A DNA stretch of 64,000 bases from a virus. Below, piece by piece: positions 1 to 64,000 of the stretch (position 1 is the stretch's first letter; the number at the start of each line of letters is the position of its first letter). A program made the position numbers and the translations under genes. The notes beneath the pieces were generated by a model. The model saw only the letters and a program-made list of their open reading frames with translations, was not told where the DNA came from and searched no databases. The DNA lies in IMG/VR virus record IMGVR_UViG_3300037391_000010, positions 64,001 to 128,000 of that record; one strand, written 5' to 3'.

Positions 1-341
1 AGGAGAATCCGAAGTCCACCGCCTACCTCAGCAAGAAGGACATCCGTAAGATGTACATCGGCGGTTTCTGGGGCGGGCCTACTGAGAAAATCTTGAGCAT
101 GGCGGAAACGATCAGTAAGAGGATCGACATCGACAACGCCAACAACTTTATCGCCACGTGGCACGACGAATCGCACATCAACCGCTACCTCTACGAGTTC
201 CCGCCAACAAAGGAACTGGATTTGCCGTACAACAACTGGACTAAGACCCCCAACATAAAAATCTGGCGCGTTCCCAAAGGCACGCCTAATCGTCCCGCCG
301 TGAACGGGAAGCAGCCCTTCGAGCAGAGGAACCTGCCGTGA
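1..341 (+). CDS. GT6-family glycosyltransferase, C-terminal part (5'-truncated by window edge)
   Basis: Frame is open from base 3 (ENPKSTAYL...MYIGGFWGG...WHDESHINRY). WHDESH.N is the GT6 signature. Paralogous to the GT6 domain of the next gene. Confidence 0.8.
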   Translation, partial: ENPKSTAYLSKKDIRKMYIGGFWGGPTEKILSMAETISKRIDIDNANNFIATWHDESHINRYLYEFPPTKELDLPYNNWTKTPNIKIWRVPKGTPNRPAVNGKQPFEQRNLP

Positions 342-2104
342 AAATTCTAGTGGCAATCTTGGCCTGTCATAGATACGTCGCAGGACGCGGAGCGGGCTGG
401 AATTGGACGAACAAGGAAAAACACGCTGCCTACAGTTCCGTAAACTCGCAAATCAAGGCGTGTCGCGACACTTGGGTTAAAGATTTGGCGGCGTACCCCA
501 ACGTTGATGTCAGATTCTTCTACGGGCGTGGAGCCAACCGTCAACCGTTACCTGACGAAGTGTTTTTGACTTGCGGGGATGATTACGCGAGCCTACCGCA
601 CAAGACAAAAGCCATGTGTCAGTGGGCAATCGAGCATGGTTACGACTACATCTTCAAGACAGATGACGACACCTTTGTGTGGGTAGATCGTTTGATGAAT
701 AGTGGGTTTGAGGGGCATGATTACGTCGGCGCTGTCAGCTACATCAGTAAATTCCCCTACGCTACGGGACTGGGATATTGGATAAGTGCAAAAGCGGCTC
801 GATTGGTTGCCGCTGGGACTCCAACGGGTTCTATGGAAGATCACTGGGTGGGCGAGGTAATGCACAAGCACGGGATCGCTCACGTGTGTGACCACAGGTA
901 TCGCAGTGTAGGTTCGAGATTCGTGGGGATCGGCGGCATGTTTAGTATGCCTGAATTTGCTTTACCAAACATCGCCATCCACCCATGCAACTCCGATATG
1001 TTGTATGCCTGCCATGTTCGCGCACATGAGACTGGCGTTGCTCCCAACGTGCCAATCAACCCAACAGCATTGGTCATCATAGCTACAGGCAGCCTGTACA
1101 GGCAACACGCTCGGGAGTTTATTGCGTCGGCAAAACAATTCTTCGTCCCGCACGACGTGGTGCTATTCACCGATGGCCCATCGGAGTTCGATGCTCCCGT
1201 GAAATTCAGACGAGAGAGCCTCGGCTACCCCCGAGCGACTTTGACACGCTACCACGCCATCTGGGAGGCGCGAGAGGTATTGTCAAAGTACGATCACATT
1301 TTCTACTCGGACGCGGATATGAAGTTCGTCGCTCCCGTAACAGCCGATGAGATTTTTTCCAATGGCATCACGGCTACCGAACATCCGGGATATGTTGGAT
1401 TGAAAGGGTCGCCAGAAAAGAATCCTAGTTCGGCGGCGTATTTACGAGATATTCGAACTTACTTCTGCGGCGGGTTCAATGGGGGTACGAGTAAAGCCTT
1501 TTTAGAGATGACCGACGTGATTCGGCAGGCGGTAGATGCGGATGATGCCAAGAACATCCTCGCCATTTGGCATGATGAGTCTCACTTAAACCGATACCTG
1601 TACGATCACCCGCCCGCGAAGGTTTTAACGCCCGCATTTTGCTACCCAGAGGAAGAACTTAGTTCCAATGGAAACGGATACTGGGGAAACATTTGGAAAC
1701 GGGCGCATCGCCATGGCATTGTCCCCAAACTGGTCTGCCTCAAAAAAGAATCACGCGAGAATAACGTCCCAACTCCAGTCCCCGTCCTAGTTGTCACGCC
1801 TCCCACACCTAAGCCCGTTGACCCGAGTGTATCGCGATGTAATCGTCACAATGTATACGCCTGTAGCGTATGCATCGCACGTGGTTGGGAATTTAGACAA
1901 TCAAATGCCCCCGCCCCCGCTCACACCGATGCGACTGTACGCGCTGCTTCACCGCAACAGACCACGCCCGCTCCGAGGATCGTTCCCCCCAACCCGCAGA
2001 TACAAAGAGCGGCATCGAGAGGTCTTACTGGGAACGTGAAACCGAGCCAAGGGGGGTTGTACCGCAACAATAGAGGCACAGACAATCAGAGGAAAATAAA
2101 ATGA
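338..2104 (+). CDS. Bifunctional glycosyltransferase: N-terminal GT31/Fringe-like galactosyltransferase + GT6 (ABO-type alpha-1,3-Gal/GalNAc transferase), with Pro-rich tail
   Basis: GT31 motifs LPHKTKA, FKTDDDTFV and EDHWVG. GT6 motifs IIATGSLY, VLFTD, YSDAD, FCGGFNGG and WHDESHLNRY. Confidence 0.8.
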   Translation: MKILVAILACHRYVAGRGAGWNWTNKEKHAAYSSVNSQIKACRDTWVKDLAAYPNVDVRFFYGRGANRQPLPDEVFLTCGDDYASLPHKTKAMCQWAIEHGYDYIFKTDDDTFVWVDRLMNSGFEGHDYVGAVSYISKFPYATGLGYWISAKAARLVAAGTPTGSMEDHWVGEVMHKHGIAHVCDHRYRSVGSRFVGIGGMFSMPEFALPNIAIHPCNSDMLYACHVRAHETGVAPNVPINPTALVIIATGSLYRQHAREFIASAKQFFVPHDVVLFTDGPSEFDAPVKFRRESLGYPRATLTRYHAIWEAREVLSKYDHIFYSDADMKFVAPVTADEIFSNGITATEHPGYVGLKGSPEKNPSSAAYLRDIRTYFCGGFNGGTSKAFLEMTDVIRQAVDADDAKNILAIWHDESHLNRYLYDHPPAKVLTPAFCYPEEELSSNGNGYWGNIWKRAHRHGIVPKLVCLKKESRENNVPTPVPVLVVTPPTPKPVDPSVSRCNRHNVYACSVCIARGWEFRQSNAPAPAHTDATVRAASPQQTTPAPRIVPPNPQIQRAASRGLTGNVKPSQGGLYRNNRGTDNQRKIK

Positions 2105-2895
2105 ATGTGATTTTTATGGGGGGGCTAGGCAATCAGATGTTCCAATACGCTTTTGGTGTCTCCGTAGCAAAAGCGAAGGGCGAAGATGTGACGTTCACGT
2201 GGAACAAAGGAGAGTGGCGTGCGTATTCGCTCGAAGCATTCAATTGTCGGGTAAATATGGTGCCGACGTTCACTGGTCAACAGTTCAATGAGCCCGTGTT
2301 CGCATACGATCCCAGCGTGTATACGCGGCCAAAGGGATCATCGTTCATTGGTCACTGGCAGACGGAAAAATACTTCGATGCCCCGCTTGTGCGTCAGGAC
2401 ATGACGCTCCGCAACCCCGTGAGCGACAAGACGAATGCGGTCGCCGATGCGATTCAAGCTGCGGGAGAGAAGAGTGCGTTCCTGCATATCCGCAGGACGG
2501 ACTACCTGATTCCGAAAAACGTTGAATACCACGGCGGGCCCACACAGAGGTACTACAACGAAGCCATCGAGCGTATCCGTGCCGCCACGCCAGACGCCAA
2601 GTTCTTTGTATTCTCGGACGAGCCCGATTGGTGCAAAGCGACATACCCCGACTTCACAGTCGTGGATCACAATCCAATGGGTGTAAACGGCAAACCCGGA
2701 CAAGAACACGAGGACATCTATCTGATGAGTCTGTGCCGACACGCTGTGATCGCCAACAGTTCATTTAGCTGGTGGGGAGCATGGCTTGGAGACACTCAAC
2801 CATCTCGGTTGGTGTTCGCCCCGAATCGTTGGTTTGTAGTTAATCTTGAAAGCAAGGATATCGTCCCTGAGAGGTGGACTAAACTTGGCAACTGA
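2101..2895 (+). CDS. GT11 alpha-1,2-fucosyltransferase-like protein
   Basis: GGLGNQMFQYA, HIRRTDY, FVFSD and NSSFSWWGAWL are canonical GT11 motifs. Confidence 0.9.
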   Translation: MNVIFMGGLGNQMFQYAFGVSVAKAKGEDVTFTWNKGEWRAYSLEAFNCRVNMVPTFTGQQFNEPVFAYDPSVYTRPKGSSFIGHWQTEKYFDAPLVRQDMTLRNPVSDKTNAVADAIQAAGEKSAFLHIRRTDYLIPKNVEYHGGPTQRYYNEAIERIRAATPDAKFFVFSDEPDWCKATYPDFTVVDHNPMGVNGKPGQEHEDIYLMSLCRHAVIANSSFSWWGAWLGDTQPSRLVFAPNRWFVVNLESKDIVPERWTKLGN

Positions 2896-3868
2896 TCTCA
2901 TTACTGGCATGGCATCTGGCTACACGTGGCAAACATTGCAGCCGTTCGTCCTTTCCCTGCGACGTTCTGGGTACGGGGGGCGGTGCGTCTTGATCTTCGG
3001 TGAAGGCCGTAAGGAGGAAGTCGGTCATGCTCCGGGGTACGAGCCGGGTGCTTATGCCGCAAAGGGCTACGTACACCCCGTGGACGCTGCGGGCGACAAA
3101 GAAGCATTGTACTCCAAGCTACTAGAGTACGGAGTTGAAGCGCACGATATCGGCACGTTTGACGAGCACCCGATCATGGCTCGATTTCCAGTCATAGCCG
3201 ATTTGATCGATAGCATTCAACCTCGTTACGTGCTGAGCGTAGACACCAAGGACATCGTGTTTCAATATGACCCGACGTTCTGGCTGGAACAGTATCTCGG
3301 AGACAAAAGCGTTTGTGTCGTATCAGAAGGCTCGACATACCAGCAAAGTCTCGGCAACGCTAACAACATCCGGGCGGCGTTTGGCGACGACATGTACGAA
3401 TCTATGAAAGACGAGATGGTGCTCAACGCTGGCGTAATCGCGGGTCTGCCAGAAGCAGTCAGCAAGCTGCACCGCGATGTGCATGAGCTTGCGCTAACCG
3501 ATCTGCGGTTAAAGGAAGCACAACCGGGGTACAAGGAAATGGTCGCCGATCAAACAGCGATGAACATACTTCTACGGCGAAACCCCTATCGCGACATGAC
3601 GCTTTTTGCTACTCAACATAATGGCTTTGTCGCGGAATACCACCACCTGCATTACAGTTGGGCTGGCGAAGAGCGTAAGTTTGAAATAGACCTCGCGGAA
3701 AACGTCAGCAGTGGTCAGCGCCCTGATTTGCCGTTGGATGAATACAACTACTATCGAGATGGGATCATTTACCCGGGTGGTAGTGAAATCCCGTTTGCGA
3801 TCTTCCATCAGTACATGGTCAACGGTGATTGGTGGGTGGACATCAAGGAAAAATACAAGGAAGAATAA
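2885..3868 (+). CDS. GT-A fold nucleotide-sugar transferase-like protein
   Basis: SVDTKDIVFQ.DP, LNAGVIAG, DQTAMN and HQY motifs. Probable TTG start after a GAGGTGG RBS; the ORF track starts it at 2846. Confidence 0.6.
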   Translation: MATDLITGMASGYTWQTLQPFVLSLRRSGYGGRCVLIFGEGRKEEVGHAPGYEPGAYAAKGYVHPVDAAGDKEALYSKLLEYGVEAHDIGTFDEHPIMARFPVIADLIDSIQPRYVLSVDTKDIVFQYDPTFWLEQYLGDKSVCVVSEGSTYQQSLGNANNIRAAFGDDMYESMKDEMVLNAGVIAGLPEAVSKLHRDVHELALTDLRLKEAQPGYKEMVADQTAMNILLRRNPYRDMTLFATQHNGFVAEYHHLHYSWAGEERKFEIDLAENVSSGQRPDLPLDEYNYYRDGIIYPGGSEIPFAIFHQYMVNGDWWVDIKEKYKEE

Positions 3869-3883
3869 TTATGAGGATCGCCC

Positions 3884-4564
3884 ATGCGAGTTAGTATCGT
3901 TATTCCGCTGTATAACCTACAGGATTTTGTAGCGCAGACCATTGAATCGGCGCTCGGTCAGACGTATGGGGACTCTGAAGTCATCGTTGTCAATGACGGG
4001 TCTACGGATGGCAGTCTTGCTGTGGCGCAGCGGTACGAAGGCCGTATCAGGTTGATAAATCAGAAGAATGTAGGGTTGAACGCATCACGTAATGCGGGGG
4101 TCGCTGTGTCCTCGGCTGAATTCCTGCTCCCCTTGGACGCTGATGATTGGCTATCGCCAACGTACCTCGAACAGACTATTCCTTTAATGATTGAGGGGGT
4201 TGGTGTGGTTTCTACGGATATGGACATGTTTGGCGTGGTCAATCGATTGCAGCCGATTGGACACCCCACCCTCCACGTCCAGAAATGGGCCAACACGATG
4301 CCCTATTGTTCGCTAATCCGACGCACGGCGTTTGACCAAGCTGGCGGTTATAGCTCCAACCCCGACATTCAAGCATACGGGGACTGGAACCTTTGGATCA
4401 GCATTTTGAAACGCGGATGGCGGGTTGCTCCGCTTCCGAAGCCGTTGTTTCACTATCGAGTGCGCCCCACATCGATGCGCTCTGAGGTGGAACCAAAACA
4501 TGCGGAGATGGCGCTTGCCATTCGCCGCAATCACCCAGACCTGTTTAGGCCGGAGGAAAGATGA
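3884..4564 (+). CDS. GT2 glycosyltransferase
   Basis: VSIVIPLYN, VNDGSTD, RNAG, PLDADD and DWNLWI motifs. Confidence 0.9.
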   Translation: MRVSIVIPLYNLQDFVAQTIESALGQTYGDSEVIVVNDGSTDGSLAVAQRYEGRIRLINQKNVGLNASRNAGVAVSSAEFLLPLDADDWLSPTYLEQTIPLMIEGVGVVSTDMDMFGVVNRLQPIGHPTLHVQKWANTMPYCSLIRRTAFDQAGGYSSNPDIQAYGDWNLWISILKRGWRVAPLPKPLFHYRVRPTSMRSEVEPKHAEMALAIRRNHPDLFRPEER

Positions 4565-5553
4565 AGATACTCGTTACTGGGGGTGCTGGCTTTATCGCCA
4601 GTCACTTTATTGATCGCGTTCTACGCACCACGGATTGGCACGTCACAGTCGTTGACCAATTTACATACGCTTCGAATGGCCTGACTCGGCTGAAGGAAAT
4701 CGGGGCGTATGACAATTCACGAGTTAAAATCCACGTCCGTGACTGTGCGCGTCCTCTCGGCTCCTGCTTGGAAGATGAAATAGGCCACATCGACTACTTG
4801 CTACACATGGCGGCTGGCACGCATGTGGACAACTCCATAGCCTGCCCGAGAGATTTTGTCGAAGCGAACATTTTCGGCACCTTTGAGATGCTGGAATACG
4901 CTCGCCGCATACAGGGGCTCCAGAAATTCGTCTATTTCTCCACGGATGAAGTTTACGGCCCAGCAGCCGTTGGTCAGAAGTTCGAGGAGTGGGACAGATA
5001 CAACTCCTGCAACCCCTACTCCGCTACCAAGGCGGGTGGTGAGGAGCTTTCTCTCGCATGGGCTAACACTTACGGCGTACCTGTGGTTATCACTCACACC
5101 ATGAACGTGATCGGTGAAAGGCAGCACCCAGAAAAATTCGTGCCGAGGGTTGTTCGCAGCGTACTTGCGGGCAAGGAAATTCAGATACACACAGACCCCA
5201 AAACGGGAAAACCGGGAAGCCGCCACTACCTGCATTGCCGAGATGTGTCGGACGCCGTAATGTTCTTGCTACCTCGTGCCGAGATTCGCCAGAAGTACAA
5301 CATCGCTGGTGAGGTGGAGATTTCCAATCTCGAAGTTGCACAGGGTATCGCCGAAGTTCTGGGTAAGAAACTCAAGTATAAGCAGGTGAATCCGACCGAC
5401 GTAAGACCGGGGTTTGATGTGCGGTACGGTCTCAGCGGCAAAAAGATGGCGGACATGGGTTGGAAGCCCGCCCATAGCTTCAAAGAAAACATTAAAGACC
5501 TCGTGGAATGGATGGTCAGACCGGAGAATGAACATTGGCTGAAGATTGGGTAG
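4561..5553 (+). CDS. dTDP-glucose 4,6-dehydratase-like (RmlB/RfbB family SDR)
   Basis: GGAGFIASH, HVDNSI, STDEVYG and PYSATK motifs. Confidence 0.85.
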   Translation: MKILVTGGAGFIASHFIDRVLRTTDWHVTVVDQFTYASNGLTRLKEIGAYDNSRVKIHVRDCARPLGSCLEDEIGHIDYLLHMAAGTHVDNSIACPRDFVEANIFGTFEMLEYARRIQGLQKFVYFSTDEVYGPAAVGQKFEEWDRYNSCNPYSATKAGGEELSLAWANTYGVPVVITHTMNVIGERQHPEKFVPRVVRSVLAGKEIQIHTDPKTGKPGSRHYLHCRDVSDAVMFLLPRAEIRQKYNIAGEVEISNLEVAQGIAEVLGKKLKYKQVNPTDVRPGFDVRYGLSGKKMADMGWKPAHSFKENIKDLVEWMVRPENEHWLKIG

Positions 5554-6125
5554 CAAAATGGTTCGCTGATGGTGCGGAAGAAAACTTACGGCTGGGGTAT
5601 TCCCTAAGCTCGGACAGCGTTGTGTTCGACGTGGGGGCGTATGACGGCGGCTGGTCTGCTGATTTAATTCGGCACACTGGTGTCCATCCTCGACTATTTG
5701 TAGTTGAGCCTCTGGAAGGGATGTCCCAAGTTGCCGCCCAACGTTTGAAGGGCGAGAACGTCACCATCATCAATGCGGCGTTGTCGGATCGAACAGGCGA
5801 GGCTCAAATCCATGATTACAGCCACGAATCCAGTATGCACAGGCCCGGGAATCGCACGATAAAAACGGTGGATGCTGCGGAAGTTGTGAGAGCTTTTCCC
5901 CGTATAGACCTGATGAGCATCAACGTTGAGGGGCACGAGTTCGTGATTGTCAAAAGGCTTCTGGATGCGGGGCTCATCCAGATCATAGAGAATTTGCAGG
6001 TGCAGTTTCACACTTTTGTCCCCAACGCAGTAGAGATGCGCGACGAGCTTAGGGCACGGCTGGCTGTAACTCACACGGAAGTTTACTGCTATCCGTTTGT
6101 TTGGGAAAATTGGAGAAAGAAATGA
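5535..6125 (+). CDS. FkbM-family methyltransferase
   Basis: VFDVGAY.G, VVEP, INVEGHEF and LQVQFH motifs. Confidence 0.8.
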   Translation: MAEDWVAKWFADGAEENLRLGYSLSSDSVVFDVGAYDGGWSADLIRHTGVHPRLFVVEPLEGMSQVAAQRLKGENVTIINAALSDRTGEAQIHDYSHESSMHRPGNRTIKTVDAAEVVRAFPRIDLMSINVEGHEFVIVKRLLDAGLIQIIENLQVQFHTFVPNAVEMRDELRARLAVTHTEVYCYPFVWENWRKK

Positions 6126-6726
6126 ACGAACTCTGCACACTCGGGGCAAAGCACAGGACGGATAAACATAACGCCAAAAACTTCCCTGAAGAAGGCGATC
6201 TGACATCCGTCTATCACGGTCTTCTGAAGGATCGTAAAGATGATGTTCGGAAGGTTCTGGAGATCGGGATTGGGCACACCGTAGCGGGACGAGAAGGTTG
6301 GATGGGGACTATAGACGACTACCATGCGGGGGCCAGTCTGTTCATGTGGGAAGAGTATTTCCCTAACGCGGAGATTTTTGCGCTGGATATTGTCGTTGAG
6401 GCGCTCATCAATCAAGGCCGCATTCGTTCTTTTTGGTGCGACCAGAGCAGCGAAAGCTCTCTACGAGAAATTATCCCCACGCTCGGAAGTGATTTCGATC
6501 TCATTATAGACGACGGTTCTCACATGGTCGATCATCAAATCCTGACGGCCAACACCTTTATGCCCCTGCTTGGGTCGAATGGATTTACGTCATCGAAGAC
6601 ATCCACCTGAAAGATAGGGAGATGATAAAGGACGGAATCAAGTACCCGTCTGAGTTTAGAGAAGTCATAGACACGGAAGGTCTGATCGGCGACCTAATGC
6701 TGATCTTTAAGAAGGAGAGTGTATGA
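6122..6726 (+). CDS. Class I SAM-dependent (sugar O-)methyltransferase, split by a single-base frameshift near 6581
   Basis: VLEIGIG, ALDI and IIDDGSH motifs. The conserved (G)IYVIED continues in another frame to TGA at 6724-6726, which overlaps the next ATG (ATGA). Confidence 0.7.
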
Positions 6727-7700
6727 GTAACGTAATGGTGACAGGCGCGGGCGGGTTCATCGGGCATCATCTGGTCAAGCGGCTGAAAGCAGAAGGGCAC
6801 TTCGTTCGCGGCATCGATATCAAATACCCCGAGTTCGAAAAGACGGCAGCGGATGAGTTCTGGATTTACGACTTGCGCTGGGATCATAACGCCATCCACG
6901 CCTTCAATGGTGAGCCATTCTGCATTCGTGAGTTCGATGAGGTTTACAACTTAGCGGCAGACATGGGCGGCATCGGCTACATCACGCAATACCTCGCCGA
7001 TATCGCTCGCAACAATATCTTGATTAACGTCAACATGTTGGAGGCGGCACGGAGATTCGATGTCAAGAGCTACCTCTACACGTCTTCGGCCTGCGTGTAC
7101 AACCAAGACAAGCAGCGGGACGCCAACGTGGTGCCGCTGAAAGAAGAGGACGCCTATCCCGCGTTACCAGAACGTGGATACGGCTGGGAGAAACTGTTCG
7201 CCGAGCAGATGTGCGAATACTATCAGCACGATTACAATCTCGACATCCGTATGGTGAGATTCCATAATGTCTACGGCCCGCTCGGGACATACGACGGCGG
7301 TAAGGAGAAGTCCCCCGCAGCCATCTGCCGTAAGGTTGCGCTGGCAGACAATGGCAGCGAGATCGAAGTGTGGGGTGACGGGCAGGCTACCCGCAGCTAC
7401 ATGTACATCGATGACTGCGTTGAGGGACTGAGACGCATCATGGCCTCGGGCTACCAGAAGCCACTGAACCTCGGCACCGACGAGCTTGTCACAATAGACG
7501 GTCTGGTGGACATCGTGTGCGGTATCGCTGGGAAGACCTTGGAGAAGAAACATGATCTCACCAAGCCGCAGGGTGTACGCGGTCGCAACAGCGACAACAA
7601 CCTGCTCCGTAATGTCCTCGGGTGGGAACCAAAGACCTTACTTGCTGACGGACTGCAACCGACATACGAGTGGATCAAAGATCAAGTCCACGGGAGCTAG
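6723..7700 (+). CDS. NAD-dependent epimerase, GDP-mannose 3,5-epimerase-like
   Basis: GAGGFIG, LAADMGGIGYI, SSACVY, YGWEKL, EKSPAAICRK and GVRGRNSDN are typical of the GME family. Confidence 0.85.
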   Translation: MSNVMVTGAGGFIGHHLVKRLKAEGHFVRGIDIKYPEFEKTAADEFWIYDLRWDHNAIHAFNGEPFCIREFDEVYNLAADMGGIGYITQYLADIARNNILINVNMLEAARRFDVKSYLYTSSACVYNQDKQRDANVVPLKEEDAYPALPERGYGWEKLFAEQMCEYYQHDYNLDIRMVRFHNVYGPLGTYDGGKEKSPAAICRKVALADNGSEIEVWGDGQATRSYMYIDDCVEGLRRIMASGYQKPLNLGTDELVTIDGLVDIVCGIAGKTLEKKHDLTKPQGVRGRNSDNNLLRNVLGWEPKTLLADGLQPTYEWIKDQVHGS

Positions 7701-7702
7701 GG

Positions 7703-8392
7703 ATGGCCGATAAGGTTTCCATCGTAATTCCCTGCTACAATCACGCACAATATTTGCCGCAGTCTATTGAGTCGGCACTCGCCCAAGACTACGACAACTT
7801 TGAAGTGATCGTGGTAAATGATGGTTCCACGGATAATTCGCTCGCTGTCGCTACGAGTTACGGGGAAAGAATCAAGGTTGTATCGCAGGCAAACCAAGGT
7901 CTCTCCCCCGCTAGAAACGCGGGAATTTCCGCTGCCACGGCTGAGTTCATCCTTCCTCTTGACGCCGATGATTGGGTCGAACCTGCCTATTTGAAAAAGA
8001 CGGTGCCCCTGATGCAGGAGCGTGTGGGTGTAGTTGGCACGCATACTGCCTGCTTCGGTTTGGGCGATCACGTCTGGCGTACATTTTCACCGACTATGGA
8101 GCAACTTAAAAATGATAACTCCATCCCCGTCTGTTCGCTGATTAGACGTAGTGTGCTTCAAGAAGTCGGCGGGTACAACCCCGCTCTGAGCGGGTATGAC
8201 AAAGAACACATCGGATACGAGGACTGGAACCTCTGGATTGACATCATGAAACGGGGGTGGAAAGTTGTCATCATCTCCGAGGCATTATTTCACTATCGCG
8301 AAAAGCAGGGTTCGATGAGCAGAAGGGCGAATAGACCAAAATTGATGGCAAAAATCAGGTCACTTCATCCTGATTTGTGGCCGAGGGGTTAA
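7703..8392 (+). CDS. GT2 glycosyltransferase (paralog of 3884..4564)
   Basis: VSIVIPCYN, NDGSTD, LDADD and YEDWNLW motifs. Confidence 0.9.
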   Translation: MADKVSIVIPCYNHAQYLPQSIESALAQDYDNFEVIVVNDGSTDNSLAVATSYGERIKVVSQANQGLSPARNAGISAATAEFILPLDADDWVEPAYLKKTVPLMQERVGVVGTHTACFGLGDHVWRTFSPTMEQLKNDNSIPVCSLIRRSVLQEVGGYNPALSGYDKEHIGYEDWNLWIDIMKRGWKVVIISEALFHYREKQGSMSRRANRPKLMAKIRSLHPDLWPRG

Positions 8393-8393
8393 A

Positions 8394-8762
8394 ATGAACC
8401 AAGTTCTCGTAGAGTCGCTGAGACAGAAACAAGACCCATTACAACGTCCTCCGTGGAGTCAGTCATGGAGACGCGACCCGATTACCTCCGAGGAGATTCA
8501 GCAAGCACTTCAAGACCCCGCACTAGACGAACAGGGCCGACCATGGACGAAACATTGCGGTTCTTGGACGAGGGATGAAACATCCAGCCGCAAGAGTCAT
8601 GTCTACAGGATCGCCTATTTCGTGAAGCACCGCGAGGCCGCTGCACCAATTACCCTGAAAGCCAGCGGTTCGATGTTCGATGGCTATCATCGGTTGGCGG
8701 CTGCTATATACTGTGGGGATGAGTATATTGCCGTAGGAGAAGGCTTAGCTGCGGGAGTATAA
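8394..8762 (+). CDS. ParB/Srx-like N-terminal domain protein
   Basis: PI...FDGYHRLAAA motif. Confidence 0.6.
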   Translation: MNQVLVESLRQKQDPLQRPPWSQSWRRDPITSEEIQQALQDPALDEQGRPWTKHCGSWTRDETSSRKSHVYRIAYFVKHREAAAPITLKASGSMFDGYHRLAAAIYCGDEYIAVGEGLAAGV

Positions 8763-8889
8763 AGGGCTGCGACTTTCTGCCCGCCAGCCGCAGCCCGTGC
8801 AAGGTGCCGAAACTGTCATGACAGTCCCAGCGAGCGGCCATGCCCGCAAACCCAGCAAGAGCCGGGTTACATAGGCGGCGGGAAATTTG

Positions 8890-9732
8890 TTACCCGTTCT
8901 GCCCGAACAGGTAAGCCAAAATGTTTGTCCCCACGGTGTTTCCAGTTACGTTCACGCGGAGATAGTTGAAGAACAAGCAACTCGGTGCCCACATAATAAC
9001 CTTCGTGGCAGCCGAGGCCCACACGCCCGTACCGTCGTATGAAATTTCGGATTGCCCGACGATGGGAGTTGCCGAGTTGAGGTTTCCAGTCAGGTTTGCC
9101 CCGATGTTTGGCGTACCAGTGGTGTTGGATACTGGGGGAATCGTCTGATTGTTCAGCCATGCGTAGAGAGTAAATGTCTGATTGACGTTGATCGGGCCGT
9201 TGGCGACGGCAAGGTTGCCGAACGTCTGGCCTGAACCATACATTGGATTCTGGAGGACATACGCCCCGCCATTGAGACTGACGTACACGTTGTAGCCTGT
9301 GGCATACGGCCCGCCAGTGGTGGTATCGGGGCCCGGAGCCCCAACTAAAAGAGTGTTACCCGCGCTCACCGCGAGTGTGGCAATGCTACTGGCGATGGTC
9401 TCACCTTGCAAATTGACGTAGGTGAGCTTCACCCCGTAAGTGGCGGCGGGGTATACATACGCCTGCTGGTCACCGTTGTTGCTGGGGGTGAACTGACTGA
9501 GAACCGGTGTGGAAGGAGCGGCGATCTGTGTGGCAAGGTTGTCGATATTGACGTTGGGATCGTTCGAAGCTTCGACCCAGATGTTGGCTAACGCTGGGAT
9601 TGCCACTGTAGCCCCTGAGGAATTCGTAGCGGTGATCTCCACTGAGGACGACACGAAATTCGAGGTGTTCCGCCATGCCCCGTTCGCGGCGGCGAGGGCT
9701 GTGTTGAGGATCAGGTTATTGACAATCTGCAT
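8890..9732 (-). CDS. Hypothetical beta-rich protein, probably virion structural
   Basis: Good RBS (AAGGAG). Rich in N/T/G/V. LTYVN..GET and GYNVY motifs resemble those of phage tail/neck proteins. Confidence 0.55.
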   Translation of the reverse strand: MQIVNNLILNTALAAANGAWRNTSNFVSSSVEITATNSSGATVAIPALANIWVEASNDPNVNIDNLATQIAAPSTPVLSQFTPSNNGDQQAYVYPAATYGVKLTYVNLQGETIASSIATLAVSAGNTLLVGAPGPDTTTGGPYATGYNVYVSLNGGAYVLQNPMYGSGQTFGNLAVANGPINVNQTFTLYAWLNNQTIPPVSNTTGTPNIGANLTGNLNSATPIVGQSEISYDGTGVWASAATKVIMWAPSCLFFNYLRVNVTGNTVGTNILAYLFGQNG

Positions 9733-9840
9733 GATGAACTCCTTGCTATTAAAGCACCCGAAAGTCGAAACATCGTCAAAAAGAGGTTATAAACGGGAAA
9801 ACTCAACTACCAAACGCTTCTCTCAGAGAGGTCTATCACC

Positions 9841-10161
9841 ATGGGCAAGCTGCGTGCCGTTACCAGTTTCGGGTTAGGGGCTCAAAAGTCCGCTGATTCC
9901 AGCGTTTTCTCGGTCAACCACTTCATTTCCAGCACTCCCCTACCCCCCGCTCTCAAGCAAAAGATCGCCAGCATGGGGCTGGAACGAGTCGCAGGCAACG
10001 TTTATGAGTGCCCCAGCACCCGAGATTTTTGGAAGGTTAAGGGCAACAGTATTATCAAGTTGGTGGGCGACGAAGTAGACAGCGGCGAATCAATCAAGGC
10101 AGCACCCAAGAACGATCCCATGGGTTTCATGGGTTCTCTGATGGACGACATCGAATTCTAA
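9841..10161 (+). CDS. Hypothetical protein (first gene of putative head/cargo operon)
   Basis: ORF with GAGAGG RBS; contains KSA and KIAS motifs. Confidence 0.65.
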   Translation: MGKLRAVTSFGLGAQKSADSSVFSVNHFISSTPLPPALKQKIASMGLERVAGNVYECPSTRDFWKVKGNSIIKLVGDEVDSGESIKAAPKNDPMGFMGSLMDDIEF

Positions 10162-10173
10162 GGCAGGAAAATC

Positions 10174-12105
10174 ATGGCAGACGAGAAGAAACCGTACAGC
10201 AGCATTGTTGATGCATTCTTGGACGACCGCGAGCCCGAATGGAAGGACCTCGGCTTGAAGGACGCACAGGACTCGGGCGAGGAACAATTGGATCGCTCTC
10301 ACCAGTACGTCGATAAAGAGTTCATGGATGAGATCGCGGAATCCGCCTCCCACCACACTCCTCTGTGGCCTGCTCGCACTGGCTCTGCCTCGAAGAATGC
10401 TCAGCGAGACAGCCTTGAGCGTGCGCGTGGCACCCACTTAGATCGCATGGCAGCCAAGGATCAACATTTCAGCGGCGTCGGCGGTTCGGATCAGAATTGG
10501 CGTGTGCAGGCAACCCAACATCCAGAAGACTACAGCACGAAACTAGGCGACGACGATTCGTTGTTTGCCGAGGTCACGGAGACACTGGAATCGGCAGCCT
10601 CCACGGGCAAGGTTGAGAAGAAGAATGTGTCGGACGGACAGGTTTTGAAGTACGTCCACGATCTGCTCAATCAGGGTATGTCGCCTTCGAAGATCGCCGC
10701 CAAGCTGAAGAAGCTGGCTGAGATCGAGTTGTTCAATCACCAGATGGCGACTCAATACCTGCAAGAGAACGCAGGGTTGGTAGGTATGGCGTTCCTCGAA
10801 CCCAACACCTACATGGACAAGAATTCACCGACTTATGAACGAGAGAAGCACGGCAGTTCGAGCAACGAATGCGTAGCGCAGAAGACGGCATGGGACAAGG
10901 CTGGTATTAAGCCCCGAGCGGCATCCGTAAAGCAGATCAGTGCGTGCGAAGGATGCCAGTATTTCTCAAAGAATGGCAACGTTAAGTCCTGTGGTGTGTA
11001 TCACTTACCAGTGGTAGCAAACACCAAGGAGCTTACACCCATCGTGAATAAGCTCACGGCGGGCGTGCCGAACAAGCAGAAGCGGGCAGCATTGGTTCAG
11101 ATCGCTAACGGCAACGATGGCACCAAGGTTGGCTCTATGCCCCTTGCTCCGAAGTCAAGCTCCTCCATTTCCCGGCACCCGAGTCTGGGCGGCGTGGAAG
11201 CGCAGGCAAAGCGTGTGGGCCGCCAGATTGCGGCTGACTTCGACTCTTCGCACATCGCGGCGTTACACGAGAAGGGTCACTCACTGGCGGTTATCGCTCG
11301 TGCGGCTGAAAAGCGGTACGGTGCATTTGCAGCAGGCAAGGCAGTACGCGAGTTTGTAGGTAGCCTGCGACCGAACGTCAACGGACAGATTGTCATTGCG
11401 AAGGCTGATGCGGAGTTCCTCGCAAAGGCAGGACTGCATAATCAGAAGATCGTGGCAGGTGCAAAGTGTGCATCCTGTGCGACACACTCAGTAGTAGTGC
11501 AGAAGCACAAGTCGGCGTCGAATCCGAATTACGCCTCCCGTGTTCCGCACGCAGGGTTCCACGAGAGCAATCCCGATCAGGTACGCCACGCACATCGTGC
11601 GGCTGCACCTGAACTTGATGCCAGCGTCATCGAGCGGTATCACAAGAAGGGTCACTCGATGGAGAAGATTTACAAGCAGGCAGCGGCCAAGTTCGGCACC
11701 GCTCAGGCAAGCAAGGCCGTGAAGGAATTCATCGCCAGCCTGAAGCGTAAGCCGATCAAGGTTGCGTTGAGCCAGATCGACTGCACGTTCCTCAAGAACA
11801 AGCTCGCCGATCACAATCCAATTATCGGAGCACACAAGTGTGGCTCTTGCACGTATCGCAAGGGAATGCATTGCGGGCTCACGGGCGGAACTCTTTTGAG
11901 TTTCCCGGGTATGGACAAAACATCGTCCAACCACAAGGTCGGGGAAGGTGCGCCAGAGGATGGGCGTACCATTCTTGCCGAGTTTGACCTGATGCCGAAT
12001 AGCGGGCGTCCGGGCGACACAAAGATGGCCGACATCGATATGAATCCTCCTGCACGTCAAGACGTTCAGATAGGTAGCTCGTTTGAGCTAGGAGACATAG
12101 AGTAA
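10174..12105 (+). CDS. 643-aa protein with internal helical repeats and Cys-cluster (Zn-binding) motifs
   Basis: Repeated (H/Y)xKGHS...A.KAV.EF..SL units, CxxC motifs (CEGC, CASC, CGSC) and multiple K-x-A/S motifs. Confidence 0.75.
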   Translation: MADEKKPYSSIVDAFLDDREPEWKDLGLKDAQDSGEEQLDRSHQYVDKEFMDEIAESASHHTPLWPARTGSASKNAQRDSLERARGTHLDRMAAKDQHFSGVGGSDQNWRVQATQHPEDYSTKLGDDDSLFAEVTETLESAASTGKVEKKNVSDGQVLKYVHDLLNQGMSPSKIAAKLKKLAEIELFNHQMATQYLQENAGLVGMAFLEPNTYMDKNSPTYEREKHGSSSNECVAQKTAWDKAGIKPRAASVKQISACEGCQYFSKNGNVKSCGVYHLPVVANTKELTPIVNKLTAGVPNKQKRAALVQIANGNDGTKVGSMPLAPKSSSSISRHPSLGGVEAQAKRVGRQIAADFDSSHIAALHEKGHSLAVIARAAEKRYGAFAAGKAVREFVGSLRPNVNGQIVIAKADAEFLAKAGLHNQKIVAGAKCASCATHSVVVQKHKSASNPNYASRVPHAGFHESNPDQVRHAHRAAAPELDASVIERYHKKGHSMEKIYKQAAAKFGTAQASKAVKEFIASLKRKPIKVALSQIDCTFLKNKLADHNPIIGAHKCGSCTYRKGMHCGLTGGTLLSFPGMDKTSSNHKVGEGAPEDGRTILAEFDLMPNSGRPGDTKMADIDMNPPARQDVQIGSSFELGDIE

Positions 12106-12641
12106 TGGAAAACGAAACCGAACGCACAGAACTGGTGGTCGATCTGGAAGGAAAGTACAGCGAGGCGGCTAAGAAATCGAACAAGCGTGCGGAAAGTTCC
12201 AAGCTGACGGAGATTCGGACAAAGATCGAAGACCCGAATATCAGTCAGGCGGAACTCAGCAAGCTCATCGCTCTCGAAATGGCGGCGATTCTGGACGCTA
12301 TGAACGAGCATCTAGATAAACCAAATTCGGGTATCAAGGGGATGGACGCTAACATCGCCATCAAGAGCCTTGCTGAACAACTGAAGGGTGTTCGCGAACT
12401 CGGTCGTCAGATCATTGAGATGGACAACCAAGCGAAACGTGACTTCATCAACTTCGACGGCGAGAAGTTCCAGTTCGTCGCGGGCCAGTGGTTGCAGATG
12501 GGCGTTTCAGCCCTCCGTGCCATGGGCTGGGATGAACACACGGTTACCAGCTACGTCAAGCAGTTCCGTAGCCAGATCGAAATGAACGAACTCCGCATCC
12601 GTAAAGAAGCGGAAAACATCGGCACAAACAAACAGAAGTAA
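12105..12641 (+). CDS. Hypothetical helical protein
   Basis: Translationally coupled ORF (TAATG), 178 aa. Confidence 0.7.
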   Translation: MENETERTELVVDLEGKYSEAAKKSNKRAESSKLTEIRTKIEDPNISQAELSKLIALEMAAILDAMNEHLDKPNSGIKGMDANIAIKSLAEQLKGVRELGRQIIEMDNQAKRDFINFDGEKFQFVAGQWLQMGVSALRAMGWDEHTVTSYVKQFRSQIEMNELRIRKEAENIGTNKQK

Positions 12642-12656
12642 CGAAGGGGAACGAGC

Positions 12657-15600
12657 ATGGCTCAGAGCGGAAACACAGTCGCACTCAAGTCTTTCCAGTC
12701 ATTCATGGTGAACGATGGTCTTCTGTCGAAGGCTGTCGAAGCGATCAAGGCTGGCGAGAAGGAAGCCCGTAGTTCGGGCAACGTACAGTCCTTCGAAGTT
12801 TTCTACAAGGGCTTCCGTCAGAACATTGCCATCGGTCGTATCTACATCGTCCCCCCTTCCGTCGCCGACAAGAAGGGTCAGGATTTCCCGACCGCCCTGC
12901 TCTATGGCTGCCTCGTCCGCACCTTTGGTGGTGAGGAAATGGGCGACCTGATCTCTCACAAAATCGGTGATACGGAGTGGGATGAATATTCTCAGGCATC
13001 CTACGCATCAATCAAAGAAGAGTTGTTCGGCACCGAGGATGGCAAATTCGCTTCCCTCATCCTGTACGCCCCCAACTGGGTCAACAAGCGCGAATATCAG
13101 GGTTTCCAGTTCCCGAAAGACGACAACCAGCTTTCGAACCTGACCCGCCACGTGATCTTCAGTTCGTACTTCGACCCACGTCTGTCCAGCGCGTTCGACG
13201 CCCTGATGACCGATGTGGAAACGTCCAAGTTCGATGTAACCGACATCACGCCGAAGCTGAACCACCCCGCGTTGGCTGAGAACCCGTTGAAAGAGTTCCC
13301 GTTGCTGACCAAGGAGGGCTCGAAGAAAAAGCCTCGCCTCGGCCTGACCTTCAAGACCGCCGACGAAGTTACCAAGGAAGTGCTCGAACCTCAGGAGATG
13401 GATGTATTCGACTCTTTGGATCAGGCTCTCCGCAACAGCCTCCTGCCGAGCGGCACCAAGGGCGTTGAAGACGCTTCCGAGGGCAAGGCTCCGACAAAGG
13501 GCGAAGTTGTCCCGCGTCTCGCGGCTGTCGAATGCGACAAGTGCGAAGGTGACGGCTGCAAGTTCTGCAACAAGGGTGTCAAGAAAGGTTCCGCCACGGC
13601 GGTATTCGAGACCCCGATCACGAATGTGGGCCCCGGCACCGAAGCTCACGACGAAGCTAATCAGCGCACCGAAGGCTATAAGGCTGAGAAGGACACGCCG
13701 AAGACTGTTATCAACAGCGCACCAATCGGCATCGCTCTCGACGAGACTGGCGTACCACGCCGTGCTGAGGAAGAGCGTAAGGAAAAGTCCGCCACAACCA
13801 AAGTAGCACATGGCTACATCGCTTTCTACGGCGGGCGGCGTGTGGAAATCCACGCTGACTCCCTCTATGGGGCGAAGCTGAAAGCCATCGAGATGTTGAA
13901 GGTTCCGAAATCCAAGCAGGGCTTGCTCGCTGTTGAGCTTGCCGAGAAGGACGGAGAACAGGTCACCACGACGATCACTTCCGCCGACAAGCAGGCGAAG
14001 CGCGTCGAGGGTCTCACTTGTACGGGGGATGTCGAACGTCTCGCGGCACAAACTAAGAAGGGTGATCTAAGCGCATCCGCTAGTGCAGCTTTTGATGAAG
14101 TTCGCACATCGGGCAGTGGAAAGGCTTTGGATGAACACAAAGCTCGTATGAGAGAGTACGCCGCCAGCATGGGTCAGGACAATCAGGCTCATCACGCAGT
14201 AGCCGACCACAAGAAAGAGATTGCCGCAGGTAAGCACGGGCCGACTCCGCTGTCGATCTCCTCTTCGAAGCACAAGATCGCCTATGTTTCTCACGTTCCG
14301 GGTCACACTAACTCCAAAGGCGAAGCTGCTCCATGGGTTATCAAGCAGCACGACACGGACAAGATTCTCGAAAGTTTCAAGTCCGAAGGGGCTGCCAAAG
14401 AGGGCTTGAAGAACATGGAATCCCACAAGGGTTCCGCCGAGAACGACCCTCAGGCTGTTCGCGATCACATCAAGAAGAACGTCAGTCAGGCTCGTCAGGG
14501 TCAGGACGCTTTGAAGGATCACCACGCATCCTTCGACGCCGCCAAGTGGGGCGGACTGGGCAAGAAGCAGGCTTCTTCCCTGTGGGTTGGTACTGCCAAG
14601 AAGGTTGCCGCTGACTTCGACAACTTCACCCGTGGTTATATCGAGACCGCTCTGTGGTCTTCGAATGATGAGTCCGATCCAAGCGGCGGACAGCCGTTGG
14701 ATCAGAACTACGATATCCGCGATCTATCGCCGTCCTGCTTGAAGGCGATGAGCGAGGATTGTGCACAGTTCCAAGCGGAGAACGCAGAGCTTTTGGCTGC
14801 GGCATCCGAACAGGATGGTCAGGACGATTTCCGTCAGGGCAATGATTTCTGGCTCACCCGCTGCGGTCATGGTGCGGGCTACTGGGATGGCGATTACCCG
14901 ACAACGGGCGATGGCTTGACCGAGGCTTCCAAGGCTTGGGGCAACGTGGACATTTACGTCGGTGACGATGACATGATTTACCAGTTCGGAGCAGAAGACG
15001 CTGGCGAACGTGACCTCGGACAGGATCAAAAGGGTGGGCAGGTTCCGCCCGTGATCTCCTCCAAGAAAGCGTCCAAGAAGACCTCCTCGCAAAACGATGC
15101 GTCCTACATTGCCAGTTTGATTGGCGGTGGGTTTGGCGGCGAAGACTACGATGCTCGTTCGCAGCACTCCCGCACGGCTGCTCAGAAGCGTGAGGAAGAG
15201 ATGGCTCGTAAGTATTCCTCTCAGCGTAAGAAGTTCGCCGACGTTCCTCAGGACATCGACGATATCTGGTCTGAGACGATGGAAGACATGGGGCCTGCGC
15301 CTGAGATCAGACTTCCGGGCGAAAGCAAGGACAACGAAAAGTCCACCACGGGGGAACACGAGATTGAAGCTCCCGAGATGAGCGCGGATTCACGAAGCGA
15401 CGTTCCCGAGCAGGTCAAGGGCGATCAGGAAGAGCCGACCGTGGAGGTTGAAGAGGCTCTTGAGAACGACACCACCAAGTCCGAAGAGGACGAGCCGAGC
15501 ACTGGCGAAGGTGGGGCATCGGCAGACTCCGAGGAAACTTCGTCCGAGGGCGAATCTGAAGAGAAGTCCGAGGGTGATTCCAAGTCCGAATGGGCGAAGA

Positions 15601-18572
15601 ACCGCACCAAGGGCAAGTCCGAAAAGAAGGACGAGCCGAAGGAAGAAGAATCCAAGACGGCGGGCCGCAACGCCAGACCACGCGAGCGCGAGCGTGTAAA
15701 GTGCGACCAGTGTGAGATGCTGAGTATCAACGGTACGGCGACCCACGAAACGGGCTGCCCAAACCAGAATTCCCGCTGGGATGCTGACCGACAGGATTGG
15801 GTAAAGCAGCGTCGTTGCGGCGAATGCGGCATGGACGTTGACGCCGATGATCCGTGTTGTTCTGCGGAACCTGACTTCGACAACGGTTACGACGAAAACG
15901 ATGAGCATTTTGGTGGGCTCGATGCTATCCTCGCTGACGACACCGATGCAGTAATGGAGCAGGCGGAAGAAGCCGCAACAGCAGCCCCCGCAATATTCTA
16001 TGAGTGCGGAGCCTGCGGCGGCGTGCACCCGTCCTTGGAGACTTCCGAAAGGCTCGGTCTCGGTTGGAACGGTGATTGTCGTGATGAGGTTGGTCACTTC
16101 GAAGACAGCGACGTTCCTTACGGAGACAACACTCAGTTCGTCACCTTGGAAGAGCAGATGGCTCCAGACTTCGATGACGCGATTCTGGCGTCTAAGACTG
16201 CGGACTATGCCGAGGGCGACCTTGAAACTTACTTCGACGAAGGAAAGACGGCGGATTACGCCGAGGGCGATCTCGAAACCTACTTCGATGAGGGGAAGAC
16301 GGCAGACTACGCCGAAGATGATTTTGCATCTTACTTCGGAGAGGAAAAATCGGCGGGACGTTCCACCACACCGAAGTACGTCATTCGTATTCCGGGTTCG
16401 ACCGATGCGGCATGGAATGTGACTGGTTACGGACAACAGCGTGGTGCGGGCCAGCCAAACCAAGCGAACCTCGCACGGTACATGGAAGCTCTCTTGAAGA
16501 GCATGGAACCGGGCGGGCACAACGAGCATTTGGTGGGTCATTTCGACCCATCCGAAGCTGCGGTTTATCGCAACGACGGCACCTACAAGAACCCGTTGGC
16601 TACATGGTCGAAGGGTGAAGCGAAGCAGGGTGCGGATGTCTCGGGCGATTTCTCGGAAGCGCATTCCGAGGTTGACAGCCCAGACACCGTGGATCAGGAC
16701 ATCAAGCAGCCGACCGAATCGGTAGGCGAAGCTGGTAAGAGAAAGAACGCTGATGTGGCGGAAGAAACCAAGGAAGAGCGGGCGAAACGTCTGGAAGATC
16801 AGCGTCAGCGCGATGCTCGTGAACTGACACGTCGCAAGGCGGCTGACATCTCGGGGGACATCTCTGAGGCTGAGTCGAACACGGAAAGCCCTGACGGGGT
16901 GGACGCCGACATTAAGCAGCCTACGGTTTCGGTTCCCGAAGCGGCACGCAAGAACGCTAAGGTGGGATTCACGTTCAACGGACAGCATCGTGAAGCTTCC
17001 TTTAGCGATCTCACACAGGCGGGGAAGTTCATAGCGGTAGCATCGGCCAAGTTTGGAAAGTTGGCTGGTGACTGGACAATAAATGCAGCCGATGACGACG
17101 ATGCGGCAGAGGATCAGTCCGCTGATCCGAAGAAGCCCGCTAAAGCTGAACCAGCCGACGCAGAACCCGCTGAAGCTGAAGACAAACCAGCAGATGACGC
17201 GGCACCCGATGCTGAAGCTGAGGACAAGCCAACCGAACAGACTGATGAAACAAAGGGCAAGAACAAGCCCGCTGAGACACCTGCGGCGGATGCGAAAGCT
17301 CCAGCAGCGGCTCCCGCTGCGCCTGCGGCAGCACCAGCAGTTCCAGCAGCACCAGCCCCAGCAGCCGTAGCAGCCCCAGCGGGTGCGGGTGGAAACGGAA
17401 CTTCGGAAACTTCTGGCAACGAAACATCGACCGAAACTGGCGGCTCAAGTCCGGGTGGTGCATCAACTGGCGGCGTAGGTAGCGGCATGGGTGGTGCGGG
17501 TACTGGCGGGGCTGGCACAGGCGGGGCCGCTACTAGCACGGGCACAGGCGGTGCAGGCACAGGCGGAACCGTGAGCATCGCACCAACAAGCACGAACTCG
17601 GCGGGCGGTGATGAGGGCGGCGAAGGTGGTGAAGGTCAGGGCGGCGGGGCGAAAGACAAAACCCCAACCATCATCATTTACAACGGCGGCACGGGCGGTG
17701 CATCTACCGTCGATACTGACAGCGGTTCTGGACCGGGCGGCGATGGGCCGGGTTCTGACGGAACTGGCGGCACGGGCGAAGGCTCGGGTGGTGGTGGAGG
17801 CGGCGGCGGTGGACGTGGAACTCCACGCAACCCCGAACAGGCAGCGGATGCCGTATCTCCGGGCGTTGATAGCGATAATAGGCAGCAAGGTGATTTGGCT
17901 AAGCCACAGGGCAACCAATCAAAGGGTAAGCCTTTGGCAACGAAGCCTGAATCACAAGACGATCAGTTAAAAGGCAATGATGAGCCTTCGGCAGAGAAAC
18001 CAGAACTTCGTGGTGACGCACCTGTGAAGCCACAGAAGCCTGAGCCTCCGCACGAGGACGAGGCCGACACGAAAGAAGCTGCCGCAGGAATGCCAGCCGA
18101 AGTCGGGGAATTCCCGTATGTCGAAACGCTGGTAGGTATGGGCTGGAGCGACGAGGGCGATCCGGGGCACTTCATGCTCAATGATAGTCGCGTCGAAGTC
18201 CTGACGTACACCGATGGCTACGAAGTATACGTAGACGGCGAACTGTACGAGTCGGGCGATAACGTGGATGAACTTCAGAACACGCTGGAACTCGTTGCCG
18301 AACTTGGCACCGATGCATTAAATGCACATCAGGCAGCCGACCCCAGCGGGTATGCTCCGATGGATGCCGAATCTGCTCCCGAGAGTGATAAGGGCGGCGG
18401 TGGGGGCGGTCTTGCGGGACTAGCGGACATGGCCGAAGAGGTAGCACCCCTGTTAGCCTCTGAAAAAGAGGCATGTGCGGGCTACGGTGATGAAGAAGAC
18501 GAAGAACGTCCATTCGATCTCGGTATCGGTGATCTGGCGGACATAGTTGTGGAGACGGAAGATGCCAATTAG
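12657..18572 (+). CDS. 1971-aa acidic multi-module protein with many K-x-A linkers (putative processed internal head protein/polyprotein)
   Basis: Long ORF. Small globular and Zn-finger modules alternate with acidic, Gly-rich or Ala/Pro-rich spacers. KTA, KSA, KVA, KQA, KIA, KFA, KNA, KLA and KEA occur at module boundaries. Confidence 0.8.
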   Translation: MAQSGNTVALKSFQSFMVNDGLLSKAVEAIKAGEKEARSSGNVQSFEVFYKGFRQNIAIGRIYIVPPSVADKKGQDFPTALLYGCLVRTFGGEEMGDLISHKIGDTEWDEYSQASYASIKEELFGTEDGKFASLILYAPNWVNKREYQGFQFPKDDNQLSNLTRHVIFSSYFDPRLSSAFDALMTDVETSKFDVTDITPKLNHPALAENPLKEFPLLTKEGSKKKPRLGLTFKTADEVTKEVLEPQEMDVFDSLDQALRNSLLPSGTKGVEDASEGKAPTKGEVVPRLAAVECDKCEGDGCKFCNKGVKKGSATAVFETPITNVGPGTEAHDEANQRTEGYKAEKDTPKTVINSAPIGIALDETGVPRRAEEERKEKSATTKVAHGYIAFYGGRRVEIHADSLYGAKLKAIEMLKVPKSKQGLLAVELAEKDGEQVTTTITSADKQAKRVEGLTCTGDVERLAAQTKKGDLSASASAAFDEVRTSGSGKALDEHKARMREYAASMGQDNQAHHAVADHKKEIAAGKHGPTPLSISSSKHKIAYVSHVPGHTNSKGEAAPWVIKQHDTDKILESFKSEGAAKEGLKNMESHKGSAENDPQAVRDHIKKNVSQARQGQDALKDHHASFDAAKWGGLGKKQASSLWVGTAKKVAADFDNFTRGYIETALWSSNDESDPSGGQPLDQNYDIRDLSPSCLKAMSEDCAQFQAENAELLAAASEQDGQDDFRQGNDFWLTRCGHGAGYWDGDYPTTGDGLTEASKAWGNVDIYVGDDDMIYQFGAEDAGERDLGQDQKGGQVPPVISSKKASKKTSSQNDASYIASLIGGGFGGEDYDARSQHSRTAAQKREEEMARKYSSQRKKFADVPQDIDDIWSETMEDMGPAPEIRLPGESKDNEKSTTGEHEIEAPEMSADSRSDVPEQVKGDQEEPTVEVEEALENDTTKSEEDEPSTGEGGASADSEETSSEGESEEKSEGDSKSEWAKNRTKGKSEKKDEPKEEESKTAGRNARPRERERVKCDQCEMLSINGTATHETGCPNQNSRWDADRQDWVKQRRCGECGMDVDADDPCCSAEPDFDNGYDENDEHFGGLDAILADDTDAVMEQAEEAATAAPAIFYECGACGGVHPSLETSERLGLGWNGDCRDEVGHFEDSDVPYGDNTQFVTLEEQMAPDFDDAILASKTADYAEGDLETYFDEGKTADYAEGDLETYFDEGKTADYAEDDFASYFGEEKSAGRSTTPKYVIRIPGSTDAAWNVTGYGQQRGAGQPNQANLARYMEALLKSMEPGGHNEHLVGHFDPSEAAVYRNDGTYKNPLATWSKGEAKQGADVSGDFSEAHSEVDSPDTVDQDIKQPTESVGEAGKRKNADVAEETKEERAKRLEDQRQRDARELTRRKAADISGDISEAESNTESPDGVDADIKQPTVSVPEAARKNAKVGFTFNGQHREASFSDLTQAGKFIAVASAKFGKLAGDWTINAADDDDAAEDQSADPKKPAKAEPADAEPAEAEDKPADDAAPDAEAEDKPTEQTDETKGKNKPAETPAADAKAPAAAPAAPAAAPAVPAAPAPAAVAAPAGAGGNGTSETSGNETSTETGGSSPGGASTGGVGSGMGGAGTGGAGTGGAATSTGTGGAGTGGTVSIAPTSTNSAGGDEGGEGGEGQGGGAKDKTPTIIIYNGGTGGASTVDTDSGSGPGGDGPGSDGTGGTGEGSGGGGGGGGGRGTPRNPEQAADAVSPGVDSDNRQQGDLAKPQGNQSKGKPLATKPESQDDQLKGNDEPSAEKPELRGDAPVKPQKPEPPHEDEADTKEAAAGMPAEVGEFPYVETLVGMGWSDEGDPGHFMLNDSRVEVLTYTDGYEVYVDGELYESGDNVDELQNTLELVAELGTDALNAHQAADPSGYAPMDAESAPESDKGGGGGGLAGLADMAEEVAPLLASEKEACAGYGDEEDEERPFDLGIGDLADIVVETEDAN
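16194..16346 (+). repeat. In-frame 51-bp tandem repeat x3 encoding KTADYAEGDLETYFDEG (third copy diverged)
   Basis: Directly visible. The first two units differ at synonymous positions. Confidence 0.9.
16630..16960 (+). repeat. Two copies of a ~40-aa unit (AD(V/I)SGD.SEA.S...SPD.VD.DIKQPT.SV.EA..(.)KNA)
   Basis: Seen in the translation of the 1971-aa ORF. Confidence 0.75.
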
Positions 18573-21500
18573 CATTGAGAGGTTGCAGGCTGCCGCTCGC
18601 AGGGTTGGGGCGGACATCATGCACAGTGACGACGATCTGTCTCAGAAGCTCGAAACGGCGACCCCCTCGGCGGCGGAAGCTGGGCCGAGCCACGATGAGT
18701 TGGTTGAGAATTCCCACGACGAAAGCGGGATCAGCGTAATCGACGGAGAAATCCGTCCGCCTGAACGTCAGAATGTTTCAGCCGTCCGCGATGCCATTGA
18801 AGCGCAAGCTGAGATGGAAATCGGTAAATCCATCGGAGAGAAAGAAGAAGAGATGGAGGCTCGTGGCGACGGCCCTTACGGAGACAAGGAAGTCAAGGAC
18901 ACCACGACAACGACCATTGATGCTAAGCCCGGAAAGCAGATCATCATCAACATCGCAAAGGAAGTAGATCGAGGAATTTCGGTCGCTCCAACGCAAGCTA
19001 AGGGGATCGGCGGCGAGAAACAGCATCCGAGAGAAAATACCTCAAGCAATGGTATGTTTGGGGGTACGAGCTTGTCAGCAACCCCGAATTTTGAAAAGCA
19101 CTCCGAGGAGGGCACTCCAAGTCCCGATGTAGTTGCTCGGGTTCGCGGTCAGTACACATCTGGCATGGGGCGCAAGTCCTGCATGGAGCACTTCAAGATC
19201 ACCGAACAGCAGCTTGATGACATCCTCAGCGGGAAGTACGGCAAGGGAAAGATCGCCACATACCACGAACTCAAGGCGGCGTTTACCAAGAACGCACGTT
19301 TGTTCAACGAGACGGAACTCAGGCTGGCTGGGCAGGAATACCTGCACATGGTTCGTACCGCCGCGATTGGCGTGGCGCAGGGTCAAGACGAGCAGGGGTT
19401 CCACATGCTGCTGAACATGAATGGGCGTGAGTATGTCCTTCGTGGGGCGGATGCAGACAGTTTCCGTAAGGAGTACGCCGCGATTCCAAAACCCGAAGTG
19501 GCAGTCAACAAGCTTGTCGAAAAGTATCTATGGAAGATGCAGCCGTACCAGAAGCAGACCATTCAGCACCCACCGTCTGAAACGAAGCAAGACTCCAACA
19601 GTCAGGCTCTTCGTCGTCAGCGGTCAGAAGGATTGGCGGATGCCGATGCGTACTGGGGCGGCAAGGAAAAGGGACAGAACGATTACAAGCGGTACATGAC
19701 GCAGCACGCCTCAACCAAAATAGCCGCTGAGTCATACGCAGAGTACCAGAAGTTGGTACAGGAGCGTAGCCAGATCATCTCTCAGAACCGTAGCCGTCAG
19801 ATGAAAGGCCAGCCGCCCGCACCAGTGCCGCCGAAGCCCCAGCCGCCGATGGTTCCAGTGGCGTATGCGGCAGATGGGACGTATGAGGGTCGGCTGCAAG
19901 ACCCAGCAGATTGTCCGCCGGGTTGCAAGGTGAAGTGGGAGCCCGCTAAGGGAGCCAGCATGATGACCTTGGCTAAGATTGCAGGCGACTATTTTGGCTA
20001 CGATGACTGGATCACAGGTCACACTGCCCTGATGATTAACAATGACTCGGCTGGACTTACGACGCTGCACAACTTGACTCGCAGTGCCCTGAAGAAGAAA
20101 ATGACACCGAAGCAGTTGGCGGGTCAGTTTGCAAAGTTCTTCAAGAAGTTCGGCGAACAGAGCAAGAAGTTCTACGCGGAGAACGCTGAGAATGCCCGTG
20201 GGGAACGCGGGAAGCATGAGCGTGAGCAACTCGAAGGTGTGGTTAAGGCACCGAGCGGCGACAAGGCTCGCGATTTTGTCGATAGTCTGACCAACATGTG
20301 GTACGATGCGGGTGGACAGAGCGATTGGGAACAGCCGTCGAATGAAGTCAACTGGGAAGAGATCGCCACTGCGGAGATGGAATCCGAGCGTGCGGAGAAC
20401 CCAGACAAGTATCCGCAAACGAACAAGGAAGATGATAAGTTCATGGAAGGTGTGGGGATGAAAATGGAATCACTCAGAACAGCAACGGCAGTATTAGCAA
20501 GGGTCGCCGCCATGAGCGTAGGCGACAAACATCAGCTTCGCATCGCCATTGACTCCCTCAAGATGAACCCAGCTATGCTGGGCGTCATGGGTGGGCCAAG
20601 CAGAGAAGAAGCTTTGGAAATCTTAGCTAAGCACGATTTACGCTGGGACGAAACGGGGGGTAGGGTGATAAAAGCAAACGATAAGAAAGCTGCCGCTGGC
20701 TGTGACTGGCAAACTGAGTACGGAATGGGCGCTGGCGATGCTCGCTGTGGGCAGCCGACCACTGGCAATTCTCCGTGGTGTGCCGAGCACATTCAAGAGG
20801 CGAAGGACAACTACCCGCAACACGCCCTCCCAACCAAGAACGGCGGCGAGGGTGCGGTTAAGACCCCCGAAGAGATTGAAAAGGAAGCTGGCTTCAATTT
20901 TTTCTTCCCCGGTCAGGTACTCCGCGAAGTCGCTCCCGAGATGCAGCACGAACTCGTAGACTACCCCAACCAGACCAACACCCCGATGCAGTATCCTGAC
21001 ATCGTTGGCGACAGGGAAGAGGTTCCAGAAGAGATGGCTCTTGCAGCCGCTCTCGATGGCGCTCTCGACACAACTATCATCGCCTATGTGAGCACCAGTC
21101 CCGCCGCTGCCGCTGGTATCGGTCGCGATGGCAAGTCCGAAGTGCTTGAAGGTGCCCCGCTCCGCAAGGAAAACGATATCCGTGGTTTGATGTTCACGGA
21201 CGAGTTCTACGGTCAGCAAAGCGGCGTACCGGGTGCGGCATTTGCTTCGCAGGCCAAAGCCGCAGGATTTGCACGTCCGGGTTCGGCGTTCAAATACCTG
21301 AAGAGCCTCAAGCTGGGCAAGACCGCAGGTGCGGACGAAGCCAAGCAATTCTCGATCTTCCTTCAGTACGTTTGCGGTGAGATCGCGGCTACTCTCGTGG
21401 CGCTGTTCAAGGTCACCTATCGTCCGATGCTGAACCAAGTTCCGGGCAAGGGTGAGATTCAACTGGCTCAGGTCGAACAGCCGCAGGGTTTGTCGAGCTT

Positions 21501-21717
21501 TAACCTCTACAATCAGGCGAGCCGTGTGAAGTACCTTATGAACAAGCTCACCGACAGCGAGATCAAGGACGCTATCAATAGCTCCTCGGCTCAGGGTGCG
21601 GTGTGGCACGAGGGCGAAGAGGGCGGCTACGTGTACGAAGTCTTCGTCCGTATCGACGACATCGACACCGAGAGCTTGATCGCGACATATAGCTTTATTT
21701 GCGGCACGAAGGAATAA
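18562..21717 (+). CDS. ~1050-aa multi-module protein with K-x-A linkers
   Basis: Start MPISIERL overlaps the stop of the previous gene. KIA, KNA, RTA, KGAS, KKAAA, KEAG and KTAG motifs lie between modules. Confidence 0.8.
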   Translation: MPISIERLQAAARRVGADIMHSDDDLSQKLETATPSAAEAGPSHDELVENSHDESGISVIDGEIRPPERQNVSAVRDAIEAQAEMEIGKSIGEKEEEMEARGDGPYGDKEVKDTTTTTIDAKPGKQIIINIAKEVDRGISVAPTQAKGIGGEKQHPRENTSSNGMFGGTSLSATPNFEKHSEEGTPSPDVVARVRGQYTSGMGRKSCMEHFKITEQQLDDILSGKYGKGKIATYHELKAAFTKNARLFNETELRLAGQEYLHMVRTAAIGVAQGQDEQGFHMLLNMNGREYVLRGADADSFRKEYAAIPKPEVAVNKLVEKYLWKMQPYQKQTIQHPPSETKQDSNSQALRRQRSEGLADADAYWGGKEKGQNDYKRYMTQHASTKIAAESYAEYQKLVQERSQIISQNRSRQMKGQPPAPVPPKPQPPMVPVAYAADGTYEGRLQDPADCPPGCKVKWEPAKGASMMTLAKIAGDYFGYDDWITGHTALMINNDSAGLTTLHNLTRSALKKKMTPKQLAGQFAKFFKKFGEQSKKFYAENAENARGERGKHEREQLEGVVKAPSGDKARDFVDSLTNMWYDAGGQSDWEQPSNEVNWEEIATAEMESERAENPDKYPQTNKEDDKFMEGVGMKMESLRTATAVLARVAAMSVGDKHQLRIAIDSLKMNPAMLGVMGGPSREEALEILAKHDLRWDETGGRVIKANDKKAAAGCDWQTEYGMGAGDARCGQPTTGNSPWCAEHIQEAKDNYPQHALPTKNGGEGAVKTPEEIEKEAGFNFFFPGQVLREVAPEMQHELVDYPNQTNTPMQYPDIVGDREEVPEEMALAAALDGALDTTIIAYVSTSPAAAAGIGRDGKSEVLEGAPLRKENDIRGLMFTDEFYGQQSGVPGAAFASQAKAAGFARPGSAFKYLKSLKLGKTAGADEAKQFSIFLQYVCGEIAATLVALFKVTYRPMLNQVPGKGEIQLAQVEQPQGLSSFNLYNQASRVKYLMNKLTDSEIKDAINSSSAQGAVWHEGEEGGYVYEVFVRIDDIDTESLIATYSFICGTKE

Positions 21718-21740
21718 CGGCTACCGAAGTTCTTCAACTT

Positions 21741-21747
21741 CAGTATT
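21741..21747 (+). promoter_or_regulatory. Representative copy of recurrent upstream motif (C/G/T)RGTATT, candidate phage promoter element
   Basis: Similar copies at 22485, 26990, 28891, 33604, 33947, 37133, 39464, 46665 (variant) and 46592-46598 (minus strand), mostly shortly upstream of gene starts. Confidence 0.45.
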
Positions 21748-21767
21748 CATAGTGTAGGGGCATATCT

Positions 21768-22292
21768 ATGAGTAGCCTACCGCAGTATAAAGGTAAAACT
21801 CGTCAGCAGTACATGAGTGAGTGGCATAACAAGTATCGTGCATATTGGAGCACGCACGATGCGTATGTTGAAACCAAGTCCAAAATTTGCGTGTACTGTG
21901 AAAAGGAAAAGCCGAGCGTTGCTTTTTCCAAGGCAAACACGAACAAGGATGGGTTACAGGCATACTGTATCGACTGTCTCAAGCAGTGGCACATCGATGA
22001 TCCAACACGTCAAATGCTGCTCAACGCCCGTGCCCGAGCCCGTCGTTTGGGAATTGAATTCGCTCTTGATGCAAAGGATATAGTAATTCCGAAAGTTTGC
22101 CCCGTTTTGGGTATCCCGCTTGTCGTGAGATCAAAGGGGAAAAACAACTCTCCGAGTCTGGATAGGAAGGATAACTCTAAGGGATACACCTCAGATAACA
22201 TTCGAGTGATCTCGTGGCGGGCAAATGATATCAAGGGGAACGCCACTGTCGCTGAGCTAGAAAAAGTGTTAGAATACATGAAGGAAGCATGA
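21768..22292 (+). CDS. His-Me-finger (HNH-like) homing endonuclease
   Basis: CVYC...CIDC Zn ribbon, then CPVLGIPL...SPSLDRKDNSKGY..DNIRVISWRAN..K. More AT-rich than its neighbours. Confidence 0.75.
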   Translation: MSSLPQYKGKTRQQYMSEWHNKYRAYWSTHDAYVETKSKICVYCEKEKPSVAFSKANTNKDGLQAYCIDCLKQWHIDDPTRQMLLNARARARRLGIEFALDAKDIVIPKVCPVLGIPLVVRSKGKNNSPSLDRKDNSKGYTSDNIRVISWRANDIKGNATVAELEKVLEYMKEA

Positions 22293-22510
22293 AGATCGGG
22301 GTCAAAACCTCGTCGAAATCGGGTCGTGTTCTCGCCAAAGGTCTTGGTAAAGACGGCTGGAAGGATGCGATTGATCTCATTGAGTGTGACCAAGATGAGT
22401 GGGATGATTGGCTTGAAACCCCCGCAGCACAGGCAAGTGGCGGGCAGGGCCGTGTAAGATTCGTTCGAGCCGATCTCAGAAACCCAGTATTAAACCGAAG
22501 AGGACGATAA
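22289..22510 (+). CDS. Hypothetical protein
   Basis: ATGA-coupled ORF, weakly similar to the following small ORF. Confidence 0.55.
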   Translation: MKIGVKTSSKSGRVLAKGLGKDGWKDAIDLIECDQDEWDDWLETPAAQASGGQGRVRFVRADLRNPVLNRRGR

Positions 22511-22550
22511 TGGACTACATCGACGCTGAAGTAGACACAACGGTACTGTA

Positions 22551-22727
22551 ATGAGTAGCGAAATCATCAGTGAAGTCAACGAGAACGACCCTTGGGATGT
22601 GTTCCAAGAGAAGCATCTTCCAGAAGACGAAGAGCGGCAAGATATTGGGATCAAAGGCGGGCCTCGCAGGGTAACAGTACGCCGCGCAGACAAGGCTCAG
22701 CGTCCCGTGTTTCGGAGATCGGAATAA
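22551..22727 (+). CDS. Hypothetical 58-aa protein (not in ORF track)
   Basis: MSSEIISEVNENDPWDVFQEK...GGPRRVTVRRAD...FRRSE; resembles the C-terminus of the previous ORF. Confidence 0.5.
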   Translation: MSSEIISEVNENDPWDVFQEKHLPEDEERQDIGIKGGPRRVTVRRADKAQRPVFRRSE

Positions 22728-22729
22728 CC

Positions 22730-22981
22730 ATGTGCGGAGGAGTAGGACATCGAAGTTACCGACGCTTAGCAACGCTGCCGATTGATCCGAGCCCCACTCC
22801 GTGGGATTTCAACACGTGGGGGTTTTTCTGTGACAATTGCATGACGTTCTTCGACTTGCTGCAACACGGCAAGGTTCTCACGTTTATGGACGAGGACGGA
22901 GAATGCTGGGCTAGTTACGAGCACAAGTGTGGTCAGCCAGCCCGATATATCGGATATTGTCGGGACGAGGCACAGGCATGA
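22730..22981 (+). CDS. Hypothetical Cys/His-containing protein
   Basis: CDNC...HKC motifs; coupled to the next gene. Confidence 0.45.
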   Translation: MCGGVGHRSYRRLATLPIDPSPTPWDFNTWGFFCDNCMTFFDLLQHGKVLTFMDEDGECWASYEHKCGQPARYIGYCRDEAQA

Positions 22982-23379
22982 AAGTTCCCGTCCCGATTGA
23001 AGCCCTCCTCATCGAGCACGCGAAAGTTAGTAGGGCTTGGTTAAAACGTCGGTTGATACGAGAGGGGTTGTTAATCGACCATTGCTACATTTGCGGCTTG
23101 ACGGAATGGTTGGGCAAGCCCATTGTGCAACGTCTCGATCACATCAACGGTGTCAATGACGATTATAGGCTCGAAAATTTGCGGTTGCTTTGTCCGAACT
23201 GCGACAGTCAGACGCCCACGTACTGCGGTCGAAACATAGAACGTCGGGCGGAAGTTAACCACTGTGAGTGCGGGAAAGCAATAGAACGTCGTTCGACCCA
23301 GTGTAAAAGCTGTGCTGGGAAAACGGTTTATATCAACAATTTTACTCGCGTAGCTCAATTGCAGAGCACTTCATTCTAA
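22978..23379 (+). CDS. HNH endonuclease
   Basis: CYIC...LDHINGVNDDYRLENLRLLCPNC, plus a C-terminal CxC/CxxC. Its 3' end overlaps the tRNA. Confidence 0.85.
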   Translation: MKVPVPIEALLIEHAKVSRAWLKRRLIREGLLIDHCYICGLTEWLGKPIVQRLDHINGVNDDYRLENLRLLCPNCDSQTPTYCGRNIERRAEVNHCECGKAIERRSTQCKSCAGKTVYINNFTRVAQLQSTSF

Positions 23380-23418
23380 ACGAAGGGGTTGCGGGTGTAA
23401 GTCCCGTCGCGGGTTCCA
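23344..23418 (+). tRNA. tRNA with CUA anticodon (amber suppressor-type)
   Basis: Acceptor ACTCGCG/CGCGGGT; D-arm GCTC/GAGC; anticodon arm CTTCA-TTCTAAA-CGAAG (one A.C mismatch); T-arm GCGGG-TGTAAGT-CCCGT; discriminator T; encoded CCA. Confidence 0.8.
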
Positions 23419-23432
23419 TTTTAGGAGCAATC

Positions 23433-23654
23433 ATGCTGATTCAAATCGATGACGGCGATGAAAACAGTCTCGAAAGTTTGAGAAACACCACGGGTGCCAA
23501 GGACTACAAGGAGCTATTCAACAACGCTCTAACCATGTTGTCGTGGGCTGTTGAACAACGTCGGGCTGGGCGTGAAATTGGTTCCATCAACGAGACTGAA
23601 AAGTCATATCGCGTGCTTCAGATGAATATCCTCGACCGCGCTGTGGCTAACTAA
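23433..23654 (+). CDS. Small hypothetical protein, possibly ribbon-helix-helix DNA-binding
   Basis: AGGAG RBS; strand-helix-helix-like pattern. Confidence 0.55.
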   Translation: MLIQIDDGDENSLESLRNTTGAKDYKELFNNALTMLSWAVEQRRAGREIGSINETEKSYRVLQMNILDRAVAN

Positions 23655-23688
23655 CAGTTCGGCCCTACCATGCGTGGGTGCCGATTTA

Positions 23689-23731
23689 GGGGGCGGTTCT
23701 CTCCGCTACGCAGCCGCCCCCGGTTTTCTTT
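23689..23731 (+). terminator. Possible intrinsic terminator
   Basis: GGGGGCGGTT...AGCCGCCCCC stem followed by GGTTTTCTTT. Confidence 0.4.
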
Positions 23732-23917
23732 ATGACCACGAACTGTATTAAATGCGGTAAACCCCTCGAAGAAGACCTCGTGAAGAAGCTCCAGATCATG
23801 GCCGAACTCTTCGGCGAAGATTTCACCGAGCACTTTGTCTGCGATACCTGCTACGTGCCGACTCCCTGCCCGCCCGACTGCGAAGGCTGTGTATGGGAAC
23901 GAGAACACACCGAATAA
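23732..23917 (+). CDS. Small Cys-rich hypothetical protein
   Basis: CIKC...CDTC...CPPDCEGC motifs. Confidence 0.5.
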   Translation: MTTNCIKCGKPLEEDLVKKLQIMAELFGEDFTEHFVCDTCYVPTPCPPDCEGCVWEREHTE

Positions 23918-23968
23918 CCTTCCCAAATCCAAATCCTCCTGCTACGTAACCCTTTTGTATGGAGTCCC

Positions 23969-26101
23969 ATGGCTGACAAGAAAGTCAAAAGTACAACTTG
24001 GACAAAGCTCGCAGACAACCTTCTGCCTGACGCGACAAAGAAGATCAATGCCATTGACTTCATTGAAGGCCCGGGCGGAACTGGTATCGTCCTGCGTCCC
24101 GTTCAGCGTGTTCTCGTAAAGTCCCTCTTCGCCGTCCCATTCGATTACCGCCCCAAGTGGGCAGACGCCATCGAAAACTGGGGCATGGTGGAGATGTGGA
24201 ATCCATTCCGCGATGAACTGCTCCGCACAGTCACGGAAGAAGAGTACCTCCACATCGTTCACGAAGAAGGTCGCTGTAACGTTGGGGATTGGCGAGACAT
24301 ACCTGAAAGAGGCTTCAACGAAGCTGTTGTCTTCTGCGGTCGTCGTGGCGGTAAATCGGAAGTCGTCGCCGCCATCGCCGCATACAAACTCTACCTCACC
24401 CTGTGCATCAATTCGCCGCAGAAGTTTTTCGGCTTGGCCGAGGGCTCCAAGATCGACTTCACCTTTTTGGCTCAGGACGAAACGGGTGCAGGCCGACTGT
24501 TCCAAAAGCTTCAGGCCGCAGTCACCCGTGCAACGTGGTTCCACACCTACATCAAAGACAGCAACGTCAAGAACCTGACATTCACTTGCGAGGCTGACCG
24601 TCACCACAAGGTCGATGCCAAGCCGTCGATTCAAGTCGTATCGTTGCCTTGCACAACGAACGCCGTTCGTGGCCCTTCGTCTCTCTTCCTTGCCCTCGAT
24701 GAGTTCGCTCACTTCCGTTCCGAAGTGGGCTCCACGTCTGAAGATATGTATGTGGCCGCTACGCCTGCCGCTGGCGACTTCCACCATGAAGAAAACAAGC
24801 CCGTCATCCTTGATGAGGCTGATTTTCATCAAGCGGGCGATTTCAAGCACGTGGAACCAGTCGGTACGGAAGGCAAACTTGAATTTCAGGACTCATTGAT
24901 TCTGAGCATCTCGTCGCCATTGAAGAAAGTCGGTATGATGTACGACCTCTACCGCATGGCGATGGAGGACGGCATTAACGAGGACAACCCGACGTTCGCC
25001 CTGAGTTGTTCGTCGGCGGAAATGAACCCGAAGTTAAAGGCGGGGTTCTTGCGTGACAAAGCCCGTAAAAATCCTCTCACGTTTAAGGCTGAGTACGGCG
25101 GGCAGTTCTTGGAATCTACGGAATCGTTCGTTCGATCCATCGACATCATGACCTGTACGGATGTTACCGCATGGGATGTCAAAACCGAACCCACATTTGG
25201 CGTCCTTGCGCCCGCATCGGGAGCAATCGTCCGTCAAAACTGCGTGCGATTCGACGGTAATCAGGTGGGCTACAACTACTTCTGGGGTCTCGATCTGGGC
25301 GGCGTGAACGTCACCGATCCTGACAATACCCGACCCGATGGTTGCGCGTTGGCGATTGGGCACCTTGAGGTTCGTCAATCGCAGAACCCAACGCCCGGAT
25401 TGACTCACGGTTTTCACTTAGTGTTCGACTACATTGATCGTATGATTGCAGGTGAAAGGTTCGATGGCCCGGGGGTCGATATCCAAACTCCCGAGGGTGT
25501 GAAGTACACGGATTTCCAACTCCTGCCCGTGAAGGACATCCTGCTCTGGCTGAAGGAAATGAACAAGGTTCTCCCGTGCTACAAAGGATCAACCGATCAA
25601 CACGCAGGTCGTCAGCTTATCACCTTGTTGGAACAGAATGAAGTCAACAACATGGAACTGGTAAACTTGACTCCCGCAGTCAACTCGGAAATGGCGTATG
25701 CGCTGCGTTCGTTCATCAACGATCACACTGCCAACTTCCCGTATGTGCCCAAGTTCATCCATGAAATCAAGATGGTTGAGACCGACGTGGTTGCCAAATA
25801 CCGCATTCGCGTCCACGCCCCTCTGGAAAAGGGAGCCCACGACGACATGGTGGATGCTGTCATGCTCGTCGCTATGCAGGTTCAGACATGGCTAATTGAC
25901 GAGGGTCACCTGAAGATGGACCCAACGGGGCAGAGCCTTGTCATGCAGCGTCAGCAGGCACTCCCGAAGAAGCCGATTATCAACATAGATGCCATGAGTA
26001 TGAGTGACTTAAAGGCAGCGGAACGTGAATATCAGATGACCAAATTCAAGTTCGGCGGCGGCAGCCACCGTGTTGCCCGAGGTAGAGGACGCCGTTTCTA
26101 G
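23969..26101 (+). CDS. terL: Terminase large subunit
   Basis: Walker A CGRRGGKS, Walker B LFLALDE, coupling motif ISSP, RNase H-like nuclease WGLDLG and C-terminal HDDMVDA. Confidence 0.9.
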   Translation: MADKKVKSTTWTKLADNLLPDATKKINAIDFIEGPGGTGIVLRPVQRVLVKSLFAVPFDYRPKWADAIENWGMVEMWNPFRDELLRTVTEEEYLHIVHEEGRCNVGDWRDIPERGFNEAVVFCGRRGGKSEVVAAIAAYKLYLTLCINSPQKFFGLAEGSKIDFTFLAQDETGAGRLFQKLQAAVTRATWFHTYIKDSNVKNLTFTCEADRHHKVDAKPSIQVVSLPCTTNAVRGPSSLFLALDEFAHFRSEVGSTSEDMYVAATPAAGDFHHEENKPVILDEADFHQAGDFKHVEPVGTEGKLEFQDSLILSISSPLKKVGMMYDLYRMAMEDGINEDNPTFALSCSSAEMNPKLKAGFLRDKARKNPLTFKAEYGGQFLESTESFVRSIDIMTCTDVTAWDVKTEPTFGVLAPASGAIVRQNCVRFDGNQVGYNYFWGLDLGGVNVTDPDNTRPDGCALAIGHLEVRQSQNPTPGLTHGFHLVFDYIDRMIAGERFDGPGVDIQTPEGVKYTDFQLLPVKDILLWLKEMNKVLPCYKGSTDQHAGRQLITLLEQNEVNNMELVNLTPAVNSEMAYALRSFINDHTANFPYVPKFIHEIKMVETDVVAKYRIRVHAPLEKGAHDDMVDAVMLVAMQVQTWLIDEGHLKMDPTGQSLVMQRQQALPKKPIINIDAMSMSDLKAAEREYQMTKFKFGGGSHRVARGRGRRF

Positions 26102-26171
26102 GGATTTTCCCATTTATTAACCCAATTTCAAACTGTTAGGTAGGGACAAAACTACTCACACGGGGCTGAAC

Positions 26172-26650
26172 TTGGACTACCCAAACATCACCATCGCCGC
26201 TACAGCGGTCGCCGCACTGTTGGTCAGCATCTACCAGCACATGCGTGTCACAAAGATGCCCGACAAGATCAAGGCGGAAATAGCCGCCGACGCCCTTAAA
26301 GCCGCCGCCCTTATGCTGGCGGATTCCGTGCTTGCCGCAGCCAAGATCAAGGCCGACGCAGTTGTAGCCGCAGACAAAATCGTAGCAGCCGCAAAATAGC
26401 CGACAGCAACACCGAACTGAAACAAACCCTCGAAGGACAGGTCGCTGCCCAGAGAGAACTCGCCGTAAGCGTTCACCAGCTTGCCGAGGCGATGCACCAC
26501 CAATCTGAATTACACTCCGAACAACTTCAACTGATCCGCGAGATGAGCAACGAACAGAAGCTCCTCGCCCAGAACCAGATGACCATCATGAATGGTTTCC
26601 AGCGGGTCGTGGAGCAGTTGATTAACGTCGTGAGTGACAAGAGCGCATAA
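26172..26650 (+). CDS. Membrane-anchored coiled-coil protein (holin/spanin-like), with a -1 frameshift at ~26393-26399
   Basis: N-terminal TM helix. After GCA AAA TAG, the -1 frame continues (K)IADSNTELKQTLEGQ...SDKSA to TAA at 26650, directly before the next gene's RBS. Confidence 0.55.
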
Positions 26651-26660
26651 GGAGATAGCT

Positions 26661-26864
26661 ATGGCCGTTGAAAAGACCGCATTTGAATTACCGCAGTTTG
26701 ATCCCATCGCAGCCAGCAGGACGGCGTTGGAGGATACCCTTGATCGGTTCCAGCAAACGTTCGAGTCCTACTCGAAGCCCGAGTTGCGGCGTCGGCTGAA
26801 AGAAAAAGTCGGAAAAATTAGCATCGTTGTCGCACCAAACGGCATCGAAAAGAAGGCTGAGTAG
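26661..26864 (+). CDS. Hypothetical protein
   Basis: AAGGAG RBS before the ATG. Confidence 0.6.
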   Translation: MAVEKTAFELPQFDPIAASRTALEDTLDRFQQTFESYSKPELRRRLKEKVGKISIVVAPNGIEKKAE

Positions 26865-27018
26865 TAACGCTCGTAACCTTTTTCCACTTGGCAAAACCCA
26901 AACCTTGGTGTATAAACTAGATATGCCCTATGTACTAAAGGGTTAACGTGCCTACAGTGGAAGGCATAGGGCTGGATTCCTATGGAGTTCAGTATTTTGA
27001 TGGCGTGCTGGAGACTGA

Positions 27019-28074
27019 ATGGTTCCGTTAGAGACCACTGCATTCGCATTTTCTTCCCTCAAGTTCGGCAATCTCTTAGCTGTAGCTCTCTTTCAAGGCC
27101 CTAAACGAATCGATCAACTCTTCGCCCTCGCGCAGGAACGTATGCTGCACGAATGCGGTGACAAATGGCAATACGAGCTTATCCAGACCCTCATCGCTAT
27201 CGGTGAAGAAGTCGATGGCGTGTGGCACGTCCGCCGCACTATGCCAACGGATTTGCTCCCCGTCACCACACCCCCGCCCACCAAACCAGACTCCCAGTAC
27301 GACAAGATTCAGTACGATCCTCGCACGGGGCACCACGTCGGCGACGACGGTTTCCGCGTCCCGAAAGATTTCCTCGAATTCTACGAACGCTACCCCAACT
27401 ACATCCGCAATTGGGTGAAGAAACGCCTCGCCCGCTTTACAGTGGACGAAGACGTTGAAGACTGGACGCAGGATTTAATCATTCACATGAAGTACCTGCC
27501 GCAGACCAGCAAGCATCGCAAGCCGGGTGCAAATGACCGCATAAATGGCTGCACGGACGTGATCGAGACGTTCAACCCCATCAGTCAATATGGGGCCAGC
27601 GAACGTCGTTTTCGCTCCTATGTCAACATGTGCCTCACGAACAAGTTCAACACCGTGTACTCGAAGCGCAACAAGAATCCAATCTGTCGGCAGGGCAACG
27701 TCACCATCGTGACCAACGTTGATCCGTCGCACGAAAACGGTGAGTATGATGTGGTGGACGATGCGTATTGCCACGTGCATTCAGACTACCTGAGTGCCGC
27801 CACGTCCCGCTCCGCACAGCAGTACGAAAACTACCTGCTCGCCAATGAGTTTCGTCGTTACGTTGAGGCGAAAGACCCCGAGTTGGCACCAGTGGTGGAT
27901 GCGATCCAGCACGCTTCGTCCCAACACGAGGCTGCTCGATCTTTGGGCATCAGCGAAACCCTTTTCGCCCGTCACCGCACGCGGCTGAAGGAGTTGGCCG
28001 CAAGCTTCCAAAACCACGATGTGGGAGAGGGCAAACGGAAGCGCGGGCGACGTAAAACGGCGCAGGTGGTATAA
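27019..28074 (+). CDS. Sigma-70/ECF-like phage sigma factor with N-terminal extension
   Basis: Region-2-like YIRNWV....DVEDWTQD and FRSYV...L.N; C-terminal HTH SQHEAARSLGISETLFARHRTRL. Confidence 0.6.
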   Translation: MVPLETTAFAFSSLKFGNLLAVALFQGPKRIDQLFALAQERMLHECGDKWQYELIQTLIAIGEEVDGVWHVRRTMPTDLLPVTTPPPTKPDSQYDKIQYDPRTGHHVGDDGFRVPKDFLEFYERYPNYIRNWVKKRLARFTVDEDVEDWTQDLIIHMKYLPQTSKHRKPGANDRINGCTDVIETFNPISQYGASERRFRSYVNMCLTNKFNTVYSKRNKNPICRQGNVTIVTNVDPSHENGEYDVVDDAYCHVHSDYLSAATSRSAQQYENYLLANEFRRYVEAKDPELAPVVDAIQHASSQHEAARSLGISETLFARHRTRLKELAASFQNHDVGEGKRKRGRRKTAQVV

Positions 28075-28124
28075 TAGGCAACAAATGCAAGAACTTCGGG
28101 TTCTAATCTAGTATGGGGGCGAGC

Positions 28125-28865
28125 ATGTTCGAAGATAGCCTTTTAGAGTCAGGCCGTAAATTGAAGGACAAACGCGGGCGGTACACGTCGGTCGCATTTC
28201 TGATCGAGGCGGTGGTACTGGGCATCGCGCTCCTGATCCCTCTGTATTACACTGAGGAACTCCCCAAGGCCCAACTCCTCACATTCTTGATTGCCCCAGC
28301 CCCGCCCCAGCCGCCTCCCCCTCCAGCGGCAGCCATCGTTAAGACAGTGAAAGTAAAGGTCGAAACCGATCTCACCGATGGCAAACTCAGAACGCCAACA
28401 CGGATTCCCAACAAAATTCAGAAGATCGTCGAAGACGTTGCGCCTCCATCCGTTTCTACCAGCGGCGTGCAGGGCGGCGTAGTCGGTGGAGTTCCGGGAG
28501 GCGTCCCGAACGGTGTGCTAAATGGTATCCTCAGTATGAACCCGACTGTTCAGCCTACACTCGCCCCGCCGAAAGTTGTACGTGTGTCTACTGGCGTGTC
28601 CACTGGAAACCTGATCCGTAGAGTGCAACCGAACTATCCGCCGCTGGCACGGCAGGCCCGCGTTCAGGGCTCCGTGTTGTTAGAAGCCACGATCTCTGAG
28701 AACGGCGACATCGTGGACTTGCATGTCGTCAGCGGGCACCCCATGCTCGTTACCGCTGCGGTTGAAGCGGTCAAGCAGTGGAAGTACAGACCGTACCTGT
28801 TGAATGGGTTGCCTGTCTCGGTACAGACTCAGGTTCAAGTGAATTTCACCTTGTCTGGTTCATAA
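28125..28865 (+). CDS. tonB: Energy transducer TonB (Acidobacteria-type)
   Basis: MFEDSLLES N-terminus, TM helix, Pro-rich linker, GGVVGGVPGG and TonB_C motifs YPPLARQARVQG.V.L...GHPML..AA.EAVKQWKYRP. Confidence 0.9.
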   Translation: MFEDSLLESGRKLKDKRGRYTSVAFLIEAVVLGIALLIPLYYTEELPKAQLLTFLIAPAPPQPPPPPAAAIVKTVKVKVETDLTDGKLRTPTRIPNKIQKIVEDVAPPSVSTSGVQGGVVGGVPGGVPNGVLNGILSMNPTVQPTLAPPKVVRVSTGVSTGNLIRRVQPNYPPLARQARVQGSVLLEATISENGDIVDLHVVSGHPMLVTAAVEAVKQWKYRPYLLNGLPVSVQTQVQVNFTLSGS

Positions 28866-29021
28866 GACTATTGTCTGATTTCCCAGACTACGGTATTATT
28901 ATAGTGCATGGGGGAGAAAGACCCCCGAAACGTTGTTCATCTGAGTAGCTAGTTCCAATGAGTTCCGTTAGAATCGGGCTTGGAACTAGCCTTTTTTCTT
29001 TCCTCGTGGTATCATCGGAAA

Positions 29022-29318
29022 ATGAACTGGCAAAGATTCGGTTTCGGAAGCGGCTTCGTTGTTTTCTCGGTCGCCAGCATTCTGTTCGGCCTTGATATCC
29101 ACCCTGCGGGGCGTTTGTTTCAATTTCTCGTCTACATGATCGTCTGGGCTCTGATCTCAACTCTCATCATCTATCCCATCAAAACACGACGGGCTGCCAA
29201 AAAGCAGAAAGCAGTGGACGACGCGAAGCGGGCGGCAGAGATAGCGACCAAAAAAGCGAAAGCGGTTGACTACACCCCCTCATTCGCGGCTGTCCGAAAA
29301 GGCGTCCGCAAGAGCTAA
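29022..29318 (+). CDS. Small membrane protein
   Basis: Two hydrophobic helices and a basic tail. Confidence 0.6.
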   Translation: MNWQRFGFGSGFVVFSVASILFGLDIHPAGRLFQFLVYMIVWALISTLIIYPIKTRRAAKKQKAVDDAKRAAEIATKKAKAVDYTPSFAAVRKGVRKS

Positions 29319-29319
29319 C

Positions 29320-29895
29320 ATGCTGGAATTCAAGAAACTGTTGCGGACAGGCCGAACGCCAAGAGTACACCCCAACGGATTCATTCAACTCGACCTTAAC
29401 GACGAGCACTCCATGCGGCTCCACGTTTGGCCCGTAACCGAACTCCCAGACAGGCAGAAGACTCGGCACCCCATCCACGATCACTCGTTTGACATGGTGA
29501 GCACGGTTCTGACGGGAAAGCTGATAAACGAAAACCTCGTGTTCCTCACAGTAGCCAATCACCCCGACCTGATCCCAAACCACCAAGAGTACCGAGGCGT
29601 CAAGATCGGGCAGGAAGAAACCATCCTGCAACCCACTGGTATTTACGGAAGCCTCACCGACATGAGTCGAGAGGTTATCTTCCCGGGTCAATCGTACCGA
29701 GTGCCAGCTAAGAGGTTCCATAACAGCATAGCCGAAGGGCTCACAGCAACGCTCATGTCAAAGCTGGATGGCGAGCCGTATAGCCCCCGCGTACTCGTTC
29801 CAGTCGGCGTGCACCCCGACAATGACTTTCGCCGCGAGCAGACCAAGCCGGAAATCCTATGGGAACAGATCGAACTCGCCCTCGCCGCCTGCTGA
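29320..29895 (+). CDS. Cupin-fold (double-stranded beta-helix) protein
   Basis: HPNGF...RLHVW...IHDH.F...S.VL.G...FH motif pattern. Confidence 0.6.
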   Translation: MLEFKKLLRTGRTPRVHPNGFIQLDLNDEHSMRLHVWPVTELPDRQKTRHPIHDHSFDMVSTVLTGKLINENLVFLTVANHPDLIPNHQEYRGVKIGQEETILQPTGIYGSLTDMSREVIFPGQSYRVPAKRFHNSIAEGLTATLMSKLDGEPYSPRVLVPVGVHPDNDFRREQTKPEILWEQIELALAAC

Positions 29896-29912
29896 CCCCC
29901 TACCCGTGGTAC

Positions 29913-30188
29913 ATGCCATTTGGCACCCGTCTGCGGCGTGCTGTCGTCTACAATCCCGCGCACCAGTCTGAAGCCTACACGGGCAATCCCAAGAAAAAGA
30001 AGCTTCCTTGGCCTCGATGGAGGAAGGAAGTCGCTCGCATCCTCATCATTCTAGACGTGTTCCTGAGCCAGCCCGAATATTGGCTCGTCAGTCATTACGA
30101 TCTCACCTACCCTCAATGCTCTCGCCTGAGACGCCTCCTCCTCTGGGAAACCCGTTTCTACCTCTGGGCTGCTGGTTTCTCCGAATAA
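29913..30188 (+). CDS. Hypothetical protein
   Basis: ORF only. Confidence 0.35.
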   Translation: MPFGTRLRRAVVYNPAHQSEAYTGNPKKKKLPWPRWRKEVARILIILDVFLSQPEYWLVSHYDLTYPQCSRLRRLLLWETRFYLWAAGFSE

Positions 30189-30226
30189 AATCTGCCTACC
30201 GTCCTTCTTGTTAGGGGGACATTCTC

Positions 30227-30367
30227 ATGTTCAGTCTAATCAAGCTTGCTATCGATGCTGCGGTTCTTGCGGCTGTGTTCTACGGCGGCGTCAAGTTTGG
30301 GATAGCATATCCCACTGTCGGTGCGAAACTCACTTCACTCTTTAGCTGGGTAAAGTCCTTACTCTAA
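30227..30367 (+). CDS. 46-aa membrane peptide (not in ORF track)
   Basis: AGGGGG RBS; MFSLIKLAIDAAVLAAVFYGGVKFGIAYPTVGAKLTSLFSWVKSLL. Confidence 0.55.
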   Translation: MFSLIKLAIDAAVLAAVFYGGVKFGIAYPTVGAKLTSLFSWVKSLL

Positions 30368-30376
30368 GGTGAACCG

Positions 30377-30676
30377 ATGAGCCCGATTAAAGACATTTTG
30401 GAGATCGCGGAGAACATCACCGTTCTTCTGGCTCTCCTCGGTGGGGCGGCGGGAGGCATCAACTGGTACGTCAAGCGACATGATCGTCAGGCGGCAGGTG
30501 AGAAGGCCGTCAGTCAAATCGATGCTTTGGCGACAGGCTTCCCCAATATGGTCGCAGACATGGCGGTTGTGAAGAAGACCAACGAGAAAGCTGTCGATCT
30601 TCTAACCAGCATGGACAAGGGAATCGCAGTGATGGCTGCACGAAGCGAAGGTTCTAGAACACGGAGAACTGACTAA
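30377..30676 (+). CDS. Holin-like membrane protein
   Basis: Single N-terminal TM helix plus coiled coil, upstream of structural genes. Confidence 0.5.
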   Translation: MSPIKDILEIAENITVLLALLGGAAGGINWYVKRHDRQAAGEKAVSQIDALATGFPNMVADMAVVKKTNEKAVDLLTSMDKGIAVMAARSEGSRTRRTD

Positions 30677-30685
30677 GGAGACACG

Positions 30686-31222
30686 ATGCTTACACGACCA
30701 ACAATAGTAATCAACAACGCGCCGATCACGCTCAGCCCCACGTTCGGGATGACAGGCGGACCAACGGGATTGAACCCGCTCTACACGGCCTGCGACCCCG
30801 CTAACGGGAATTATTTCCTGACGACTGGTCGCGATCTGGTGAGCTTCTATTGTGCAGCCGCCGCTACCGCTCTTCCATGGTCTGGCACAACGCAATATCT
30901 CCCGGGGCAGGTGGTTAATTTCAGCGGTCAGGCTTACATCGCCCTCATTGGCAGCTTGGCTCAGACGCCATCCTTGTCACCCCCATCATCGTTCTGGGGC
31001 GCTTATGCGGACGGAGATAGTACGATCACGCTTTTCTCGGCTCCTGATGCTTGCACGGGCCGAACGTCCGATGTTGACGATTACGTTGTACCTGTCGCCA
31101 CGGAGCTTTATCCGGGTGTCGAATTTCTGGTGCTGCCGTCCTCGGTATTCACGCAGGCGAGCACGCAATTCCAATTTCTAGCCAGTTCGAATCTGGTGAG
31201 CGTTTACATAAGGCACTTCTAA
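30686..31222 (+). CDS. Putative virion structural protein with a short CBM5/12-like insert
   Basis: AAGGAG RBS; PWSGTTQYLPGQVVNFSGQAY...W motif. Confidence 0.55.
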   Translation: MLTRPTIVINNAPITLSPTFGMTGGPTGLNPLYTACDPANGNYFLTTGRDLVSFYCAAAATALPWSGTTQYLPGQVVNFSGQAYIALIGSLAQTPSLSPPSSFWGAYADGDSTITLFSAPDACTGRTSDVDDYVVPVATELYPGVEFLVLPSSVFTQASTQFQFLASSNLVSVYIRHF

Positions 31223-31231
31223 GGAGTCATC

Positions 31232-33355
31232 ATGCCAAATCCTCCAACAATCATCAACGGTCAACTGATTTTCAAGGGTTCCATCTCTGGACAGGTCGCG
31301 GTTCAGGCACAGCCCATCGCGGGCAACAACCTGATTTTCAACCTGCCTAACACGGTGCCGAATCCGAACGCCGTACTCTCGGTGATCGCGGTCACTGGCA
31401 GCACAGTCACCTTCGGCTTCGCCCCGCCTGCTCCGCAGTCCTTCAACTTCTCGCAGATCACGGGCACCATCGCTACCTCGCAACTGGGCAGCGTTGAAGG
31501 CAACGGCTCCAAGGTTCAGTTGACGACAGGGGCGGCAGTGTCGCCAGTCACTTCAGAACTGGGCACGGCAGCAAACTACGCCATCCTCGCTTACAGCGGT
31601 GTCACCAACACTGGTGCTTCCGTCATCACTGGCGGCAACGTCGGTTCAGCACCGACCACAGGCCCACAGGCTGGCTTTACTTTCATCGCTCCAGCAGCCA
31701 TCGACAACACGCACGCGGCTGCGGCACGTCTTGCGGGTAACGCGGCGTTTGCTCATTACTCCGCATTGACCCCGACTCAGACGGGTCTCGCCAACCTCAG
31801 CACCAACAGCGGTGGGGGCGGCGTAGGTATCTATCAAGCTGGTGTCTTCTCTGGCGGTGCGCTCGACATCCCGACCAGCATTACACTGGACGCTCAGGGC
31901 AACCCCGGCGCGGTCTTCGTCTTCATCTCGGCGTCTACCACGATTCTTGAGAGCGGAGCATCCATCCTCCTCGTCAACGGTGCACAAGCGGCTAACGTCG
32001 TTTGGTGCGTTGGTAGCAGCTTCACCCAGATCGGCAACAACAACACGATGATTGGTACGATTCTCGCCTACACGAGCATCACGCTCGACGGCGGCGTCCT
32101 CAACGGTCGTGCATTGGCAGTCGGCGGCGGCAATGGTGCGGTCACCATCGCAGCGGCAGAAGCAATCACTGCGTCGGCTGGAACTGGTTCCGTCCAAGCT
32201 GGCGATGTGATTATCTATGACGCTTTCGGCAACGCGGTTGATTCAGGCATCCTGCTCAGCAGCCTCGGCGGTGCGGCGGGCGTCACGACCTTCAATACCC
32301 GCAGCGGGGCAGTCATCCCGTTGTCTGGCGACTATGCCTCGTTCTACGATGCGGCGGGCGCAGCAGCAACGGCTCAATCCAATGCTGAGGCATTTGCCAC
32401 GAGCGCAATTTCGACGGCTCTGGCTTCGGGCACTTACGGTATCAGCATCACGGGCAATGCAGCGACAGCAACCACCGCTACCTCGGCGACGACGGCAGGT
32501 TCAACCACGGTTGTTGACGGCGTTACGGTCAGCGGCACGCCATCCACTGGTCAGGTGCTCACGGCTACAAGCCCGACGACGGCGGATTGGCAGACGCCTT
32601 CGGGCGGTGCGGTCACCTTCGATCAGATCGGTTCGGGCACCAACAACGCGGCTAACACCCTCACCGTTGGCAATAGCTCAACGCTGACGTTCACAGGCTC
32701 GGGCGTCATTAACGCCAGTCAGCTTGGCGGCGTGGCGGCATCCGGTTATGCTCTGTTGGCTGGTGCAGTCTTCTCTGGCGCAATCCAGACCAACGGTGCG
32801 TTGAACGACGGCTCTGGCAACCCCGGAGCTTCTGGTTCGCTCCTCAGTTCCACTGGAACGAGTACGGCATGGGTTACACAGGCTTCGATCTTGTCGGGTT
32901 ACGCACCTTTGGCTGGTGCAACCTTCAGCGGTGCTGTACAGGCGACAACAGTCTACGCTACTGTTGCGTTGGAAGTCTTCGCGGCCCTCAAGGACGGCAG
33001 CGGTTCATCTGGTAACGCTGGTCAGACACTCACGTCCACTGGCGGCAGCGTTGCATGGGCAAATGCACTGAACAGCCAAACTGGTACGCTCCCAACCACA
33101 GCCGACAACCACATTACAAGCGGTACAACGACGTTGGCGGCAGGCACGGCTACGATTGCTCTCTCCGCAGGTGGGGCCTTCGGCGATACGGCCTACGCGG
33201 TGCAATTGACGTTCCAGTCCGTACCGGGTGGAGCGTTCCCGGGCACGAATCCTGTCCTGTACATTACCAATCAAACAGCGACGGGGTTCACCATCAACTC
33301 TTCGGACGCCACGGACAGCACCAGCATCATTGGCTGGACGGCAGTCGGCTACTAA
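31232..33355 (+). CDS. Tail-fibre/adhesin-like protein containing a DUF3494 ice-binding-like beta-solenoid
   Basis: LGTAANYAILAYSGVTNTG.SVITG, ITLDAQGNPGAVFVF, LVNGAQAANVVW.VGSS, GTILA.TSITL and LNGRALA motifs. VTTFNTRSGAV and GQ.LTS repeats are typical of phage fibres. Confidence 0.8.
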   Translation: MPNPPTIINGQLIFKGSISGQVAVQAQPIAGNNLIFNLPNTVPNPNAVLSVIAVTGSTVTFGFAPPAPQSFNFSQITGTIATSQLGSVEGNGSKVQLTTGAAVSPVTSELGTAANYAILAYSGVTNTGASVITGGNVGSAPTTGPQAGFTFIAPAAIDNTHAAAARLAGNAAFAHYSALTPTQTGLANLSTNSGGGGVGIYQAGVFSGGALDIPTSITLDAQGNPGAVFVFISASTTILESGASILLVNGAQAANVVWCVGSSFTQIGNNNTMIGTILAYTSITLDGGVLNGRALAVGGGNGAVTIAAAEAITASAGTGSVQAGDVIIYDAFGNAVDSGILLSSLGGAAGVTTFNTRSGAVIPLSGDYASFYDAAGAAATAQSNAEAFATSAISTALASGTYGISITGNAATATTATSATTAGSTTVVDGVTVSGTPSTGQVLTATSPTTADWQTPSGGAVTFDQIGSGTNNAANTLTVGNSSTLTFTGSGVINASQLGGVAASGYALLAGAVFSGAIQTNGALNDGSGNPGASGSLLSSTGTSTAWVTQASILSGYAPLAGATFSGAVQATTVYATVALEVFAALKDGSGSSGNAGQTLTSTGGSVAWANALNSQTGTLPTTADNHITSGTTTLAAGTATIALSAGGAFGDTAYAVQLTFQSVPGGAFPGTNPVLYITNQTATGFTINSSDATDSTSIIGWTAVGY

Positions 33356-33378
33356 AACTTAAACAAGGAGAAACAACC

Positions 33379-33591
33379 ATGGCAAACGTAACTATTCTCA
33401 CAACCGATCAACAGACACAGGCAGCGGCCAACAAAGCCGCCGCCGACGCCGCGCTCGCCGCTTACGTTGCGGCACTGGCAACGCACCAGAGCTACATGCT
33501 GTCAGTCGCGTCAGCGGGAAGCCCTCCCGATGTGAACCCAAACGGTCGCGTGCAGCTTACCGATGACGGCACCGCTGTAATCGTCGGCTAA
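33379..33591 (+). CDS. Small Ala-rich protein
   Basis: AAGGAG RBS; paralog of the next gene (LT..QQTQAA...GSPP...R.QLT.DGT). Confidence 0.7.
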   Translation: MANVTILTTDQQTQAAANKAAADAALAAYVAALATHQSYMLSVASAGSPPDVNPNGRVQLTDDGTAVIVG

Positions 33592-33642
33592 ACCAGCGTC
33601 ATTGGGTATTAAGAACTATAGGGCTCTATTTTAGGGGGGAAC

Positions 33643-33870
33643 ATGAAGGTACAGGCACTCACATCACCGCAACAGACACAGGCAGCTTCCTTGAAGGCCG
33701 CTGTTACAAGCGCCCAGAGCGCACTCGTAGCCGCTCGTGCGGCATTCGCAGCCTATCTGGTTTCATGTCTTCCACCGAACGCAGGGTCTCCTCCGACGCC
33801 AGCGACACTAGCGCCCGGACAGCGGGCTCAGTTGACAAGCGACGGTACGTCTCTCGTTATACTGCCGTAA
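33643..33870 (+). CDS. Small Ala-rich protein (paralog of 33379..33591)
   Basis: Shares motifs with the previous ORF. Confidence 0.7.
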   Translation: MKVQALTSPQQTQAASLKAAVTSAQSALVAARAAFAAYLVSCLPPNAGSPPTPATLAPGQRAQLTSDGTSLVILP

Positions 33871-33888
33871 TTTCAAGTCCATCTCCTC

Positions 33889-33922
33889 AAAAGCCCCGAC
33901 CAAATCGGGGCTTTTTGCTTTT
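33889..33922 (+). terminator. Intrinsic terminator (possibly bidirectional)
   Basis: AAAAGCCCCGA-CCAAA-TCGGGGCTTTT followed by TGCTTTT. Confidence 0.85.
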
Positions 33923-34037
33923 CTGCACACTCAAACCTCAAAATTGCAGTATTAGACCATCATAATCGACAATTCGACAATGAACTTTGTCAATTTGAGG
34001 TTTCCGATCTACCGAAGTGTTAATTCAGAGGTGCCAC

Positions 34038-34769
34038 ATGGCAAATAAGAAAGTTCGTACCCCCAAAATCAAGAAACAGCGACAGACGAAGTACACAAAA
34101 CTCGCCCTCGTATGTGCAAAAGAGCTTGCAGCCAAGAAGAAAGCGTTGGTTGCGGCTGAGAAACGACTGGCTAAGGCCCAACTGACCCATCAGGAACTCC
34201 TATCCGAGGTCGCTCGGCTGGACATGCTGGATCGCAGCCTCAAGGCAGTCAATGAGAAATCCCAACCACCCCAGAACATCAAGTACGTCTACACGTACCC
34301 GCAGTGGGTCTGGAATCCATACGTTTACAACCCGGGTCAATGGACGTTCACGACCACGCCAACCTATGTCGGCTACAACACGCCGAATACCAGCGGTGCC
34401 ACGGGCATTGTCAATGGCGGTCTCAACGGCGGCAACTTCCAAGGCGGCAGCTTGCTCACCAGCAACGGCTCTTACCAAAGCCCTACGGTGACCTGCACAC
34501 TGGCGAACTCCGATACCTTCACGTTCACCAACAGCGGGAACGTACAGATCGGCAGCGTCCAAACCACCCCATCGGGCGGCTTGCCCGACGCTGGCCCCAC
34601 GCTTCAGTTTGACGGCAGCGGTGCACCAAATTGGGTGCCCGCCAACGATGGGTCTCTCGTCGTAGACCTGACGACTCACGAACCGTATGAGGCACCCGAG
34701 GAGCAACTGGATGAGCTACATACCAGATTGACGAAGGAAGCGGCTTGCATCGATCTCGTCGAGGCGTAA
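34038..34769 (+). CDS. Hypothetical protein (basic coiled-coil N-terminus, low-complexity C-terminus)
   Basis: GAGGTG RBS; long ORF. Confidence 0.65.
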   Translation: MANKKVRTPKIKKQRQTKYTKLALVCAKELAAKKKALVAAEKRLAKAQLTHQELLSEVARLDMLDRSLKAVNEKSQPPQNIKYVYTYPQWVWNPYVYNPGQWTFTTTPTYVGYNTPNTSGATGIVNGGLNGGNFQGGSLLTSNGSYQSPTVTCTLANSDTFTFTNSGNVQIGSVQTTPSGGLPDAGPTLQFDGSGAPNWVPANDGSLVVDLTTHEPYEAPEEQLDELHTRLTKEAACIDLVEA

Positions 34770-34803
34770 CCTGACTTCCCTTTTCATTTGAAGGGGGAAG
34801 CCA

Positions 34804-35103
34804 ATGCATCAGTATTTTGATCCTGAGGATCGGCCCCACCGTAGTCCATACCGTGGGGCTGATGCTTACTGGTACTTCTGGCACAAAGGTTCCGTTGAAC
34901 CGCACCGCTACCGCGAGGAAGAAGACGAGCCCCTGTTCTACACCCGCACCCGCCACGATCTAGACTTCAAATGCCAATGCTCCGCGTGCACCCGCAAATG
35001 CACAATCACCATGGATGACGCCAAATTCCTCCGCACAATGGGTATTATGTGGAAGGTGCCTCATGTCGAGCAAGCGGATGAAGTCAGTCCTAACCCACGG
35101 TAA
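34804..35103 (+). CDS. Hypothetical protein
   Basis: RBS; CQC..C motif. Confidence 0.55.
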   Translation: MHQYFDPEDRPHRSPYRGADAYWYFWHKGSVEPHRYREEEDEPLFYTRTRHDLDFKCQCSACTRKCTITMDDAKFLRTMGIMWKVPHVEQADEVSPNPR

Positions 35104-35422
35104 CAACAGCTACGAAGACCGGGTTCTCGATTGGTATGAACGTAGGCAAGGGCAATACACCCTGATCGGCTTCGACGGCAAACCATACAAGTCCGCTGTA
35201 AAGGGCACGCTTGGCGGACATCGCCAATTGAAAATCTACGGTAGGCTTAACTGCCAGTCTGCTCTGCGGTTCATCGCCAAAGGTCAGTATGTGAAGCATC
35301 GGGTATTCTTCGCAAACGAGGAAGACGCCCTCGGTGCGGGGTATCGCCCTTGTGCCAAATGCCTGCCTGAAAAATACAAGGAGTGGAAATGCCAAACCTC
35401 GACGACAACGAGCCCGAGATAG
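35063..35422 (+). CDS. Ada-type metal-binding domain protein
   Basis: GTLGGH...KIYGRL.C.SA...HRVFFA.E..A..AGYRPCAKC motif. Confidence 0.75.
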   Translation: MSSKRMKSVLTHGNNSYEDRVLDWYERRQGQYTLIGFDGKPYKSAVKGTLGGHRQLKIYGRLNCQSALRFIAKGQYVKHRVFFANEEDALGAGYRPCAKCLPEKYKEWKCQTSTTTSPR

Positions 35423-35799
35423 TGTACGGGGAGTTCACAGACGCCTGCAATCCGAATGATGAGATGGTCGGTAAGTCCCTGCCGTACTTTACGGGTGCCA
35501 ACATTCAAGGGGCGGGGCCGAGTAAGTCCCTACCATACGCCGAGGACAATCAGAAGGAAGTCATCCTTAAAGTTGCCCGTCAAATAGCGGCGGCGAATGA
35601 TGACGAGGAACAAGCGGGTCTTTTCTTCACGCGGGTCGTCCAAGCCTTCGTCCTGCTGGATCAAATGGCACCACAGTTTATCGAACTGGTGGATGAGTAT
35701 CACATCGGCGAAAACCCGCAGGCCACGAATTGCAGCCTGTGCAAGCTCCGTGCGGCGGCTGAAGAATACTTGGCCGAGCGAGAGAAAACCAATGTCTGA
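35389..35799 (+). CDS. Hypothetical protein
   Basis: AAGGAG RBS; overlapping operon gene. Confidence 0.6.
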   Translation: MPNLDDNEPEIVYGEFTDACNPNDEMVGKSLPYFTGANIQGAGPSKSLPYAEDNQKEVILKVARQIAAANDDEEQAGLFFTRVVQAFVLLDQMAPQFIELVDEYHIGENPQATNCSLCKLRAAAEEYLAEREKTNV

Positions 35800-35965
35800 G
35801 ATCGAAACTTTTCTTCGGCGCTTCCCCGACTACAAGACAACGCCCGCTCAGCTTGCCTTCGCTAAATACTTGGAACAGCGAGGGTTACGGTTCCTCATCG
35901 ATTTCGGCTTTGAGAACGCCGAGAACATTGCATGGGAACTCACCCCTATGGGAACCATTCAGTGA
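35792..35965 (+). CDS. Hypothetical protein
   Basis: Coupled small ORF beginning MSEIETFLRRF. Confidence 0.5.
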   Translation: MSEIETFLRRFPDYKTTPAQLAFAKYLEQRGLRFLIDFGFENAENIAWELTPMGTIQ

Positions 35966-36738
35966 GTTTATTCGACGATCAGAACAAGACGGAGATCACG
36001 AAGCAGATCACTGCCGCGACCTGTTTCTGGCTCGATGAACGCGGGGTCAAACCCGTCGAGACCGAGGTCACCGTGGCATTCGGCTGGATCGCCGACATAG
36101 CTGGCGTGCTTTGCCCCACCGAAACCGAACTGCAAGACCTAAAGCTGATCCGCCGTAAACCCAAATGGAAGAAACCACAGGAAGAGAAAGACGCTTGGCA
36201 GCGAGATGCGGACGCCCTGAACCGAATGATGACCGTGATAGTGGAGGTCAAAACGTCTCGCAACGATTTTCGCGGCGACAAGAAGTGGACGACGGAACCT
36301 CCAGCCGATCTATGCTGGGTTGCGGCACCTGCTGGGCTGATCGCGGAGGCCGAGAGGCCGAAAGGTTGGGGGATTCTTGAGTATAGCCCCACGCGAGACT
36401 GCATGATTAGCCGCTGCGTTCCCGAGATTAGGACGACATCAGCGGAGCGGCAACGGAACTTGGTTCATGCCGTCGCCTGCCGCCGCGACAACCAGACTCG
36501 CTACGAGCACATCAACCGTCTGCGAAAGGAATATCACGAGGAGGACAAGCAGCGTATATCGTTGACCCGTGTGCAGGACGCGATGAGAGCCGCCCTGAGC
36601 ATTGCGCGTGGGGAGCATGGGTCGATTGAAGGGGCGCTTGAGTATCATCGCATCAAGCTGAAGGGTATCTATCAATTGGAAATGCTTGGGCTTACAGCCC
36701 TTTGGGGCGTAGCAAAGAAAGAAACCAATGGCGCGTAA
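35962..36738 (+). CDS. PD-(D/E)XK nuclease, MmcB-like
   Basis: E....ADIAG...IVEVKTSRNDF..D.KW...P.GWGIL motifs. Confidence 0.7.
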   Translation: MSLFDDQNKTEITKQITAATCFWLDERGVKPVETEVTVAFGWIADIAGVLCPTETELQDLKLIRRKPKWKKPQEEKDAWQRDADALNRMMTVIVEVKTSRNDFRGDKKWTTEPPADLCWVAAPAGLIAEAERPKGWGILEYSPTRDCMISRCVPEIRTTSAERQRNLVHAVACRRDNQTRYEHINRLRKEYHEEDKQRISLTRVQDAMRAALSIARGEHGSIEGALEYHRIKLKGIYQLEMLGLTALWGVAKKETNGA

Positions 36739-37129
36739 GGGTCAGGAGTTCACGTGGGACGATTTCCCCGCCCGTAAGGATGCGGCAGGTTACCATTGCC
36801 GTTATTGCAAGAAGGTTTTGACGGGCCGCAAGCAAGCGTGGTGCTCGAAGGAATGCCTGATCGAGGTTCGTTCCCGTTGTGACTGGAACTACATCCGCAA
36901 CAAGGTTCGTCGTCGAGACAAATGGAAGTGTCAGTGGGTGATGGAGAGTGGGGGTATCTGCGGGCTGCCTGCCAAGGACGTAGACCACATCATTGAGCTT
37001 GCGGACGGCGGGTGCTTCCACGATCTGAACAATCTGCGGTCGCTGTGCAAGCCCCACCACAAGCGCAAGACCACCGCATCCCGTAAGGCACGGGCTGAAC
37101 GTAAGAAATTAGCAGAAAAATCCGCATAA
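36728..37129 (+). CDS. HNH endonuclease
   Basis: VRRRDKWKC...DVDHIIELADGG...NNLRSLC..HH..KT motif. Confidence 0.85.
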   Translation: MARKGQEFTWDDFPARKDAAGYHCRYCKKVLTGRKQAWCSKECLIEVRSRCDWNYIRNKVRRRDKWKCQWVMESGGICGLPAKDVDHIIELADGGCFHDLNNLRSLCKPHHKRKTTASRKARAERKKLAEKSA

Positions 37130-37158
37130 ATGCGGTATTAGGGAGTAAGGAGATCATC

Positions 37159-37512
37159 ATGGGCGCAAAGTTTTCGGCAATCAAGCAGGGTGAGTTTTTC
37201 TACATCGACGGCGAAACGTTCAAGAAGACCACGGACATCAGCTATGAAGACACGGCAGGGTTCGAAATCTACCTTGACCCGATTCGCGAAGCCAAGATGA
37301 CCACCGTCAATCCCGCAGCGGCAGCAGCGGTTAAACAGGGTAAGGGGCCGCTCACCGACTCACAAGCCTACATCACCGACCCGGCTACCCGCGTGCAGAC
37401 CAAGAACCCGAACTTCGGCAAGAAGATCAAGAAGACGAAAGTTCAGGCGGCGGGGGACGCGCTCACTCAACCACAACCACCGAAGAAGATTGCCACTCCC
37501 AAGAAGAAGTGA
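37159..37512 (+). CDS. Hypothetical Lys-rich protein
   Basis: AAGGAG RBS. Confidence 0.65.
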   Translation: MGAKFSAIKQGEFFYIDGETFKKTTDISYEDTAGFEIYLDPIREAKMTTVNPAAAAAVKQGKGPLTDSQAYITDPATRVQTKNPNFGKKIKKTKVQAAGDALTQPQPPKKIATPKKK

Positions 37513-37513
37513 T

Positions 37514-37702
37514 ATGATCTGTCCTACGTGCAAAACGGAAGCTGGCGATCAGGTTTGTATGTGCGGGAAGTGTCCGTCCTGCGACCCCAAGCATTTCAAT
37601 TCTAAAAATACGGTCGAGCGGTACGACGAGTTCGATCTGGAGATTCGAGCCAACGCCGAAAGGATACTGGCCGAGGGCGATAACGGAGAAGTGGAGTTCT
37701 AA
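37514..37702 (+). CDS. Small Cys-rich hypothetical protein
   Basis: CPTC...CMCGKCPSC motifs. Confidence 0.55.
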   Translation: MICPTCKTEAGDQVCMCGKCPSCDPKHFNSKNTVERYDEFDLEIRANAERILAEGDNGEVEF

Positions 37703-38025
37703 TGGCATTCATCCACTGTCACGGCGAGAGATGTCACTGGGAGCAGGACGACTTCTGGAGTTGGAACTACAACCCCATCCAGACATTCTTCAGCTACGTC
37801 AAGGACATGAAGCTGTGGTATCCCCACATGCTGGAGTTCGACCGCCATACGATGCCTCCGACAGGGAAGATTCATTCCTATGCGTTTGTCCGCAGGCTGT
37901 TTCGCAAGATGCTCGTGAAGTTCGGGCGCATGGAATGGTGGACGTGGGAAGCTTACAAGAAAGCAAAGGCGGCAGGTGAAGTGTGTTGTCCGCAGTGCGG
38001 CAAACGCGATCTCTGCATCGACTAA
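37702..38025 (+). CDS. Hypothetical Zn-ribbon protein
   Basis: Coupled ORF; C..C pairs at both ends. Confidence 0.6.
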   Translation: MAFIHCHGERCHWEQDDFWSWNYNPIQTFFSYVKDMKLWYPHMLEFDRHTMPPTGKIHSYAFVRRLFRKMLVKFGRMEWWTWEAYKKAKAAGEVCCPQCGKRDLCID

Positions 38026-38399
38026 TGAGCGTATATCCTCCATACGGCAGCGGTTTCGGCAAGACGGGCACCACGCTTCCAAGTGGAGAGGTTGTGGTCA
38101 CGTCCGAAGGTCTGTACGCCAGCCATTGGCTCTCCGTCAGTCGGCATTCGGACTATTGCACCTGTTCATTCTGTCAGCCGTGGTCGTTAAAGACGTACAA
38201 GAAACTCCCCAAACCCGGGAGATTCGGAATCGACGTTCCGTCGCGTGAGAATCCGTACCGCTGGACACACGTCCATGTGCGGCTGGGCAAGTGGATTTAT
38301 TTCGTGACATCGCAAATTCAGTTTTTCCCCAGTGTTTGGCCGTTCTTTCACGCCGAGCAATGGGAAGAGAAGACCTGTGAAGTTCAAAGGAGCAACTAA
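38025..38399 (+). CDS. Hypothetical protein
   Basis: TAATG coupling on both sides. Confidence 0.5.
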   Translation: MSVYPPYGSGFGKTGTTLPSGEVVVTSEGLYASHWLSVSRHSDYCTCSFCQPWSLKTYKKLPKPGRFGIDVPSRENPYRWTHVHVRLGKWIYFVTSQIQFFPSVWPFFHAEQWEEKTCEVQRSN

Positions 38400-39172
38400 T
38401 GGGACGCAACAGCAAGAGAAACAAAGCCATCACGAAGATGTACCTCCCCCGCCTCAAGAAGTATTGCGAAGAGCTTGAGAAGCAGCTTGAAGCCTTGAAG
38501 ACCGACCCGAACACGACGCTGGGTCAGGTCATCAATCAGGCCCGCGAACTTTACACCCAGAACAGCCGTCTGTCGGTGCTCACCGCTGCATTACTCGAAG
38601 CACAGGGCAACAAGGTCACGGTCTCGAAGGCCGCGATGGACAAGTTCGAGAACCACCGCGTCCTCATCAAGTGGGAACTCCCCGAAGGCGTAGAGAAGGC
38701 TGAAGACGCCAAGGAATTCGTGTTCATGTACGAGGCGGTCAAGAACCAAACCCCGATGCAACCGATTCAAGTTGGGCCGATGACGCACGCTTCCGTTCCG
38801 ATCACCGAAGCTGCCATCACAGGAACCGCCCCTCTCGCAGTTGATGACCCGTCTGTCGTCCTCGTGGAGGGATCAACGGATGCGGTCGATCCTGAGATTG
38901 CAGGCGAGTTGACCGAGGGTGAAGAGGACTCGGCGGAACCAACGGAACTGGACGCGGCAGAGGATCAGGGTGACATCATTTCCTCCGCAATGGCTGGCGT
39001 CGATTGCCCGTACTGTGAGGACGGCACTGAGCACGTTCACGATGGCGTGACCTACAACCCCAACCCAGCGCCAGACGATAATCCTGAGTTCGATTGTCCG
39101 TATTGCGAGGATACCACCGACCACAAGCACAGCGAGGAAGATGTCGCTCACTTGCGAGCCGCGCTCGACTAA
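38399..39172 (+). CDS. Hypothetical protein with coiled coil and two C-terminal DCPYCED...H.H repeats
   Basis: Visible in translation. Confidence 0.7.
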   Translation: MGRNSKRNKAITKMYLPRLKKYCEELEKQLEALKTDPNTTLGQVINQARELYTQNSRLSVLTAALLEAQGNKVTVSKAAMDKFENHRVLIKWELPEGVEKAEDAKEFVFMYEAVKNQTPMQPIQVGPMTHASVPITEAAITGTAPLAVDDPSVVLVEGSTDAVDPEIAGELTEGEEDSAEPTELDAAEDQGDIISSAMAGVDCPYCEDGTEHVHDGVTYNPNPAPDDNPEFDCPYCEDTTDHKHSEEDVAHLRAALD

Positions 39173-39640
39173 TCGACTACCAGAGCCTTAAACATACCTT
39201 GCTGCCGCTGGCCTTTAATGGGCTGCCCCTTCAGGGTAGAACCGACTGGCACGGTCAGCCATCAAGCGAGACGCTGATTACCTTTCTTAGGCGGGAATGG
39301 CCCTCGCTCCATTCCCGCTATTTCTTTGTAAACTTTTGCCCCCTCCACAGGTTCTATTGGTATGAGGAAATTTTGGAGATGGCTGTTCCCGTCGCGGCGT
39401 CCCGCGACCCTCGCCGAATTGTTGGCGAAAAAGTACCCCACCGACTTCGCTCGCCGTGCAATCCAGTATTTAGATAAGTACAAGGATTGACTTTTTCGAC
39501 TTTCAGTCCTATGATCTAGAGAGCGAGCGTAAGTCCTGCAAAGTCCGGTATCGCGGGTGTCGTTCTCAAATTCAATCACCACAGAGGAGCACAGCCATGT
39601 CAAGTACGCTTTAGAAGACCAACCTAAAGGAGTAACTGAC

Positions 39641-40300
39641 ATGACCATCTCAATCTGGCGGAAGATTGATCTCTTCCTCCGTAATCGCCCTATCCCTATC
39701 CCCACTGACATTGCTCGTACTGTGCCTTGGGACCCTGACTTCCTCTACGACAACCCCGACCCATGGTACACGTCCGCTTACTGGACTATCCGCCGTGGAA
39801 TCAAGCACATCCGCGAGTTCCCCGAGAACTCTTACTACGCCATCAAGTGGTTCATTCAACGCGGAGCCCGAGGCTGGGCACCACGCGACACTTGGGGTCT
39901 CGACTCCTACCTCGCTGGCTGGCTGCCACAGGCTCTCCGCTACCTCAAGGAGCACAAGCACGGCGTTCCCATGCAGTGTTTCCCCGAGGGGCCCGAGTAC
40001 ACCAAGGACTGCGGCAACCCCACCGACGAGGCATTCAAGATCGCCGAAGCTCGCTGGGACGAGATCATGGAGAAGATGATCGCCGGATTCGAGGCCAACA
40101 ATCGCATGGATGATTGTCTCTACGAGAAGGAACTCGGCCCCTACCCTAGCCGCCGTCCTAATGGCGTGAGCCAAGAGGCATGGCACAAGGTCAAGGACGA
40201 TCACTTCGTCGCTCTGCGGGCTCTGGAAGCGCGGGATCAGGCTATTTTGGAGGAGGGTCTGGCTTTGTTCGCAAAGCATTTCCAGTCCCTCTGGGACTAA
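39641..40300 (+). CDS. Hypothetical phage protein
   Basis: AAGGAG RBS; C-terminal GL.LF.KHF.SLWD motif of a kind common in phage hypotheticals. Confidence 0.7.
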   Translation: MTISIWRKIDLFLRNRPIPIPTDIARTVPWDPDFLYDNPDPWYTSAYWTIRRGIKHIREFPENSYYAIKWFIQRGARGWAPRDTWGLDSYLAGWLPQALRYLKEHKHGVPMQCFPEGPEYTKDCGNPTDEAFKIAEARWDEIMEKMIAGFEANNRMDDCLYEKELGPYPSRRPNGVSQEAWHKVKDDHFVALRALEARDQAILEEGLALFAKHFQSLWD

Positions 40301-40309
40301 GGGGGAGCC

Positions 40310-40510
40310 ATGGGATCAGGCAACGCACACGCTAATCGCCACGGGCATCGTCCTGACTGTATCTTCTGCTCCATGCGTCCTAAGGAAGCACGCCGCAAGA
40401 AGGTTTACCGCAACTCATGCCACGGCTCCCGTGCCTCCAAAGGCAACGTGAGCGGTATTAAGAAGAAGAACAAAAAGGGCACGGAGGTAAAGAAGAATGC
40501 TCGGCTATAG
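40310..40510 (+). CDS. Small basic hypothetical protein
   Basis: RBS and ORF. Confidence 0.45.
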   Translation: MGSGNAHANRHGHRPDCIFCSMRPKEARRKKVYRNSCHGSRASKGNVSGIKKKNKKGTEVKKNARL

Positions 40511-40781
40511 CAAATACTGGACAGCAGGGTTCTCGGCGTGCCAATGGCACGAGATCACCCATCGCAAACAATACGGCTGGGTTGATTTCAACCTCATCAA
40601 CATCAGGCTGGGGTACGACAACCACAGCCAAGACTGGGAGTTTGAGTTCTACCTATTGGGCGTGCGGTTCTGGCTCATGATCGCCGACCCGTGGGGCACG
40701 CACCCCACAGATGTCGAAGTGGCTCTCGGGGAATTCCTGAAGGACGAACAATGCAATCAAACCCCAAGCGACCAAAAGTAA
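40497..40781 (+). CDS. Hypothetical protein
   Basis: GGAGG RBS. Confidence 0.55.
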   Translation: MLGYSKYWTAGFSACQWHEITHRKQYGWVDFNLINIRLGYDNHSQDWEFEFYLLGVRFWLMIADPWGTHPTDVEVALGEFLKDEQCNQTPSDQK

Positions 40782-40863
40782 TTCGGCGGGGGTGCCCGTG
40801 CTGCGGCACCTATCACCGTGTTATCATCAACCCACAGGGAAAGAAAATGAAGGGGAAACACTA

Positions 40864-41463
40864 ATGAAGAAACGCTATCACACACTCGGAAACGCTCACG
40901 ACGCTTGGTGGTTCCTGTACTACCACCCGAAACTCCAACTCCGCGAACGAGTAGAGATCGAGCCCAAAGACGCCGACAAGCGGGAAGCCGAGGGCTACAT
41001 CATCACCCGCGATACGGGCGGCAAGTGCTACAAGGAGTATCGGCACACCTTCCGCCATGCTGTCGCTCACAATCTCGACATCCATTACACCTACGTGAAC
41101 GACAAAGGTCGCATCGACGACGATGGCAAGAAGAACGTGAACGTCGAGTGCTGGCTGGAGTTCGGCCCCGAGGAATACATGTACTGGTACGGCACCGATG
41201 GCAACAACGACTGGGACACCGAGACCGCTCGCATGAATACCCACGATCCTCGGCTAGACTGCGGTGGGGTGAGCTTCGATGAGGCTCTGGTACGGCTTGC
41301 CAAGCTGGTGCGGAAGCATTATGGGGACTACAATCCCGATAAGCCCCGCCGTTGTCCCCGCACCGATAAAGCGTGTGTGGAATGTCGCGAGTTGCGACGG
41401 TGGATGAAGAAACAGGGATTGGAAGGCAAAAAGAAGAAACCTGTGGTATCATTGCTTGGATGA
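40864..41463 (+). CDS. Hypothetical protein
   Basis: AAGGGG RBS; codon usage like neighbours. Confidence 0.65.
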   Translation: MKKRYHTLGNAHDAWWFLYYHPKLQLRERVEIEPKDADKREAEGYIITRDTGGKCYKEYRHTFRHAVAHNLDIHYTYVNDKGRIDDDGKKNVNVECWLEFGPEEYMYWYGTDGNNDWDTETARMNTHDPRLDCGGVSFDEALVRLAKLVRKHYGDYNPDKPRRCPRTDKACVECRELRRWMKKQGLEGKKKKPVVSLLG

Positions 41464-41684
41464 GACGCCCAGCCGCAGCCATCGGTTATGTTCTTTCCGC
41501 CGTGCTGGTCTGGTGTGTGCTCTGGATGGTAGCTGTGCTGGTGCGAGCAATCTTCGCCCCGCCCCATCTACCGAAGCACCGCGTCACATGGCTGGTTTGG
41601 AAGAACGCGAAGGACGCCAAACACGACCCCGATTGCTACCCCGACACTTTAGGACCAGATACGATGGCGGTGCCCTGCAAATGA
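41460..41684 (+). CDS. Small membrane protein
   Basis: ATGA coupling; TM helix. Confidence 0.5.
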   Translation: MRRPAAAIGYVLSAVLVWCVLWMVAVLVRAIFAPPHLPKHRVTWLVWKNAKDAKHDPDCYPDTLGPDTMAVPCK

Positions 41685-41929
41685 AAAAGCAAGCACAAAT
41701 GGCGATGTGGTTCCTGATCTTGGTGCATTTCAGCCTCCACCATTACCCCAACTTTAAGCATCGCGAGAGCCTCTACAGGAGGGCGGGCGTCACGTCCTAT
41801 CAAGTCTGCGGCGTTGACACCGAGTTGGTTCAGGTCCCCAACAAGCAAGTTTGGAAGGCTCTTGCTACGCTGAAACACGACAAGGCCGTGGAGAGCGCGG
41901 GAGTGAGTATCGAGGGAACCTGCAAATGA
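41681..41929 (+). CDS. Hypothetical protein
   Basis: ATGA coupling. Confidence 0.45.
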   Translation: MKKQAQMAMWFLILVHFSLHHYPNFKHRESLYRRAGVTSYQVCGVDTELVQVPNKQVWKALATLKHDKAVESAGVSIEGTCK

Positions 41930-42114
41930 TGTTCGAGACCAAGGGGTTCCCCATCGTACCGTACATTCTTCATTCGTCGGAACCGCTGAAGGTTGGGTAC
42001 GTTTTCTTTGAATACTGGACTGGCGGGCCTTACAAAGTCAAGAAGGTCACTAAGTACAAAAGAGTGTTTAACGGGTGCCGCATCGACGGAACCGTAACGG
42101 TTGAGCGTGCATGA
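41926..42114 (+). CDS. Hypothetical protein
   Basis: ATGA coupling. Confidence 0.45.
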   Translation: MMFETKGFPIVPYILHSSEPLKVGYVFFEYWTGGPYKVKKVTKYKRVFNGCRIDGTVTVERA

Positions 42115-42512
42115 TCGGCTACCATTACACGAGTGCCGAGAACTACGAGAAAATCAGAACCGAGGGCTTGGCCCCGTACTGGATCAAGAAGAAAGACCTT
42201 GAGGCTTATTTTGAAGGCGGCATCCACGGCATCTGGCTGTGGAAGAACGACCTCTCAGGCAACGATCATCTTGGCTCAGTGCTGTGGCAACTCATGACCA
42301 AAGCCAGCACGAATATTGTGAAGTTGCGGGTGGAATACGAAGAGGCAGATCAGTACGTCAAGCACGGCTCCCCCGTGGAAATTCTGCATGGCGGCAGGTT
42401 GGGCGTGTGGCACTATCATGATCGTGTGCCAGCCGTCGTCATCGGGAAGCCCATCCCACCCGAGAGGATTGCGGTGATCGCCAAATACGATCTCCGCGCT
42501 GTGGTATCATAG
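42111..42512 (+). CDS. Stand-alone ADP-ribosyltransferase-fold protein (Tpt1/KptA-like)
   Basis: GYHYT...I..EGL...GIWLW...PIPPERI; same pattern as modules of the giant ORF. Confidence 0.6.
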   Translation: MIGYHYTSAENYEKIRTEGLAPYWIKKKDLEAYFEGGIHGIWLWKNDLSGNDHLGSVLWQLMTKASTNIVKLRVEYEEADQYVKHGSPVEILHGGRLGVWHYHDRVPAVVIGKPIPPERIAVIAKYDLRAVVS

Positions 42513-42515
42513 AGT

Positions 42516-42701
42516 ATGGCAAAACCTACCCCATCCGAGGAGTTGATCGAAGGACTGGCGCTGATCTTCATCTTCGTCGTATTCGGTCTCCTCTTTTTGG
42601 TTGCCGCCGCCATTATTCTCGTCAGCAGTCCGATTTCGTGCGTGGTCGCAGCCTTCTGTGCATACGTGCTCTGGGCAGCCGACAAGGGGAAACTATTTTG
42701 A
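42516..42701 (+). CDS. Small membrane protein
   Basis: Two hydrophobic segments. Confidence 0.55.
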   Translation: MAKPTPSEELIEGLALIFIFVVFGLLFLVAAAIILVSSPISCVVAAFCAYVLWAADKGKLF

Positions 42702-43222
42702 TGGACACGTTTCTGGAAACCTACAGTTGTTTCAACCGTCTCTTGGCCGAGTACCGTGAGCACAAGAAGCTCATCGTCGCAGTCGATTTCGACGACACCG
42801 TGTTCGACTATCATCAGAAGGGCAGGACTTACGAGTACATCATCGCCCTGCTTAGACGGTGCCAGAAGCACGGATTTTGGATCGTGCTTTTCACGGCGTG
42901 CTCCCCTGACAAAGCAGAATCACAGAAGGCATACCTTGCGATGCGAGGCATCGAAGTCCACTCCGTGAACAAAAACCCCGTCGATCTGCCGTTCGGAAAC
43001 GACGGGAAGATTTACTTCAACATCCTGCTGGACGACCGAGCGGGGCTGGGGCAAGCTGCCGAGATTCTGCATCAGGTGCTTGACGAAATTGAATACGACG
43101 GCGATCAGCCGTGGAAGAAAGCGAACGGCAGCGGAGAACTTCCGGGCGACATCTGTTGCCTCCGTGCTACTGGCGGCGTATGCTACGAGCACAATCCATT
43201 TAACTATCGGGGGAAAGCATGA
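42701..43222 (+). CDS. HAD-superfamily phosphatase-like protein
   Basis: VAVDFDDT (motif I), LFTA, K and LLDDRA (motif IV). Confidence 0.8.
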   Translation: MDTFLETYSCFNRLLAEYREHKKLIVAVDFDDTVFDYHQKGRTYEYIIALLRRCQKHGFWIVLFTACSPDKAESQKAYLAMRGIEVHSVNKNPVDLPFGNDGKIYFNILLDDRAGLGQAAEILHQVLDEIEYDGDQPWKKANGSGELPGDICCLRATGGVCYEHNPFNYRGKA

Positions 43223-43392
43223 ACTCAATGCCATTCAAAACCTTCACGCTGCGTGCGTATGTGGTCGATGACCATTACGACGAACCTCGCAAGCGAATGA
43301 GCCTCGAAGCCGCCTTTCGTGCGTGGCTGAAAAACCAGAAGTTCAAGATCGAGACAATCGAAGTCGTCGAAGTTCAGCGGGGTATGAAATGA
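43219..43392 (+). CDS. 57-aa hypothetical protein (not in ORF track)
   Basis: ATGA-coupled at both ends: MNSMPFKTFTLRAYVVDD...QRGMK. Confidence 0.5.
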   Translation: MNSMPFKTFTLRAYVVDDHYDEPRKRMSLEAAFRAWLKNQKFKIETIEVVEVQRGMK

Positions 43393-43841
43393 CGATGCGG
43401 TTAGTCAGGATTGAGAACATGGATGAAGTGCTCGTCACCTTCACCGATGAGGACGGCAGGGAAGGACTCAAGATCGTCCATCCCACGGAGCTTCATGGCT
43501 ACACGCTCACCCCGCCAGAGCCGCTTGACCCCAAGGTCATCAAGCGAGTGGAGGAGTGGGAGAAGGAGTGCGGGCCGTTACCTAAGCCGCCCGCTGGCAT
43601 GTTCCCATGGCGAGAACCCGTGGTTGTCGAGACCCCTAAGCGGTCTGGTGTCGAAGTGGATGAAAGGGGATTCTACCTCATCGACGGACTGTATGTGCCA
43701 GACACGGAGGCGGGTCGCCTGAGGCTCCAGTATGCACTGATGAACGAGAGGATGAACCATGAGAACGAAAGTATTCAAGGTCGAAGTGCTGATTGTGAAC
43801 CACGACAACCTGACGATGAACGAGATCGCGGAAACTCTTGA
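43389..43841 (+). CDS. Hypothetical protein
   Basis: ATGA coupling; 3' end overlaps the next gene. Confidence 0.5.
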   Translation: MTMRLVRIENMDEVLVTFTDEDGREGLKIVHPTELHGYTLTPPEPLDPKVIKRVEEWEKECGPLPKPPAGMFPWREPVVVETPKRSGVEVDERGFYLIDGLYVPDTEAGRLRLQYALMNERMNHENESIQGRSADCEPRQPDDERDRGNS

Positions 43842-43989
43842 GAACGCGAACTACCCCAACGACTGCATCAACCCTCAGGTCATGGAGATCACGTCCCGCG
43901 AGGTCGAGTGGAGCGACGAGCATCCGCTGAACAAGCACTCGACTCAAAAGGACGCCTACATCAAACTCTTCGGCTACCCAACCGTCTAA
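43759..43989 (+). CDS. Hypothetical phage protein
   Basis: GAGG RBS; C-terminal W.D.HPLN motif. Confidence 0.65.
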   Translation: MRTKVFKVEVLIVNHDNLTMNEIAETLENANYPNDCINPQVMEITSREVEWSDEHPLNKHSTQKDAYIKLFGYPTV

Positions 43990-44051
43990 CCCCCAGAAAA
44001 CACGGGGCTAAAACCTATAGTTCAGCCTCTATTTTTGGGTATAATAGGGGT

Positions 44052-44324
44052 ATGATTCCCTGTTGCCAAATCTGCGGAAGCAAGCGCACGGCGGATGCCA
44101 AGCAGCCCAACCTCTGCTACTACATGTGCTACTGGCTGCTCGAAGGCTGGCTCGGTTGGAACGCCCGCACGAACAAAGTTGCCATCAGGGATCAACGTGC
44201 CCTCCCATTCGTACCAGATGGACTCTCCTACCGTAAGGCCATCGCCAAGGCCCGCTCGCTCGGCTGGCGTGGCCGCGAAAATAAAATCGGAACCTTTTTG
44301 ACTACCGCCGCGCATCCGTGGTAA
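44052..44324 (+). CDS. Hypothetical protein
   Basis: Preceded by TATAAT and AGGGG. Confidence 0.5.
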   Translation: MIPCCQICGSKRTADAKQPNLCYYMCYWLLEGWLGWNARTNKVAIRDQRALPFVPDGLSYRKAIAKARSLGWRGRENKIGTFLTTAAHPW

Positions 44325-44333
44325 CATGGGGGC

Positions 44334-44537
44334 ATGAGAACCTTCACACTGAACGATACGCAGGTAGAGCAATACTCCGCTTGGCAAGAGGAACACCGAA
44401 AGACTTGTAAGGTTGTGCCCGACTTCTCAGGCGCACATTGCAAGATCATCTTTGTCCCGAGTGGTCTCGGGGACAGCGCCACGGTTGAGTGCTTCTGCGG
44501 CGAGAAAAAGTATCTGGACGACGGAGTGGAACTCTGA
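44334..44537 (+). CDS. Hypothetical small protein
   Basis: H..C...F.PSGLG...C.CG motif. Confidence 0.6.
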   Translation: MRTFTLNDTQVEQYSAWQEEHRKTCKVVPDFSGAHCKIIFVPSGLGDSATVECFCGEKKYLDDGVEL

Positions 44538-44767
44538 TGACGAAGCTTCCTAGCAAAGAGTTCTGCGATAACGTCAGGGCGATGAGCGATGAAGACTTGC
44601 TGCGCCAGTACGATACCTATAACGCTCAGATGGACAGCCTCACAGCAGAACGCCAACGATGTTGGGATCGTTTCATGGAGATCAACGAGATTCAGGATGT
44701 GGTGGGCGGCGAATTCCAGATGGTGAGCATCGAAGCCCGTATGAACCGCAAGCTTAAAGTTTCTTAG
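44537..44767 (+). CDS. Hypothetical coiled-coil protein
   Basis: Coupled ORF. Confidence 0.55.
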   Translation: MTKLPSKEFCDNVRAMSDEDLLRQYDTYNAQMDSLTAERQRCWDRFMEINEIQDVVGGEFQMVSIEARMNRKLKVS

Positions 44768-45197
44768 CCATCGTCAGAGCGTGGTAGTGGAGTTTGTAGT
44801 AGTGGCGACGGAATGCAGTCACCCGATAGCCTAGCTTGAAGTACAACACCTGCGCCGGGTTCTCGACGCTGACCTCCAGCTTGATCTCAGTAAGGCCGCG
44901 CTTCTTTGCCGCCGCCTCGTACAAGCCAATGAGTTTAGTCGCTATGCCCTTGCCGCGTGCCTTGGAGGAAACGTCCACGGTGTCGATGTACCCCTTGCCG
45001 AATTCTTTATCCGCCAGCAGGAAGCCTAGTATCTTGTCGTTCTCTGCGGCGACCCAAACGTTGTTTTTCTTGGCGGCATCAAGGAGGGATTTATTGAAAA
45101 CGGTTTGGCTCCAGAGAAAGGGTGCTTGGAAGCACCCCTTTTCTATTTCGTACAGGGAAGGAAGTTCTTCGGCATCGAGGCTATTGCGAAAGGTCAT
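44754..45197 (-). CDS. GNAT acetyltransferase, RimI-like
   Basis: V...ARGKGIA..L, LEVSVEN.A..LY.KLGY and HYY motifs. Confidence 0.85.
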   Translation of the reverse strand: MTFRNSLDAEELPSLYEIEKGCFQAPFLWSQTVFNKSLLDAAKKNNVWVAAENDKILGFLLADKEFGKGYIDTVDVSSKARGKGIATKLIGLYEAAAKKRGLTEIKLEVSVENPAQVLYFKLGYRVTAFRRHYYKLHYHALTMAKKL

Positions 45198-45221
45198 GTA
45201 GCCTCAGTGTATCACGTTTTG

Positions 45222-46484
45222 TTAGTCGAGGAAGATCGGCGTTGCCATCGTCTTCGAGTTGAACTTCTTGTTGATGAGGAAGAACGCCTGTGTGGGCTTC
45301 TCGAATGCAGCGCCGATGTTGTTAGCGAAGGCGTTGTAACCAATCAAGCTGCCGTTTGTGACGAACGTTCCGCTGTCGATGTACTGGTGGAAGTGACCGA
45401 ACAGGTCGAGATTCGGCGTCCGTGCATTGTTGATGTTCCAGTTGGCGATCTTTTTGTTGACGGGAATTGTGATACCGCCCACACCGCCGCCACTCTTGAT
45501 GGCGTGGCCGTGATGAGTACGAAGGCGATAAGCCCCGCCGAAGAAGTCGTGCGTGCTGTGATAGCCGTCCGCAATGCACCATTCGATGCGGCGGGCGTAC
45601 TTCGAGTCGCTATCCAGAATCATCTTCATTTCGCGGTACATCAAGCGTTCCCACGAGTTAGCGGGCTCGGTCTTCTGACGCTGTTTTGCCGTGCTGCGAC
45701 CATGATTACCCGTGTGGCAAGCGATTTTGAGGAGTGTGTCTTTCTTGAGGTTATCGAGAGCGAACTTGATGCCGTTGATGAGGCGTTCCTGCACCCACCA
45801 GATCGCATCGCCCGGACCAAGTTGGTTGCTTTCAGCCACGTCCTCGTGAATGGTGTTGGTGATAAAGTCACCCAGCAAGGCCAGAAAAACGACGGGGATG
45901 TTAGTGTCTTTCTGCATGATGTCTGTCAGCCGCATCATGTTCTGCCAGTATTTCTCAATGCGCTTGTGGGCGACACCCAGATTGAACACGTTGCGACCTT
46001 CGATATCGTTGTAATCGACCGTCTCTTCGACGTGCCAATCGCTTGCAGCCCACACTGCGACTGATTCGCTTGTGCCACTGACGACCTTCGGTAGGAATGA
46101 AAGGTGCTGTGGCGTTTTAGTGCGAAGGTCCTGCAATACAGCCAGCGTTTCCTCGGCGCGTTCGGCGCGGTGGATTGCTGCGTCGTACTTGGCTTTCAGA
46201 TTGGTCTTGCGGTCGCGGACTTTCTCGATCTCAAGTTCGACTTGCTTGTCGGGTGATGGCTTTGCGATCTTGGAAACCACTTTTGCTTCGGCCAGAAATG
46301 CTTGGAAGGTCGGCCAGTAAAGATTCCATCCGTCCTTGAACTCGCTTTTGTTACGGAAAAAATCACGTGTGAGTTCGTCTGTTTGAGTTGCTAGGCGCTG
46401 GGCTTCAGCGATGAGGGTTTGCTTCGAAACTTTCTTTGAATCTTTTTTCTTAGCCAAGAATGTTTCCTCCGAGAAGAGACTCAT
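45222..46484 (-). CDS. Calcineurin-like metallophosphoesterase with N-terminal coiled coil
   Basis: SDWH, LGDF, GNHGR, HHGH and GHFH motifs. Confidence 0.85.
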   Translation of the reverse strand: MSLFSEETFLAKKKDSKKVSKQTLIAEAQRLATQTDELTRDFFRNKSEFKDGWNLYWPTFQAFLAEAKVVSKIAKPSPDKQVELEIEKVRDRKTNLKAKYDAAIHRAERAEETLAVLQDLRTKTPQHLSFLPKVVSGTSESVAVWAASDWHVEETVDYNDIEGRNVFNLGVAHKRIEKYWQNMMRLTDIMQKDTNIPVVFLALLGDFITNTIHEDVAESNQLGPGDAIWWVQERLINGIKFALDNLKKDTLLKIACHTGNHGRSTAKQRQKTEPANSWERLMYREMKMILDSDSKYARRIEWCIADGYHSTHDFFGGAYRLRTHHGHAIKSGGGVGGITIPVNKKIANWNINNARTPNLDLFGHFHQYIDSGTFVTNGSLIGYNAFANNIGAAFEKPTQAFFLINKKFNSKTMATPIFLD

Positions 46485-46745
46485 CTAAAGCAACACATAG
46501 TTGCTAAAGTGGCCTCTTATCAAACGTAGCGCCAGCGCCAGTGGGATGAGATGGCCTGCCGCGTTTTGGGTGCAGTCTCCCACATTTTGTTAATACCAGT
46601 TCTGACTGACAATTTGCGCGGAAATATTTATTGATAGCCAATGATCGGCGAAACTCCCCGATTTCGGTATCTTCTAGTGAGGGCTGCCGCAGGGTGCGGG
46701 TAACCCATCGGACCCCTCCAAAACCACAGAAAATAGGGCATTTTC

Positions 46746-48242
46746 GTGAAAATCGTCATCGCCGACAAGCTACCACAGGAACACTCTACCGAATTCAGGG
46801 GGCTCCCTGTTATAATTGAATGGCCGAAGGGAAGCACCCGTGTGGGTAAGAACCCTGACGGTACGACGTTCAAAACAGAGATGAAAGTCGATTATGGCTA
46901 CATCCCCGACACGACGGCGGCTGGGGACAAGGAAAAGCTCGACATCTACGTCGGGACCAATGAAGATGCGGAATATGCCTACATTGTTGAGCAATTGGAC
47001 GACAAGGGCGAATTCGACGAGTACAAAGTGATGCTGGGATTCGACACGCTGGAAGCTGCGGAAGAGGCGTACATTGGGCAGGCGGGTGAGGACCTGCTGG
47101 GCGACATCTCCGAGGTTGATTTCGAGTACCTGTTCGACACGGTGAAAGAGAAACAGAAGGAAGCCGCTGCTAAGAAAGAAGCCAAGTTCGCCGTTGGTGA
47201 GAAATACACAGTAATTGAAGCCTTTTTGAAGAACTACAAGCACGAGGTGGACTTCTACGATGAAGTCGCGCACCTCGTACAGGACAAGTTGGATCAGGCT
47301 CTTCAGGACGCGGGAATCAAGGCGGTGGTTAGCTCCCGTGCGAAAACCCCAGATCGGCTGAGGAAGAAGCTGTACAAGCGGAACCAAAAAAGAAACTACA
47401 AGACGTTCCGCGACATCGACGACGACATCATCGATTTAGCTGGCTGCCGCGTGGCTCTGTACATGCCCGCCGACCGCGATGCGGTTGGAAAGCTCATTGA
47501 AAAGTTATTCGTTCCCGTGCGACCCCCAAAGAGCTTCCCCGAAGCCAGCAAGCCCGAAGAAGGCGATACGCTGGGTTACACGGCGACTCACTATCTTGTG
47601 CGCCTGCGCCCCGAAACGCTTCGTAAGAAGGAGCTTCGGTACGCCGACACTCAGATCGAGATTCAGGTAGCATCCGTCCTGATGCACGCTTGGGCTGAAG
47701 TGACCCATGACTTGCTTTACAAGCCTGAAAAGGGTGAACTGACACCCGAAGAAAAAGCAGCCCTGAGCAATCTGAATAGGTTGGTGCAGGAGGGAGAACG
47801 GGAACTTGAAAAGCTTCAGTTCGCCATCGAAGGCCGCACGGATACAAGCCTTCGGTTTGAAATCGCAGCAGCTTTGGCGACGAGTCTCAAAGCCCGGTCG
47901 ATGGGAAAGACTGCCTCCCTGACCGTAGGCGACATTGAGAAGGCCGTTAGAGCTATTGTTGGAAGCAAGACATCACTGTGGTCGATTTACTTGAAAGCCA
48001 CGGAGACGCTCAGGAAAGCTCGTTGGGAAAGGCCCGACGAGGAGAAATACCGCAAGGCATGGGAATCCGCTGGATATGCGAAACCCGAGGAATCGCCCGC
48101 GAGTGAAACACATTACATTCGCGAGGCCATGGAGAAGCTCGCCCCGGGTAAGCCAGTTAGTACGTTGTGGGTTCTGCCGAATCGTAGTGAGATCATAGCT
48201 CTTGCTCAACAGTTGAAAGCCGAGGCAACAAAGGAAAAATAA
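46746..48242 (+). CDS. Fusion of inorganic-pyrophosphatase-like domain + RelA/SpoT-type nucleotidyltransferase (alarmone synthetase-like) + unknown C-terminal module
   Basis: IEWPKGSTR.G...M..DYGYI...D.EKLDIYVG...FDEYKVMLGF (PPase-like). RAKT...DLAGCRV...GYTATHY...EIQVASVLMHAWAE..HDL.YK (RelA/SpoT). Linkers KEAAAKKEAKFA and KTAS. Confidence 0.85.
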   Translation: MKIVIADKLPQEHSTEFRGLPVIIEWPKGSTRVGKNPDGTTFKTEMKVDYGYIPDTTAAGDKEKLDIYVGTNEDAEYAYIVEQLDDKGEFDEYKVMLGFDTLEAAEEAYIGQAGEDLLGDISEVDFEYLFDTVKEKQKEAAAKKEAKFAVGEKYTVIEAFLKNYKHEVDFYDEVAHLVQDKLDQALQDAGIKAVVSSRAKTPDRLRKKLYKRNQKRNYKTFRDIDDDIIDLAGCRVALYMPADRDAVGKLIEKLFVPVRPPKSFPEASKPEEGDTLGYTATHYLVRLRPETLRKKELRYADTQIEIQVASVLMHAWAEVTHDLLYKPEKGELTPEEKAALSNLNRLVQEGERELEKLQFAIEGRTDTSLRFEIAAALATSLKARSMGKTASLTVGDIEKAVRAIVGSKTSLWSIYLKATETLRKARWERPDEEKYRKAWESAGYAKPEESPASETHYIREAMEKLAPGKPVSTLWVLPNRSEIIALAQQLKAEATKEK

Positions 48243-48248
48243 GTCATC

Positions 48249-48791
48249 ATGGCAGTCGCACCCTTCACCCGCATTGTAGTCGATAAGAAGGAGGAGGCGA
48301 AGTTCCGCCGCCGAGCCCTGAATCATTACCCACTGGAATACATGGAAGCCCTGTGGGGCAAAGTACGTGGTGATATCCTCTACATTCATGCCTTTGTGAA
48401 GGTCGATCATAAGCCCGGAAAACGCACCCTTCGGTACGAGGATTACGAGATTGACGAGCATGAAGAGGATGCAGCCGAAATCGGGCTGACCTACCTTGGC
48501 ACCATCCACACTCACCCAAACGCCGAAGATGCTCAATTTAGCGAGGTTGACTGTGAACAATCGCAGGACTCTCAGGACGTAATGATGGGCATCTGTGCCA
48601 TCCAAACTACCTATCTTGATGAGGAAACCAAGACTCAAAAGCCCCTGAACCGCAAGGTCGTCCGCGTCGAATACTGGCCGACCGTAACCCCACTCATCGC
48701 CATTCGTCGCGACACACCACCCTCAAGGTCGGTCAAACGAGCCCTCAAAAGGGGCTATAAACTGGCGAAAAAGAAGAAGTCCCGTCGATAA
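48249..48791 (+). CDS. JAB/MPN+ metalloprotease
   Basis: E(YMEALWG)...LGTIHTHP....FSEVD matches the E-x(n)-HxH-x7-S-x2-D JAMM motif. Confidence 0.8.
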   Translation: MAVAPFTRIVVDKKEEAKFRRRALNHYPLEYMEALWGKVRGDILYIHAFVKVDHKPGKRTLRYEDYEIDEHEEDAAEIGLTYLGTIHTHPNAEDAQFSEVDCEQSQDSQDVMMGICAIQTTYLDEETKTQKPLNRKVVRVEYWPTVTPLIAIRRDTPPSRSVKRALKRGYKLAKKKKSRR

Positions 48792-48821
48792 ACTTCCGCT
48801 TTCTATGGTATGGGCGCTAGA

Positions 48822-51800
48822 ATGAATCCATTGCTTCAAATGAAGACCGCCGCGTTCTCCTCGGTACGGGAAATCAATATCTCGGAAGATCAGGGCTCCG
48901 CAGAAGGGTACACAGCGGACACCAGTGCGGAACAACTCCAGAATTGGCTCGACCGCTTCGGCTACACGAACGAGGAATTCGTTGCCGACCTGCGGAAGAA
49001 ATACGATAGCTTCGCCGTATTGAATAACATCAATGTGTACGAAGATTCCCGTGGCAAGGGCTACGGCGATTACCTGCTTCAGGAATTCCTGCGAGAAGCT
49101 GGGGATCATGGTGCGGGTATCTGCCTGCTGGTCGCCGACACTGCCGAGGAACAGGCCAAGGGTTTCAGCTTGGTGGAGTGGTACGAACGTAACGACTTCG
49201 AGCAGATTGCCTCGGTCTACGGCGGGGAACTGATGATATTGGGCATCATGAATCCGAAGATTGTGGCAAAGAAAGCAGCCGCCGACATCGGTCAGATGAA
49301 GAACATTGTTGCCGAGATGATGAGCGTACTCACCGCTGGGCTACCACAGCCCGAAGTCAAGATCATAAACCAGACCAATAGAACGTTGGGGCAATGCCGT
49401 TGGCTTTGGGGCAAGAAAGCCGATCAGACTTGGGGCGATGACAATACCACGTTGGAAATTCAGAAGAAAGTTCTGGGGCACGAGGAGACCCTCCGTCGCG
49501 TCATCGCCCACGAACTGTGTCACCATGAAGTTGCTTTGCTCGTTGCTAAACCAAAGCTTCTGGAGATCGGCTACGAAACCTACAAACGGTATCAGAACAT
49601 TTTCGGGCCTGATGGACACGGCAAGGAATGGAAGGAAGTCGCCAAGCGTTTCGATGCAAAATACGGTGCGGACTTTGTGACAGAGAAATCCGATAAGGAC
49701 ACCGTAGTGGACGAACAAGGCAAAGAAATCTTCATCCTGCTCAATAACTATGTCTACGGTCGGCACAAGCAGCGTTTGGGCTGGCAGTGGGCAGTGGGGC
49801 TTAGCCGTCAGGCTATGGCGTACCTCGATGGGATTGATTGGACTTCAGGCGAATTCAAACTGGTCAAGACGACTGATGCTGTATTCACCAAGGGGCGAGG
49901 CCGAATCAAGCAGTACACAGGATGGAATTTGCCGCGCACCCCTGAACAGGAACAGAAGCTTCAAGACCTCTGGGCGAATGCTCCGATGGCGAAGTTCGGT
50001 GCCGACGAAGACAAGACTGCCAAGTCAGGCCCGCACAAGAATGCGACATCCCAGATCAACCTGCCGCCCGAAGCCGCCGCTGGGATGATGGAAGCCGCGA
50101 AGCAAATTCCCGATGAGGAACTCGGCAAGGATGGTCGCGAGGATGACCCACACATCACAGTTAAGTACGGAGTAAAGCCCGATCCCGATTTGTTGAGTCA
50201 AGTTGTAGGTGAACAGCAACCATTTACGGTAACGCTGGGCAAGACGCACGTATTTTCCGTGAGCGAAAGTTCCGACGCTCAAGCTCCTATCGTGGTTCAA
50301 TGCCATGCTCCCGAACTTGAGGCTCTCCACAACAAGGTCGCGGAAGCGATTGGCACTCGCAAGGATGATTTCCCCTACGTGCCACATGTAACTCTCGCTT
50401 ATGTCAAGCCCGACGTTGCCGCCAAATATGAAGGAATGGACTGGGCTGAGGGCATCTCCTTCCAAGTAGACGCCATCACCCTGAGTACGAAGGGCGGCGG
50501 TCAGGTTCGAGTGCCATTTGGCAAGCCTCGTAAGTCCGCATCCCACAAAACCCCACCGATGAGCGACACGCAGTACCAGAACCCTGAGATGGGTGAGGAG
50601 ACGAACGCTTACGCAGACATTCCAGAGCGTGTGAAGGGTGTCGAAGACCTGCCTTCGCTCGAATCGCTTTCGCCTGACCTATTCAAGACGGGAGCGGGCA
50701 GCGTTCACGATCTCGATTTACAGGACGTGGTTGCTTGGGGCGGCAGCCTCAGTGAGGCACAGGGCGATTGGAACAAGATCAGGGCAGAGGCCGCTGAACG
50801 TGTGAAGGCTGAAGGCAAGGATTGGGAGAAAATGCCCGAGGCTGAACAGGAAGTGTGGCTCGACAAGATTGGCTGGGAGTGGCTCGGGGCGACATGGGAA
50901 GTCACCATGAACCGCCTCCAATCTCTGAAGTTCCCTCTCGTAGTCTACCGTGGGCTGGGCTCCGTCAGCCTCAAGGAGATCAACAAGGGGCAATACAAAG
51001 AGAAGGGCACGGGCATCTATTGGTCTTATGATGAGAACAACGCTTACGTGCATGAGGAACTCGCCGCTGGGCATTCGCACATCATAATGTTGCGAGGCGT
51101 CGTGAGTTCACCAAAGCAGATCGATTGGATTCGTACCGCTTATGTCAACCTCGTGGCATCGGATGAGAAGGAAATCAACATCTGGCCGGGTGAAGAGGTT
51201 CAGATCACGGGCTACAAGTACAAGGGTGAGAAGGCGTGGAAGAATCCACCGAAGAATCTCCGTCAAGTACGTGCCGCCGCCACGAACTTCAAGCCCATGC
51301 TGTTCGACAACTGGTGTGACGCGAACCCGATGTACCAGCCTGACGATTTCAACGAGGCCGAATACCGTTACGATGAGAATGTCGCCCACTTCAGCACTGT
51401 GGATTTCCCCATCACGATCTACCGTGCGGTTCAAGTTGAGCAAGGCACGCAGCCGAACTTGGAGAAGGCTGGCATCTATTGGACGTGGGTTGAGAACAGT
51501 GCTGATGCGTACTTTGGTTCGGGGTCGATATGGGATCAAGGCGGGCCGCATCCGAAGAACCCTCAAACCTTAATTCTAAAAGCCAAGGTGTTGCGTTCGA
51601 CCGATGTGGATTGGGACGCGACTCTTCTCGCCAACATGCTCAACGAAGACGAGAACGAGATCACTGTTGAGGCAGGTGCCCAGCTTCAATTGATTGGTAT
51701 CGATTACGGGCAAGGCTATAAGAAGCCCGCTCAGAAAAGGGTCATGGCATACGGCGACGAATCCAAGAACCTGCCTTTACGTGGACAGAAAGGTGTGGGC

Positions 51801-54800
51801 GGACAGGACTTTCCTCTGATGTTCGACCCGCCGTTGTTCTCGGATGAGAAGGAAGCCGCAGGCAGACCGAAGTTCTACCACGGCACGGCAGCGGAGAACC
51901 TCGACGACATCCTAAAGAACGGGCTCAAAGCCAGCAAGGATATGAGCAGCAACGAGTGGGGTCGGTCTGTGTACCTCGCCTGCGATGCATACACGGCAAA
52001 GAACTACGAGGGGCATCAAGGCAAGGGTCGCGGCAACTGGGTCATATTGGAGATCGACGGCAATAAGCTCCATGAAGACCTGCTTCGTCCCGACGATTAC
52101 GATTTCCGCGACATCTTCGAGAGCTTGCCCGAGGAAGAGAAGGCAAAATGCGAGGGCAACTGGGCGTGGTGCGATTGGCGAATAAGCCTTGAGCACAGTT
52201 GTCAAGTGGCGTACATGGGCGATGTCCCGCCTGACGCCATTAAGGTCGTTCCAACGCCGAAGTTCAGCGCAAAGATCAATCCCAAGTTAAAAGCATGGTT
52301 CAACGGTTCGAAGGTTGTGGACGACAAAGGACAGCCACGCATTGTGTACCACGGCAGCAAATCCACGTGGATCAGTTCCTTCGATCTGGGTATGGAAGGC
52401 ACAGGCACGGCAGGCAGCACAAAGTGGGGCGGCATTTGGTTCACATCGAACCAAGGAAACGCCAGTTGGTTCGCCGATCCGCCCGAGGAAAAGGTTGAAG
52501 CACGCACTGATGACGTGACGGTCTACGGTAATGACCCGTATTATGCCGCCATCACCGACATTAACGGCGAAGGCATTTTCGAAGTTGGCCCGCATCCTAC
52601 AGAAGAGGAAGCGGAGCGAGACGGCATTGCACAGGCGAAAATGTACAACGAGCATCTGGGTGAGGACACCAACGTCCAAGCCGTCTACCTGAAGATCGTC
52701 AACCCGTATGTCACCGATCAGATTCCGCGTGACAAGGAATTCAAAGCCGCTCGGGATGGCGGACACGACGGGATCATCGCCAAAGAGGTAACGGATGGTG
52801 TGGAGGTTAGCGATGTGTTTGTCGTGTTCAGTCCGAATCAGGTCAAGTCCGCTACCCGCAATGTCGGGAACTATGACCCGAACAACCAAAGCATTATAGC
52901 GGGTGGGTCAACCCAGTTGTTGCCCGACGAAGTGGAGCTAGTTGCAGACATCGCTCAAAGCGGCGGCGGGAAGGCATTCCCGAAGCTGGAGAAAGAGCCA
53001 TTGTTCCCCGAGGATAAAGAGAAAACTGCCAGTGCCACACCAGAAATCAAGGAAGAAGCAAACAGTCTCCGATTAGAAGTTGGGGGGCAGAAGATTGGCT
53101 ATATCGGTTATCGCGTGGATCAAGTCGGCAAGAAGAAGTTTGCCGAAATCTCCGGTCTCGAAGTGGACAAGGCATGGCGTAGACAGGGGTGGGGAACAAA
53201 GCTGTACGAAGCTCTTGCCGCAAAAGCGAAACGCGAAGGCATCTCGTTCCTGACCTCCAACCTCAGCGGTATGACCTCTTCTGACGCAGAGGGTGTGTGG
53301 TCTCACCTTATTGGTAAAGGGTACAACATTGAGGAGGTTGCATCCGAGGATTCGGAGACGGGCAAGCCGTATTTCAAGTGGAAAGTCGCCAAGCAGTACG
53401 GCCCCGTCTATCACGGCACCTATCACGAATGGTCTGACAAAATCCAGAATGACAAATACAAGATCGGAAAGTTTTTCAGTTCAGACCCGCTTGTGGCACA
53501 GGCATACGGCAGCTTCGTGCATGAATGTTATCTGACGATGAACAAACCATTCATCGTGGACGCGAAGGGAGAAAGTTACTCCTCAATCCCCACGCCCGAA
53601 GCGTTGAAGCGTTGGGTTGCCTCTGGAATGGATACGGTCGATACTGACAACATTGCTGATTACGCCTCCAAACATGGGTACGATGGCGTCATCATTAAAA
53701 ACGTTGTTGAGCTTCACCACCAAGTCGAGGCGGACGACTACATCGTGTTTAAGCCCAATCAGATTAAGGTGAAGGGCGTCATTGAGCCTGAGATCAGTCC
53801 TTACACTGCCAACAAATACCATAAGCAAGAGTTGCAGCGTCGTTTTGAAAAGAAATACCCCCAGACGGCAAGCTCGCACACGGCGGCGGGACTCCCGTCA
53901 TTCAATGCGTGGGTGAAGAAGAACGGCGGCATCGCCAAGATTCTCGACATGTACGACGTTGACACAGCGGAGACTTACGGTTCCGGGTTGGAAGAGCCCG
54001 AGAATCAAGCTGACGTTAAACGTTACGAGAAAGAACTACACAAGCGTGCCTTGGCGGACTTTCAAGAGCGATACGAGCATTTTATCGCGGAGTACCAAAG
54101 CTGGCAATTCCCGATGGATGTGTTCCGTTGCATCTCTTTGCCAAAGCCTGACAGCAACGCAGGACAGCAGCACTTGTTCCCCGATACTCCGCAGGCACAG
54201 TTCCAGCAAGGATTGCAGGCGATAAAGTACAACGGCGTCGGCATCTTCTGGTCGTGGGATGAAAACTCCGCAGAATGCCATTGGGGTTCTGGCGGGCCGA
54301 ACGTGACGCTGCACGGCATAATCAACAAAGACAACGTTGATTGGGAAGGCACGCTTTACGCCAACATGTTTCCCGCATTGGGCGACGACGAAAAAGAAGT
54401 CCGTCTGATAGAGGGTACACAATTTGAGCTTGAGGGAATCCAATACGACGAGAAGTCGGGATGGTCGCAGCCCCCAGTGAAGACGGTTACGGCAGCGAAG
54501 GCCAAGAAGCGTGTGTTCTACCATGCGACGAGTGCCGCGAACATCAATGGCATTGCACAGCACGGGTTGAAGCCTTCGGAGAAGACGAACTGGGGTGGTA
54601 TGCTGGGAGATAGCTCCCTTGGCAAGACGTTTTTTGCAAAAACACCCGCCTCGGCGATGTACTACGCCATGATTATCTTCCGCGACAAGCTGGAGGATAA
54701 CGGTCAAGCACATGTCCCGATCTGCCTTCGTGTGACCATACCTGAGAAGGTTCAGTTGGACACGGAGCGGGCCCAGAATGTGCAGAGGGGAGTCCATTTA

Positions 54801-57800
54801 CCAGAAAGTGAAGCCTATGCTCCCGATGAGGAATCGTGGGTCACGGAGGGGATTCCGCCTGCGAACATTCAGATGTTCTGGCAGGGTAAGTGGCAGCCAG
54901 TCAAATCGGGCGATTGGGATTCCATGTTCTATTATGAAGAGGGAGAGGGCGTTGGGTACGTGGACTGGGAAGGCTCCCCCGTTGGAGATTCCGTTCCTGA
55001 AGCTATGGCTGACGTTGAGAGCTTCACGATGCCGAAGAAAGCAGGCGTGATGGGTCAGGTATACCTCCTGCACTTCGATATCGATCCGAAGGAAGAGATT
55101 CCTAGCACCCGCGAGGACGCTAAGAAGCCGTTCCACGCTCGTCACTATATGGGCTGGGCCGAGAACGCACAGGAGCGCATCGACCAGCACTACAAGGCAA
55201 CCTCAGGCGTCAAGCTGATCGAAGCCATCCATGCCAAGGGTATTTCGTTCACCGTCGCCCGAATTTGGGATAACGTGGATCGGGACTTTGAGCGTAGGAT
55301 GAAGAATCAGGGCGGATTGAACCGTCACTGTCCTATTTGCAAGAAGCTGGGGCTCATCCCCGCGTCTCGCTATCGCGGCAAGGCATTGGAGAAGCAAGTG
55401 GCACCAGCAACACCTGAAGCAGGGCTAGATTTCGTGGAGATAGAGAAGAAGGCCGCAGCGGGTGATCTCGCCAATCTGCGGAACTACCTCACTCTGAGCC
55501 GCCGCGAGATGGGCGAGGAGTTAGCTCGGAATTTCAGCAGCTATTGGTCAGAGTTCGTAGAGAATGAGCATCCCGAGCTTGCCAATCTTATCGACGAAGA
55601 TGGCTACACTGACAATTTTGACACTGTTCCCGAGGATGTATTGAGCGACTTCCTCGACCAGTACGGCAGTCGGGCACTACAGGATGACCCCGCTATGGCT
55701 CCCACGTTCCTGACTGTGGACTATCGTCGCGATGTCAAGAACGCTTGGCTCGTGCATTTCACCGACTTCCCCGATGAGATTGCCAAGAGTGGTTTCAAGT
55801 ACGGCATGGATCGGGTGGAAACGCTCGCTCTAACGACCTACTTCAAGGAGGACGCGAAGAAGTTCGGTGGGTATAACTTTGCCCTCGACGCCCATCACCG
55901 CAACCTTGAATCTCTCGGGAGCAACTACGGCAAGCATTGCGTTCTGTTCCAAGCGAACGGTATTGAGACGTGGCATACAGGCGATGACTTTGAACAGATC
56001 ATTTTCTGGGGTAAGGACGCGAGGAACATCATTCCGATCTACGACAGCGGCGGGTATGGTACGTGGTCAGTCGGTGAGGACAAAGACGGTAACCCGCTGT
56101 TTGAGAGTGAAGACCTGTCGCAGGTTGTGGAGTGGGCAATTACGAACTCCGCGAAGTTGTTACCCAAAGCCAAGAAGCCGAAAGCTCAGCGTGCAGTCGC
56201 CAGTGAGATGACAACGTTATACCACCGTACTCGCCCGGGCCGTGAGGGACAGATTGACACGCAAGGATTGAGCCATATCGAAGGCGGCGGTGAACTTTGG
56301 TTTACTGATGATCCGTCTGCTTATTATGGGGACTCGCCAAACGCAATGTATAGCGTTGAGGTTCCTAAAGAAGAAGCCGAGGCCGCACACGTGGGTGGAC
56401 ACGATTACCGTTTCATGGGCCGTTCATTCGCCCCCGAACAAATCAAGAAGGTCGGTGCGGAGCCATGGGAAATGCGACAAGATGAATACGCGGGTCGCTG
56501 GAACGAGCAAGAGACAGAGGAGCAGAGCGGTGTGCGTCACCAGAAGAACCAAGATTGGGAACAGAATTCCCTAGCCGCCCTGTCGCTCGGTAAGATCACA
56601 CCAGAACAGGCGAAGGAACGCGGTGTGTACGAAGCGAAATCATTCATACCCCTGCCTCAGACCCCGTTGTATCACGTCACAACCGCCAAGAGTCAAGTCG
56701 AAGCGAATGGTCTCAAGACTCGTCGTGAACTCGGTCAAAATTACGGCAAGGGGTTGGGCGGCGGCACCAGCATGAGCATCAGCTTCACTGATGATATGAG
56801 CATCGCACAGGGCATTTACGATAACCTGCTGATCGCTCGTAAGGTTGCCGCAGGCGAGATGACCTTGGACGATCTGATTAGCACTGCCACTAAGGGCATG
56901 GGTGCGAACCGTCCGTGGATCGACGACATTCTCAAGTCGCTGGGCGGCTCCAACCCGAAGGACAAGATCAACGTGGAACTGGATGCCATACAACGTGGTG
57001 TGGCGTTCGAACACGGGCTGGGTCGTCCACCCGATGACGAAGCGATTCTGCCGCAGTACCGCAAGCCCGGGCCGTGGCGTCCTACTCCTTGGAGCCAACA
57101 TTGGAAGGGCGGCGATGGAGAAGAGAAGTACACGTACTGGGAACGCGACCTCACTCCTGAGGAAAAGCAGGAACGTGTGTTTGAGTTCTTCAAGAAGTGG
57201 AGCTTCTGGCGTGAGCAAGCGGGCGGGGGACTTGATCCGCTGTACTTCATGAGTGATCCAAAAGCTTTGGGTCAGACACCCGAGAGTGAGATCACCATCC
57301 TGACATTCAAGGCTGTGCCCGGAGCAATGGGCACTCGTGAATCGGCATTGGGTGAATGGCGTGTGTACACGGGTGCGGCTGTGCAGCTTACGGGTAACGC
57401 GGCGGCGGCAAAGATGGGGATGTTTAATCCCAACCGAGCTAACGTTCAGTACAATTCCGAGAAGGGTACAGGCGAGTGGGAAGGCTGGAACATCGATTTC
57501 AGCGCCGATCCAGTCAAGGAGCACATGCTGCCCGCATCGTTCGTTCGGAAGCTGAAAGGAATTGAGCAGAAGTTCATCAACGTCGCCGATGTAGTGGAGA
57601 CACAGAGCGAGCACTGGACAAAATCCGAACGTGTGGATGAGATTCACACACAGATGGAAACCGAGAAATGGTTCGAAGCCATTCTCGTAGACGAGTACGA
57701 AGATCAGCAAGGGAAATATTACTTGGAAGAGGGGCATCACCGCACCCGTGTAGCAAAGAAGATGGGCAAAACGACTATTCCAGCCGTGATTATGAAGCTG

Positions 57801-60800
57801 GAACCTCGTAAACCTCACTGGTCGTTATCGTCAGGTATCGTCAGAAAATCGTCAGATATCGCCAAGTTTGCGTTCCTCATCGAAGTTCCGAAGGAGTCAC
57901 GCGGCCATTTCTGGGATGAGCCGCCCGCCCACAATCTGGAGTTCTGGGCCTTCCGAAGCCGTCCTCCTGTCCTGATGAACGAGAAGGTCTACTTCACGTT
58001 CGACAAGATGCCCGTGGCGGAAACTACCTGCCTGAAGATTGAGAAACCCGGCGAGTCGCTGTGTGAACTGAGCGGCAAGTACGAGGATCACTGGAAGCTC
58101 TACTGGGAACCGAAGCAGTTCGTCAAATACGCTGGAGCCACAGTTACGTTGTACCATGGCACTTGCCCTGAAAATGCAACCGCACTCGTTGAAAAGGGAT
58201 GGCAGCCGAATCAAGTGAGCAGTGGGGCGAATCGTGGTCAGTCGAAGTATTTGTACCTGACAAATATGACGGACAACGCTCGCTGGTTTGCTCAAGAACA
58301 TGGGTGCGACACGCTAATCGAAGTTCGCAATATCCCTCTGAGCTACATCGCACTCGACCCTGAGGACGCTACTCAGGACACGGTGGAGGCTGAGCTTGAC
58401 TATAACGGCACGGGATTGCCCGGCACGGTTGTCCTCACACAGCCGTTGGGGGCGGAACATTTCCACGTGCTCCATGGTAAAGTCGGTAGCTTGAATGAGA
58501 AACGAAATGAAAAGTGGATTTACCACCCCGATTACGGTGCGTTCTCACAGAAGGGAAGCATAGGTCCTCATGCGACGTTGATAGCGAGAACCATGGGTGA
58601 GGGCATGGCCTCTGGGTGGAAGTACACTGAGGTACTACGAGGCTACGCAGTAATTGACGTGGATCAAAAAACCGTAACCTTGGCGACTCCCACGAAAGAG
58701 TTCATACCGAACGACGTAGTGGATTTGTTCAAGAAGAAATACCCCCAGTACGACCTATCGATTCCTGCGGAATCGAAAGCGGTTGGTGTGACCGCCGCCA
58801 TGCCGAAGAAGTGGTATCACGGCACGTCCCTGAAGAACGCTGAGAAAATCCTGAAGGACGGCTACCTCCAGCCAGATCAAGAGACGACCTACGACATTGA
58901 CATCCCGCGTGACGGGGCGGTATACATCGCCGACTTCGATATTGCGGAGCAGTACGCTATCGAACGCAGCGGTGTGGTGTTGGAAGTTGCCGCCCCGGAT
59001 ATCAGCAAGCTCCTGCCCGATGAAGATGATGTTTACGAACTGCTCAACGACCGTGGTGGTGAACTAAACGCCAAGGGTTCTGCCCAAGCCAAGCGTGTGA
59101 AAGCTCTGTGGCTCAAGCAATGGAATGATGAGAACGCTTCCTACAATGAGCCCGAGAAGTTCCCGATCTATAAGAACTTCGAGGAAGCATGGAAGGCATG
59201 GGGCGAAATCGAGTTCGAGGGCTCAGCCGAACTTGCCGAGCAGATGAAGTATTTGACCGACTACATTGTCAAGAATGATCCCAAGCTCGCTCGTGCGATC
59301 ATCGAACTGGCGGGTAAGGCTGCTCACATAGGGCCGCTCAAGGTTGTCCGTCAGGTCAAGACGGGTGCTCCGAAGTCCATCTGGTATCACGGCTCCAGCC
59401 TGAAGAACCTGCAAAGCATCATGAGTCAGGGATTGGTTCCCGAAGGTAAGGAAAAGGTCTGGGGGGACGATCCTGACGCTGGGCTATCTGCACCGAGTCG
59501 TCAATCTTACGGCGGAATCTACGTCACACAGAACCTCATGACGGCGACGGGAGCCCCCAATACCGAGGACAAGAAGGCTCGTGGCGGCGTACTGATTGTC
59601 GCCATGGAGCTTCAGCCGAACACGATGTACCTCGACGAGGACAACGTTACGGGAGTCTTAGGCGCTCCAATCAAGCACCTGAGTGACAACACCTTCCACG
59701 TTCTCTGTTATTATTTGGCGGCTACACAAGAAGGCGCTGCTGAGACTTGGCAACAAGAGATAGAAGGAATGCGTGCTGACTATATTCGCAAGTGCCTTAC
59801 GCAATGGGAGAGCAAATTTGCGGAGCGTAAGATACCGTTCCACCCCGAACTGAAAAAGGAACTTGAGAAGATTCTACCCAGTGTGTGGCTCGCGGGCGTA
59901 ACACGAGCGGCAGGCCATGTCAAGGACAACTACTCCTACATTCGGGCTTGGGATCAGGTCTTCTACGGCACTCCGAAGGAGAAGCAGCGTCCCGACGCGA
60001 ACACCGTGCTGCCCGACGCATCTGAGGGAGAGGCGGCGTTCCGCGAAGCGGCAGAGAAGGTCACCCGCACGCTGCGGCTCCTCGCTCGTCCCGCTGAAGA
60101 GTCTTCGAAGAATCAGATTTACAACATGAACACCTCTCGCGTCAACGAGCCGATTGGTTTCAGCGGGTCGAATCACATCCTCGCCCTCATAGAAGTTCGA
60201 GATCGCCAGCAGCCTGCTCAGATGATCCTGCACTGGGGCACCATTCCGCCAGACTTCTTCACCCAGTGGAACATAAAGTTTGGCAGCAAGTACGAAGTGG
60301 TGGACGCCCGCAAGGGTCAGCCCAAGGCTAGGGGTGTGGCAGCCTCAGCTAAAACCGCCGATGATTACGCCGCCGATTACGATCAGGAAGTCTTCTACCA
60401 CGCGACCACGTGGAAGATCGCTGACTTGATCGACAAAGAAGGATTGAAGTCAAGCGACAATCAACTGACTCAGGGTAAGAAGTACATCTGGTGCTCTATC
60501 GATATGGCTGCGGCGAAAACTTACGGTCGGTACTTTAGCCAAGACGAGGATAACGAACAGTTTGCTGTGGTGGAATTCATCTGGAATTACGATAAGAGCG
60601 AGCCTGACCCGGAGCACTTTGAAGAGGGCGACACGTACCGCCGCATCGAGTCCGACATTCCTCGGTCGGCAATCACCAAAATTTACTATTTCGCACACGA
60701 TCAGGTTGTCAAGACGGCTGCGGTAGAGGATAAAATCAAGGTAACCACGGCTCCAGACGGACGAATTACGGCCAAACACGTCGATGGAAGTGCTTCAGGC

Positions 60801-63800
60801 ACCGTGGAAGACCGTGAAGGACTGGCTAAGTGGTTTGATTGGAACACTTTACCACGTGGCGGGGCTGGAATTTACGACAAAGCCTTCGTTTTGGGCACTG
60901 TAACGGTCAAAGTCTCGTGCCGCCGTACAGGGCTCGGCAGGGCGCTTATAGGGGCTGTGCTCGACGCAGCGAAGGCTCAGGGTGCCCAAGTGTGCTTCCT
61001 GCTCGCCCATTCGCTCACAGGGCTCTCCGCGAAGGAATTGAGTGCTTTCTACAGCAGCCTTGGGTTCCAACCATACGTCATCGACCCGCCGCCGCGATGG
61101 TTCGATTCCTCGACCGCTGGCATTTTCATGAAGAAGCTGGCAGGCGTGGCAAAGCTCGCCGCCATGAACCGCATCAGCCAGCAGGACGCCGTGGATCGCA
61201 AGATGTTCGGCCCTGTCTACCATGGCACCACCGAGGAGAAACAGGAGAACATCGGGAACGAGGGCTTCAAGGTCTACATCGGTGACGCGGGATCGGGCGA
61301 CGTTGCTCACGGTTACGAAGGTAACCAACCCTATCATGACGGCATCCCTGCCCCCGTTCACCATCTGGGGTACGGCGTGTACTTCACGACCGCCAAGGCT
61401 ATCGCCAAGCAGTTCGCGGGCGGCACCACGCGAGGTATGAAGACTTACTACCTCGACGTGCCACGGCTGGAGACCATCAACTTCGGAGTACCGAAGACCA
61501 TGATGAAGTGGTGGGTGAGTCAGGGCTACGACGGGGCGCTCGCAAAGAAAGATCGCGTGGCAGCGACCAAGCAGATGACCGAGCACCTGAAGGCTCAGTT
61601 TGATGCCGTGTGGTTCAAGGGCAAGGGCATGTACAAGTTGCTCGATGGCGATCAGATTTGTGTGTTCGATTCGAGTCGCATCTATGAAGTCGATGCAGCT
61701 ATGTCGAAGCCGGGTGACATCGGCTCCAAGGTCATTCGTAAGGCCGATGGGATGAAGGGCGTCATCAAGAACATCCGTCCGATCCCGCCTGAAGTGGCAC
61801 AGCAGTATCACGGTGGGGCGGACAAGTTCTACGAGATCAAGTGGACGAAGGGCGGCACCGACCACAACGTCTACGCCCGCGATATCGATTTCGTTGGGGC
61901 GAAGGCTCAGGGCGCTACGGCGTCAATGAAGACCGCCGAAGGATTCAACGATGAGGGTTTCTGGGCAGGCGAAGGCAATGCCGCGTCTGGCGTTCTGCCA
62001 ATCTGCACCACCACGGGCCGCATCTGTCTCGCATGGCGATCACCCGATGTCCATATCGGCAATTGCTGGGGCACCATCGGTGGGGCGGTCAAGCCGGAGA
62101 TGAGCTTGTCAGAAAGTGCCAAGGCGGAACTGAAAGAAGAGACGGGGTTCGGCGGCGGTGTTACCATGATCCCCGCTTACGTGTTCAGCAGCGGGAGTTT
62201 CTCTTACCACAACTTCCTCGGAACCGTGGGCACGGAGTTCCGCTTCGCTCCGCAGAGCGAACATCACTGGGAGACCACTGGGCTCGAATGGTTCACATGG
62301 GATGAGATTCAGCAGATGGTAAAGGAAAACTCCAGCGATTTCCACCCGGGCCTCATCAGCTTGTTCAAGAGCGACGGCAAGAAGATCGAACAGCTTCTCG
62401 GCAAGCCAAAGACAGCAGCGGGCGACGATGGGGATATGCCGAACATGCTTCAAGTCTTCCCCGAACGTCCCGATGTGATGGAGACTTTCCGCCACATGCG
62501 CCCATTCGAACGGGATCGATTGATCGAGGAAGCTCAAATCGAAGAGATACATCCCGCCGATCTGAAGACAAATCAGGCGACTCTTTCACGGAAAGACCTC
62601 CAGTATTTCTTGGACAACCCCGAGGAGATCACCAAGCCGCACAGCAACGTCGGACTGAGCGACACGGAGCAGTTGTACCCGCTCGTGTGCCGCACCAGTG
62701 AAGGCGATTGGCTGTACGATGGTAATCATCGTGCGAATGCCGCCATGAAGCTCGGCATCATGCTCAAGTGCAAGGTTGTAGACCTACGGGATTACGAGGA
62801 GCCACAAGGAAAGGTTTCCAGAAAGCTCGCCGCACGAGGCGAGGTTGGCCCTGTCTATCACGGCACCGACAAGAAGTTCGACAAGTTCGAGCAGAAACCC
62901 GGCACCCGATACATTCTCTTCTCCGAGATTAAGGTACAGGCTGGTGGGTTCTTCTTCACCGATGACCCTGAGGAGGCGAAGGAGTTCGGCTCGAACGTCA
63001 TGACCTGCTACTTGAAGATGAAGAAGCCACTGATTCGGCAAGAAGACCAGTATAACTTGAGCAAAAAGCAAATCGCCGACCTGACTTACATCTGCGAGCC
63101 ATGCATGAGTGACGGCTATTCCGACTTGCAAGGCAATTCCGTCAAGACGATTGAACTTGGAGCCTTTGCCATCGATGTAGACCCAGAAGGCAACTGGCTC
63201 AACGAGATTGTGAAGCAGAACGGGCTCGATTGGAACATCTTGGATAATCAAGAAGCCGTTAATCGCATGAAAGAGCGCGGCTACGACAGCACCATGGTGG
63301 ATGAGTACAACGGCAAGTATAGCTATTGCGTGTTCTCGACCGACCAGATCAGGGTCAGTGGCGGCAAGACAGCCTCGGGTTGGAAGGACGAAGGCTTGCT
63401 CAACGAAAGCGACATGAAGAAGTGGAAACAATACTGGGACGGTCAGGGGCACAGTATCCAAGTTGACAAAGCCCACGGCGGGCTGTATCACTGCTGGATC
63501 AAGTTCGCAGCCGCCCCAGCCCGAGCATTGAAGCTCTACCATGTCACGACGGTGCCTATCGCCGAGGACATCAAGGCTCACGGCTTCAAGCCGGTCGATC
63601 AGGGTGTGTGGAAGAACTATTACGCCCCGCAGGGACGCGACGGCATCTACTTTTACGACGATCTGAAATACTCCGAGGCTTACGCCGCCTACACCGAGGG
63701 TCAACTTTACACGCGCAACATTCAGCCCGATAGACCTTGGAGTGAAAATAAGAAACACCTACCTCAGATGGCGATTATCGAAGTGCAGGTGCCCGAGGGT

Positions 63801-64000
63801 GTCGCGATTACCACCGACCAGAAAGAGGATGGGTTCTTTGTACCCACCGCTGATCTGGACAAGGTTAAGATCGTCAGCATGAACAAGTACGACTACGTTC
63901 CAGCCAACGGTAGAAAGCCGGGTGAGAAGTTCGGGGCAGCCTTCCCAACCTTCGAGCAGGTCATGGATGAATCTACCTTAAGCATGACTAATGAGTTCAT
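48822..64000 (+). CDS. Giant polyvalent effector protein/polyprotein (>5,050 aa, 3'-truncated): ~17 ADP-ribosyltransferase-fold domains, 3 GNAT, SprT-like protease, 2H phosphoesterase, GIY-YIG, 2 ParB/Srx, NUDIX and unknown modules
   Basis: Hand translation from ATG 48822 (MNPLLQMKTAAFSS...) finds no in-frame stop to the window end. Recognisable catalytic motifs occur throughout (see findings). Confidence 0.92.
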   Translation, partial: MNPLLQMKTAAFSSVREINISEDQGSAEGYTADTSAEQLQNWLDRFGYTNEEFVADLRKKYDSFAVLNNINVYEDSRGKGYGDYLLQEFLREAGDHGAGICLLVADTAEEQAKGFSLVEWYERNDFEQIASVYGGELMILGIMNPKIVAKKAAADIGQMKNIVAEMMSVLTAGLPQPEVKIINQTNRTLGQCRWLWGKKADQTWGDDNTTLEIQKKVLGHEETLRRVIAHELCHHEVALLVAKPKLLEIGYETYKRYQNIFGPDGHGKEWKEVAKRFDAKYGADFVTEKSDKDTVVDEQGKEIFILLNNYVYGRHKQRLGWQWAVGLSRQAMAYLDGIDWTSGEFKLVKTTDAVFTKGRGRIKQYTGWNLPRTPEQEQKLQDLWANAPMAKFGADEDKTAKSGPHKNATSQINLPPEAAAGMMEAAKQIPDEELGKDGREDDPHITVKYGVKPDPDLLSQVVGEQQPFTVTLGKTHVFSVSESSDAQAPIVVQCHAPELEALHNKVAEAIGTRKDDFPYVPHVTLAYVKPDVAAKYEGMDWAEGISFQVDAITLSTKGGGQVRVPFGKPRKSASHKTPPMSDTQYQNPEMGEETNAYADIPERVKGVEDLPSLESLSPDLFKTGAGSVHDLDLQDVVAWGGSLSEAQGDWNKIRAEAAERVKAEGKDWEKMPEAEQEVWLDKIGWEWLGATWEVTMNRLQSLKFPLVVYRGLGSVSLKEINKGQYKEKGTGIYWSYDENNAYVHEELAAGHSHIIMLRGVVSSPKQIDWIRTAYVNLVASDEKEINIWPGEEVQITGYKYKGEKAWKNPPKNLRQVRAAATNFKPMLFDNWCDANPMYQPDDFNEAEYRYDENVAHFSTVDFPITIYRAVQVEQGTQPNLEKAGIYWTWVENSADAYFGSGSIWDQGGPHPKNPQTLILKAKVLRSTDVDWDATLLANMLNEDENEITVEAGAQLQLIGIDYGQGYKKPAQKRVMAYGDESKNLPLRGQKGVGGQDFPLMFDPPLFSDEKEAAGRPKFYHGTAAENLDDILKNGLKASKDMSSNEWGRSVYLACDAYTAKNYEGHQGKGRGNWVILEIDGNKLHEDLLRPDDYDFRDIFESLPEEEKAKCEGNWAWCDWRISLEHSCQVAYMGDVPPDAIKVVPTPKFSAKINPKLKAWFNGSKVVDDKGQPRIVYHGSKSTWISSFDLGMEGTGTAGSTKWGGIWFTSNQGNASWFADPPEEKVEARTDDVTVYGNDPYYAAITDINGEGIFEVGPHPTEEEAERDGIAQAKMYNEHLGEDTNVQAVYLKIVNPYVTDQIPRDKEFKAARDGGHDGIIAKEVTDGVEVSDVFVVFSPNQVKSATRNVGNYDPNNQSIIAGGSTQLLPDEVELVADIAQSGGGKAFPKLEKEPLFPEDKEKTASATPEIKEEANSLRLEVGGQKIGYIGYRVDQVGKKKFAEISGLEVDKAWRRQGWGTKLYEALAAKAKREGISFLTSNLSGMTSSDAEGVWSHLIGKGYNIEEVASEDSETGKPYFKWKVAKQYGPVYHGTYHEWSDKIQNDKYKIGKFFSSDPLVAQAYGSFVHECYLTMNKPFIVDAKGESYSSIPTPEALKRWVASGMDTVDTDNIADYASKHGYDGVIIKNVVELHHQVEADDYIVFKPNQIKVKGVIEPEISPYTANKYHKQELQRRFEKKYPQTASSHTAAGLPSFNAWVKKNGGIAKILDMYDVDTAETYGSGLEEPENQADVKRYEKELHKRALADFQERYEHFIAEYQSWQFPMDVFRCISLPKPDSNAGQQHLFPDTPQAQFQQGLQAIKYNGVGIFWSWDENSAECHWGSGGPNVTLHGIINKDNVDWEGTLYANMFPALGDDEKEVRLIEGTQFELEGIQYDEKSGWSQPPVKTVTAAKAKKRVFYHATSAANINGIAQHGLKPSEKTNWGGMLGDSSLGKTFFAKTPASAMYYAMIIFRDKLEDNGQAHVPICLRVTIPEKVQLDTERAQNVQRGVHLPESEAYAPDEESWVTEGIPPANIQMFWQGKWQPVKSGDWDSMFYYEEGEGVGYVDWEGSPVGDSVPEAMADVESFTMPKKAGVMGQVYLLHFDIDPKEEIPSTREDAKKPFHARHYMGWAENAQERIDQHYKATSGVKLIEAIHAKGISFTVARIWDNVDRDFERRMKNQGGLNRHCPICKKLGLIPASRYRGKALEKQVAPATPEAGLDFVEIEKKAAAGDLANLRNYLTLSRREMGEELARNFSSYWSEFVENEHPELANLIDEDGYTDNFDTVPEDVLSDFLDQYGSRALQDDPAMAPTFLTVDYRRDVKNAWLVHFTDFPDEIAKSGFKYGMDRVETLALTTYFKEDAKKFGGYNFALDAHHRNLESLGSNYGKHCVLFQANGIETWHTGDDFEQIIFWGKDARNIIPIYDSGGYGTWSVGEDKDGNPLFESEDLSQVVEWAITNSAKLLPKAKKPKAQRAVASEMTTLYHRTRPGREGQIDTQGLSHIEGGGELWFTDDPSAYYGDSPNAMYSVEVPKEEAEAAHVGGHDYRFMGRSFAPEQIKKVGAEPWEMRQDEYAGRWNEQETEEQSGVRHQKNQDWEQNSLAALSLGKITPEQAKERGVYEAKSFIPLPQTPLYHVTTAKSQVEANGLKTRRELGQNYGKGLGGGTSMSISFTDDMSIAQGIYDNLLIARKVAAGEMTLDDLISTATKGMGANRPWIDDILKSLGGSNPKDKINVELDAIQRGVAFEHGLGRPPDDEAILPQYRKPGPWRPTPWSQHWKGGDGEEKYTYWERDLTPEEKQERVFEFFKKWSFWREQAGGGLDPLYFMSDPKALGQTPESEITILTFKAVPGAMGTRESALGEWRVYTGAAVQLTGNAAAAKMGMFNPNRANVQYNSEKGTGEWEGWNIDFSADPVKEHMLPASFVRKLKGIEQKFINVADVVETQSEHWTKSERVDEIHTQMETEKWFEAILVDEYEDQQGKYYLEEGHHRTRVAKKMGKTTIPAVIMKLEPRKPHWSLSSGIVRKSSDIAKFAFLIEVPKESRGHFWDEPPAHNLEFWAFRSRPPVLMNEKVYFTFDKMPVAETTCLKIEKPGESLCELSGKYEDHWKLYWEPKQFVKYAGATVTLYHGTCPENATALVEKGWQPNQVSSGANRGQSKYLYLTNMTDNARWFAQEHGCDTLIEVRNIPLSYIALDPEDATQDTVEAELDYNGTGLPGTVVLTQPLGAEHFHVLHGKVGSLNEKRNEKWIYHPDYGAFSQKGSIGPHATLIARTMGEGMASGWKYTEVLRGYAVIDVDQKTVTLATPTKEFIPNDVVDLFKKKYPQYDLSIPAESKAVGVTAAMPKKWYHGTSLKNAEKILKDGYLQPDQETTYDIDIPRDGAVYIADFDIAEQYAIERSGVVLEVAAPDISKLLPDEDDVYELLNDRGGELNAKGSAQAKRVKALWLKQWNDENASYNEPEKFPIYKNFEEAWKAWGEIEFEGSAELAEQMKYLTDYIVKNDPKLARAIIELAGKAAHIGPLKVVRQVKTGAPKSIWYHGSSLKNLQSIMSQGLVPEGKEKVWGDDPDAGLSAPSRQSYGGIYVTQNLMTATGAPNTEDKKARGGVLIVAMELQPNTMYLDEDNVTGVLGAPIKHLSDNTFHVLCYYLAATQEGAAETWQQEIEGMRADYIRKCLTQWESKFAERKIPFHPELKKELEKILPSVWLAGVTRAAGHVKDNYSYIRAWDQVFYGTPKEKQRPDANTVLPDASEGEAAFREAAEKVTRTLRLLARPAEESSKNQIYNMNTSRVNEPIGFSGSNHILALIEVRDRQQPAQMILHWGTIPPDFFTQWNIKFGSKYEVVDARKGQPKARGVAASAKTADDYAADYDQEVFYHATTWKIADLIDKEGLKSSDNQLTQGKKYIWCSIDMAAAKTYGRYFSQDEDNEQFAVVEFIWNYDKSEPDPEHFEEGDTYRRIESDIPRSAITKIYYFAHDQVVKTAAVEDKIKVTTAPDGRITAKHVDGSASGTVEDREGLAKWFDWNTLPRGGAGIYDKAFVLGTVTVKVSCRRTGLGRALIGAVLDAAKAQGAQVCFLLAHSLTGLSAKELSAFYSSLGFQPYVIDPPPRWFDSSTAGIFMKKLAGVAKLAAMNRISQQDAVDRKMFGPVYHGTTEEKQENIGNEGFKVYIGDAGSGDVAHGYEGNQPYHDGIPAPVHHLGYGVYFTTAKAIAKQFAGGTTRGMKTYYLDVPRLETINFGVPKTMMKWWVSQGYDGALAKKDRVAATKQMTEHLKAQFDAVWFKGKGMYKLLDGDQICVFDSSRIYEVDAAMSKPGDIGSKVIRKADGMKGVIKNIRPIPPEVAQQYHGGADKFYEIKWTKGGTDHNVYARDIDFVGAKAQGATASMKTAEGFNDEGFWAGEGNAASGVLPICTTTGRICLAWRSPDVHIGNCWGTIGGAVKPEMSLSESAKAELKEETGFGGGVTMIPAYVFSSGSFSYHNFLGTVGTEFRFAPQSEHHWETTGLEWFTWDEIQQMVKENSSDFHPGLISLFKSDGKKIEQLLGKPKTAAGDDGDMPNMLQVFPERPDVMETFRHMRPFERDRLIEEAQIEEIHPADLKTNQATLSRKDLQYFLDNPEEITKPHSNVGLSDTEQLYPLVCRTSEGDWLYDGNHRANAAMKLGIMLKCKVVDLRDYEEPQGKVSRKLAARGEVGPVYHGTDKKFDKFEQKPGTRYILFSEIKVQAGGFFFTDDPEEAKEFGSNVMTCYLKMKKPLIRQEDQYNLSKKQIADLTYICEPCMSDGYSDLQGNSVKTIELGAFAIDVDPEGNWLNEIVKQNGLDWNILDNQEAVNRMKERGYDSTMVDEYNGKYSYCVFSTDQIRVSGGKTASGWKDEGLLNESDMKKWKQYWDGQGHSIQVDKAHGGLYHCWIKFAAAPARALKLYHVTTVPIAEDIKAHGFKPVDQGVWKNYYAPQGRDGIYFYDDLKYSEAYAAYTEGQLYTRNIQPDRPWSENKKHLPQMAIIEVQVPEGVAITTDQKEDGFFVPTADLDKVKIVSMNKYDYVPANGRKPGEKFGAAFPTFEQVMDESTLSMTNEF

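Follow-up and report, generated by a model that had tools for sequence, protein, structure and literature searches.

Does a phage gene that encodes more than 5,000 amino acids in a chain of small enzyme-like modules specify one giant protein, or a precursor from which the individual enzymes are released? This question is raised by an open reading frame (ORF) at the end of a 64,000-nucleotide stretch of DNA (hereafter the window), which corresponds to positions 64001-128000 of a 155,417-bp virus record. An earlier note, made from the window alone, had proposed a plus-strand frame that is open from 48822 beyond the window end, and both the ORF listing (48810..63998, + strand, 5,063 aa, 3ʹ end open) and the parent contig bear this out. 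In the contig the frame runs from 112810 to 129264, or 5,484 aa (5,480 when counted from MNPLLQ), and extension beyond the window located its stop codon. An alternative ATG is present at 48810, and homologues begin at the second ATG, exactly where the note had placed the start.

48822..64000 and a further 1,264 nt past the window, to window-equivalent 65264 (contig 129264), + strand: giant ORF, MNPLLQ start

The full 16.4-kb frame in the parent contig contains no N and no internal stops, and a terminator-like hairpin lies directly after the stop codon, which ends at window-equivalent 65264. When module content and order were compared among relatives, parts of the ORF proved to be colinear, at 55-93% identity, with eight other giant proteins from other assemblies, and three further samples contain a 3,886-aa version at 84% nucleotide identity. 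PF26898 is a precomputed match for the giant protein. The giant ORF thus encodes a real protein, and an assembly artefact is rejected because parts of the ORF recur colinearly in other assemblies. The contig does stem from a metagenome, as would be expected to favour misassembly, a chimera or a decaying pseudogene in place of a functional gene. Nevertheless, such an origin is extremely improbable in view of the stop-free frame, the colinear homologues in at least eight other assemblies, the conserved catalytic motifs and the hairpin immediately 3ʹ of the stop.

Approximately 35 modules make up the giant protein; their median length is 144 aa, and they are bounded by the sequence K-x-[A/G]-[A/S/G] and at times by VTAA. 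Boundaries based on these junctions fall within a few codons of the coordinates proposed earlier, and the motifs on which the first assignments had been based (RGKGYG, HELCH...HGKEW, RRQGWG, EGHHR, RRTGLG and DGNHR) are all present in the translation. The leader and the modules are as follows.

48822..48854, + strand: N-terminal leader (MNPLLQM-KTAA), kept in homologues with a different first module
48855..49280, + strand: M1, GNAT acetyltransferase (RGKGYG; Pfam Acetyltransf_7 E 1.9e-4, below cut-off), paralogous to M26 and M11 by module-versus-module phmmer
49281..49670, + strand: M2, SprT-like zincin (HELCH; Pfam SprT-like 29.9 bits, cut-off 25.6)
49671..50003, + strand: M3, conserved in relatives (no Pfam or PHROG match)
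50004..50543, + strand: M4, 2H phosphoesterase with two H-x-T motifs (Pfam 2_5_RNA_ligase2 E 6e-15), weakly Acb1-like (Pfam E 7e-5, below cut-off)
50544..50696, + strand: M5, 51-aa mini-module with junction-based boundaries
50697..51860, + strand: M6 and M7, cholera-toxin-like ART-fold modules of a family not in Pfam (AF2, Foldseek, VIA)
51861..52271, + strand: M8, PARP-like H-Y-E ART (Pfam PARP 27.4 bits, cut-off 26.7)
52272..52913, + strand: M9, ART-PolyVal (Pfam PF18760 E 2e-19)
52914..53033, + strand: M10, 40-aa mini-module with junction-based boundaries
53034..53390, + strand: M11, GNAT (RRQGWG; Pfam Acetyltransf_1 E 8e-11)
53391..53888, + strand: M12, ART-PolyVal (Pfam PF18760 E 2e-14)
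53889..54497, + strand: M13, cholera-toxin-like ART-fold module (phmmer to M6 and M7, E 7e-15)
54498..55046, + strand: M14, PARP-like ART (Pfam PARP E 7e-4; profile E 3e-24)
55047..55457, + strand: M15, weakly GIY-YIG-like (AF2 order b-b-a-a-b-a; VIA Z 4.1-4.3)
55458..56204, + strand: M16, helical region and probable ART-fold core, weak (VIA wide)
56205..57407, + strand: M17 (85 aa) and M18 (316 aa), bearing an LYH[RV]T motif
57408..57869, + strand: M19, ParB/Srx-like (EGHHR; Pfam ParB_N E 1.6e-4, below cut-off)
57870..58136, + strand: M20 (no match in Pfam, PHROG or single-sequence PDB searches)
58137..58490, + strand: M21, PARP-like ART (profile E 4e-23; phmmer to M8 6e-4)
58491..58799, + strand: M22 (no match in Pfam, PHROG or single-sequence PDB searches)
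58800..60722, + strand: M23, M24 and M25, three PARP-like ARTs (profile E 1e-20 to 2e-26), of which M24 is extended by approximately 190 aa
60723..61163, + strand: M26, GNAT (RRTGLG; Pfam Acetyltransf_7 27.5 bits)
61164..61937, + strand: M27, ART-PolyVal-like with a small C-terminal domain (Pfam E 1.4e-3; profile E 5e-25)
61938..62420, + strand: M28, NUDIX hydrolase (Pfam NUDIX 33.8 bits)
62421..62834, + strand: M29, weakly ParB-like (DGNHR; PHROG ParB-like E 0.04-0.1)
62835..63377, + strand: M30, ART-PolyVal (Pfam PF18760 E 1e-15)
63378..63512, + strand: M31, 45-aa mini-module with junction-based boundaries
63513..63938, + strand: M32, PARP-like ART (phmmer to M14 3e-4; Pfam ART-PolyVal E 0.04)
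63939..64000, continuing to window-equivalent 64370, + strand: M33, start of a cholera-toxin-like ART
past the window end, + strand: M34, R...S...E-like, with weaker support
past the window end and before the stop at window-equivalent 65264, + strand: M35, with an LYHGM motif

At least 15 modules are assigned to the ART fold and fall into three clades, and they are accompanied by three GNAT modules and by SprT-like zincin, 2H, NUDIX and ParB-like modules. Pfam backs the three GNAT, SprT-like, 2H and NUDIX assignments made previously, as well as one ParB module, four ART-PolyVal modules and the PARP-like modules, and profile links together with one good AlphaFold model add seven PARP-like and four to five cholera-toxin-like ARTs. 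Fourteen ARTs within the window are supported in these ways (M6-9, M12-14, M21, M23-25, M27, M30 and M32); M33, which lies almost wholly past the window end, is a further supported representative. Several of the initial calls stand only in part. The first of two ParB/Srx assignments is upheld by Pfam and the second is weak, M16 is weakly supported as an ART (Z 5.0-5.7), and a GIY-YIG fold is weakly indicated for M15. The M15 model is of low confidence (pLDDT 45-75), its sole structural matches by VIA are I-TevI (Z 4.3) and PD-T4-3 (Z 4.1), and Pfam yields no match. For M16, a wide VIA search returned TreX (Z 5.7), diphtheria toxin (5.6) and Scabin (5.0), and Foldseek produced nothing significant with the model of M15 and M16 together.

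About 10 modules lack an assignment; of these, M17 and M18 have no match in Pfam or PHROG, and M18 gave only sub-threshold leads in the ESM Atlas (score 0.84). Single-sequence PDB searches with M18, M20-22, M34-35 and the head protease described below returned nothing. A PHROG search with ten such modules gave only the weak ParB hints for M29, and searches for related loci with single modules recovered near-identical copies only. Helicase, methylase and MuF domains are absent by Pfam from the full-length protein, such that the pure effector array originally perceived in the visible part extends to the whole. These findings support the view that the giant protein is a polyvalent-type array consisting purely of small effector modules, most of them ARTs, and the domain content suggests a role in host takeover or counter-defence.

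The cholera-toxin-like modules (M6, M7, M13, M33 and, with less support, M34) carry the signature R...W-S...E-x-E. An AF2 model of the M6/M7 region has a pLDDT of 87.5, and its top Foldseek match is CT-A1 (E 4e-3); by VIA the Z score is only 6.8, and ART-superfamily enzymes make up nearly all of the top 50. Across 221 domains, the R is kept in 98% and E-x-E in 94% and 95%, and STS is replaced by [YF]-W-[ST]. No curated ART family in Pfam, PHROG or PDB sequences matches these modules, the same is true of ten stand-alone relatives, and a module profile searched against PDB sequences gave chance matches only. No stand-alone copy of M13 emerged from a word-indexed search, and an exhaustive profile search revealed many of this type. 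Clustering at 50% identity divides the family, which has no Pfam model, into at least 2,644 clusters. Based on the structural model it probably adopts the ART fold, and catalysis is predicted. A large domain family absent from Pfam is thereby brought to light.

The junction motif occurs 30 times in the giant protein, compared with 14.7 expected (z 4.3), and is also enriched in eight relatives (z 2.5-5.6). Among the five classical polyvalent proteins tested, P0011 alone is enriched (z 3.2), the other four having z values between -1.3 and 1.0. Positions at which relatives gain or lose sequence coincide with the motif: a strict copy is no more than 10 aa from 16 of the 44 indel-breakpoint clusters, versus 4.3 +/- 2.0 for random placement, and most clusters that miss the strict motif fall on degenerate versions. 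Linker codons vary synonymously, which argues for selection on the peptide; a DNA-level recombination signal at the linkers is ruled out because codon choice is free. One KKAA linker sits in a stretch of the AF2 model with pLDDT below 50. Several observations speak against reading these junctions as cleavage sites. The strict motif is low in information, such that chance would account for about half of its 30 copies, certain junctions carry degenerate motifs only, and one natural deletion begins within a module.

The leader MNPLLQ(x)K[TFI]A[ASK] is kept in five family members that have different first modules. A short, conserved leader that ends at a junction motif is a feature of cargo of the T4 Alt/IP type, and the sequence may serve as a capsid-targeting or propeptide signal.

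Over the contig as a whole, 106 copies of the motif fall in 13 head or cargo proteins, in which approximately 50 are expected, whereas the remaining 154 proteins have 40 versus 47.7 expected. The contig encodes a tail sheath, a head protease (PHROG E 2e-14) and a major head protein (PHROG E 3.5e-42); Pfam models for head proteases (S78 and S77) and HK97 capsids have no matches. The protease core, encoded at contig 27942-28898 and represented in Tunturi_5 by gp331, is flanked by KSAS and KIAS, the major head protein carries KTAG and KLAA within residues 19-29, and the motif fills the scaffold-like neighbours of the protease. A protein encoded beside the head protease begins MKPSNPLLQKQA. All four protease and capsid sites are kept, with substitutions within the class, in the jumbo phage Tunturi_5, and again in the more distant phage LR745208, in which the capsid protein shares only 50% identity and its first 17 residues are unrelated. 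The presence of the motif at presumed maturation sites of capsid, scaffold and protease thus constitutes evidence from location. Capsid N-termini are nearly invariant in 80 loci, a sample biased by the search patterns. The Lys is missing from the aligned N-terminus of the phage G capsid protein, and therefore the conserved KLAAS may be structural instead of a cleavage site.

Tunturi_5 is the closest isolate, and the capsid and protease belong to a lineage that includes phage G, mycobacteriophage cluster C and Tunturi_5. Judged by these genes, the source is an uncultivated soil jumbo myophage of the clade of Tunturi_5, a phage of Tunturiibacter (Acidobacteriota).

Genes elsewhere in the window also carry the motif or bear on how the giant protein might be processed.

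46746..48242, + strand: 498-aa cassette protein with InPase, RelA/SpoT and a C-terminal part (Pfam)
48249..48791, + strand: JAB/JAMM metallopeptidase of 180 aa, H-T-H-x7-S-x-x-D (Pfam Prok-JAB 32.8 bits)
10174-12105, + strand: motif-rich ORF of 643 aa, 8 motif copies
12657-18572, + strand: motif-rich ORF of 1,971 aa, 13 motif copies
18547-21717, + strand: motif-rich ORF of 1,056 aa, 9 motif copies

The InPase (Pfam E 2e-31) and RelA_SpoT (E 3e-11) domains therefore reside in an adjacent gene, outside the giant ORF, and the parts of this 498-aa protein are joined by KEAA and KTAS. The JAB protein is 42% identical to gp271 of Tunturi_5, which likewise adjoins the counterpart of the giant ORF. 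The three distant motif-rich ORFs share no modules with the giant ORF, and Pfam detects no confident domain in them, with one sub-cut-off match to HTH_38.

We consider it slightly more probable than not that the giant ORF product is a head-packaged polyvalent polyprotein, built from cassettes and cut by the head protease. A precursor made late in infection would enter the prohead by means of its leader, and the head maturation protease would cleave it at each junction motif. Approximately 35 small enzymes could then leave the capsid together with the DNA, in a delivery analogous to that of T4 Alt and the internal proteins. Once released, they would ADP-ribosylate and acetylate host targets, and the 2H and NUDIX enzymes would degrade defence nucleotides. 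Because a cleavage site would bound every module, modules could be gained, lost or duplicated without harm to their neighbours. The particulars are more tentative, though plausible: a precursor of approximately 600 kDa with a leader of about 10 residues, some 35 cuts at K-x-A-(A/S), 15-20 distinct ARTs and at least four more such precursors. Two findings count against the involvement of the head protease, namely the 78 kb that separate the giant ORF from the head genes on the contig, and the alternative processing candidates offered by the JAB gene directly upstream and the embedded SprT-like zincin.

The same architecture could instead belong to an unprocessed polyvalent protein of approximately 600 kDa, packaged or not, whose domains are strung like beads and in which K-x-A-A is simply a favoured linker or helix cap. 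N4 vRNAP, ArdC and TraC1 offer precedents of polyvalent proteins transferred uncut (PMC5512222), and the shortness and degeneracy of the motif, together with its absence from the aligned capsid position of phage G, fit this explanation. However, a passive linker leaves unexplained why the motif flanks the head protease core, why it is kept at the capsid N-terminus of relatives with otherwise diverged flanks, and why it is concentrated in only 13 head or cargo proteins; we therefore judge an uncut protein to be unlikely. Less likely still is a polyprotein cleaved by the upstream JAB/JAMM enzyme or the embedded SprT-like zincin, whether in the cytoplasm or after injection. JAB enzymes cleave after small-residue tails, the H-x-H-x7-S-x-x-D motif of this representative is intact, and Tunturi_5 has likewise retained the trio made up of JAB, the InPase protein and the cassette protein. 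Embedded peptidases are moreover the proposed release route of polyvalent proteins (PMC5512222). Nevertheless, this alternative does not account for the presence of the motif 78 kb away, in the capsid, the protease and the scaffold-like proteins, and the other four motif-rich ORFs have no adjoining JAB gene. The HExxH half of the SprT module is missing from the 5,245-aa homologue P0003, and an obligatory cis-protease role for SprT is unlikely because this catalytic half is absent. It is the junction motif shared with head proteins that makes cleavage of a polyprotein, and not action as one giant protein, the likely mechanism, and this sharing and the MNPLLQK leader are the features that are new here.

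Polyvalent proteins of phages and conjugative elements unite many effector domains within a single chain. Their packaging in the virion and early delivery have been predicted, and they have been likened to viral polyproteins; multi-ART examples include a Pseudomonas aeruginosa prophage protein with 12 ART copies (Iyer et al. 2017, PMC5512222). They typically contain 2-15 domains, usually arranged around a helicase, methylase, MuF or LPD domain, and their release has been proposed to occur via embedded MPTase peptidases (PMC5512222). The giant protein has in common with them its phage origin, its unrelated effector domains (GNAT, zincin, 2H, ART, NUDIX and ParB) and the signature domain PF18760. 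It differs in its approximately 35 modules, the lack of those scaffolds, the representation of at least three ART clades and a uniform junction motif shared with head proteins. No MPTase was found in it, and the candidate embedded peptidase, the SprT-like zincin, is lost in P0003. If the mechanism proposed is correct, tailed phages deliver dozens of effectors by polyprotein, unlike the embedded-peptidase model, cassettes can be freely reshuffled, and a large part of the capsid cargo is made as polyproteins.

T4 Alt and IPI-III carry a short N-terminal leader that is removed by the head protease at a motif common to capsid and scaffold proteins. These are single-domain proteins cut once, whereas approximately 35 cuts between different enzymes are proposed here, and no sequence homology exists between the giant protein and Alt. 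Alt, itself an ART, travels in the head and enters the host by injection (PMC5512222). In the jumbo myophages phiKZ, 201phi2-1 and SPN3US, one prohead protease cuts many head-packaged, ejected proteins (PMC5694885, PMC10052503). Their substrates, by contrast, are separate genes, mostly without recognizable enzyme domains, and the capsid and protease described here fall outside the phiKZ lineage. The cleavage motif of phiKZ-type prohead proteases, S/A/G-X-E, is different as well. [quoted passage not shown]

If its junctions are cut, the product would rank among the largest phage proteins on record and would represent the densest known concentration of ARTs per gene. The junctions would naturally split the giant gene into approximately 35 small enzymes, and K-x-A-[A/S] together with MNPLLQK would predict capsid cargo and mature ends across this clade of soil jumbo phages. 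The nearest known counterparts are gp273 (1,489 aa) and gp321 (1,362 aa) of Tunturi_5, which are annotated as 'MutT/NUDIX hydrolase' (PP885688) and whose modular or polyprotein nature has not been described (PMC11924767). Both have the same module types (NUDIX, ART-PolyVal, GNAT, SprT and 2H) and the same linkers as the giant protein, and are approximately four times shorter. Upstream of gp273 lie a JAB gene and an InPase protein, as at the giant ORF, and because Tunturi_5 can be cultivated, the polyprotein hypothesis is directly testable there.

A plus-strand frame of 5,063 aa, open from window position 48810 onwards, does not stop within the window but continues in the full 155,417-bp IMG/VR parent record, for which the CheckV completeness value is 48%. 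There the giant ORF occupies contig positions 112810-129264, a reading of 5,484 aa that is interrupted by neither N nor stop codons. The earlier note had placed the start at window 48822 and saw the frame run past the window end; homologues, like the database entry for the giant protein, start at this same second ATG (MNPLLQ), and the extended contig reveals the stop codon 1,264 nt past the window end. A terminator-like hairpin with a T-run starts at this stop codon (contig 129263-129279; L003 1263-1279), and the number of such hairpins around the stop is not above that in shuffled controls. A 16.4-kb stop-free frame at 54% G+C cannot have originated by chance. The possibility that the giant ORF is an artefact is judged to be very small, given that colinear blocks at 55-93% identity, which together span almost the whole ORF, are common to eight other giant proteins (3,152-5,842 aa) drawn from JGI, NCBI, ENA and Logan assemblies. 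In addition, a 3,886-aa allele with 84% nucleotide identity occurs in three further IMG/VR samples (3300031525, 3300031236 and 3300030618; loci L091, L092 and L094).

Module junctions were set from indel breakpoints among homologues and from the recurring linker motif. The resulting map comprises a 15-aa leader (11 aa from MNPLLQ) and 35 modules (M1-M35) of 40-331 aa (median 144), and its boundaries agree almost codon for codon with the module coordinates of the earlier note. The GNAT, SprT-like, 2H phosphoesterase and NUDIX modules proposed there are all matched by Pfam, and the reported lack of helicase, methylase or MuF domains in the visible part holds for the full-length protein as well. 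Module families were built by pairwise phmmer and iterated local profiles, and are listed here with the Pfam matches.

GNAT: M11 and M26 (Pfam, above cut-off); M1 (weak Pfam, paralogue of M11 and M26); phmmer/profile family M1, M11, M26
SprT-like: M2 (firm Pfam)
2H phosphoesterase: M4 (firm Pfam)
NUDIX: M28 (firm Pfam)
ParB_N: M19 (weaker Pfam)
ART-PolyVal: M9, M12 and M30 (firm Pfam); M27 and M32 (weaker Pfam); phmmer/profile family M9, M12, M27, M30
PARP: M8 (Pfam, barely over cut-off); M14 and M24 (weaker Pfam); PARP-like phmmer/profile family M8, M14, M21, M23, M24, M25, M32
R-S-E-like: phmmer/profile family M6, M7, M13, M33

Sequence or structural evidence marks 15 modules as ADP-ribosyltransferases (ARTs); counting motif-only candidates raises the figure to as many as 20. 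Pfam searches, PHROG and PDB searches for part of the set and an ESM Atlas search for M18 gave no firm assignment, and at most hints, for M3, M17, M18, M20, M22, M29, M34, M35 and three mini-modules.

The R-S-E-like modules are cholera-toxin-like ART-fold candidates at the following positions.

Window 50697-51860: M6 and M7
Window 53889-54497: M13
Window 63939 onward: M33

These modules, and M34 as a weaker member of the group, have no match in Pfam, PHROG or PDB sequences. Ten extra copies were gathered from related 237-463-kb phage genomes, and a model of M6 from a 15-sequence alignment reached pLDDT 87.5 and pTM 0.80. Its best Foldseek matches are cholera toxin A1, heat-labile enterotoxin, pertussis S1, PltA and the Rhs ART toxin TreX, with a best E of only 4e-3, and VIA-align gave Z 6.8 and an rmsd of 3.3 Å over 96-100 aligned residues, the top 50 matches being nearly all ART-superfamily enzymes. 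Exhaustive profile searching retrieved 2,644 cluster representatives at E ≤ 1e-3 (793 at E ≤ 1e-10), ranging from many stand-alone proteins of ~150-250 aa, for which a Pfam family was found in 0 of 10 cases, to multi-kiloresidue proteins with 2-5 copies. The family signature is FPLxVYR ... GxxW[ST] ... VDWxxT ... ExE (members include P0021-P0170); over 221 domains, conservation is 98% for R, 100% for the W of G-x-x-W-[ST], and 94% and 95% for the two E residues of E-x-E. This is probably an uncatalogued R-S-E-type ART family, with moderate fold-level support and putative activity. Family members are also found fused to ParB in proteins of cluster-C mycobacteriophages, and in phage G gp336, gp251 and gp38.

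M15 and M16 were folded jointly from a nine-sequence alignment, which produced a moderate model (pLDDT 64.5). In a Foldseek-independent structural search of 48,161 chains, the M16 core matched almost exclusively ART-fold enzymes (TreX, Z 5.7; diphtheria toxin, 5.6; Scabin, 5.0), and the sole matches of M15 were the GIY-YIG nucleases I-TevI (Z 4.3) and PD-T4-3 (Z 4.1). Such fold matches lend weak support to the earlier calls of GIY-YIG for M15 and ART for M16.

Comparison of module order among relatives, as the earlier note proposed, reveals a colinear core in which whole modules have been inserted, deleted or duplicated, except that the array of one giant homologue, P0008, is rearranged. The 3,886-aa allele begins with an ART rather than a GNAT module and carries an in-frame 5.4-kb deletion that extends from 30 residues into M8 to the linker before M19, leaving an ART stub. 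Because this deletion starts inside M8, not all array events respect linkers.

The separators between modules have the form K-x-[A/G]-[A/S/G], of which KTAA is commonest, or otherwise VTAA. The strict motif occurs 30 times in the giant ORF versus 14.7 ± 3.6 expected by composition (z 4.3), and its z is 2.5-5.6 in the eight giant relatives. Among five classical helicase-/LPD-type polyvalent proteins from the same search, z is -1.3 to 1.0 in four and 3.2 in P0011. Among gapped words over-represented in the giant-protein family, K.AA ranks third, behind ART catalytic words. Clusters of indel breakpoints fall within 10 aa of the strict motif in 16 of 44 cases, versus 4.3 ± 2.0 at random (maximum 12 in 2,000 trials), and the others lie mostly on degenerate forms (for example RAAA, KFSA and VTAA). 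No further conserved positions surround the motif, and the KKAA linker between M15 and M16 falls in a disordered stretch of the model. Junctions use all four Ala codons, and their two Lys codons appear in background proportions; this free codon choice indicates that the constraint acts on peptide, not DNA.

The contig has genes for a tail sheath and, by PHROG profile, for a head maturation protease (E 2e-14) and a major head protein (E 3.5e-42). Its closest isolate is Tunturiibacter phage Tunturi_5, a 308.7-kb myovirus of an Acidobacteriota host (capsid protein 71% and protease 62% identical), and farther relatives include uncultured phage LR745208, Bacillus phage G and mycobacteriophage cluster-C myoviruses. 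A capsid-protein scan of IMG/VR yielded 160 relatives on contigs of up to 463 kb. The Tunturi_5 counterparts of the giant ORF are gp273 and gp321, each ~1,400 aa with the same linkers and annotated only as NUDIX hydrolase; neither protein is discussed in the Tunturi_5 paper (PMC11924767), which contains no proteomics. Three related complete genomes (G001, G002 and G003; 463, 456 and 332 kb) each carry cassette ORFs of ~1,000-3,700 aa with giant-ORF-type modules. G002 has three, and in this genome a 3,722-aa reading spans a single TAG that separates two adjacent ORFs.

Motif copies on the contig cluster in 13 proteins (106 versus ~50 expected), and the other 154 proteins hold 40 versus 47.7 expected. 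The 13 proteins, and the head module that encodes some of them, are as follows.

Major head protein: KTAG at residues 19-22, KLAA at 26-29
Head protease: conserved core preceded by KSAS and followed by KIAS
Four motif-rich scaffold-like proteins, acidic or proline-rich, some next to the protease and some elsewhere
A 77-aa protein
Window 46746-48242: 498-aa InPase + RelA/SpoT cassette protein (Pfam E 2e-31 and 3e-11), encoded by one of the two genes directly upstream of the giant ORF
Four long ORFs of 643-2,002 aa, among them window 10174-12105 (643 aa, 8 copies), 12657-18572 (1,971 aa, 13 copies) and 18547-21717 (1,056 aa, 9 copies)
The giant ORF
Contig 23931-31093 and 34216-35175 (L005, L006), outside the window: head module with protease, capsid protein and three scaffold-like proteins

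The three head-module scaffold-like proteins, acidic or Pro/Ala-rich, have 4-10 copies each. In the 498-aa protein, KEAA and KTAS join the InPase domain, the RelA/SpoT nucleotidyltransferase and a C-terminal part. The four long ORFs contain no confident Pfam domain, the single match being a sub-cut-off HTH_38 in the 643-aa ORF, and the giant ORF has no module in common with the other motif-rich ORFs of the contig. The window ORFs of 643, 1,971 and 1,056 aa are probably further cargo precursors.

Tunturi_5 keeps all four capsid and protease sites: its capsid protein has KSAA and KLAA and its protease is flanked by KTAA and KVAS, so that the substitutions remain compatible with the motif. LR745208 also keeps all four, though its capsid protein is only 50% identical and the first 17 residues are unrelated. 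Both phages have scaffold-like neighbours with 6-14 copies. The aligned capsid segment of phage G gp27 lacks Lys, so conservation of GR-x-KLAAS may have a partly structural basis. Head-protease substrates of T4-type and phiKZ-type phages have such a motif distribution (PMC5694885, PMC10052503), and in the contig the motif is likewise placed in capsid protein, protease and scaffold-like proteins.

A leader, MNPLLQ(x)K[TFI]A[ASK], opens the giant protein and its relatives even where the first module differs (GNAT in the giant ORF and homologue P0006; ART in homologues P0003 and P0004 and the L091 protein). The start of a scaffold-like protein encoded beside the head protease, MKPSNPLLQKQA, resembles this leader. 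T4 internal proteins bear cleavable capsid-targeting sequences, to which the conserved leader may be comparable.

The ORF, its array of enzyme modules, the leader, and the motif with the places where it occurs are established. On processing, we lean modestly towards cutting of the giant protein by the head protease. A giant precursor would be synthesised late, targeted into the prohead and cut there by this enzyme, and ~35 small enzymes would then be ejected that could modify host targets and destroy defence signals. We take the head protease to be of the assemblin-like prohead protease class. Herpesvirus assemblin cuts between Ala and Ser; it is speculation that a cut after the A of K-x-A-[A/S/G] would parallel this specificity and leave stabilising N-termini.

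That the giant protein is left uncut seems doubtful to us, and cutting by JAB, SprT or another protease is rated as improbable. The latter reading draws on one further gene.

Window 48249-48791, directly upstream of the giant ORF: 180-aa Prok-JAB/JAMM metallopeptidase with an intact JAMM motif

A 42%-identical JAB gene and an InPase head domain also adjoin Tunturi_5 gp273, and from this conserved position JAB is a serious alternative processing enzyme, or else an unfused effector. As for the embedded SprT-like module, relative to giant-protein residues 158-287 the 5,245-aa homologue P0003 is missing the HExxH half and keeps the remainder, so the zincin is dispensable. In Tunturi_5, the JAB homologue is annotated as a 'minor tail protein', and the InPase counterpart keeps its InPase head with a different second module.

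Iyer et al. 2017 (PMC5512222) described a polyvalent protein with 12 ARTs and made the polyprotein analogy, and a later survey found at least 10 ARTs in phage G. Their polyvalent proteins are the right class for the giant ORF, which has the same domain vocabulary, phage origin and predicted packaging. However, the giant ORF differs in its scale of ~35 modules, in having no helicase, methylase, MuF or LPD scaffolds, and in drawing its ARTs from three clades. Its junctions are also distinctive in being uniform, in resembling head-protease sites, and in being common to at least four other predicted precursors of the same genome.

Follow-up and report, generated by a model that had tools for sequence, protein, structure and literature searches.

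A giant polyvalent protein in an uncultured jumbo phage

The window analysed here is a stretch of 64,000 nucleotides from a 155-kb phage contig that carries terminase, capsid and sheath genes; the source is an uncultured jumbo phage. The contig is approximately 48% complete, and no portal gene was found on it. The window harbors a giant ORF of 5,484 aa that runs past its end (Table 1). The ATG at 48822, which is the conserved start among homologues, is likely the true start and would give a protein of 5,480 aa. Pfam searches identified SprT-like, 2H/LigT, PARP-like, several ART-PolyVal, three GNAT, NUDIX and ParB-N domains. Two of the ART-PolyVal matches (PF18760, E values 1e-33 and 3e-20) were above the curated cut-off, and the SprT-like module at aa 172–283 has an intact His-Glu-x-x-His. 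Among ten unannotated modules, Pfam could name only two (one GNAT and one weak PARP match). By its domain make-up and ART-PolyVal signature, the giant protein is a polyvalent protein.

A short leader at the N-terminus heads five of the ten related giants, where different first modules come after it. This leader is a candidate capsid-targeting peptide, and the motif at its end a candidate first cut site. Two further genes precede the giant ORF, coding for an effector-like protein and a Prok-JAB protein; no evidence here ties the latter to the processing discussed below or marks it as the protease involved.

Table 1. Features of the giant ORF and its surroundings. Positions refer to the window, aa numbers to the giant protein unless they belong to another protein; distances are to a homology breakpoint.
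Feature	Position	Strand	Remarks
Motif-rich protein, 643 aa	10174..12105	+	8 strict motifs vs 1.4 expected
Motif-rich protein, 1,971 aa	12657..18572	+	13 strict motifs vs 4.3 expected; without Pfam family
Motif-rich protein, 1,056 aa	18547..21717	+	9 strict motifs vs 2.3 expected; without Pfam family
Effector-like protein, 498 aa	46746..48242	+	InPase + RelA/SpoT; upstream of giant ORF; strict motifs at aa 138 (between Pfam domains) and 388 (after both)
Prok-JAB protein, 180 aa	48249..48791	+	Immediately upstream of giant ORF; without motif
Giant polyvalent-protein ORF	48810..64000, continues to 65264	+	Pfam domains; ~33 modules, median length 145 aa
Conserved N-terminal leader (Met-Asn-Pro-Leu-Leu-Gln...)	48822..48854	+	Ends in first strict motif, aa 12–15
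Strict junction, aa 154	49269..49280	+	GNAT-like / SprT-like zincin border; breakpoint 11 aa off
Double junction, aa 395 + 402 (one strict, one variant)	49992..50024	+	SprT-like / 2H/LigT; breakpoints 1 and 4 aa off
Strict junction, aa 575	50532..50543	+	2H module end; breakpoint 3 aa off
Strict junction, aa 626	50685..50696	+	Closes 51-aa spacer module; without nearby breakpoint
Variant junction (Arg for Lys), aa 821	51270..51281	+	Two paralogous modules, fold unassigned; breakpoint 2 aa off
Strict junction, aa 1014	51849..51860	+	Tyr-His strand of PARP-like ART module 9 aa later
Variant junction (Ser third), aa 1151	52260..52271	+	Precedes ART-PolyVal module; breakpoint 0 aa off
Strict junction, aa 1405	53022..53033	+	ART-PolyVal / GNAT border
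Variant junction (Lys fourth), aa 1525	53382..53393	+	ART strand 9 aa later; breakpoint 2 aa off
Variant junction (His for Lys), aa 1690	53877..53888	+	Breakpoint 3 aa off
Val-type variant junction, aa 1893	54486..54497	+	ART strand 11 aa later; breakpoint 10 aa off
Strict junction, aa 2076	55035..55046	+	Breakpoint 0 aa off
Strict junction, aa 2213	55446..55457	+	Breakpoint 6 aa off
Loose junction (Ala-Val-Ala-Ser), aa 2463	56196..56207	+	Short ART-like module 8 aa later; breakpoint 1 aa off
Strict junction (Gly third), aa 2547	56448..56459	+	Breakpoint 2 aa off
Loose junction, aa 2868	57411..57422	+	Precedes ParB-N-like module; breakpoint 4 aa off
Loose junction, aa 3013	57846..57857	+	Closes ParB-N-like module; breakpoint 8 aa off
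Strict junction, aa 3106	58125..58136	+	ART strand 9 aa later; breakpoint 2 aa off
Strict junction, aa 3224	58479..58490	+	Breakpoint 0 aa off
Val-type variant junction, aa 3327	58788..58799	+	ART strand 9 aa later; breakpoint 7 aa off
Strict junction, aa 3517	59358..59369	+	ART strand 9 aa later; breakpoint 1 aa off
Variant junction (Asp fourth), aa 3848	60351..60362	+	Precedes ART module; breakpoint 3 aa off
Strict junction, aa 3968	60711..60722	+	ART / GNAT border; breakpoint 1 aa off
Double junction, aa 4109 + 4115 (both strict)	61134..61163	+	Low-confidence linker before ART-PolyVal-type module
Variant junction (Glu fourth), aa 4374	61929..61940	+	ART-type / NUDIX border; breakpoint 0 aa off
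Strict junction, aa 4534	62409..62420	+	Closes NUDIX; breakpoint 1 aa off
Strict junction, aa 4672	62823..62834	+	11 aa before segment-filling ART-PolyVal (Pfam 4677–4848); breakpoint 8 aa off
Strict junction, aa 4853	63366..63377	+	Breakpoint 1 aa off
Strict junction, aa 4898	63501..63512	+	Closes 45-aa spacer module; ART strand 12 aa later
Strict junction, aa 5040	63927..63938	+	
Two Val-type junctions, aa 5184 and 5354	Beyond window end	+	

A four-residue motif recurs in the giant protein

The preliminary description had listed short strings at the module junctions and summarized them as K-x-[A/G/S]. These strings are all present in the giant protein, in the order given. However, the generic K-x-[A/G/S] is not enriched there (94 observed versus 92 in shuffles). 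What is enriched is a four-residue form, Lys-x-(Ala/Gly)-(Ala/Ser/Gly), subsequently referred to as the strict motif and defined as K-[TFLVKASMEY]-[AG]-[AGS]. It occurs 27 times, versus 8.8 ± 2.9 in shuffles that keep the composition (z 6.4, roughly 3-fold), and K-x-A-A alone occurs 12 times versus 3.0 (z 5.3). The junction logo shows Lys, then a position favouring Thr, then Ala over Gly, and finally Ala, Ser or Gly. In this longer form, the observation of a junction motif in the giant protein is confirmed. Roughly one in four of the junctions proposed is a loose variant in which Val, His or Arg replaces Lys, or Ser or Met replaces Ala, and some seven strict matches fall inside modules, those at aa 284, 1205 and 2351 among them.

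The strict motif is also enriched in nine of ten related giants (z 2.8–6.5). The exception is P0010, which shows no enrichment though a protease of the same family is encoded on its contig. Nor is the strict motif enriched in ten polyvalent proteins that have similar domains but are unrelated (z −1.4 to 1.3). Across the 80 relatives compared for protease and junction motifs that change together, the motif is near constant, a Lys shifted by two residues being the sole variant. Its codons are synonymously diverse; there is thus no shared DNA word, and selection acts on the peptide and not on the DNA. A recombination signal at the DNA level was rejected on this ground.

The motif lies at module borders

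Homology breakpoints were taken among ten related mosaic giants, independently of the motif, and the cut-off for proximity was 10 aa. A strict motif was found within this distance of 87 of the 256 breakpoints, versus 28.4 ± 5.0 for random positions, while four control motifs of similar composition (including one starting with Glu) showed no excess at breakpoints. In the giant protein alone, 15 of the 27 strict sites are within 10 aa of a breakpoint, versus 17.6% of the chain (p ~1e-5), so that the boundary enrichment asked about at the outset is borne out. When all 6,587 patterns of the form X.XX were scanned, K.AA, K.AK, K.AS and K.GA ranked among the seven most breakpoint-enriched. Roughly 25 of the 31 junctions originally named have a breakpoint within 12 aa. 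The junctions are also where HSP ends and natural termini accumulate in 149 representative homologues, stand-alone homologues start and stop at motif positions, and none of the junctions is straddled by a Pfam domain in the giant protein.

An AlphaFold model of a five-module segment of 890 aa was in line with this placement. One module, which has a deep alignment, was modelled confidently (pLDDT 90–98) and is bracketed by motifs in linkers of pLDDT <50; it was the only module modelled well, and the other four junction contexts of the segment are uninformative. At the double junction at aa 4109/4115, pLDDT is <50 at segment residues 141–144, and the confident domain starts at about residue 150.

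We also considered the motif as a part of the ART domain. This was rejected, since it precedes none of six ART starts in unrelated polyvalent proteins versus 51% in the family, and since GNAT, NUDIX, 2H and ParB modules are preceded by it as well.

The head protease and the capsid protein carry the same motif

Seven proteins hold 92 of the 147 motifs on the contig in 25% of its encoded residues; Table 1 lists motif-rich ones from the window. The glycosyltransferase operon, which had been proposed as a comparison, contains 4 motifs in 2,678 aa, at or below background, versus 30 in the giant protein.

One of the contig's proteins matches phrog_18299 (E 2e-14). In its AlphaFold model, the core comprises residues 67–283 and is similar to T4 gp21 (VIA Z 8.4, 130 aligned, rmsd 3.5) and to herpesvirus proteases (VIA Z 8.3–5.9); the top 23 matches were all gp21 or herpesvirus proteases. 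A Foldseek search of the PDB with the protease gave no match at E ≤ 0.001, T4 gp21 ranking first with E 8e-3, and a sequence search of the PDB returned chance matches only; the fold became visible through the VIA re-alignment. Judged from its predicted structure, the protein is a head maturation protease of the assemblin/T4-gp21 fold.

The protease carries the motif in both of its disordered tails, just outside the folded core. Its C-terminal linker is variable among 34 relatives, but Ala292 is invariant and Ser293 is found in at least 90% of them; a Lys two residues ahead of this Ala is present in 29 of the 34. In the major capsid protein, where a check for the motif after the propeptide had been proposed earlier, it occurs twice, at residues 19–29; both copies are kept in the relatives and in gp334, the capsid protein of Tunturi 5. 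As far as the sequences tell, motifs placed in the capsid N-terminus and in the protease tails are what classically marks the recognition site of a prohead protease.

Related phages

We could find at least 80 related contigs. Two cultivable phages, Tunturiibacter phage Tunturi 5 and Bacillus phage G, have proteases with the same motif; the host of the former is Tunturiibacter psychrotolerans, and its protease is gp331. In the 150-kDa gp321 of Tunturi 5, the Pfam domains 2H, ART, GNAT and ART are set apart one by one by the motif, and this protein also has a SprT-like module with an intact His-Glu-x-x-His. Two other polyvalent proteins of Tunturi 5 have well-placed motifs and no overall excess. 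The protease of phage G (gp19) carries the motif at equivalent sites. The capsid protein of this phage is without it, and no ART-PolyVal protein was found there, so that the support from phage G is limited to the protease and portal part of the picture.

The joints as putative head-protease sites

The reading that we favour, and consider reasonably likely, is that the joints are head-protease sites in a polyvalent effector polyprotein, with a putative cut between Lys-x-Ala and a small residue. The joints between the approximately 33 modules would be sites recognized by the head maturation protease that the phage itself encodes, which has the assemblin/T4-gp21 fold. The site would read (Lys > Val)-x-(Ala > Gly) / Ala, Ser or Gly, with x favouring Thr; the cut is placed after Ala because of the analogy with herpesvirus assemblin sites. 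The chain would probably be brought into the prohead, with the conserved 11-residue leader possibly serving as targeting signal; the leader and the occurrence of the motif in head proteins lend packaging indirect support. There it would probably be cut into separate enzymes, along with the capsid N-terminus, the protease tails and several large motif-rich head proteins, and the resulting pieces would enter the next host together with the DNA. The scissile bond, the cutting enzyme, packaging and ejection are steps that we infer. That tethering keeps the toxins inactive in the producing cell is speculation. The giant gene is located about 80 kb from the head-gene cluster and adjoins effector genes that look non-structural, which counts against this reading. 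So do the shortness of the motif, its loose variants and its matches inside modules, as well as the giant P0010, the two Tunturi 5 proteins that show no overall excess and the motif-free capsid protein of phage G.

It is possible, though rather unlikely, that the motif is not cut at all. It could be a linker that spaces the modules, or a docking element that binds the protease, scaffold or portal during prohead loading, in which case the enzymes would stay tethered and work as a single protein. Transfer without cutting is indeed described for the N4 virion RNA polymerase and for some plasmid polyvalent proteins (Iyer et al. 2017, PMC5512222), and the motif sits in flexible regions. However, its sequence is unlike ordinary Gly/Ser/Pro linkers, and docking would leave unexplained the invariant Ala-Ser right after the protease core, the position of the assemblin release site. 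Nor would an uncut element explain why the motif is found at nearly every joint of unrelated modules and is retained whenever modules swap.

We give little credence to another protease as the reader of the site, be it the SprT-like zincin in the chain, the JAB neighbour or a host protease, with cutting before packaging or after injection. Zincin-mediated processing has been proposed before (Iyer et al. 2017, PMC5512222), and both the SprT-like modules with intact His-Glu-x-x-His in the giant protein and in gp321 and the Prok-JAB gene directly upstream would fit. Against this, the motif also marks the capsid N-terminus and the head protease tails, the latter in phage G too, as well as large proteins that have no zincin domain. 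Moreover, the giants P0008, P0009 and P0011 are motif-enriched without a zincin-module match at an identity of at least 45%. We know of no JAB or SprT enzyme that reads such a site.

That the pattern stems from chance, from a bias in composition or from a recombination signal in the DNA that goes along with module shuffling is largely refuted and highly improbable: Lys, Ala and Gly are frequent in the giant protein and the generic tripeptide is not in excess, but composition-keeping shuffles still leave the four-residue form at z 5–6, the control motifs are flat at breakpoints, the motif codons are diverse and unrelated polyvalent proteins lack the motif.

Comparison with known systems

Polyvalent proteins of phages and conjugative elements, single polypeptides in which many unrelated domains for effector and nucleic-acid-related functions are combined, were defined by Iyer, Burroughs, Anand, de Souza and Aravind in 2017. 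These authors described 2–15 domains and predicted that fused zincin or C-terminal assemblin-like peptidases process such proteins, which would be delivered with the DNA (PMC5512222). The giant protein resembles them in its very large size and in its series of ART-PolyVal, GNAT, NUDIX, 2H, ParB-like and zincin domains; it differs in its number of modules (about 33) and in a four-residue joint that is common to the separately encoded head protease and the capsid protein. Processing of such proteins, which the preliminary description did not know to have been reported for a phage effector array, was thus already predicted, but that paper describes no linker motif, the word 'linker' being absent from it (PMC5512222). 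In the literature, we found neither the motif nor protease-jointed effector arrays described. Taken as a whole, the polyprotein-processing interpretation given earlier is partly supported, and each check on the sequence that was proposed with it turned out in its favour.

The tripeptide motifs at which the proteases of T4 (gp21), phiKZ (gp175) and SPN3US (gp245) process head and ejection proteins consist of a hydrophobic or small residue, x and a final Glu, namely L/I-x-E or A-x-E (PMC10052503). The system described here has a protease of the same fold class and a short motif, free in its middle residue, that is common to the capsid protein, the protease and internal or ejection proteins, and its short N-terminal leader ends in a putative site, like the capsid-targeting sequences of T4. 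In contrast, this site would be Lys-x-Ala, with no Glu at P1. Known prohead-protease substrates mostly lose N-terminal propeptides, whereas here about 30 internal sites would dice a 600-kDa chain, which counts against our reading.

Herpesvirus assemblin cuts its R and M sites after Ala and before Ser or Thr; the R site directly follows the protease domain, and the residue three positions back is also specified (PMC4498786). The phage protease is homologous to assemblin in its predicted fold, and the Ala-Ser that directly follows its core matches the R site, with a putative scissile bond between the two residues. The upstream preference of assemblin is of the Val/Leu/Tyr type, while here it is mostly Lys and the Val class is a minority. 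Assemblin also cuts only itself and the scaffold, whereas here a multi-enzyme chain would be cut.

MARTX and other multi-effector toxins are released by a built-in protease; in MARTX toxins it is a cysteine protease domain that acts in cis, is activated in eukaryotic cells and cuts after Leu. Like these toxins, the giant protein has swappable effector modules parted by short putative protease sites, so that one delivered chain could become many enzymes. Unlike in MARTX, the likely enzyme would be a capsid protease acting in trans, and delivery would be by phage ejection.

A broader reading extends this to the whole lineage of phage G and Tunturi 5, and we regard its chances as somewhat short of even. 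A single capsid-protease code would serve to load and dice cargo that amounts to more than 12,000 residues per genome, encoded in seven motif-enriched proteins, including the 33-module arsenal; cassettes would be swapped exactly at the cut sites, and the enzymes would be inactive while tethered and released only in the capsid or in the next host.

If the head-protease reading is true, the motif would add a third cleavage code to those of the assemblin/gp21 superfamily of capsid proteases, one that is closer to the herpesvirus code than to that of T4. A single gene would let the phage deliver dozens of host-modifying enzymes. The evolution of polyvalent proteins would be explained at the sequence level, by swaps of cassettes at protease sites, and in a large clade of soil jumbo phages the sequence would suffice to predict cargo proteins and mature protein ends.

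A polyvalent protein of about 33 modules

The source IMG/VR virus record is 155,417 bp long with an estimated completeness of 48%; the window covers its bases 64001-128000. The giant ORF (see table) is a polyvalent protein as defined by Iyer et al. 2017 (PMC5512222), but it is much longer than the proteins of that study, which have 2-15 domains. Its true start, judging from database homologues and its conserved N-terminus, is the ATG at 48822 (5,480 aa); amino acid positions are numbered here from 48810. ART-type module starts were recognized by 15 matches to Tyr-His/Arg-x-Thr/Ser/Met, and an NAD salvage gene (nicotinamide phosphoribosyltransferase) lies in the same genome as these ~15 NAD-consuming modules. 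Three paralogous modules share the signature Gly-Ile-Tyr/Phe-Trp-Ser/Thr-Trp/Tyr-x-Glu-Asn and have no Pfam family; they may represent a new family of domains in this array.

Features of the giant ORF and of the phage genome (G000:C1, whole-record coordinates)
Feature	Location	Evidence or remark
Giant ORF	window 48810-65264, beyond window end	single ORF, 5,484 aa
GNAT-like module	giant	Pfam
SprT-like zincin	giant aa 172-283	Pfam
2H/LigT phosphoesterase	giant aa 419-563	Pfam
PARP-like and ART-PolyVal ADP-ribosyltransferases	giant	Pfam
Two more GNATs	giant	Pfam
NUDIX	giant	Pfam
ParB-N	giant	Pfam
Three ~190-aa paralogous modules	window 50697-51269, 51282-51848, 53889-54485	
InPase + RelA/SpoT fusion, 498 aa	window 46746-48242	directly upstream of giant gene
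Terminase large subunit and sigma-factor-like protein	window 23969-26101 and 27019-28074	weak PHROG matches (terminase); between motif-rich proteins and giant gene
707-aa protein	window 31232-33355	ice-binding-like beta-solenoid and K1-capsule-lyase C-terminal domains; probably tail spike or fibre
Nicotinamide phosphoribosyltransferase	L002:8999-10438 (G000:C1:8999-10438), outside window	phrog_448, E 1e-140
Head maturation protease	G000:C1:27942-28898	phrog_18299, E 2e-14
Major capsid protein	G000:C1:34216-35175	phrog_2522, E 4e-42
2,002-aa protein	L004:8638-14646 (G000:C1:46638-52646)	17 strict motifs; no Pfam family

A four-residue motif is enriched in one lineage

The preliminary description had read K-x-[A/G/S] linkers at 31 junctions as cleavage points of a polyprotein. 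This generic pattern shows no excess in the giant (94 versus 92 in shuffled sequence); what is enriched is the four-residue form K-[TFLVKASMEY]-[AG]-[AGS], hereafter the strict motif (27 versus 8.8 +/- 2.9), as is K-x-A-A (12 versus 3.0). Nine of ten related giants from metagenomes are enriched as well (z 2.8 to 6.5), while ten unrelated polyvalent proteins of comparable domain make-up are not (z -1.4 to 1.3), which makes the motif a feature of the lineage rather than a property of polyvalent proteins. The exception, P0010, shows no enrichment in spite of the same protease family being encoded on its contig; this 2,975-aa protein has fewer and larger modules and comes from IMGVR_UViG_3300033405_000002, also the source of protease locus L031. 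The motif codons are synonymously diverse, indicating that the peptide, rather than a DNA word, is under selection.

The motif marks module borders

Four independent lines of evidence agree that the motif sits at module borders. The related giants are mosaic proteins, in which blocks of 50-90% identity come in differing orders. A strict motif occurs no more than 10 aa away from 87 of the 256 clustered homology breakpoints, where random positions would give 28.4 +/- 5.0, as the preliminary description had predicted for domain boundaries; four compositionally similar control motifs show no excess there. Taking only the giant, 15 of its 27 strict sites are this close to a breakpoint, compared with 17.6% of the chain (p about 1e-5), and breakpoints frequently coincide with the motif itself. 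An unbiased scan of 6,587 X.XX patterns placed K.AA (p 7e-12), K.AK, K.AS and K.GA within the seven most breakpoint-enriched. A logo of 97 junction windows favours Thr at the free position (6.5-fold), with no signal in the flanks.

A search with residues 3971-4860 against 1.8 billion representatives returned 149 homologues, whose alignment ends cluster at junctions (segment positions ~139-148, 404-407 and 564-567); the same holds for the natural N- and C-termini projected from homologues that stand alone. No Pfam domain crosses a junction, and some exactly fill their segment. The sole module confidently modelled by AlphaFold (pLDDT 90-98) has motifs on both sides, in stretches with pLDDT <50. 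About 25 of the 31 junctions first listed have a breakpoint within 12 aa, but some are loose variants; several strict matches in the giant fall inside domains.

The giant begins with an 11-residue leader ending in its first motif. This leader, kept in 5 of 10 homologues though the following module differs, is reminiscent of T4 capsid-targeting sequences.

Distribution across the genome and in cultured relatives

With ORFs called across the remainder of the contig, seven proteins (each Poisson-enriched, p < 0.01) hold 92 of 147 strict motifs in 25% of all residues. The nine glycosyltransferase-operon ORFs, proposed earlier as a non-virion comparison, indeed have just 4 in 2,678 aa. The InPase-RelA/SpoT protein carries strict motifs between and after its two domains, both typical of polyvalent proteins. 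The 2,002-aa protein is preceded by a 77-aa ORF with a strict motif at residues 4-7.

The closest isolate, with a 71% identical capsid protein, is Tunturiibacter phage Tunturi 5; its capsid protein and protease have the motif at the same places as here. Motif counts are 16 in its 'DNA ejection protein' gp328, 10 in gp332 and zero in its 1,381-aa tail fibre. In its polyvalent protein gp321, motifs precede 2H, flank an ART-PolyVal domain on both sides, follow GNAT and precede the last ART. Two other Tunturi 5 polyvalent proteins show no overall excess, but their motifs are well placed, 9-10 aa ahead of ART starts. In the more distant Bacillus phage G (capsid protein 35% identical), the motif is found in both tails of protease gp19 and close to both ends of portal gp14; the capsid protein has none.

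A putative cleavage site of the head protease

As anticipated, the major capsid protein has motifs near its N-terminus (residues 19-22 and 26-29) and nowhere else. The head protease has them at residues 51 and 290; in an AlphaFold model based on 34 relatives the confident core spans 67-283 and the tails are disordered, so both lie just outside the fold. The best structural matches of this core are T4 gp21 (Z 8.4) and herpesvirus proteases (Z 8.3-5.9), which occupy the top 23 rows; unrelated folds reach Z <=5.6. The post-core linker of the 34 aligned proteases varies in length and sequence; the exceptions are one Ala that never changes, a Ser (at least 90%) and a Lys two residues ahead of the Ala (29/34). 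One subgroup (e.g. loci L031, L029, L038 and L051) has Lys-Phe-Ala-Met-Thr-Ala-Ser instead of Phe-Ala-Lys-Ala-Ala-Ser at this C-terminal site, retaining Ala-Ser with the Lys moved by two residues. Within the first 10 residues past the conserved start (L003:8996 onward), Phe-x-Lys-x-Ala-x-Ala is nearly invariant and could serve as a further site or as a targeting peptide.

Herpesvirus assemblins cleave between Ala and Ser/Thr, and their release site immediately follows the catalytic domain (PMC4498786), the same arrangement as the Ala-Ser after the core here. From this likeness we infer that the putative scissile bond lies between Lys-x-Ala and Ala/Ser/Gly, where the protease would cut, with a minority Val class among the sites. 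The SprT-like zincin inside the giant is a possible alternative or additional protease, its metal-binding motif being intact.

Novelty of the putative joint code

The T4, phiKZ and SPN3US proteases act on capsid, portal, scaffold and ejection proteins, at tripeptides whose middle position is free (PMC10052503). Prohead-protease codes have already been described for phages of the T4-like and phiKZ-like types. The idea of polyvalent proteins, and of their probable processing, is not new either (PMC5512222), which tempers the novelty first claimed for a protease-cleaved effector array. Literature searches found no description of a Lys-x-Ala code, its use at array joints or module exchange there. 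What appears to be new is Lys-x-Ala as a putative cleavage code, its presence at ~30 joints inside an enzyme array as well as in several further huge proteins of the same phage, and the evidence for module exchange precisely at these joints.

Follow-up and report, generated by a model that had tools for sequence, protein, structure and literature searches.

A polyvalent phage protein with about twenty ADP-ribosyltransferase-like modules from two clades

Introduction

How many ADP-ribosyltransferase (ART) modules can a single phage protein hold, and what might so many of them be for? The question arises from a 64,000-nucleotide stretch of viral DNA, referred to here as the window, that spans positions 64,001 to 128,000 of IMG/VR record IMGVR_UViG_3300037391_000010. 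A sequence-only reading of the window had proposed that about 17 divergent ART-fold domains, drawn from several ART clades, are joined in one protein. All 17 were located in a single open reading frame, and a further three (R4, R5 and H15) sit beyond the end of the window, bringing the count to 20. The following sections deal with the gene and its phage, the evidence for each group of modules, the relatives of the protein, and the question of what the array may do.

The giant gene and its phage

The source is a metagenome-derived jumbo-phage record of 155 kb, estimated to be 48% complete, that carries a terminase and other phage genes. The terminase is 39.6% identical to that of Tunturiibacter phage Tunturi_5, and the carrier is a soil jumbo phage with Tunturi_5 as a distant relative. 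The giant open reading frame runs uninterrupted on the plus strand from window position 48810 past 64000, the window end. The full gene occupies positions 112810-129264 of the whole record and encodes 5,484 amino acids, the first 5,063 codons of which fall in the window, with the remaining 421 amino acids (1,264 nt) beyond it. A public protein collection also contains the protein, called there at 5,480 amino acids, and a precomputed table assigns PF26898 to it. The terminase gene lies on the same strand about 23 kb upstream, and no portal or capsid gene adjoins the giant in the record. At the nucleotide level, the gene has no megablast match in a set of 50,697 phage records.

Two plus-strand genes identified by Pfam precede the giant, one for an InPase plus RelA/SpoT protein (46746..48242) and one for a Prok-JAB peptidase (48249..48791); the same gene type as the former is found upstream of homologous giants, and the latter is also kept beside them. 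The first of these genes has apparent "minor head protein" PHROG matches, which lie in its N-terminal part (amino acids 10-149), a stretch that Pfam assigns to an InPase domain (amino acids 13-128). No ART module was detected in the 155-kb record outside the giant reading frame. A NAPRTase-family gene is also encoded in the record, so NAD+ salvage is possible, and a search of this half-complete record for macro and ADP-ribosylglycohydrolase families found neither.

The array and its level of support

Eight of the 17 modules in the window (H1, H2, H3, H6, H13 and R1-R3) are supported directly by Pfam, a fold search or a solved-structure profile, and six more (H4 and H8-H12) through profile-profile links of 84-97% to directly supported modules, these hhalign links being made with ortholog-only profiles. 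Two (H7 and H14) are weakly supported, and one (H5) is suggested by motif and predicted secondary structure. Most of the modules are thus supported as ART-fold domains, as had been proposed. They fall into at least five families and two great ART clades, H-type and R-S-E, in keeping with the proposal of several clades. The H-type set probably comprises four ART-PolyVal modules (H-Y-D type), seven or eight minimal Tpt1/PARP-like modules and two or three orphans, and the R-S-E set four copies of a minimal R..W[ST]..ExE family and one R..SWS..QxE module, R5. Several of these families are without a counterpart in the Pfam or PHROGs copies used: scanned singly against Pfam at E 10, R1-R5, H5, H6, H7, H11 and H15 gave nothing, and most modules lack a PHROGs match.

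An incomplete, metagenome-derived virus contig invites the suspicion that such an array is an artefact, made of chance motifs or of a chimeric or misassembled reading frame. The motif counts are far above those in 1,000 residue shuffles, with 14 H-type start motifs ([hydrophobic]2-H-[GARVF]-[TS]) against 0.35 +/- 0.6 expected and four occurrences of FPxx[LIV][YF]R against 0.001, and 14 of the 17 modules in the window have Pfam, fold or profile support. In addition, collinear homologues of 3,000-5,800 amino acids occur in samples and sources that are independent of one another (JGI, NCBI, ENA and Logan), which led to the rejection of a chimeric origin. The artefact explanation is already effectively refuted.

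H-type modules, all on the plus strand

The Pfam family PF18760 (ART-PolyVal, of the Tox-ART-HYD2 clade) has a gathering score of 31.2 bits, which is passed by three modules: H2 (52302..52904; 65.6 bits), H3 (53373..53789; 54.3 bits) and H13 (62817..63374; 59.6 bits). These are the three ART-PolyVal-like modules of the sequence-only reading, found where it had placed them. A further module near 61165, H12 (61173..61694; VYHGT .. GVYFT .. GYDG), was also found, but what had been called PARP-like is ART-PolyVal-like with an insertion rather than specifically PARP-like, given its match to PF18760 (E 9e-4, 17.9-20.4 bits, below the cut-off), its hhalign link to H3 (88% over 124 columns) and its GYDG motif. 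Profile comparison ties H2 and H13 to H3 as well, the links to H3 and H1 together ranging over 87-97%. By sequence reading, the strand-1 H is found in all four and the G[YH]D motif is present, and the strand-2 residue is Y in H12 only, and W or F in the other three.

The second group is centered on H1 (51837..52289; FYHGT .. VYLA), a PARP/Tpt1-like module that scores 28.4 bits against the PARP catalytic profile PF00644 (cut-off 26.7), a match that covers profile positions 44-109 of 199 only. H1 also aligns with the H15 family profile (hhalign 98.2%, 115 columns), which in turn matches solved Tpt1/KptA chains at 1e-4. Linked to H1 by hhalign are H4 (54486..55049; FYHAT; 94%, and 93.9% to the H15 family), H8 (58119..58529; LYHGT; 87%, and 87.3% to the H15 family), H9 (58782..59363; WYHGT; 92%, and 95.3% to the H15 family), H10 (59352..60365; WYHGS; 87%, and 92% over 93 columns to H9) and H11 (60357..60743; FYHAT; 94%). 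Against PF00644, H4 reaches 20.5 bits (E 3.7e-4) and H10, which has a large insertion, 15 bits, both under the cut-off; H10 has weak Pfam PARP and PTS_2-RNA matches, and H8 matches Pfam Arr-ms at E 0.13. H6 (56187..56504; LYHRT) is a minimal H-type ART.

Less well supported are H5, H7 and H14. H5 (55707..56195) is a candidate H-Y-Q ART (WLVHFT .. GGYNFA .. QIIF), its motifs being conserved in eight orthologues and its predicted strand and helix order fitting an ART. It has no profile match by hhalign or to solved-structure sequences, and a joint fold search with H5-H7 was dominated by H6 and uninformative for H5. Homologue searches turned up no stand-alone version of it at 89-286 amino acids, and nothing at 287-2,000; its known relatives are the homologous giants. 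H7 (56631..57494; LYHVTT) is interrupted by a helical stretch of some 120 inserted residues, and its best structural matches are Arr and BC2332. H14 (63501..63944; LYHVTT .. GIYFYD) is linked to H4 by hhalign at 60% over 92 columns and to ART-PolyVal at E 0.036. Single-sequence searches with these three against solved-structure sequences returned nothing. Ten further H-type modules had been predicted, and all ten are present, with H5 at the level of motifs and H7 and H14 as weaker candidates.

R-S-E modules and interleaved enzymes

R1 (50877..51254; VYRG .. YWS .. DEKEI) is a minimal R-S-E ART, of which R2 (51342..51779; phmmer 2e-7, hhalign 100%, alignment) and R3 (54072..54503; phmmer, hhalign, alignment) are paralogues, the latter with an insertion after strand 1, all on the plus strand. 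The three R-type modules expected from the sequence are thus present, about 60-180 nt further along than had been thought. The placement of R1-R4 in the R-S-E clade draws on residue conservation, the positions of these residues in a predicted model, and fold matches; the R, W[ST] and ExE residues are conserved at 90-100% in 16 R-family sequences. R5, past the window, has weak or motif-level support, its R, SW and QxE being invariant in 10 sequences at the level of motif only. None of R1-R5 matches PF03496 (ADPrib_exo_Tox), or any other Pfam family, even at E 10, and the members of the R5 family are without a Pfam match as well. A relative, P0008, has a true PF03496 module at amino acids 1883-2012 that has no counterpart in the giant; hhalign of R5 with the R family, and of either with this module, gave motif-level alignment only, at a probability below 1%. 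The R and R5 family profiles had no meaningful match among solved-structure sequences.

R1-R4 are only 24-33% identical to one another, and the sole DNA-level repeat is a 33-nt GIYWS motif, which rules out recent tandem duplication as the origin of the array and bears out the earlier suggestion of old, very divergent copies.

Between and before the ART modules lie other enzymes, also on the plus strand. A SprT-like zinc metallopeptidase (49287..50024; HELCHHE; PF10263, 26.8 bits) is followed by a 2H phosphoesterase of the LigT or 2',5'-RNA-ligase-like kind (50022..50549; PF13563, E 2.7e-14), two GNAT acetyltransferases (52962..53384; PF00583, E 3.7e-15; and 60732..61175; PF13508, E 2e-5), a ParB-N-like domain (57477..57845; PF02195, E 0.0044, weak and below the cut-off) and a NUDIX hydrolase (61947..62384; PF00293, E 1.1e-7). 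SprT-like, 2H, GNAT and NUDIX, together with the three ART-PolyVal modules, are above the Pfam cut-off. A linker motif, K-x-A-[A/S] or VTAA, occurs 19 times against 5.3 +/- 2.4 in shuffles, and 15 of the 19 fall at module junctions as drawn in this analysis.

Relatives and known systems

The homologous giants hold 7-16 of the modules, partly in a different order, and the R, R5 and H15 families are also known as solo proteins of 130-230 amino acids. A tblastn search with 3,000 residues of the giant against the 50,697 phage records yielded Tunturi_5 and two marginal matches only. In Tunturi_5, the closest cultured relative of the giant's phage, the protein in question is gp225 (XOB77668.1, annotated as a MutT/NUDIX hydrolase; PP885688.1), a polyvalent protein with two ART-PolyVal modules, one H-type module and the same K-x-A-[A/S] or VTAA linkers. 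It differs in having just 1,262 amino acids and three ART modules, with no R-family module, and in its place immediately before the portal gene, in the same orientation, whereas the giant is not beside a portal gene.

With several unrelated enzymatic or effector domains in one phage-encoded polypeptide, the giant belongs, as an extreme case, to the polyvalent phage effector proteins known from earlier work, a class that the sequence-only reading had not recognised, and is not a new kind of system. Those described by Iyer et al. in 2017 are likewise phage giants that join multiple ART-PolyVal domains with a zincin peptidase, GNAT, ParB and other effectors, and are predicted to be packaged and injected. 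Their record case, the Pseudomonas aeruginosa prophage protein WP_023121221.1, has 12 ART copies, and no mix of R-S-E and H-type ARTs was found in that founding paper (PMC5512222), whereas the giant has about 20 ART-fold modules that represent at least five families and both great clades. A whole-protein Pfam scan of the giant found no SNF2 helicase, methylase or MuF domain.

T4 Alt is an R-S-E ART that is packaged in the virion and presumed to accompany the DNA into the host, and its active-site pattern, R / S-T / ExE, is that of the R family. Alt, however, has one ART in a protein of about 680 amino acids, whereas the R modules are 110-140 amino acids long and without a Pfam ADPrib_exo_Tox match, and packaging, a property of Alt, is for the giant a proposal. 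The TreX/TreTu Rhs C-terminal toxins (8s2m, 7zhl) and the cholera and heat-labile enterotoxin A1 chains are 14-17% identical with no significant sequence match, and are delivered via Rhs/T6SS or as AB5 toxins rather than in a phage polyprotein. As for Tpt1/KptA (PF01885; 9ld3, 8tfz), the matches take in no more than the C-terminal NAD+-binding lobe (residues ~87-157 of chains of 177-180). The modules, 100-190 amino acids long, start at the H motif and lack the N-terminal RNA-binding lobe, and their strand-2 residue is Y, W or F, not H.

What the array may do

The preferred reading, with a probability of roughly 0.6, sees the giant as a polyvalent effector polyprotein in which some 20 autonomous ART-fold modules are interleaved with other enzymes, and which would be packaged, cleaved and delivered, and would use NAD+. 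The protein would be a late product that goes into the head, cleavage at the recurrent linkers would yield single modules, and these would enter the host together with the DNA. There they would spend host NAD+ in ADP-ribosylating several host macromolecules, namely proteins and possibly nucleic-acid ends, in the way that T4 Alt does on a smaller scale. Head association is proposed by analogy with gp225 and its place directly upstream of the portal gene, and modularity because relatives reorder the modules and the R, R5 and H15 families occur solo. The array would evolve through module gain, loss and shuffling. The view that such modules are active, travel with the virion and each strike a different host target is the usual working hypothesis on polyvalent proteins (PMC5512222, PMC9503650); for the giant it is a conjecture that would fit the context.

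A more ambitious version is tentative and rather doubtful: that the giant is a library of cassettes which a protease cuts apart, releasing some 20 different ARTs of both clades at injection, with at least four families unmatched in the Pfam or PHROGs copies used; that no known protein has a larger or more diverse ART array; and that module shuffling among soil jumbo phages makes of it a combinatorial arsenal for host takeover and anti-defence.

KptA/Tpt1 and Arr, the closest structures of some H-type modules, have nucleic-acid ends or small molecules as their substrates, so protein targets are not the sole option. It is unlikely, though still worth weighing, that the modules act mainly on such substrates (RNA or DNA ends in the manner of KptA or DarT, NAD+-derived immune signals, which would be modified or destroyed, or NAD+ itself, which would be consumed) and form with the 2H and NUDIX domains an anti-defence NAD+/ADPr toolkit. 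The Tpt1/KptA relatives of the H cluster and the Arr and BC2332 matches of H7 argue for it, as do the weak Acb1 match of the 2H domain (E 2e-4) and the NUDIX domain; ESM Atlas leads for H5, of lead strength only, include Tad6 and Arr-ms clusters (0.85-0.86). On the other hand, the match to Tpt1 is confined to its NAD+ lobe, the R family with its ExE resembles protein-modifying toxins (TreX, LT/CT and pertussis toxin), and Iyer et al. place the ART-PolyVal/HYD2 clade among protein-modifying ARTs (PMC5512222).

In H2, H3, H4, H6, H11 and H13, strand 2 has W or F where Y is canonical, which means that some modules may be inactive. Extended to the whole array, this would make many modules catalytically dead ART-fold scaffolds, serving an internal head or ejection protein for binding, as decoys or as structural units, with few active members among them, a proposal to which the large insertions in modules such as H7 and H10 and the pseudo-PARP domains TASOR and PARP13 among the structural neighbours lend something. 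It is quite improbable, as the strand-1 Y-H-x-T is invariant among orthologues of the H modules checked, the R-family active-site residues are similarly kept, and solo small proteins of the same families fit autonomous enzymes better.

Significance

The cultured relative Tunturi_5, with its gp225, leaves packaging and cleavage open to test. The minimal R..W[ST]..ExE, R5 and H15 families are uncharacterised and also occur as stand-alone phage proteins, and their characterisation would aid the annotation of many unassigned phage genes. The polyvalent class is extended by a member whose ART copies exceed the published maximum of 12 and in which R-S-E and H-type modules are mixed. Should its modules prove active, a single phage protein would supply some twenty different NAD+-using enzymes, and would offer a ready panel for finding new bacterial ADP-ribosylation targets and specificities.

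The Giant Gene and Its Record

The giant ORF of this soil jumbo phage lies on the + strand, starts at window position 48810 and is still open at 63998, and all the coordinates first proposed for its ADP-ribosyltransferase (ART) modules fall inside it. The window spans bases 64001-128000 of one virus record of 155,417 bases; in that full record the frame ends at 129264 and encodes 5,484 residues, and it is listed in the public protein collection as the called gene P0002, 5,480 aa long. The record is of phage origin, and its large terminase shares 39.6% identity with the terminase of Tunturiibacter phage Tunturi_5, a jumbo phage of Acidobacteriota. Its completeness is rated at 48% (IMG/VR/CheckV), so the record would represent roughly one half of the jumbo-phage genome, provided the estimate holds. 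A scan of the 155-kb record with module profiles placed all of the detectable ART modules within the giant ORF. Upstream of the terminase, at window 12657-21717, lie two more very large ORFs (1,971 and 1,056 aa), in which the module profiles detected no ART modules. A probable tail spike or depolymerase of 707 aa is encoded at window 31232-33355; it combines an Ice-binding-like beta-helix domain (E 1.2e-26) with a K1-lyase C-terminal domain.

Twenty Candidate ART Modules

The sequence-only reading had listed about 17 ART-fold domains in this one protein, and all 17 were located. Fourteen copies of the start motif of H-type modules (two hydrophobic residues, H, [GARVF], [TS]) were counted in the giant vs 0.35 +/- 0.6 expected, and four copies of FPxx[LIV][YF]R vs 0.001 expected (1,000 residue shuffles each), both far above chance frequency. 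Adding R4, R5 and H15, which lie beyond the window end, brings the candidates to 20, numbered here by residues of the 5,484-aa protein. The positions originally given were accurate for the H modules but about 60-180 nt too low for R1-R3. Among the 17 in-window modules, eight have direct support, six are tied to those eight by profile-profile links, two are weak and one is unconfirmed. That several ART clades are present was borne out, with two of the three great clades as defined in PMC9503650, H-type and R-S-E, clearly found. At the DNA level, nothing in the gene repeats except the 33-nt GIYWS motif of the R modules, in agreement with the earlier view that no recent tandem duplication took place.

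Fold Evidence for the H-Type Modules

Pfam ART-PolyVal matches were obtained for H2 (residues 1165-1365; 65.6 bits), H3 (1522-1660; 54.3 bits) and H13 (4670-4855; 59.6 bits) vs a cut-off of 31.2. Comparisons among modules by hhalign used orthologue-only alignments, so that paralogues could not inflate the scores, and linked H3 to H2 (92%), H13 (97%) and H12 (residues 4122-4295; 88%, 124 columns). H12, previously described as PARP-like, carries the GYDG motif typical of the ART-PolyVal family, and its link to H3 makes it instead a fourth module of that type, with an insertion. H1 (1010-1160) matched the Pfam PARP catalytic domain at 28.4 bits (cut-off 26.7), the match being confined to the first half of the profile, and hhalign connected it to H4 (1893-2080; 94%), H8 (3104-3240; 87%), H9 (3325-3518; 92%), H10 (3515-3852; 87%) and H11 (3850-3978; 94%), with H9 and H10 linked to each other at 92% over 93 columns. 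An independent profile of the family of H15 (5358-5484), for which 53 solo homologues of about 130-150 aa each were aligned, recovered H1 (98.2%, 115 columns), H4 (93.9%), H9 (95.3%), H10 (92.4%) and H8 (87.3%).

Among solved structures, the H15-family profile matched Tpt1/KptA chains at E 1e-4, followed weakly by PARP10 and DarT. The match to Tpt1 is limited to the NAD+ lobe and the RNA-binding lobe is absent from the H-type modules, which are therefore not members of the Tpt1 family. They look like H-Y-[EDQ] members, since strand 2 mostly carries an aromatic residue; despite this look, the nearest solved relative of the minimal H-type cluster is Tpt1/KptA. Under a rival and less likely reading, the targets of the H-type modules would be nucleic-acid ends, small molecules or immune signals derived from NAD+, and not proteins.

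H14 (4898-5045) is weak, with hhalign 60% to H4 (92 columns) and a Pfam ART-PolyVal E of 0.036. H5 (2300-2462), which is followed by H6 (2460-2565) and H7 (2608-2895), keeps the motifs WL[VI]H-x-T, GG[YF]NFA and Q[IV]IF in eight orthologues, and its predicted strand/helix order is compatible with the ART core. Fold search, the ESM Atlas, homologue searches, solved-structure sequences and hhalign gave no significant link for H5, and it stands as an unconfirmed candidate at the motif level.

Fold Evidence for the R Modules

R1 (690-815), R2 (845-990), R3 (1755-1898) and R4 (5075-5195) are paralogous (phmmer 1e-5 to 1e-13; hhalign 100%), and together with 12 relatives from viral contigs conserve R25, W49-[S/T], D83-W84, T87 and E97-x-E99. 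An AF2 model of R1 on the R-family alignment (mean pLDDT 83.7) places R on strand 1, W-S on strand 2 and ExE where a later strand begins, a predicted layout that corresponds to the R-S-E arrangement. The best Foldseek rows for this model were cholera toxin A1 (best E 9.5e-3) and then other ART toxins. By size and structure, the minimal R-S-ExE form that the R family represents is nearest to the Rhs toxins TreX and TreTu. That many modules of the giant would be inactive scaffolds is considered quite improbable.

R5 (5195-5362) is weak, with Y-R-G, S-W-[ST] and Q-x-E-[WY] conserved in 10 sequences and no match in Pfam or among solved-structure sequences; its nearest named ESM Atlas cluster, DRAT (0.93), is a lead only. 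Pfam ADPrib_exo_Tox matched none of R1-R5, and a true module of this family is found in the related giant P0008 (residues 1883-2012, E 2.2e-8).

Relatives and Polyvalent Architecture

Eight related giants of 3,152-5,842 aa were found in metagenomes from four sources, and their module order is partly kept, with gains and losses. Such collinear homologues rule out the array as an artefact. The module-profile scan gave 7-16 ART modules in each, none exceeding the number in the giant; some of the eight may be incomplete gene calls. The P0004 giant stops at 3,152 aa, and the gene after it on the contig (L022:12483-13364) resembles GIY-YIG/NUMOD3 homing endonucleases; a mobile-element insertion may have split or truncated the P0004 giant there.

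The modules also occur outside giants. The R family is present in viral contigs of 12.7-608 kb, both within open frames of >1,000 codons and alone, in ORFs of 163-224 aa. Small solo proteins are a common form of the R5 and H15 families; for the H15 family there are about 250 relatives with E <= 1e-3, most of them solo and 130-150 aa long, and none of five scanned members reached a Pfam cut-off. In a 310-aa protein, P0092, an R5-type module is fused with an H-type module (AYHATG).

Outside the ART modules, Pfam places in the giant a SprT-like zinc peptidase, a 2H phosphoesterase that also matches Acb1 weakly, GNAT in three regions, one NUDIX domain and, as a weak match, ParB_N. By eye, a GIY-YIG-like motif (YLLHFD .. 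HYMGWAEN .. R..H; window 55227-55544) and a second ParB-like motif (LYDGNHRANAAMKLG; window 62382-62825) were seen, neither with a Pfam match at E <= 0.1. Such architectures were named polyvalent proteins by Iyer et al. 2017 (PMC5512222), with ART their most frequent protein-modifying domain, and the class of the giant is therefore known. In contrast to the proteins described there, the giant and its relatives mix R-S-E with H-type ARTs. New features are the module count of 20, the way the modules are mixed and several families of modules that are unclassified, making the giant an extreme and unusually mixed polyvalent protein in a previously described type of system.

Linkers, Proposed Delivery and Possible NAD+ Supply

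The giant contains 19 copies of a linker peptide, K-x-A-[A/S] or VTA[A/S], vs 5.3 +/- 2.4 in shuffles. Fifteen copies lie at module junctions as drawn, and three of the other four lie 20-32 residues within the drawn edges of the GNAT2 and GIY-YIG segments and are taken as putative junctions too. This linker pattern also lies between the modules of Tunturi_5 gp225 (L024:11449-15237), a 1,262-aa polyvalent protein in which two ART-PolyVal modules are combined with an H-type module, and whose gene adjoins the portal gene directly upstream on the same strand. The linker is a candidate protease site. Most likely, the giant would be made late and packaged into the head, cut into single modules and co-injected with the DNA, after which the modules would use NAD+ to modify several host macromolecules at an early stage of infection, like T4 Alt. 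The activity predicted for the giant in the sequence-only reading is plausible.

Directly upstream of the giant (window 46746-48791) lie genes for a 498-aa InPase + RelA/SpoT protein and a 180-aa Prok-JAB peptidase, which may be a co-delivered nucleotide-alarmone effector and a processing peptidase. These genes recur at two or three related giants, the former upstream of P0004 and P0005 and the latter upstream of P0004 and P0007. The record also holds, outside the window, a NAPRTase-family (nicotinate/nicotinamide phosphoribosyltransferase) gene (G000:C1:9527-10255 in L026, E 4.5e-46), and Tunturi_5 likewise has NAMPT and a cytidyltransferase close to its polyvalent gene, so the phage may run NAD+ salvage and help keep NAD+ available beside its many NAD+-using modules.
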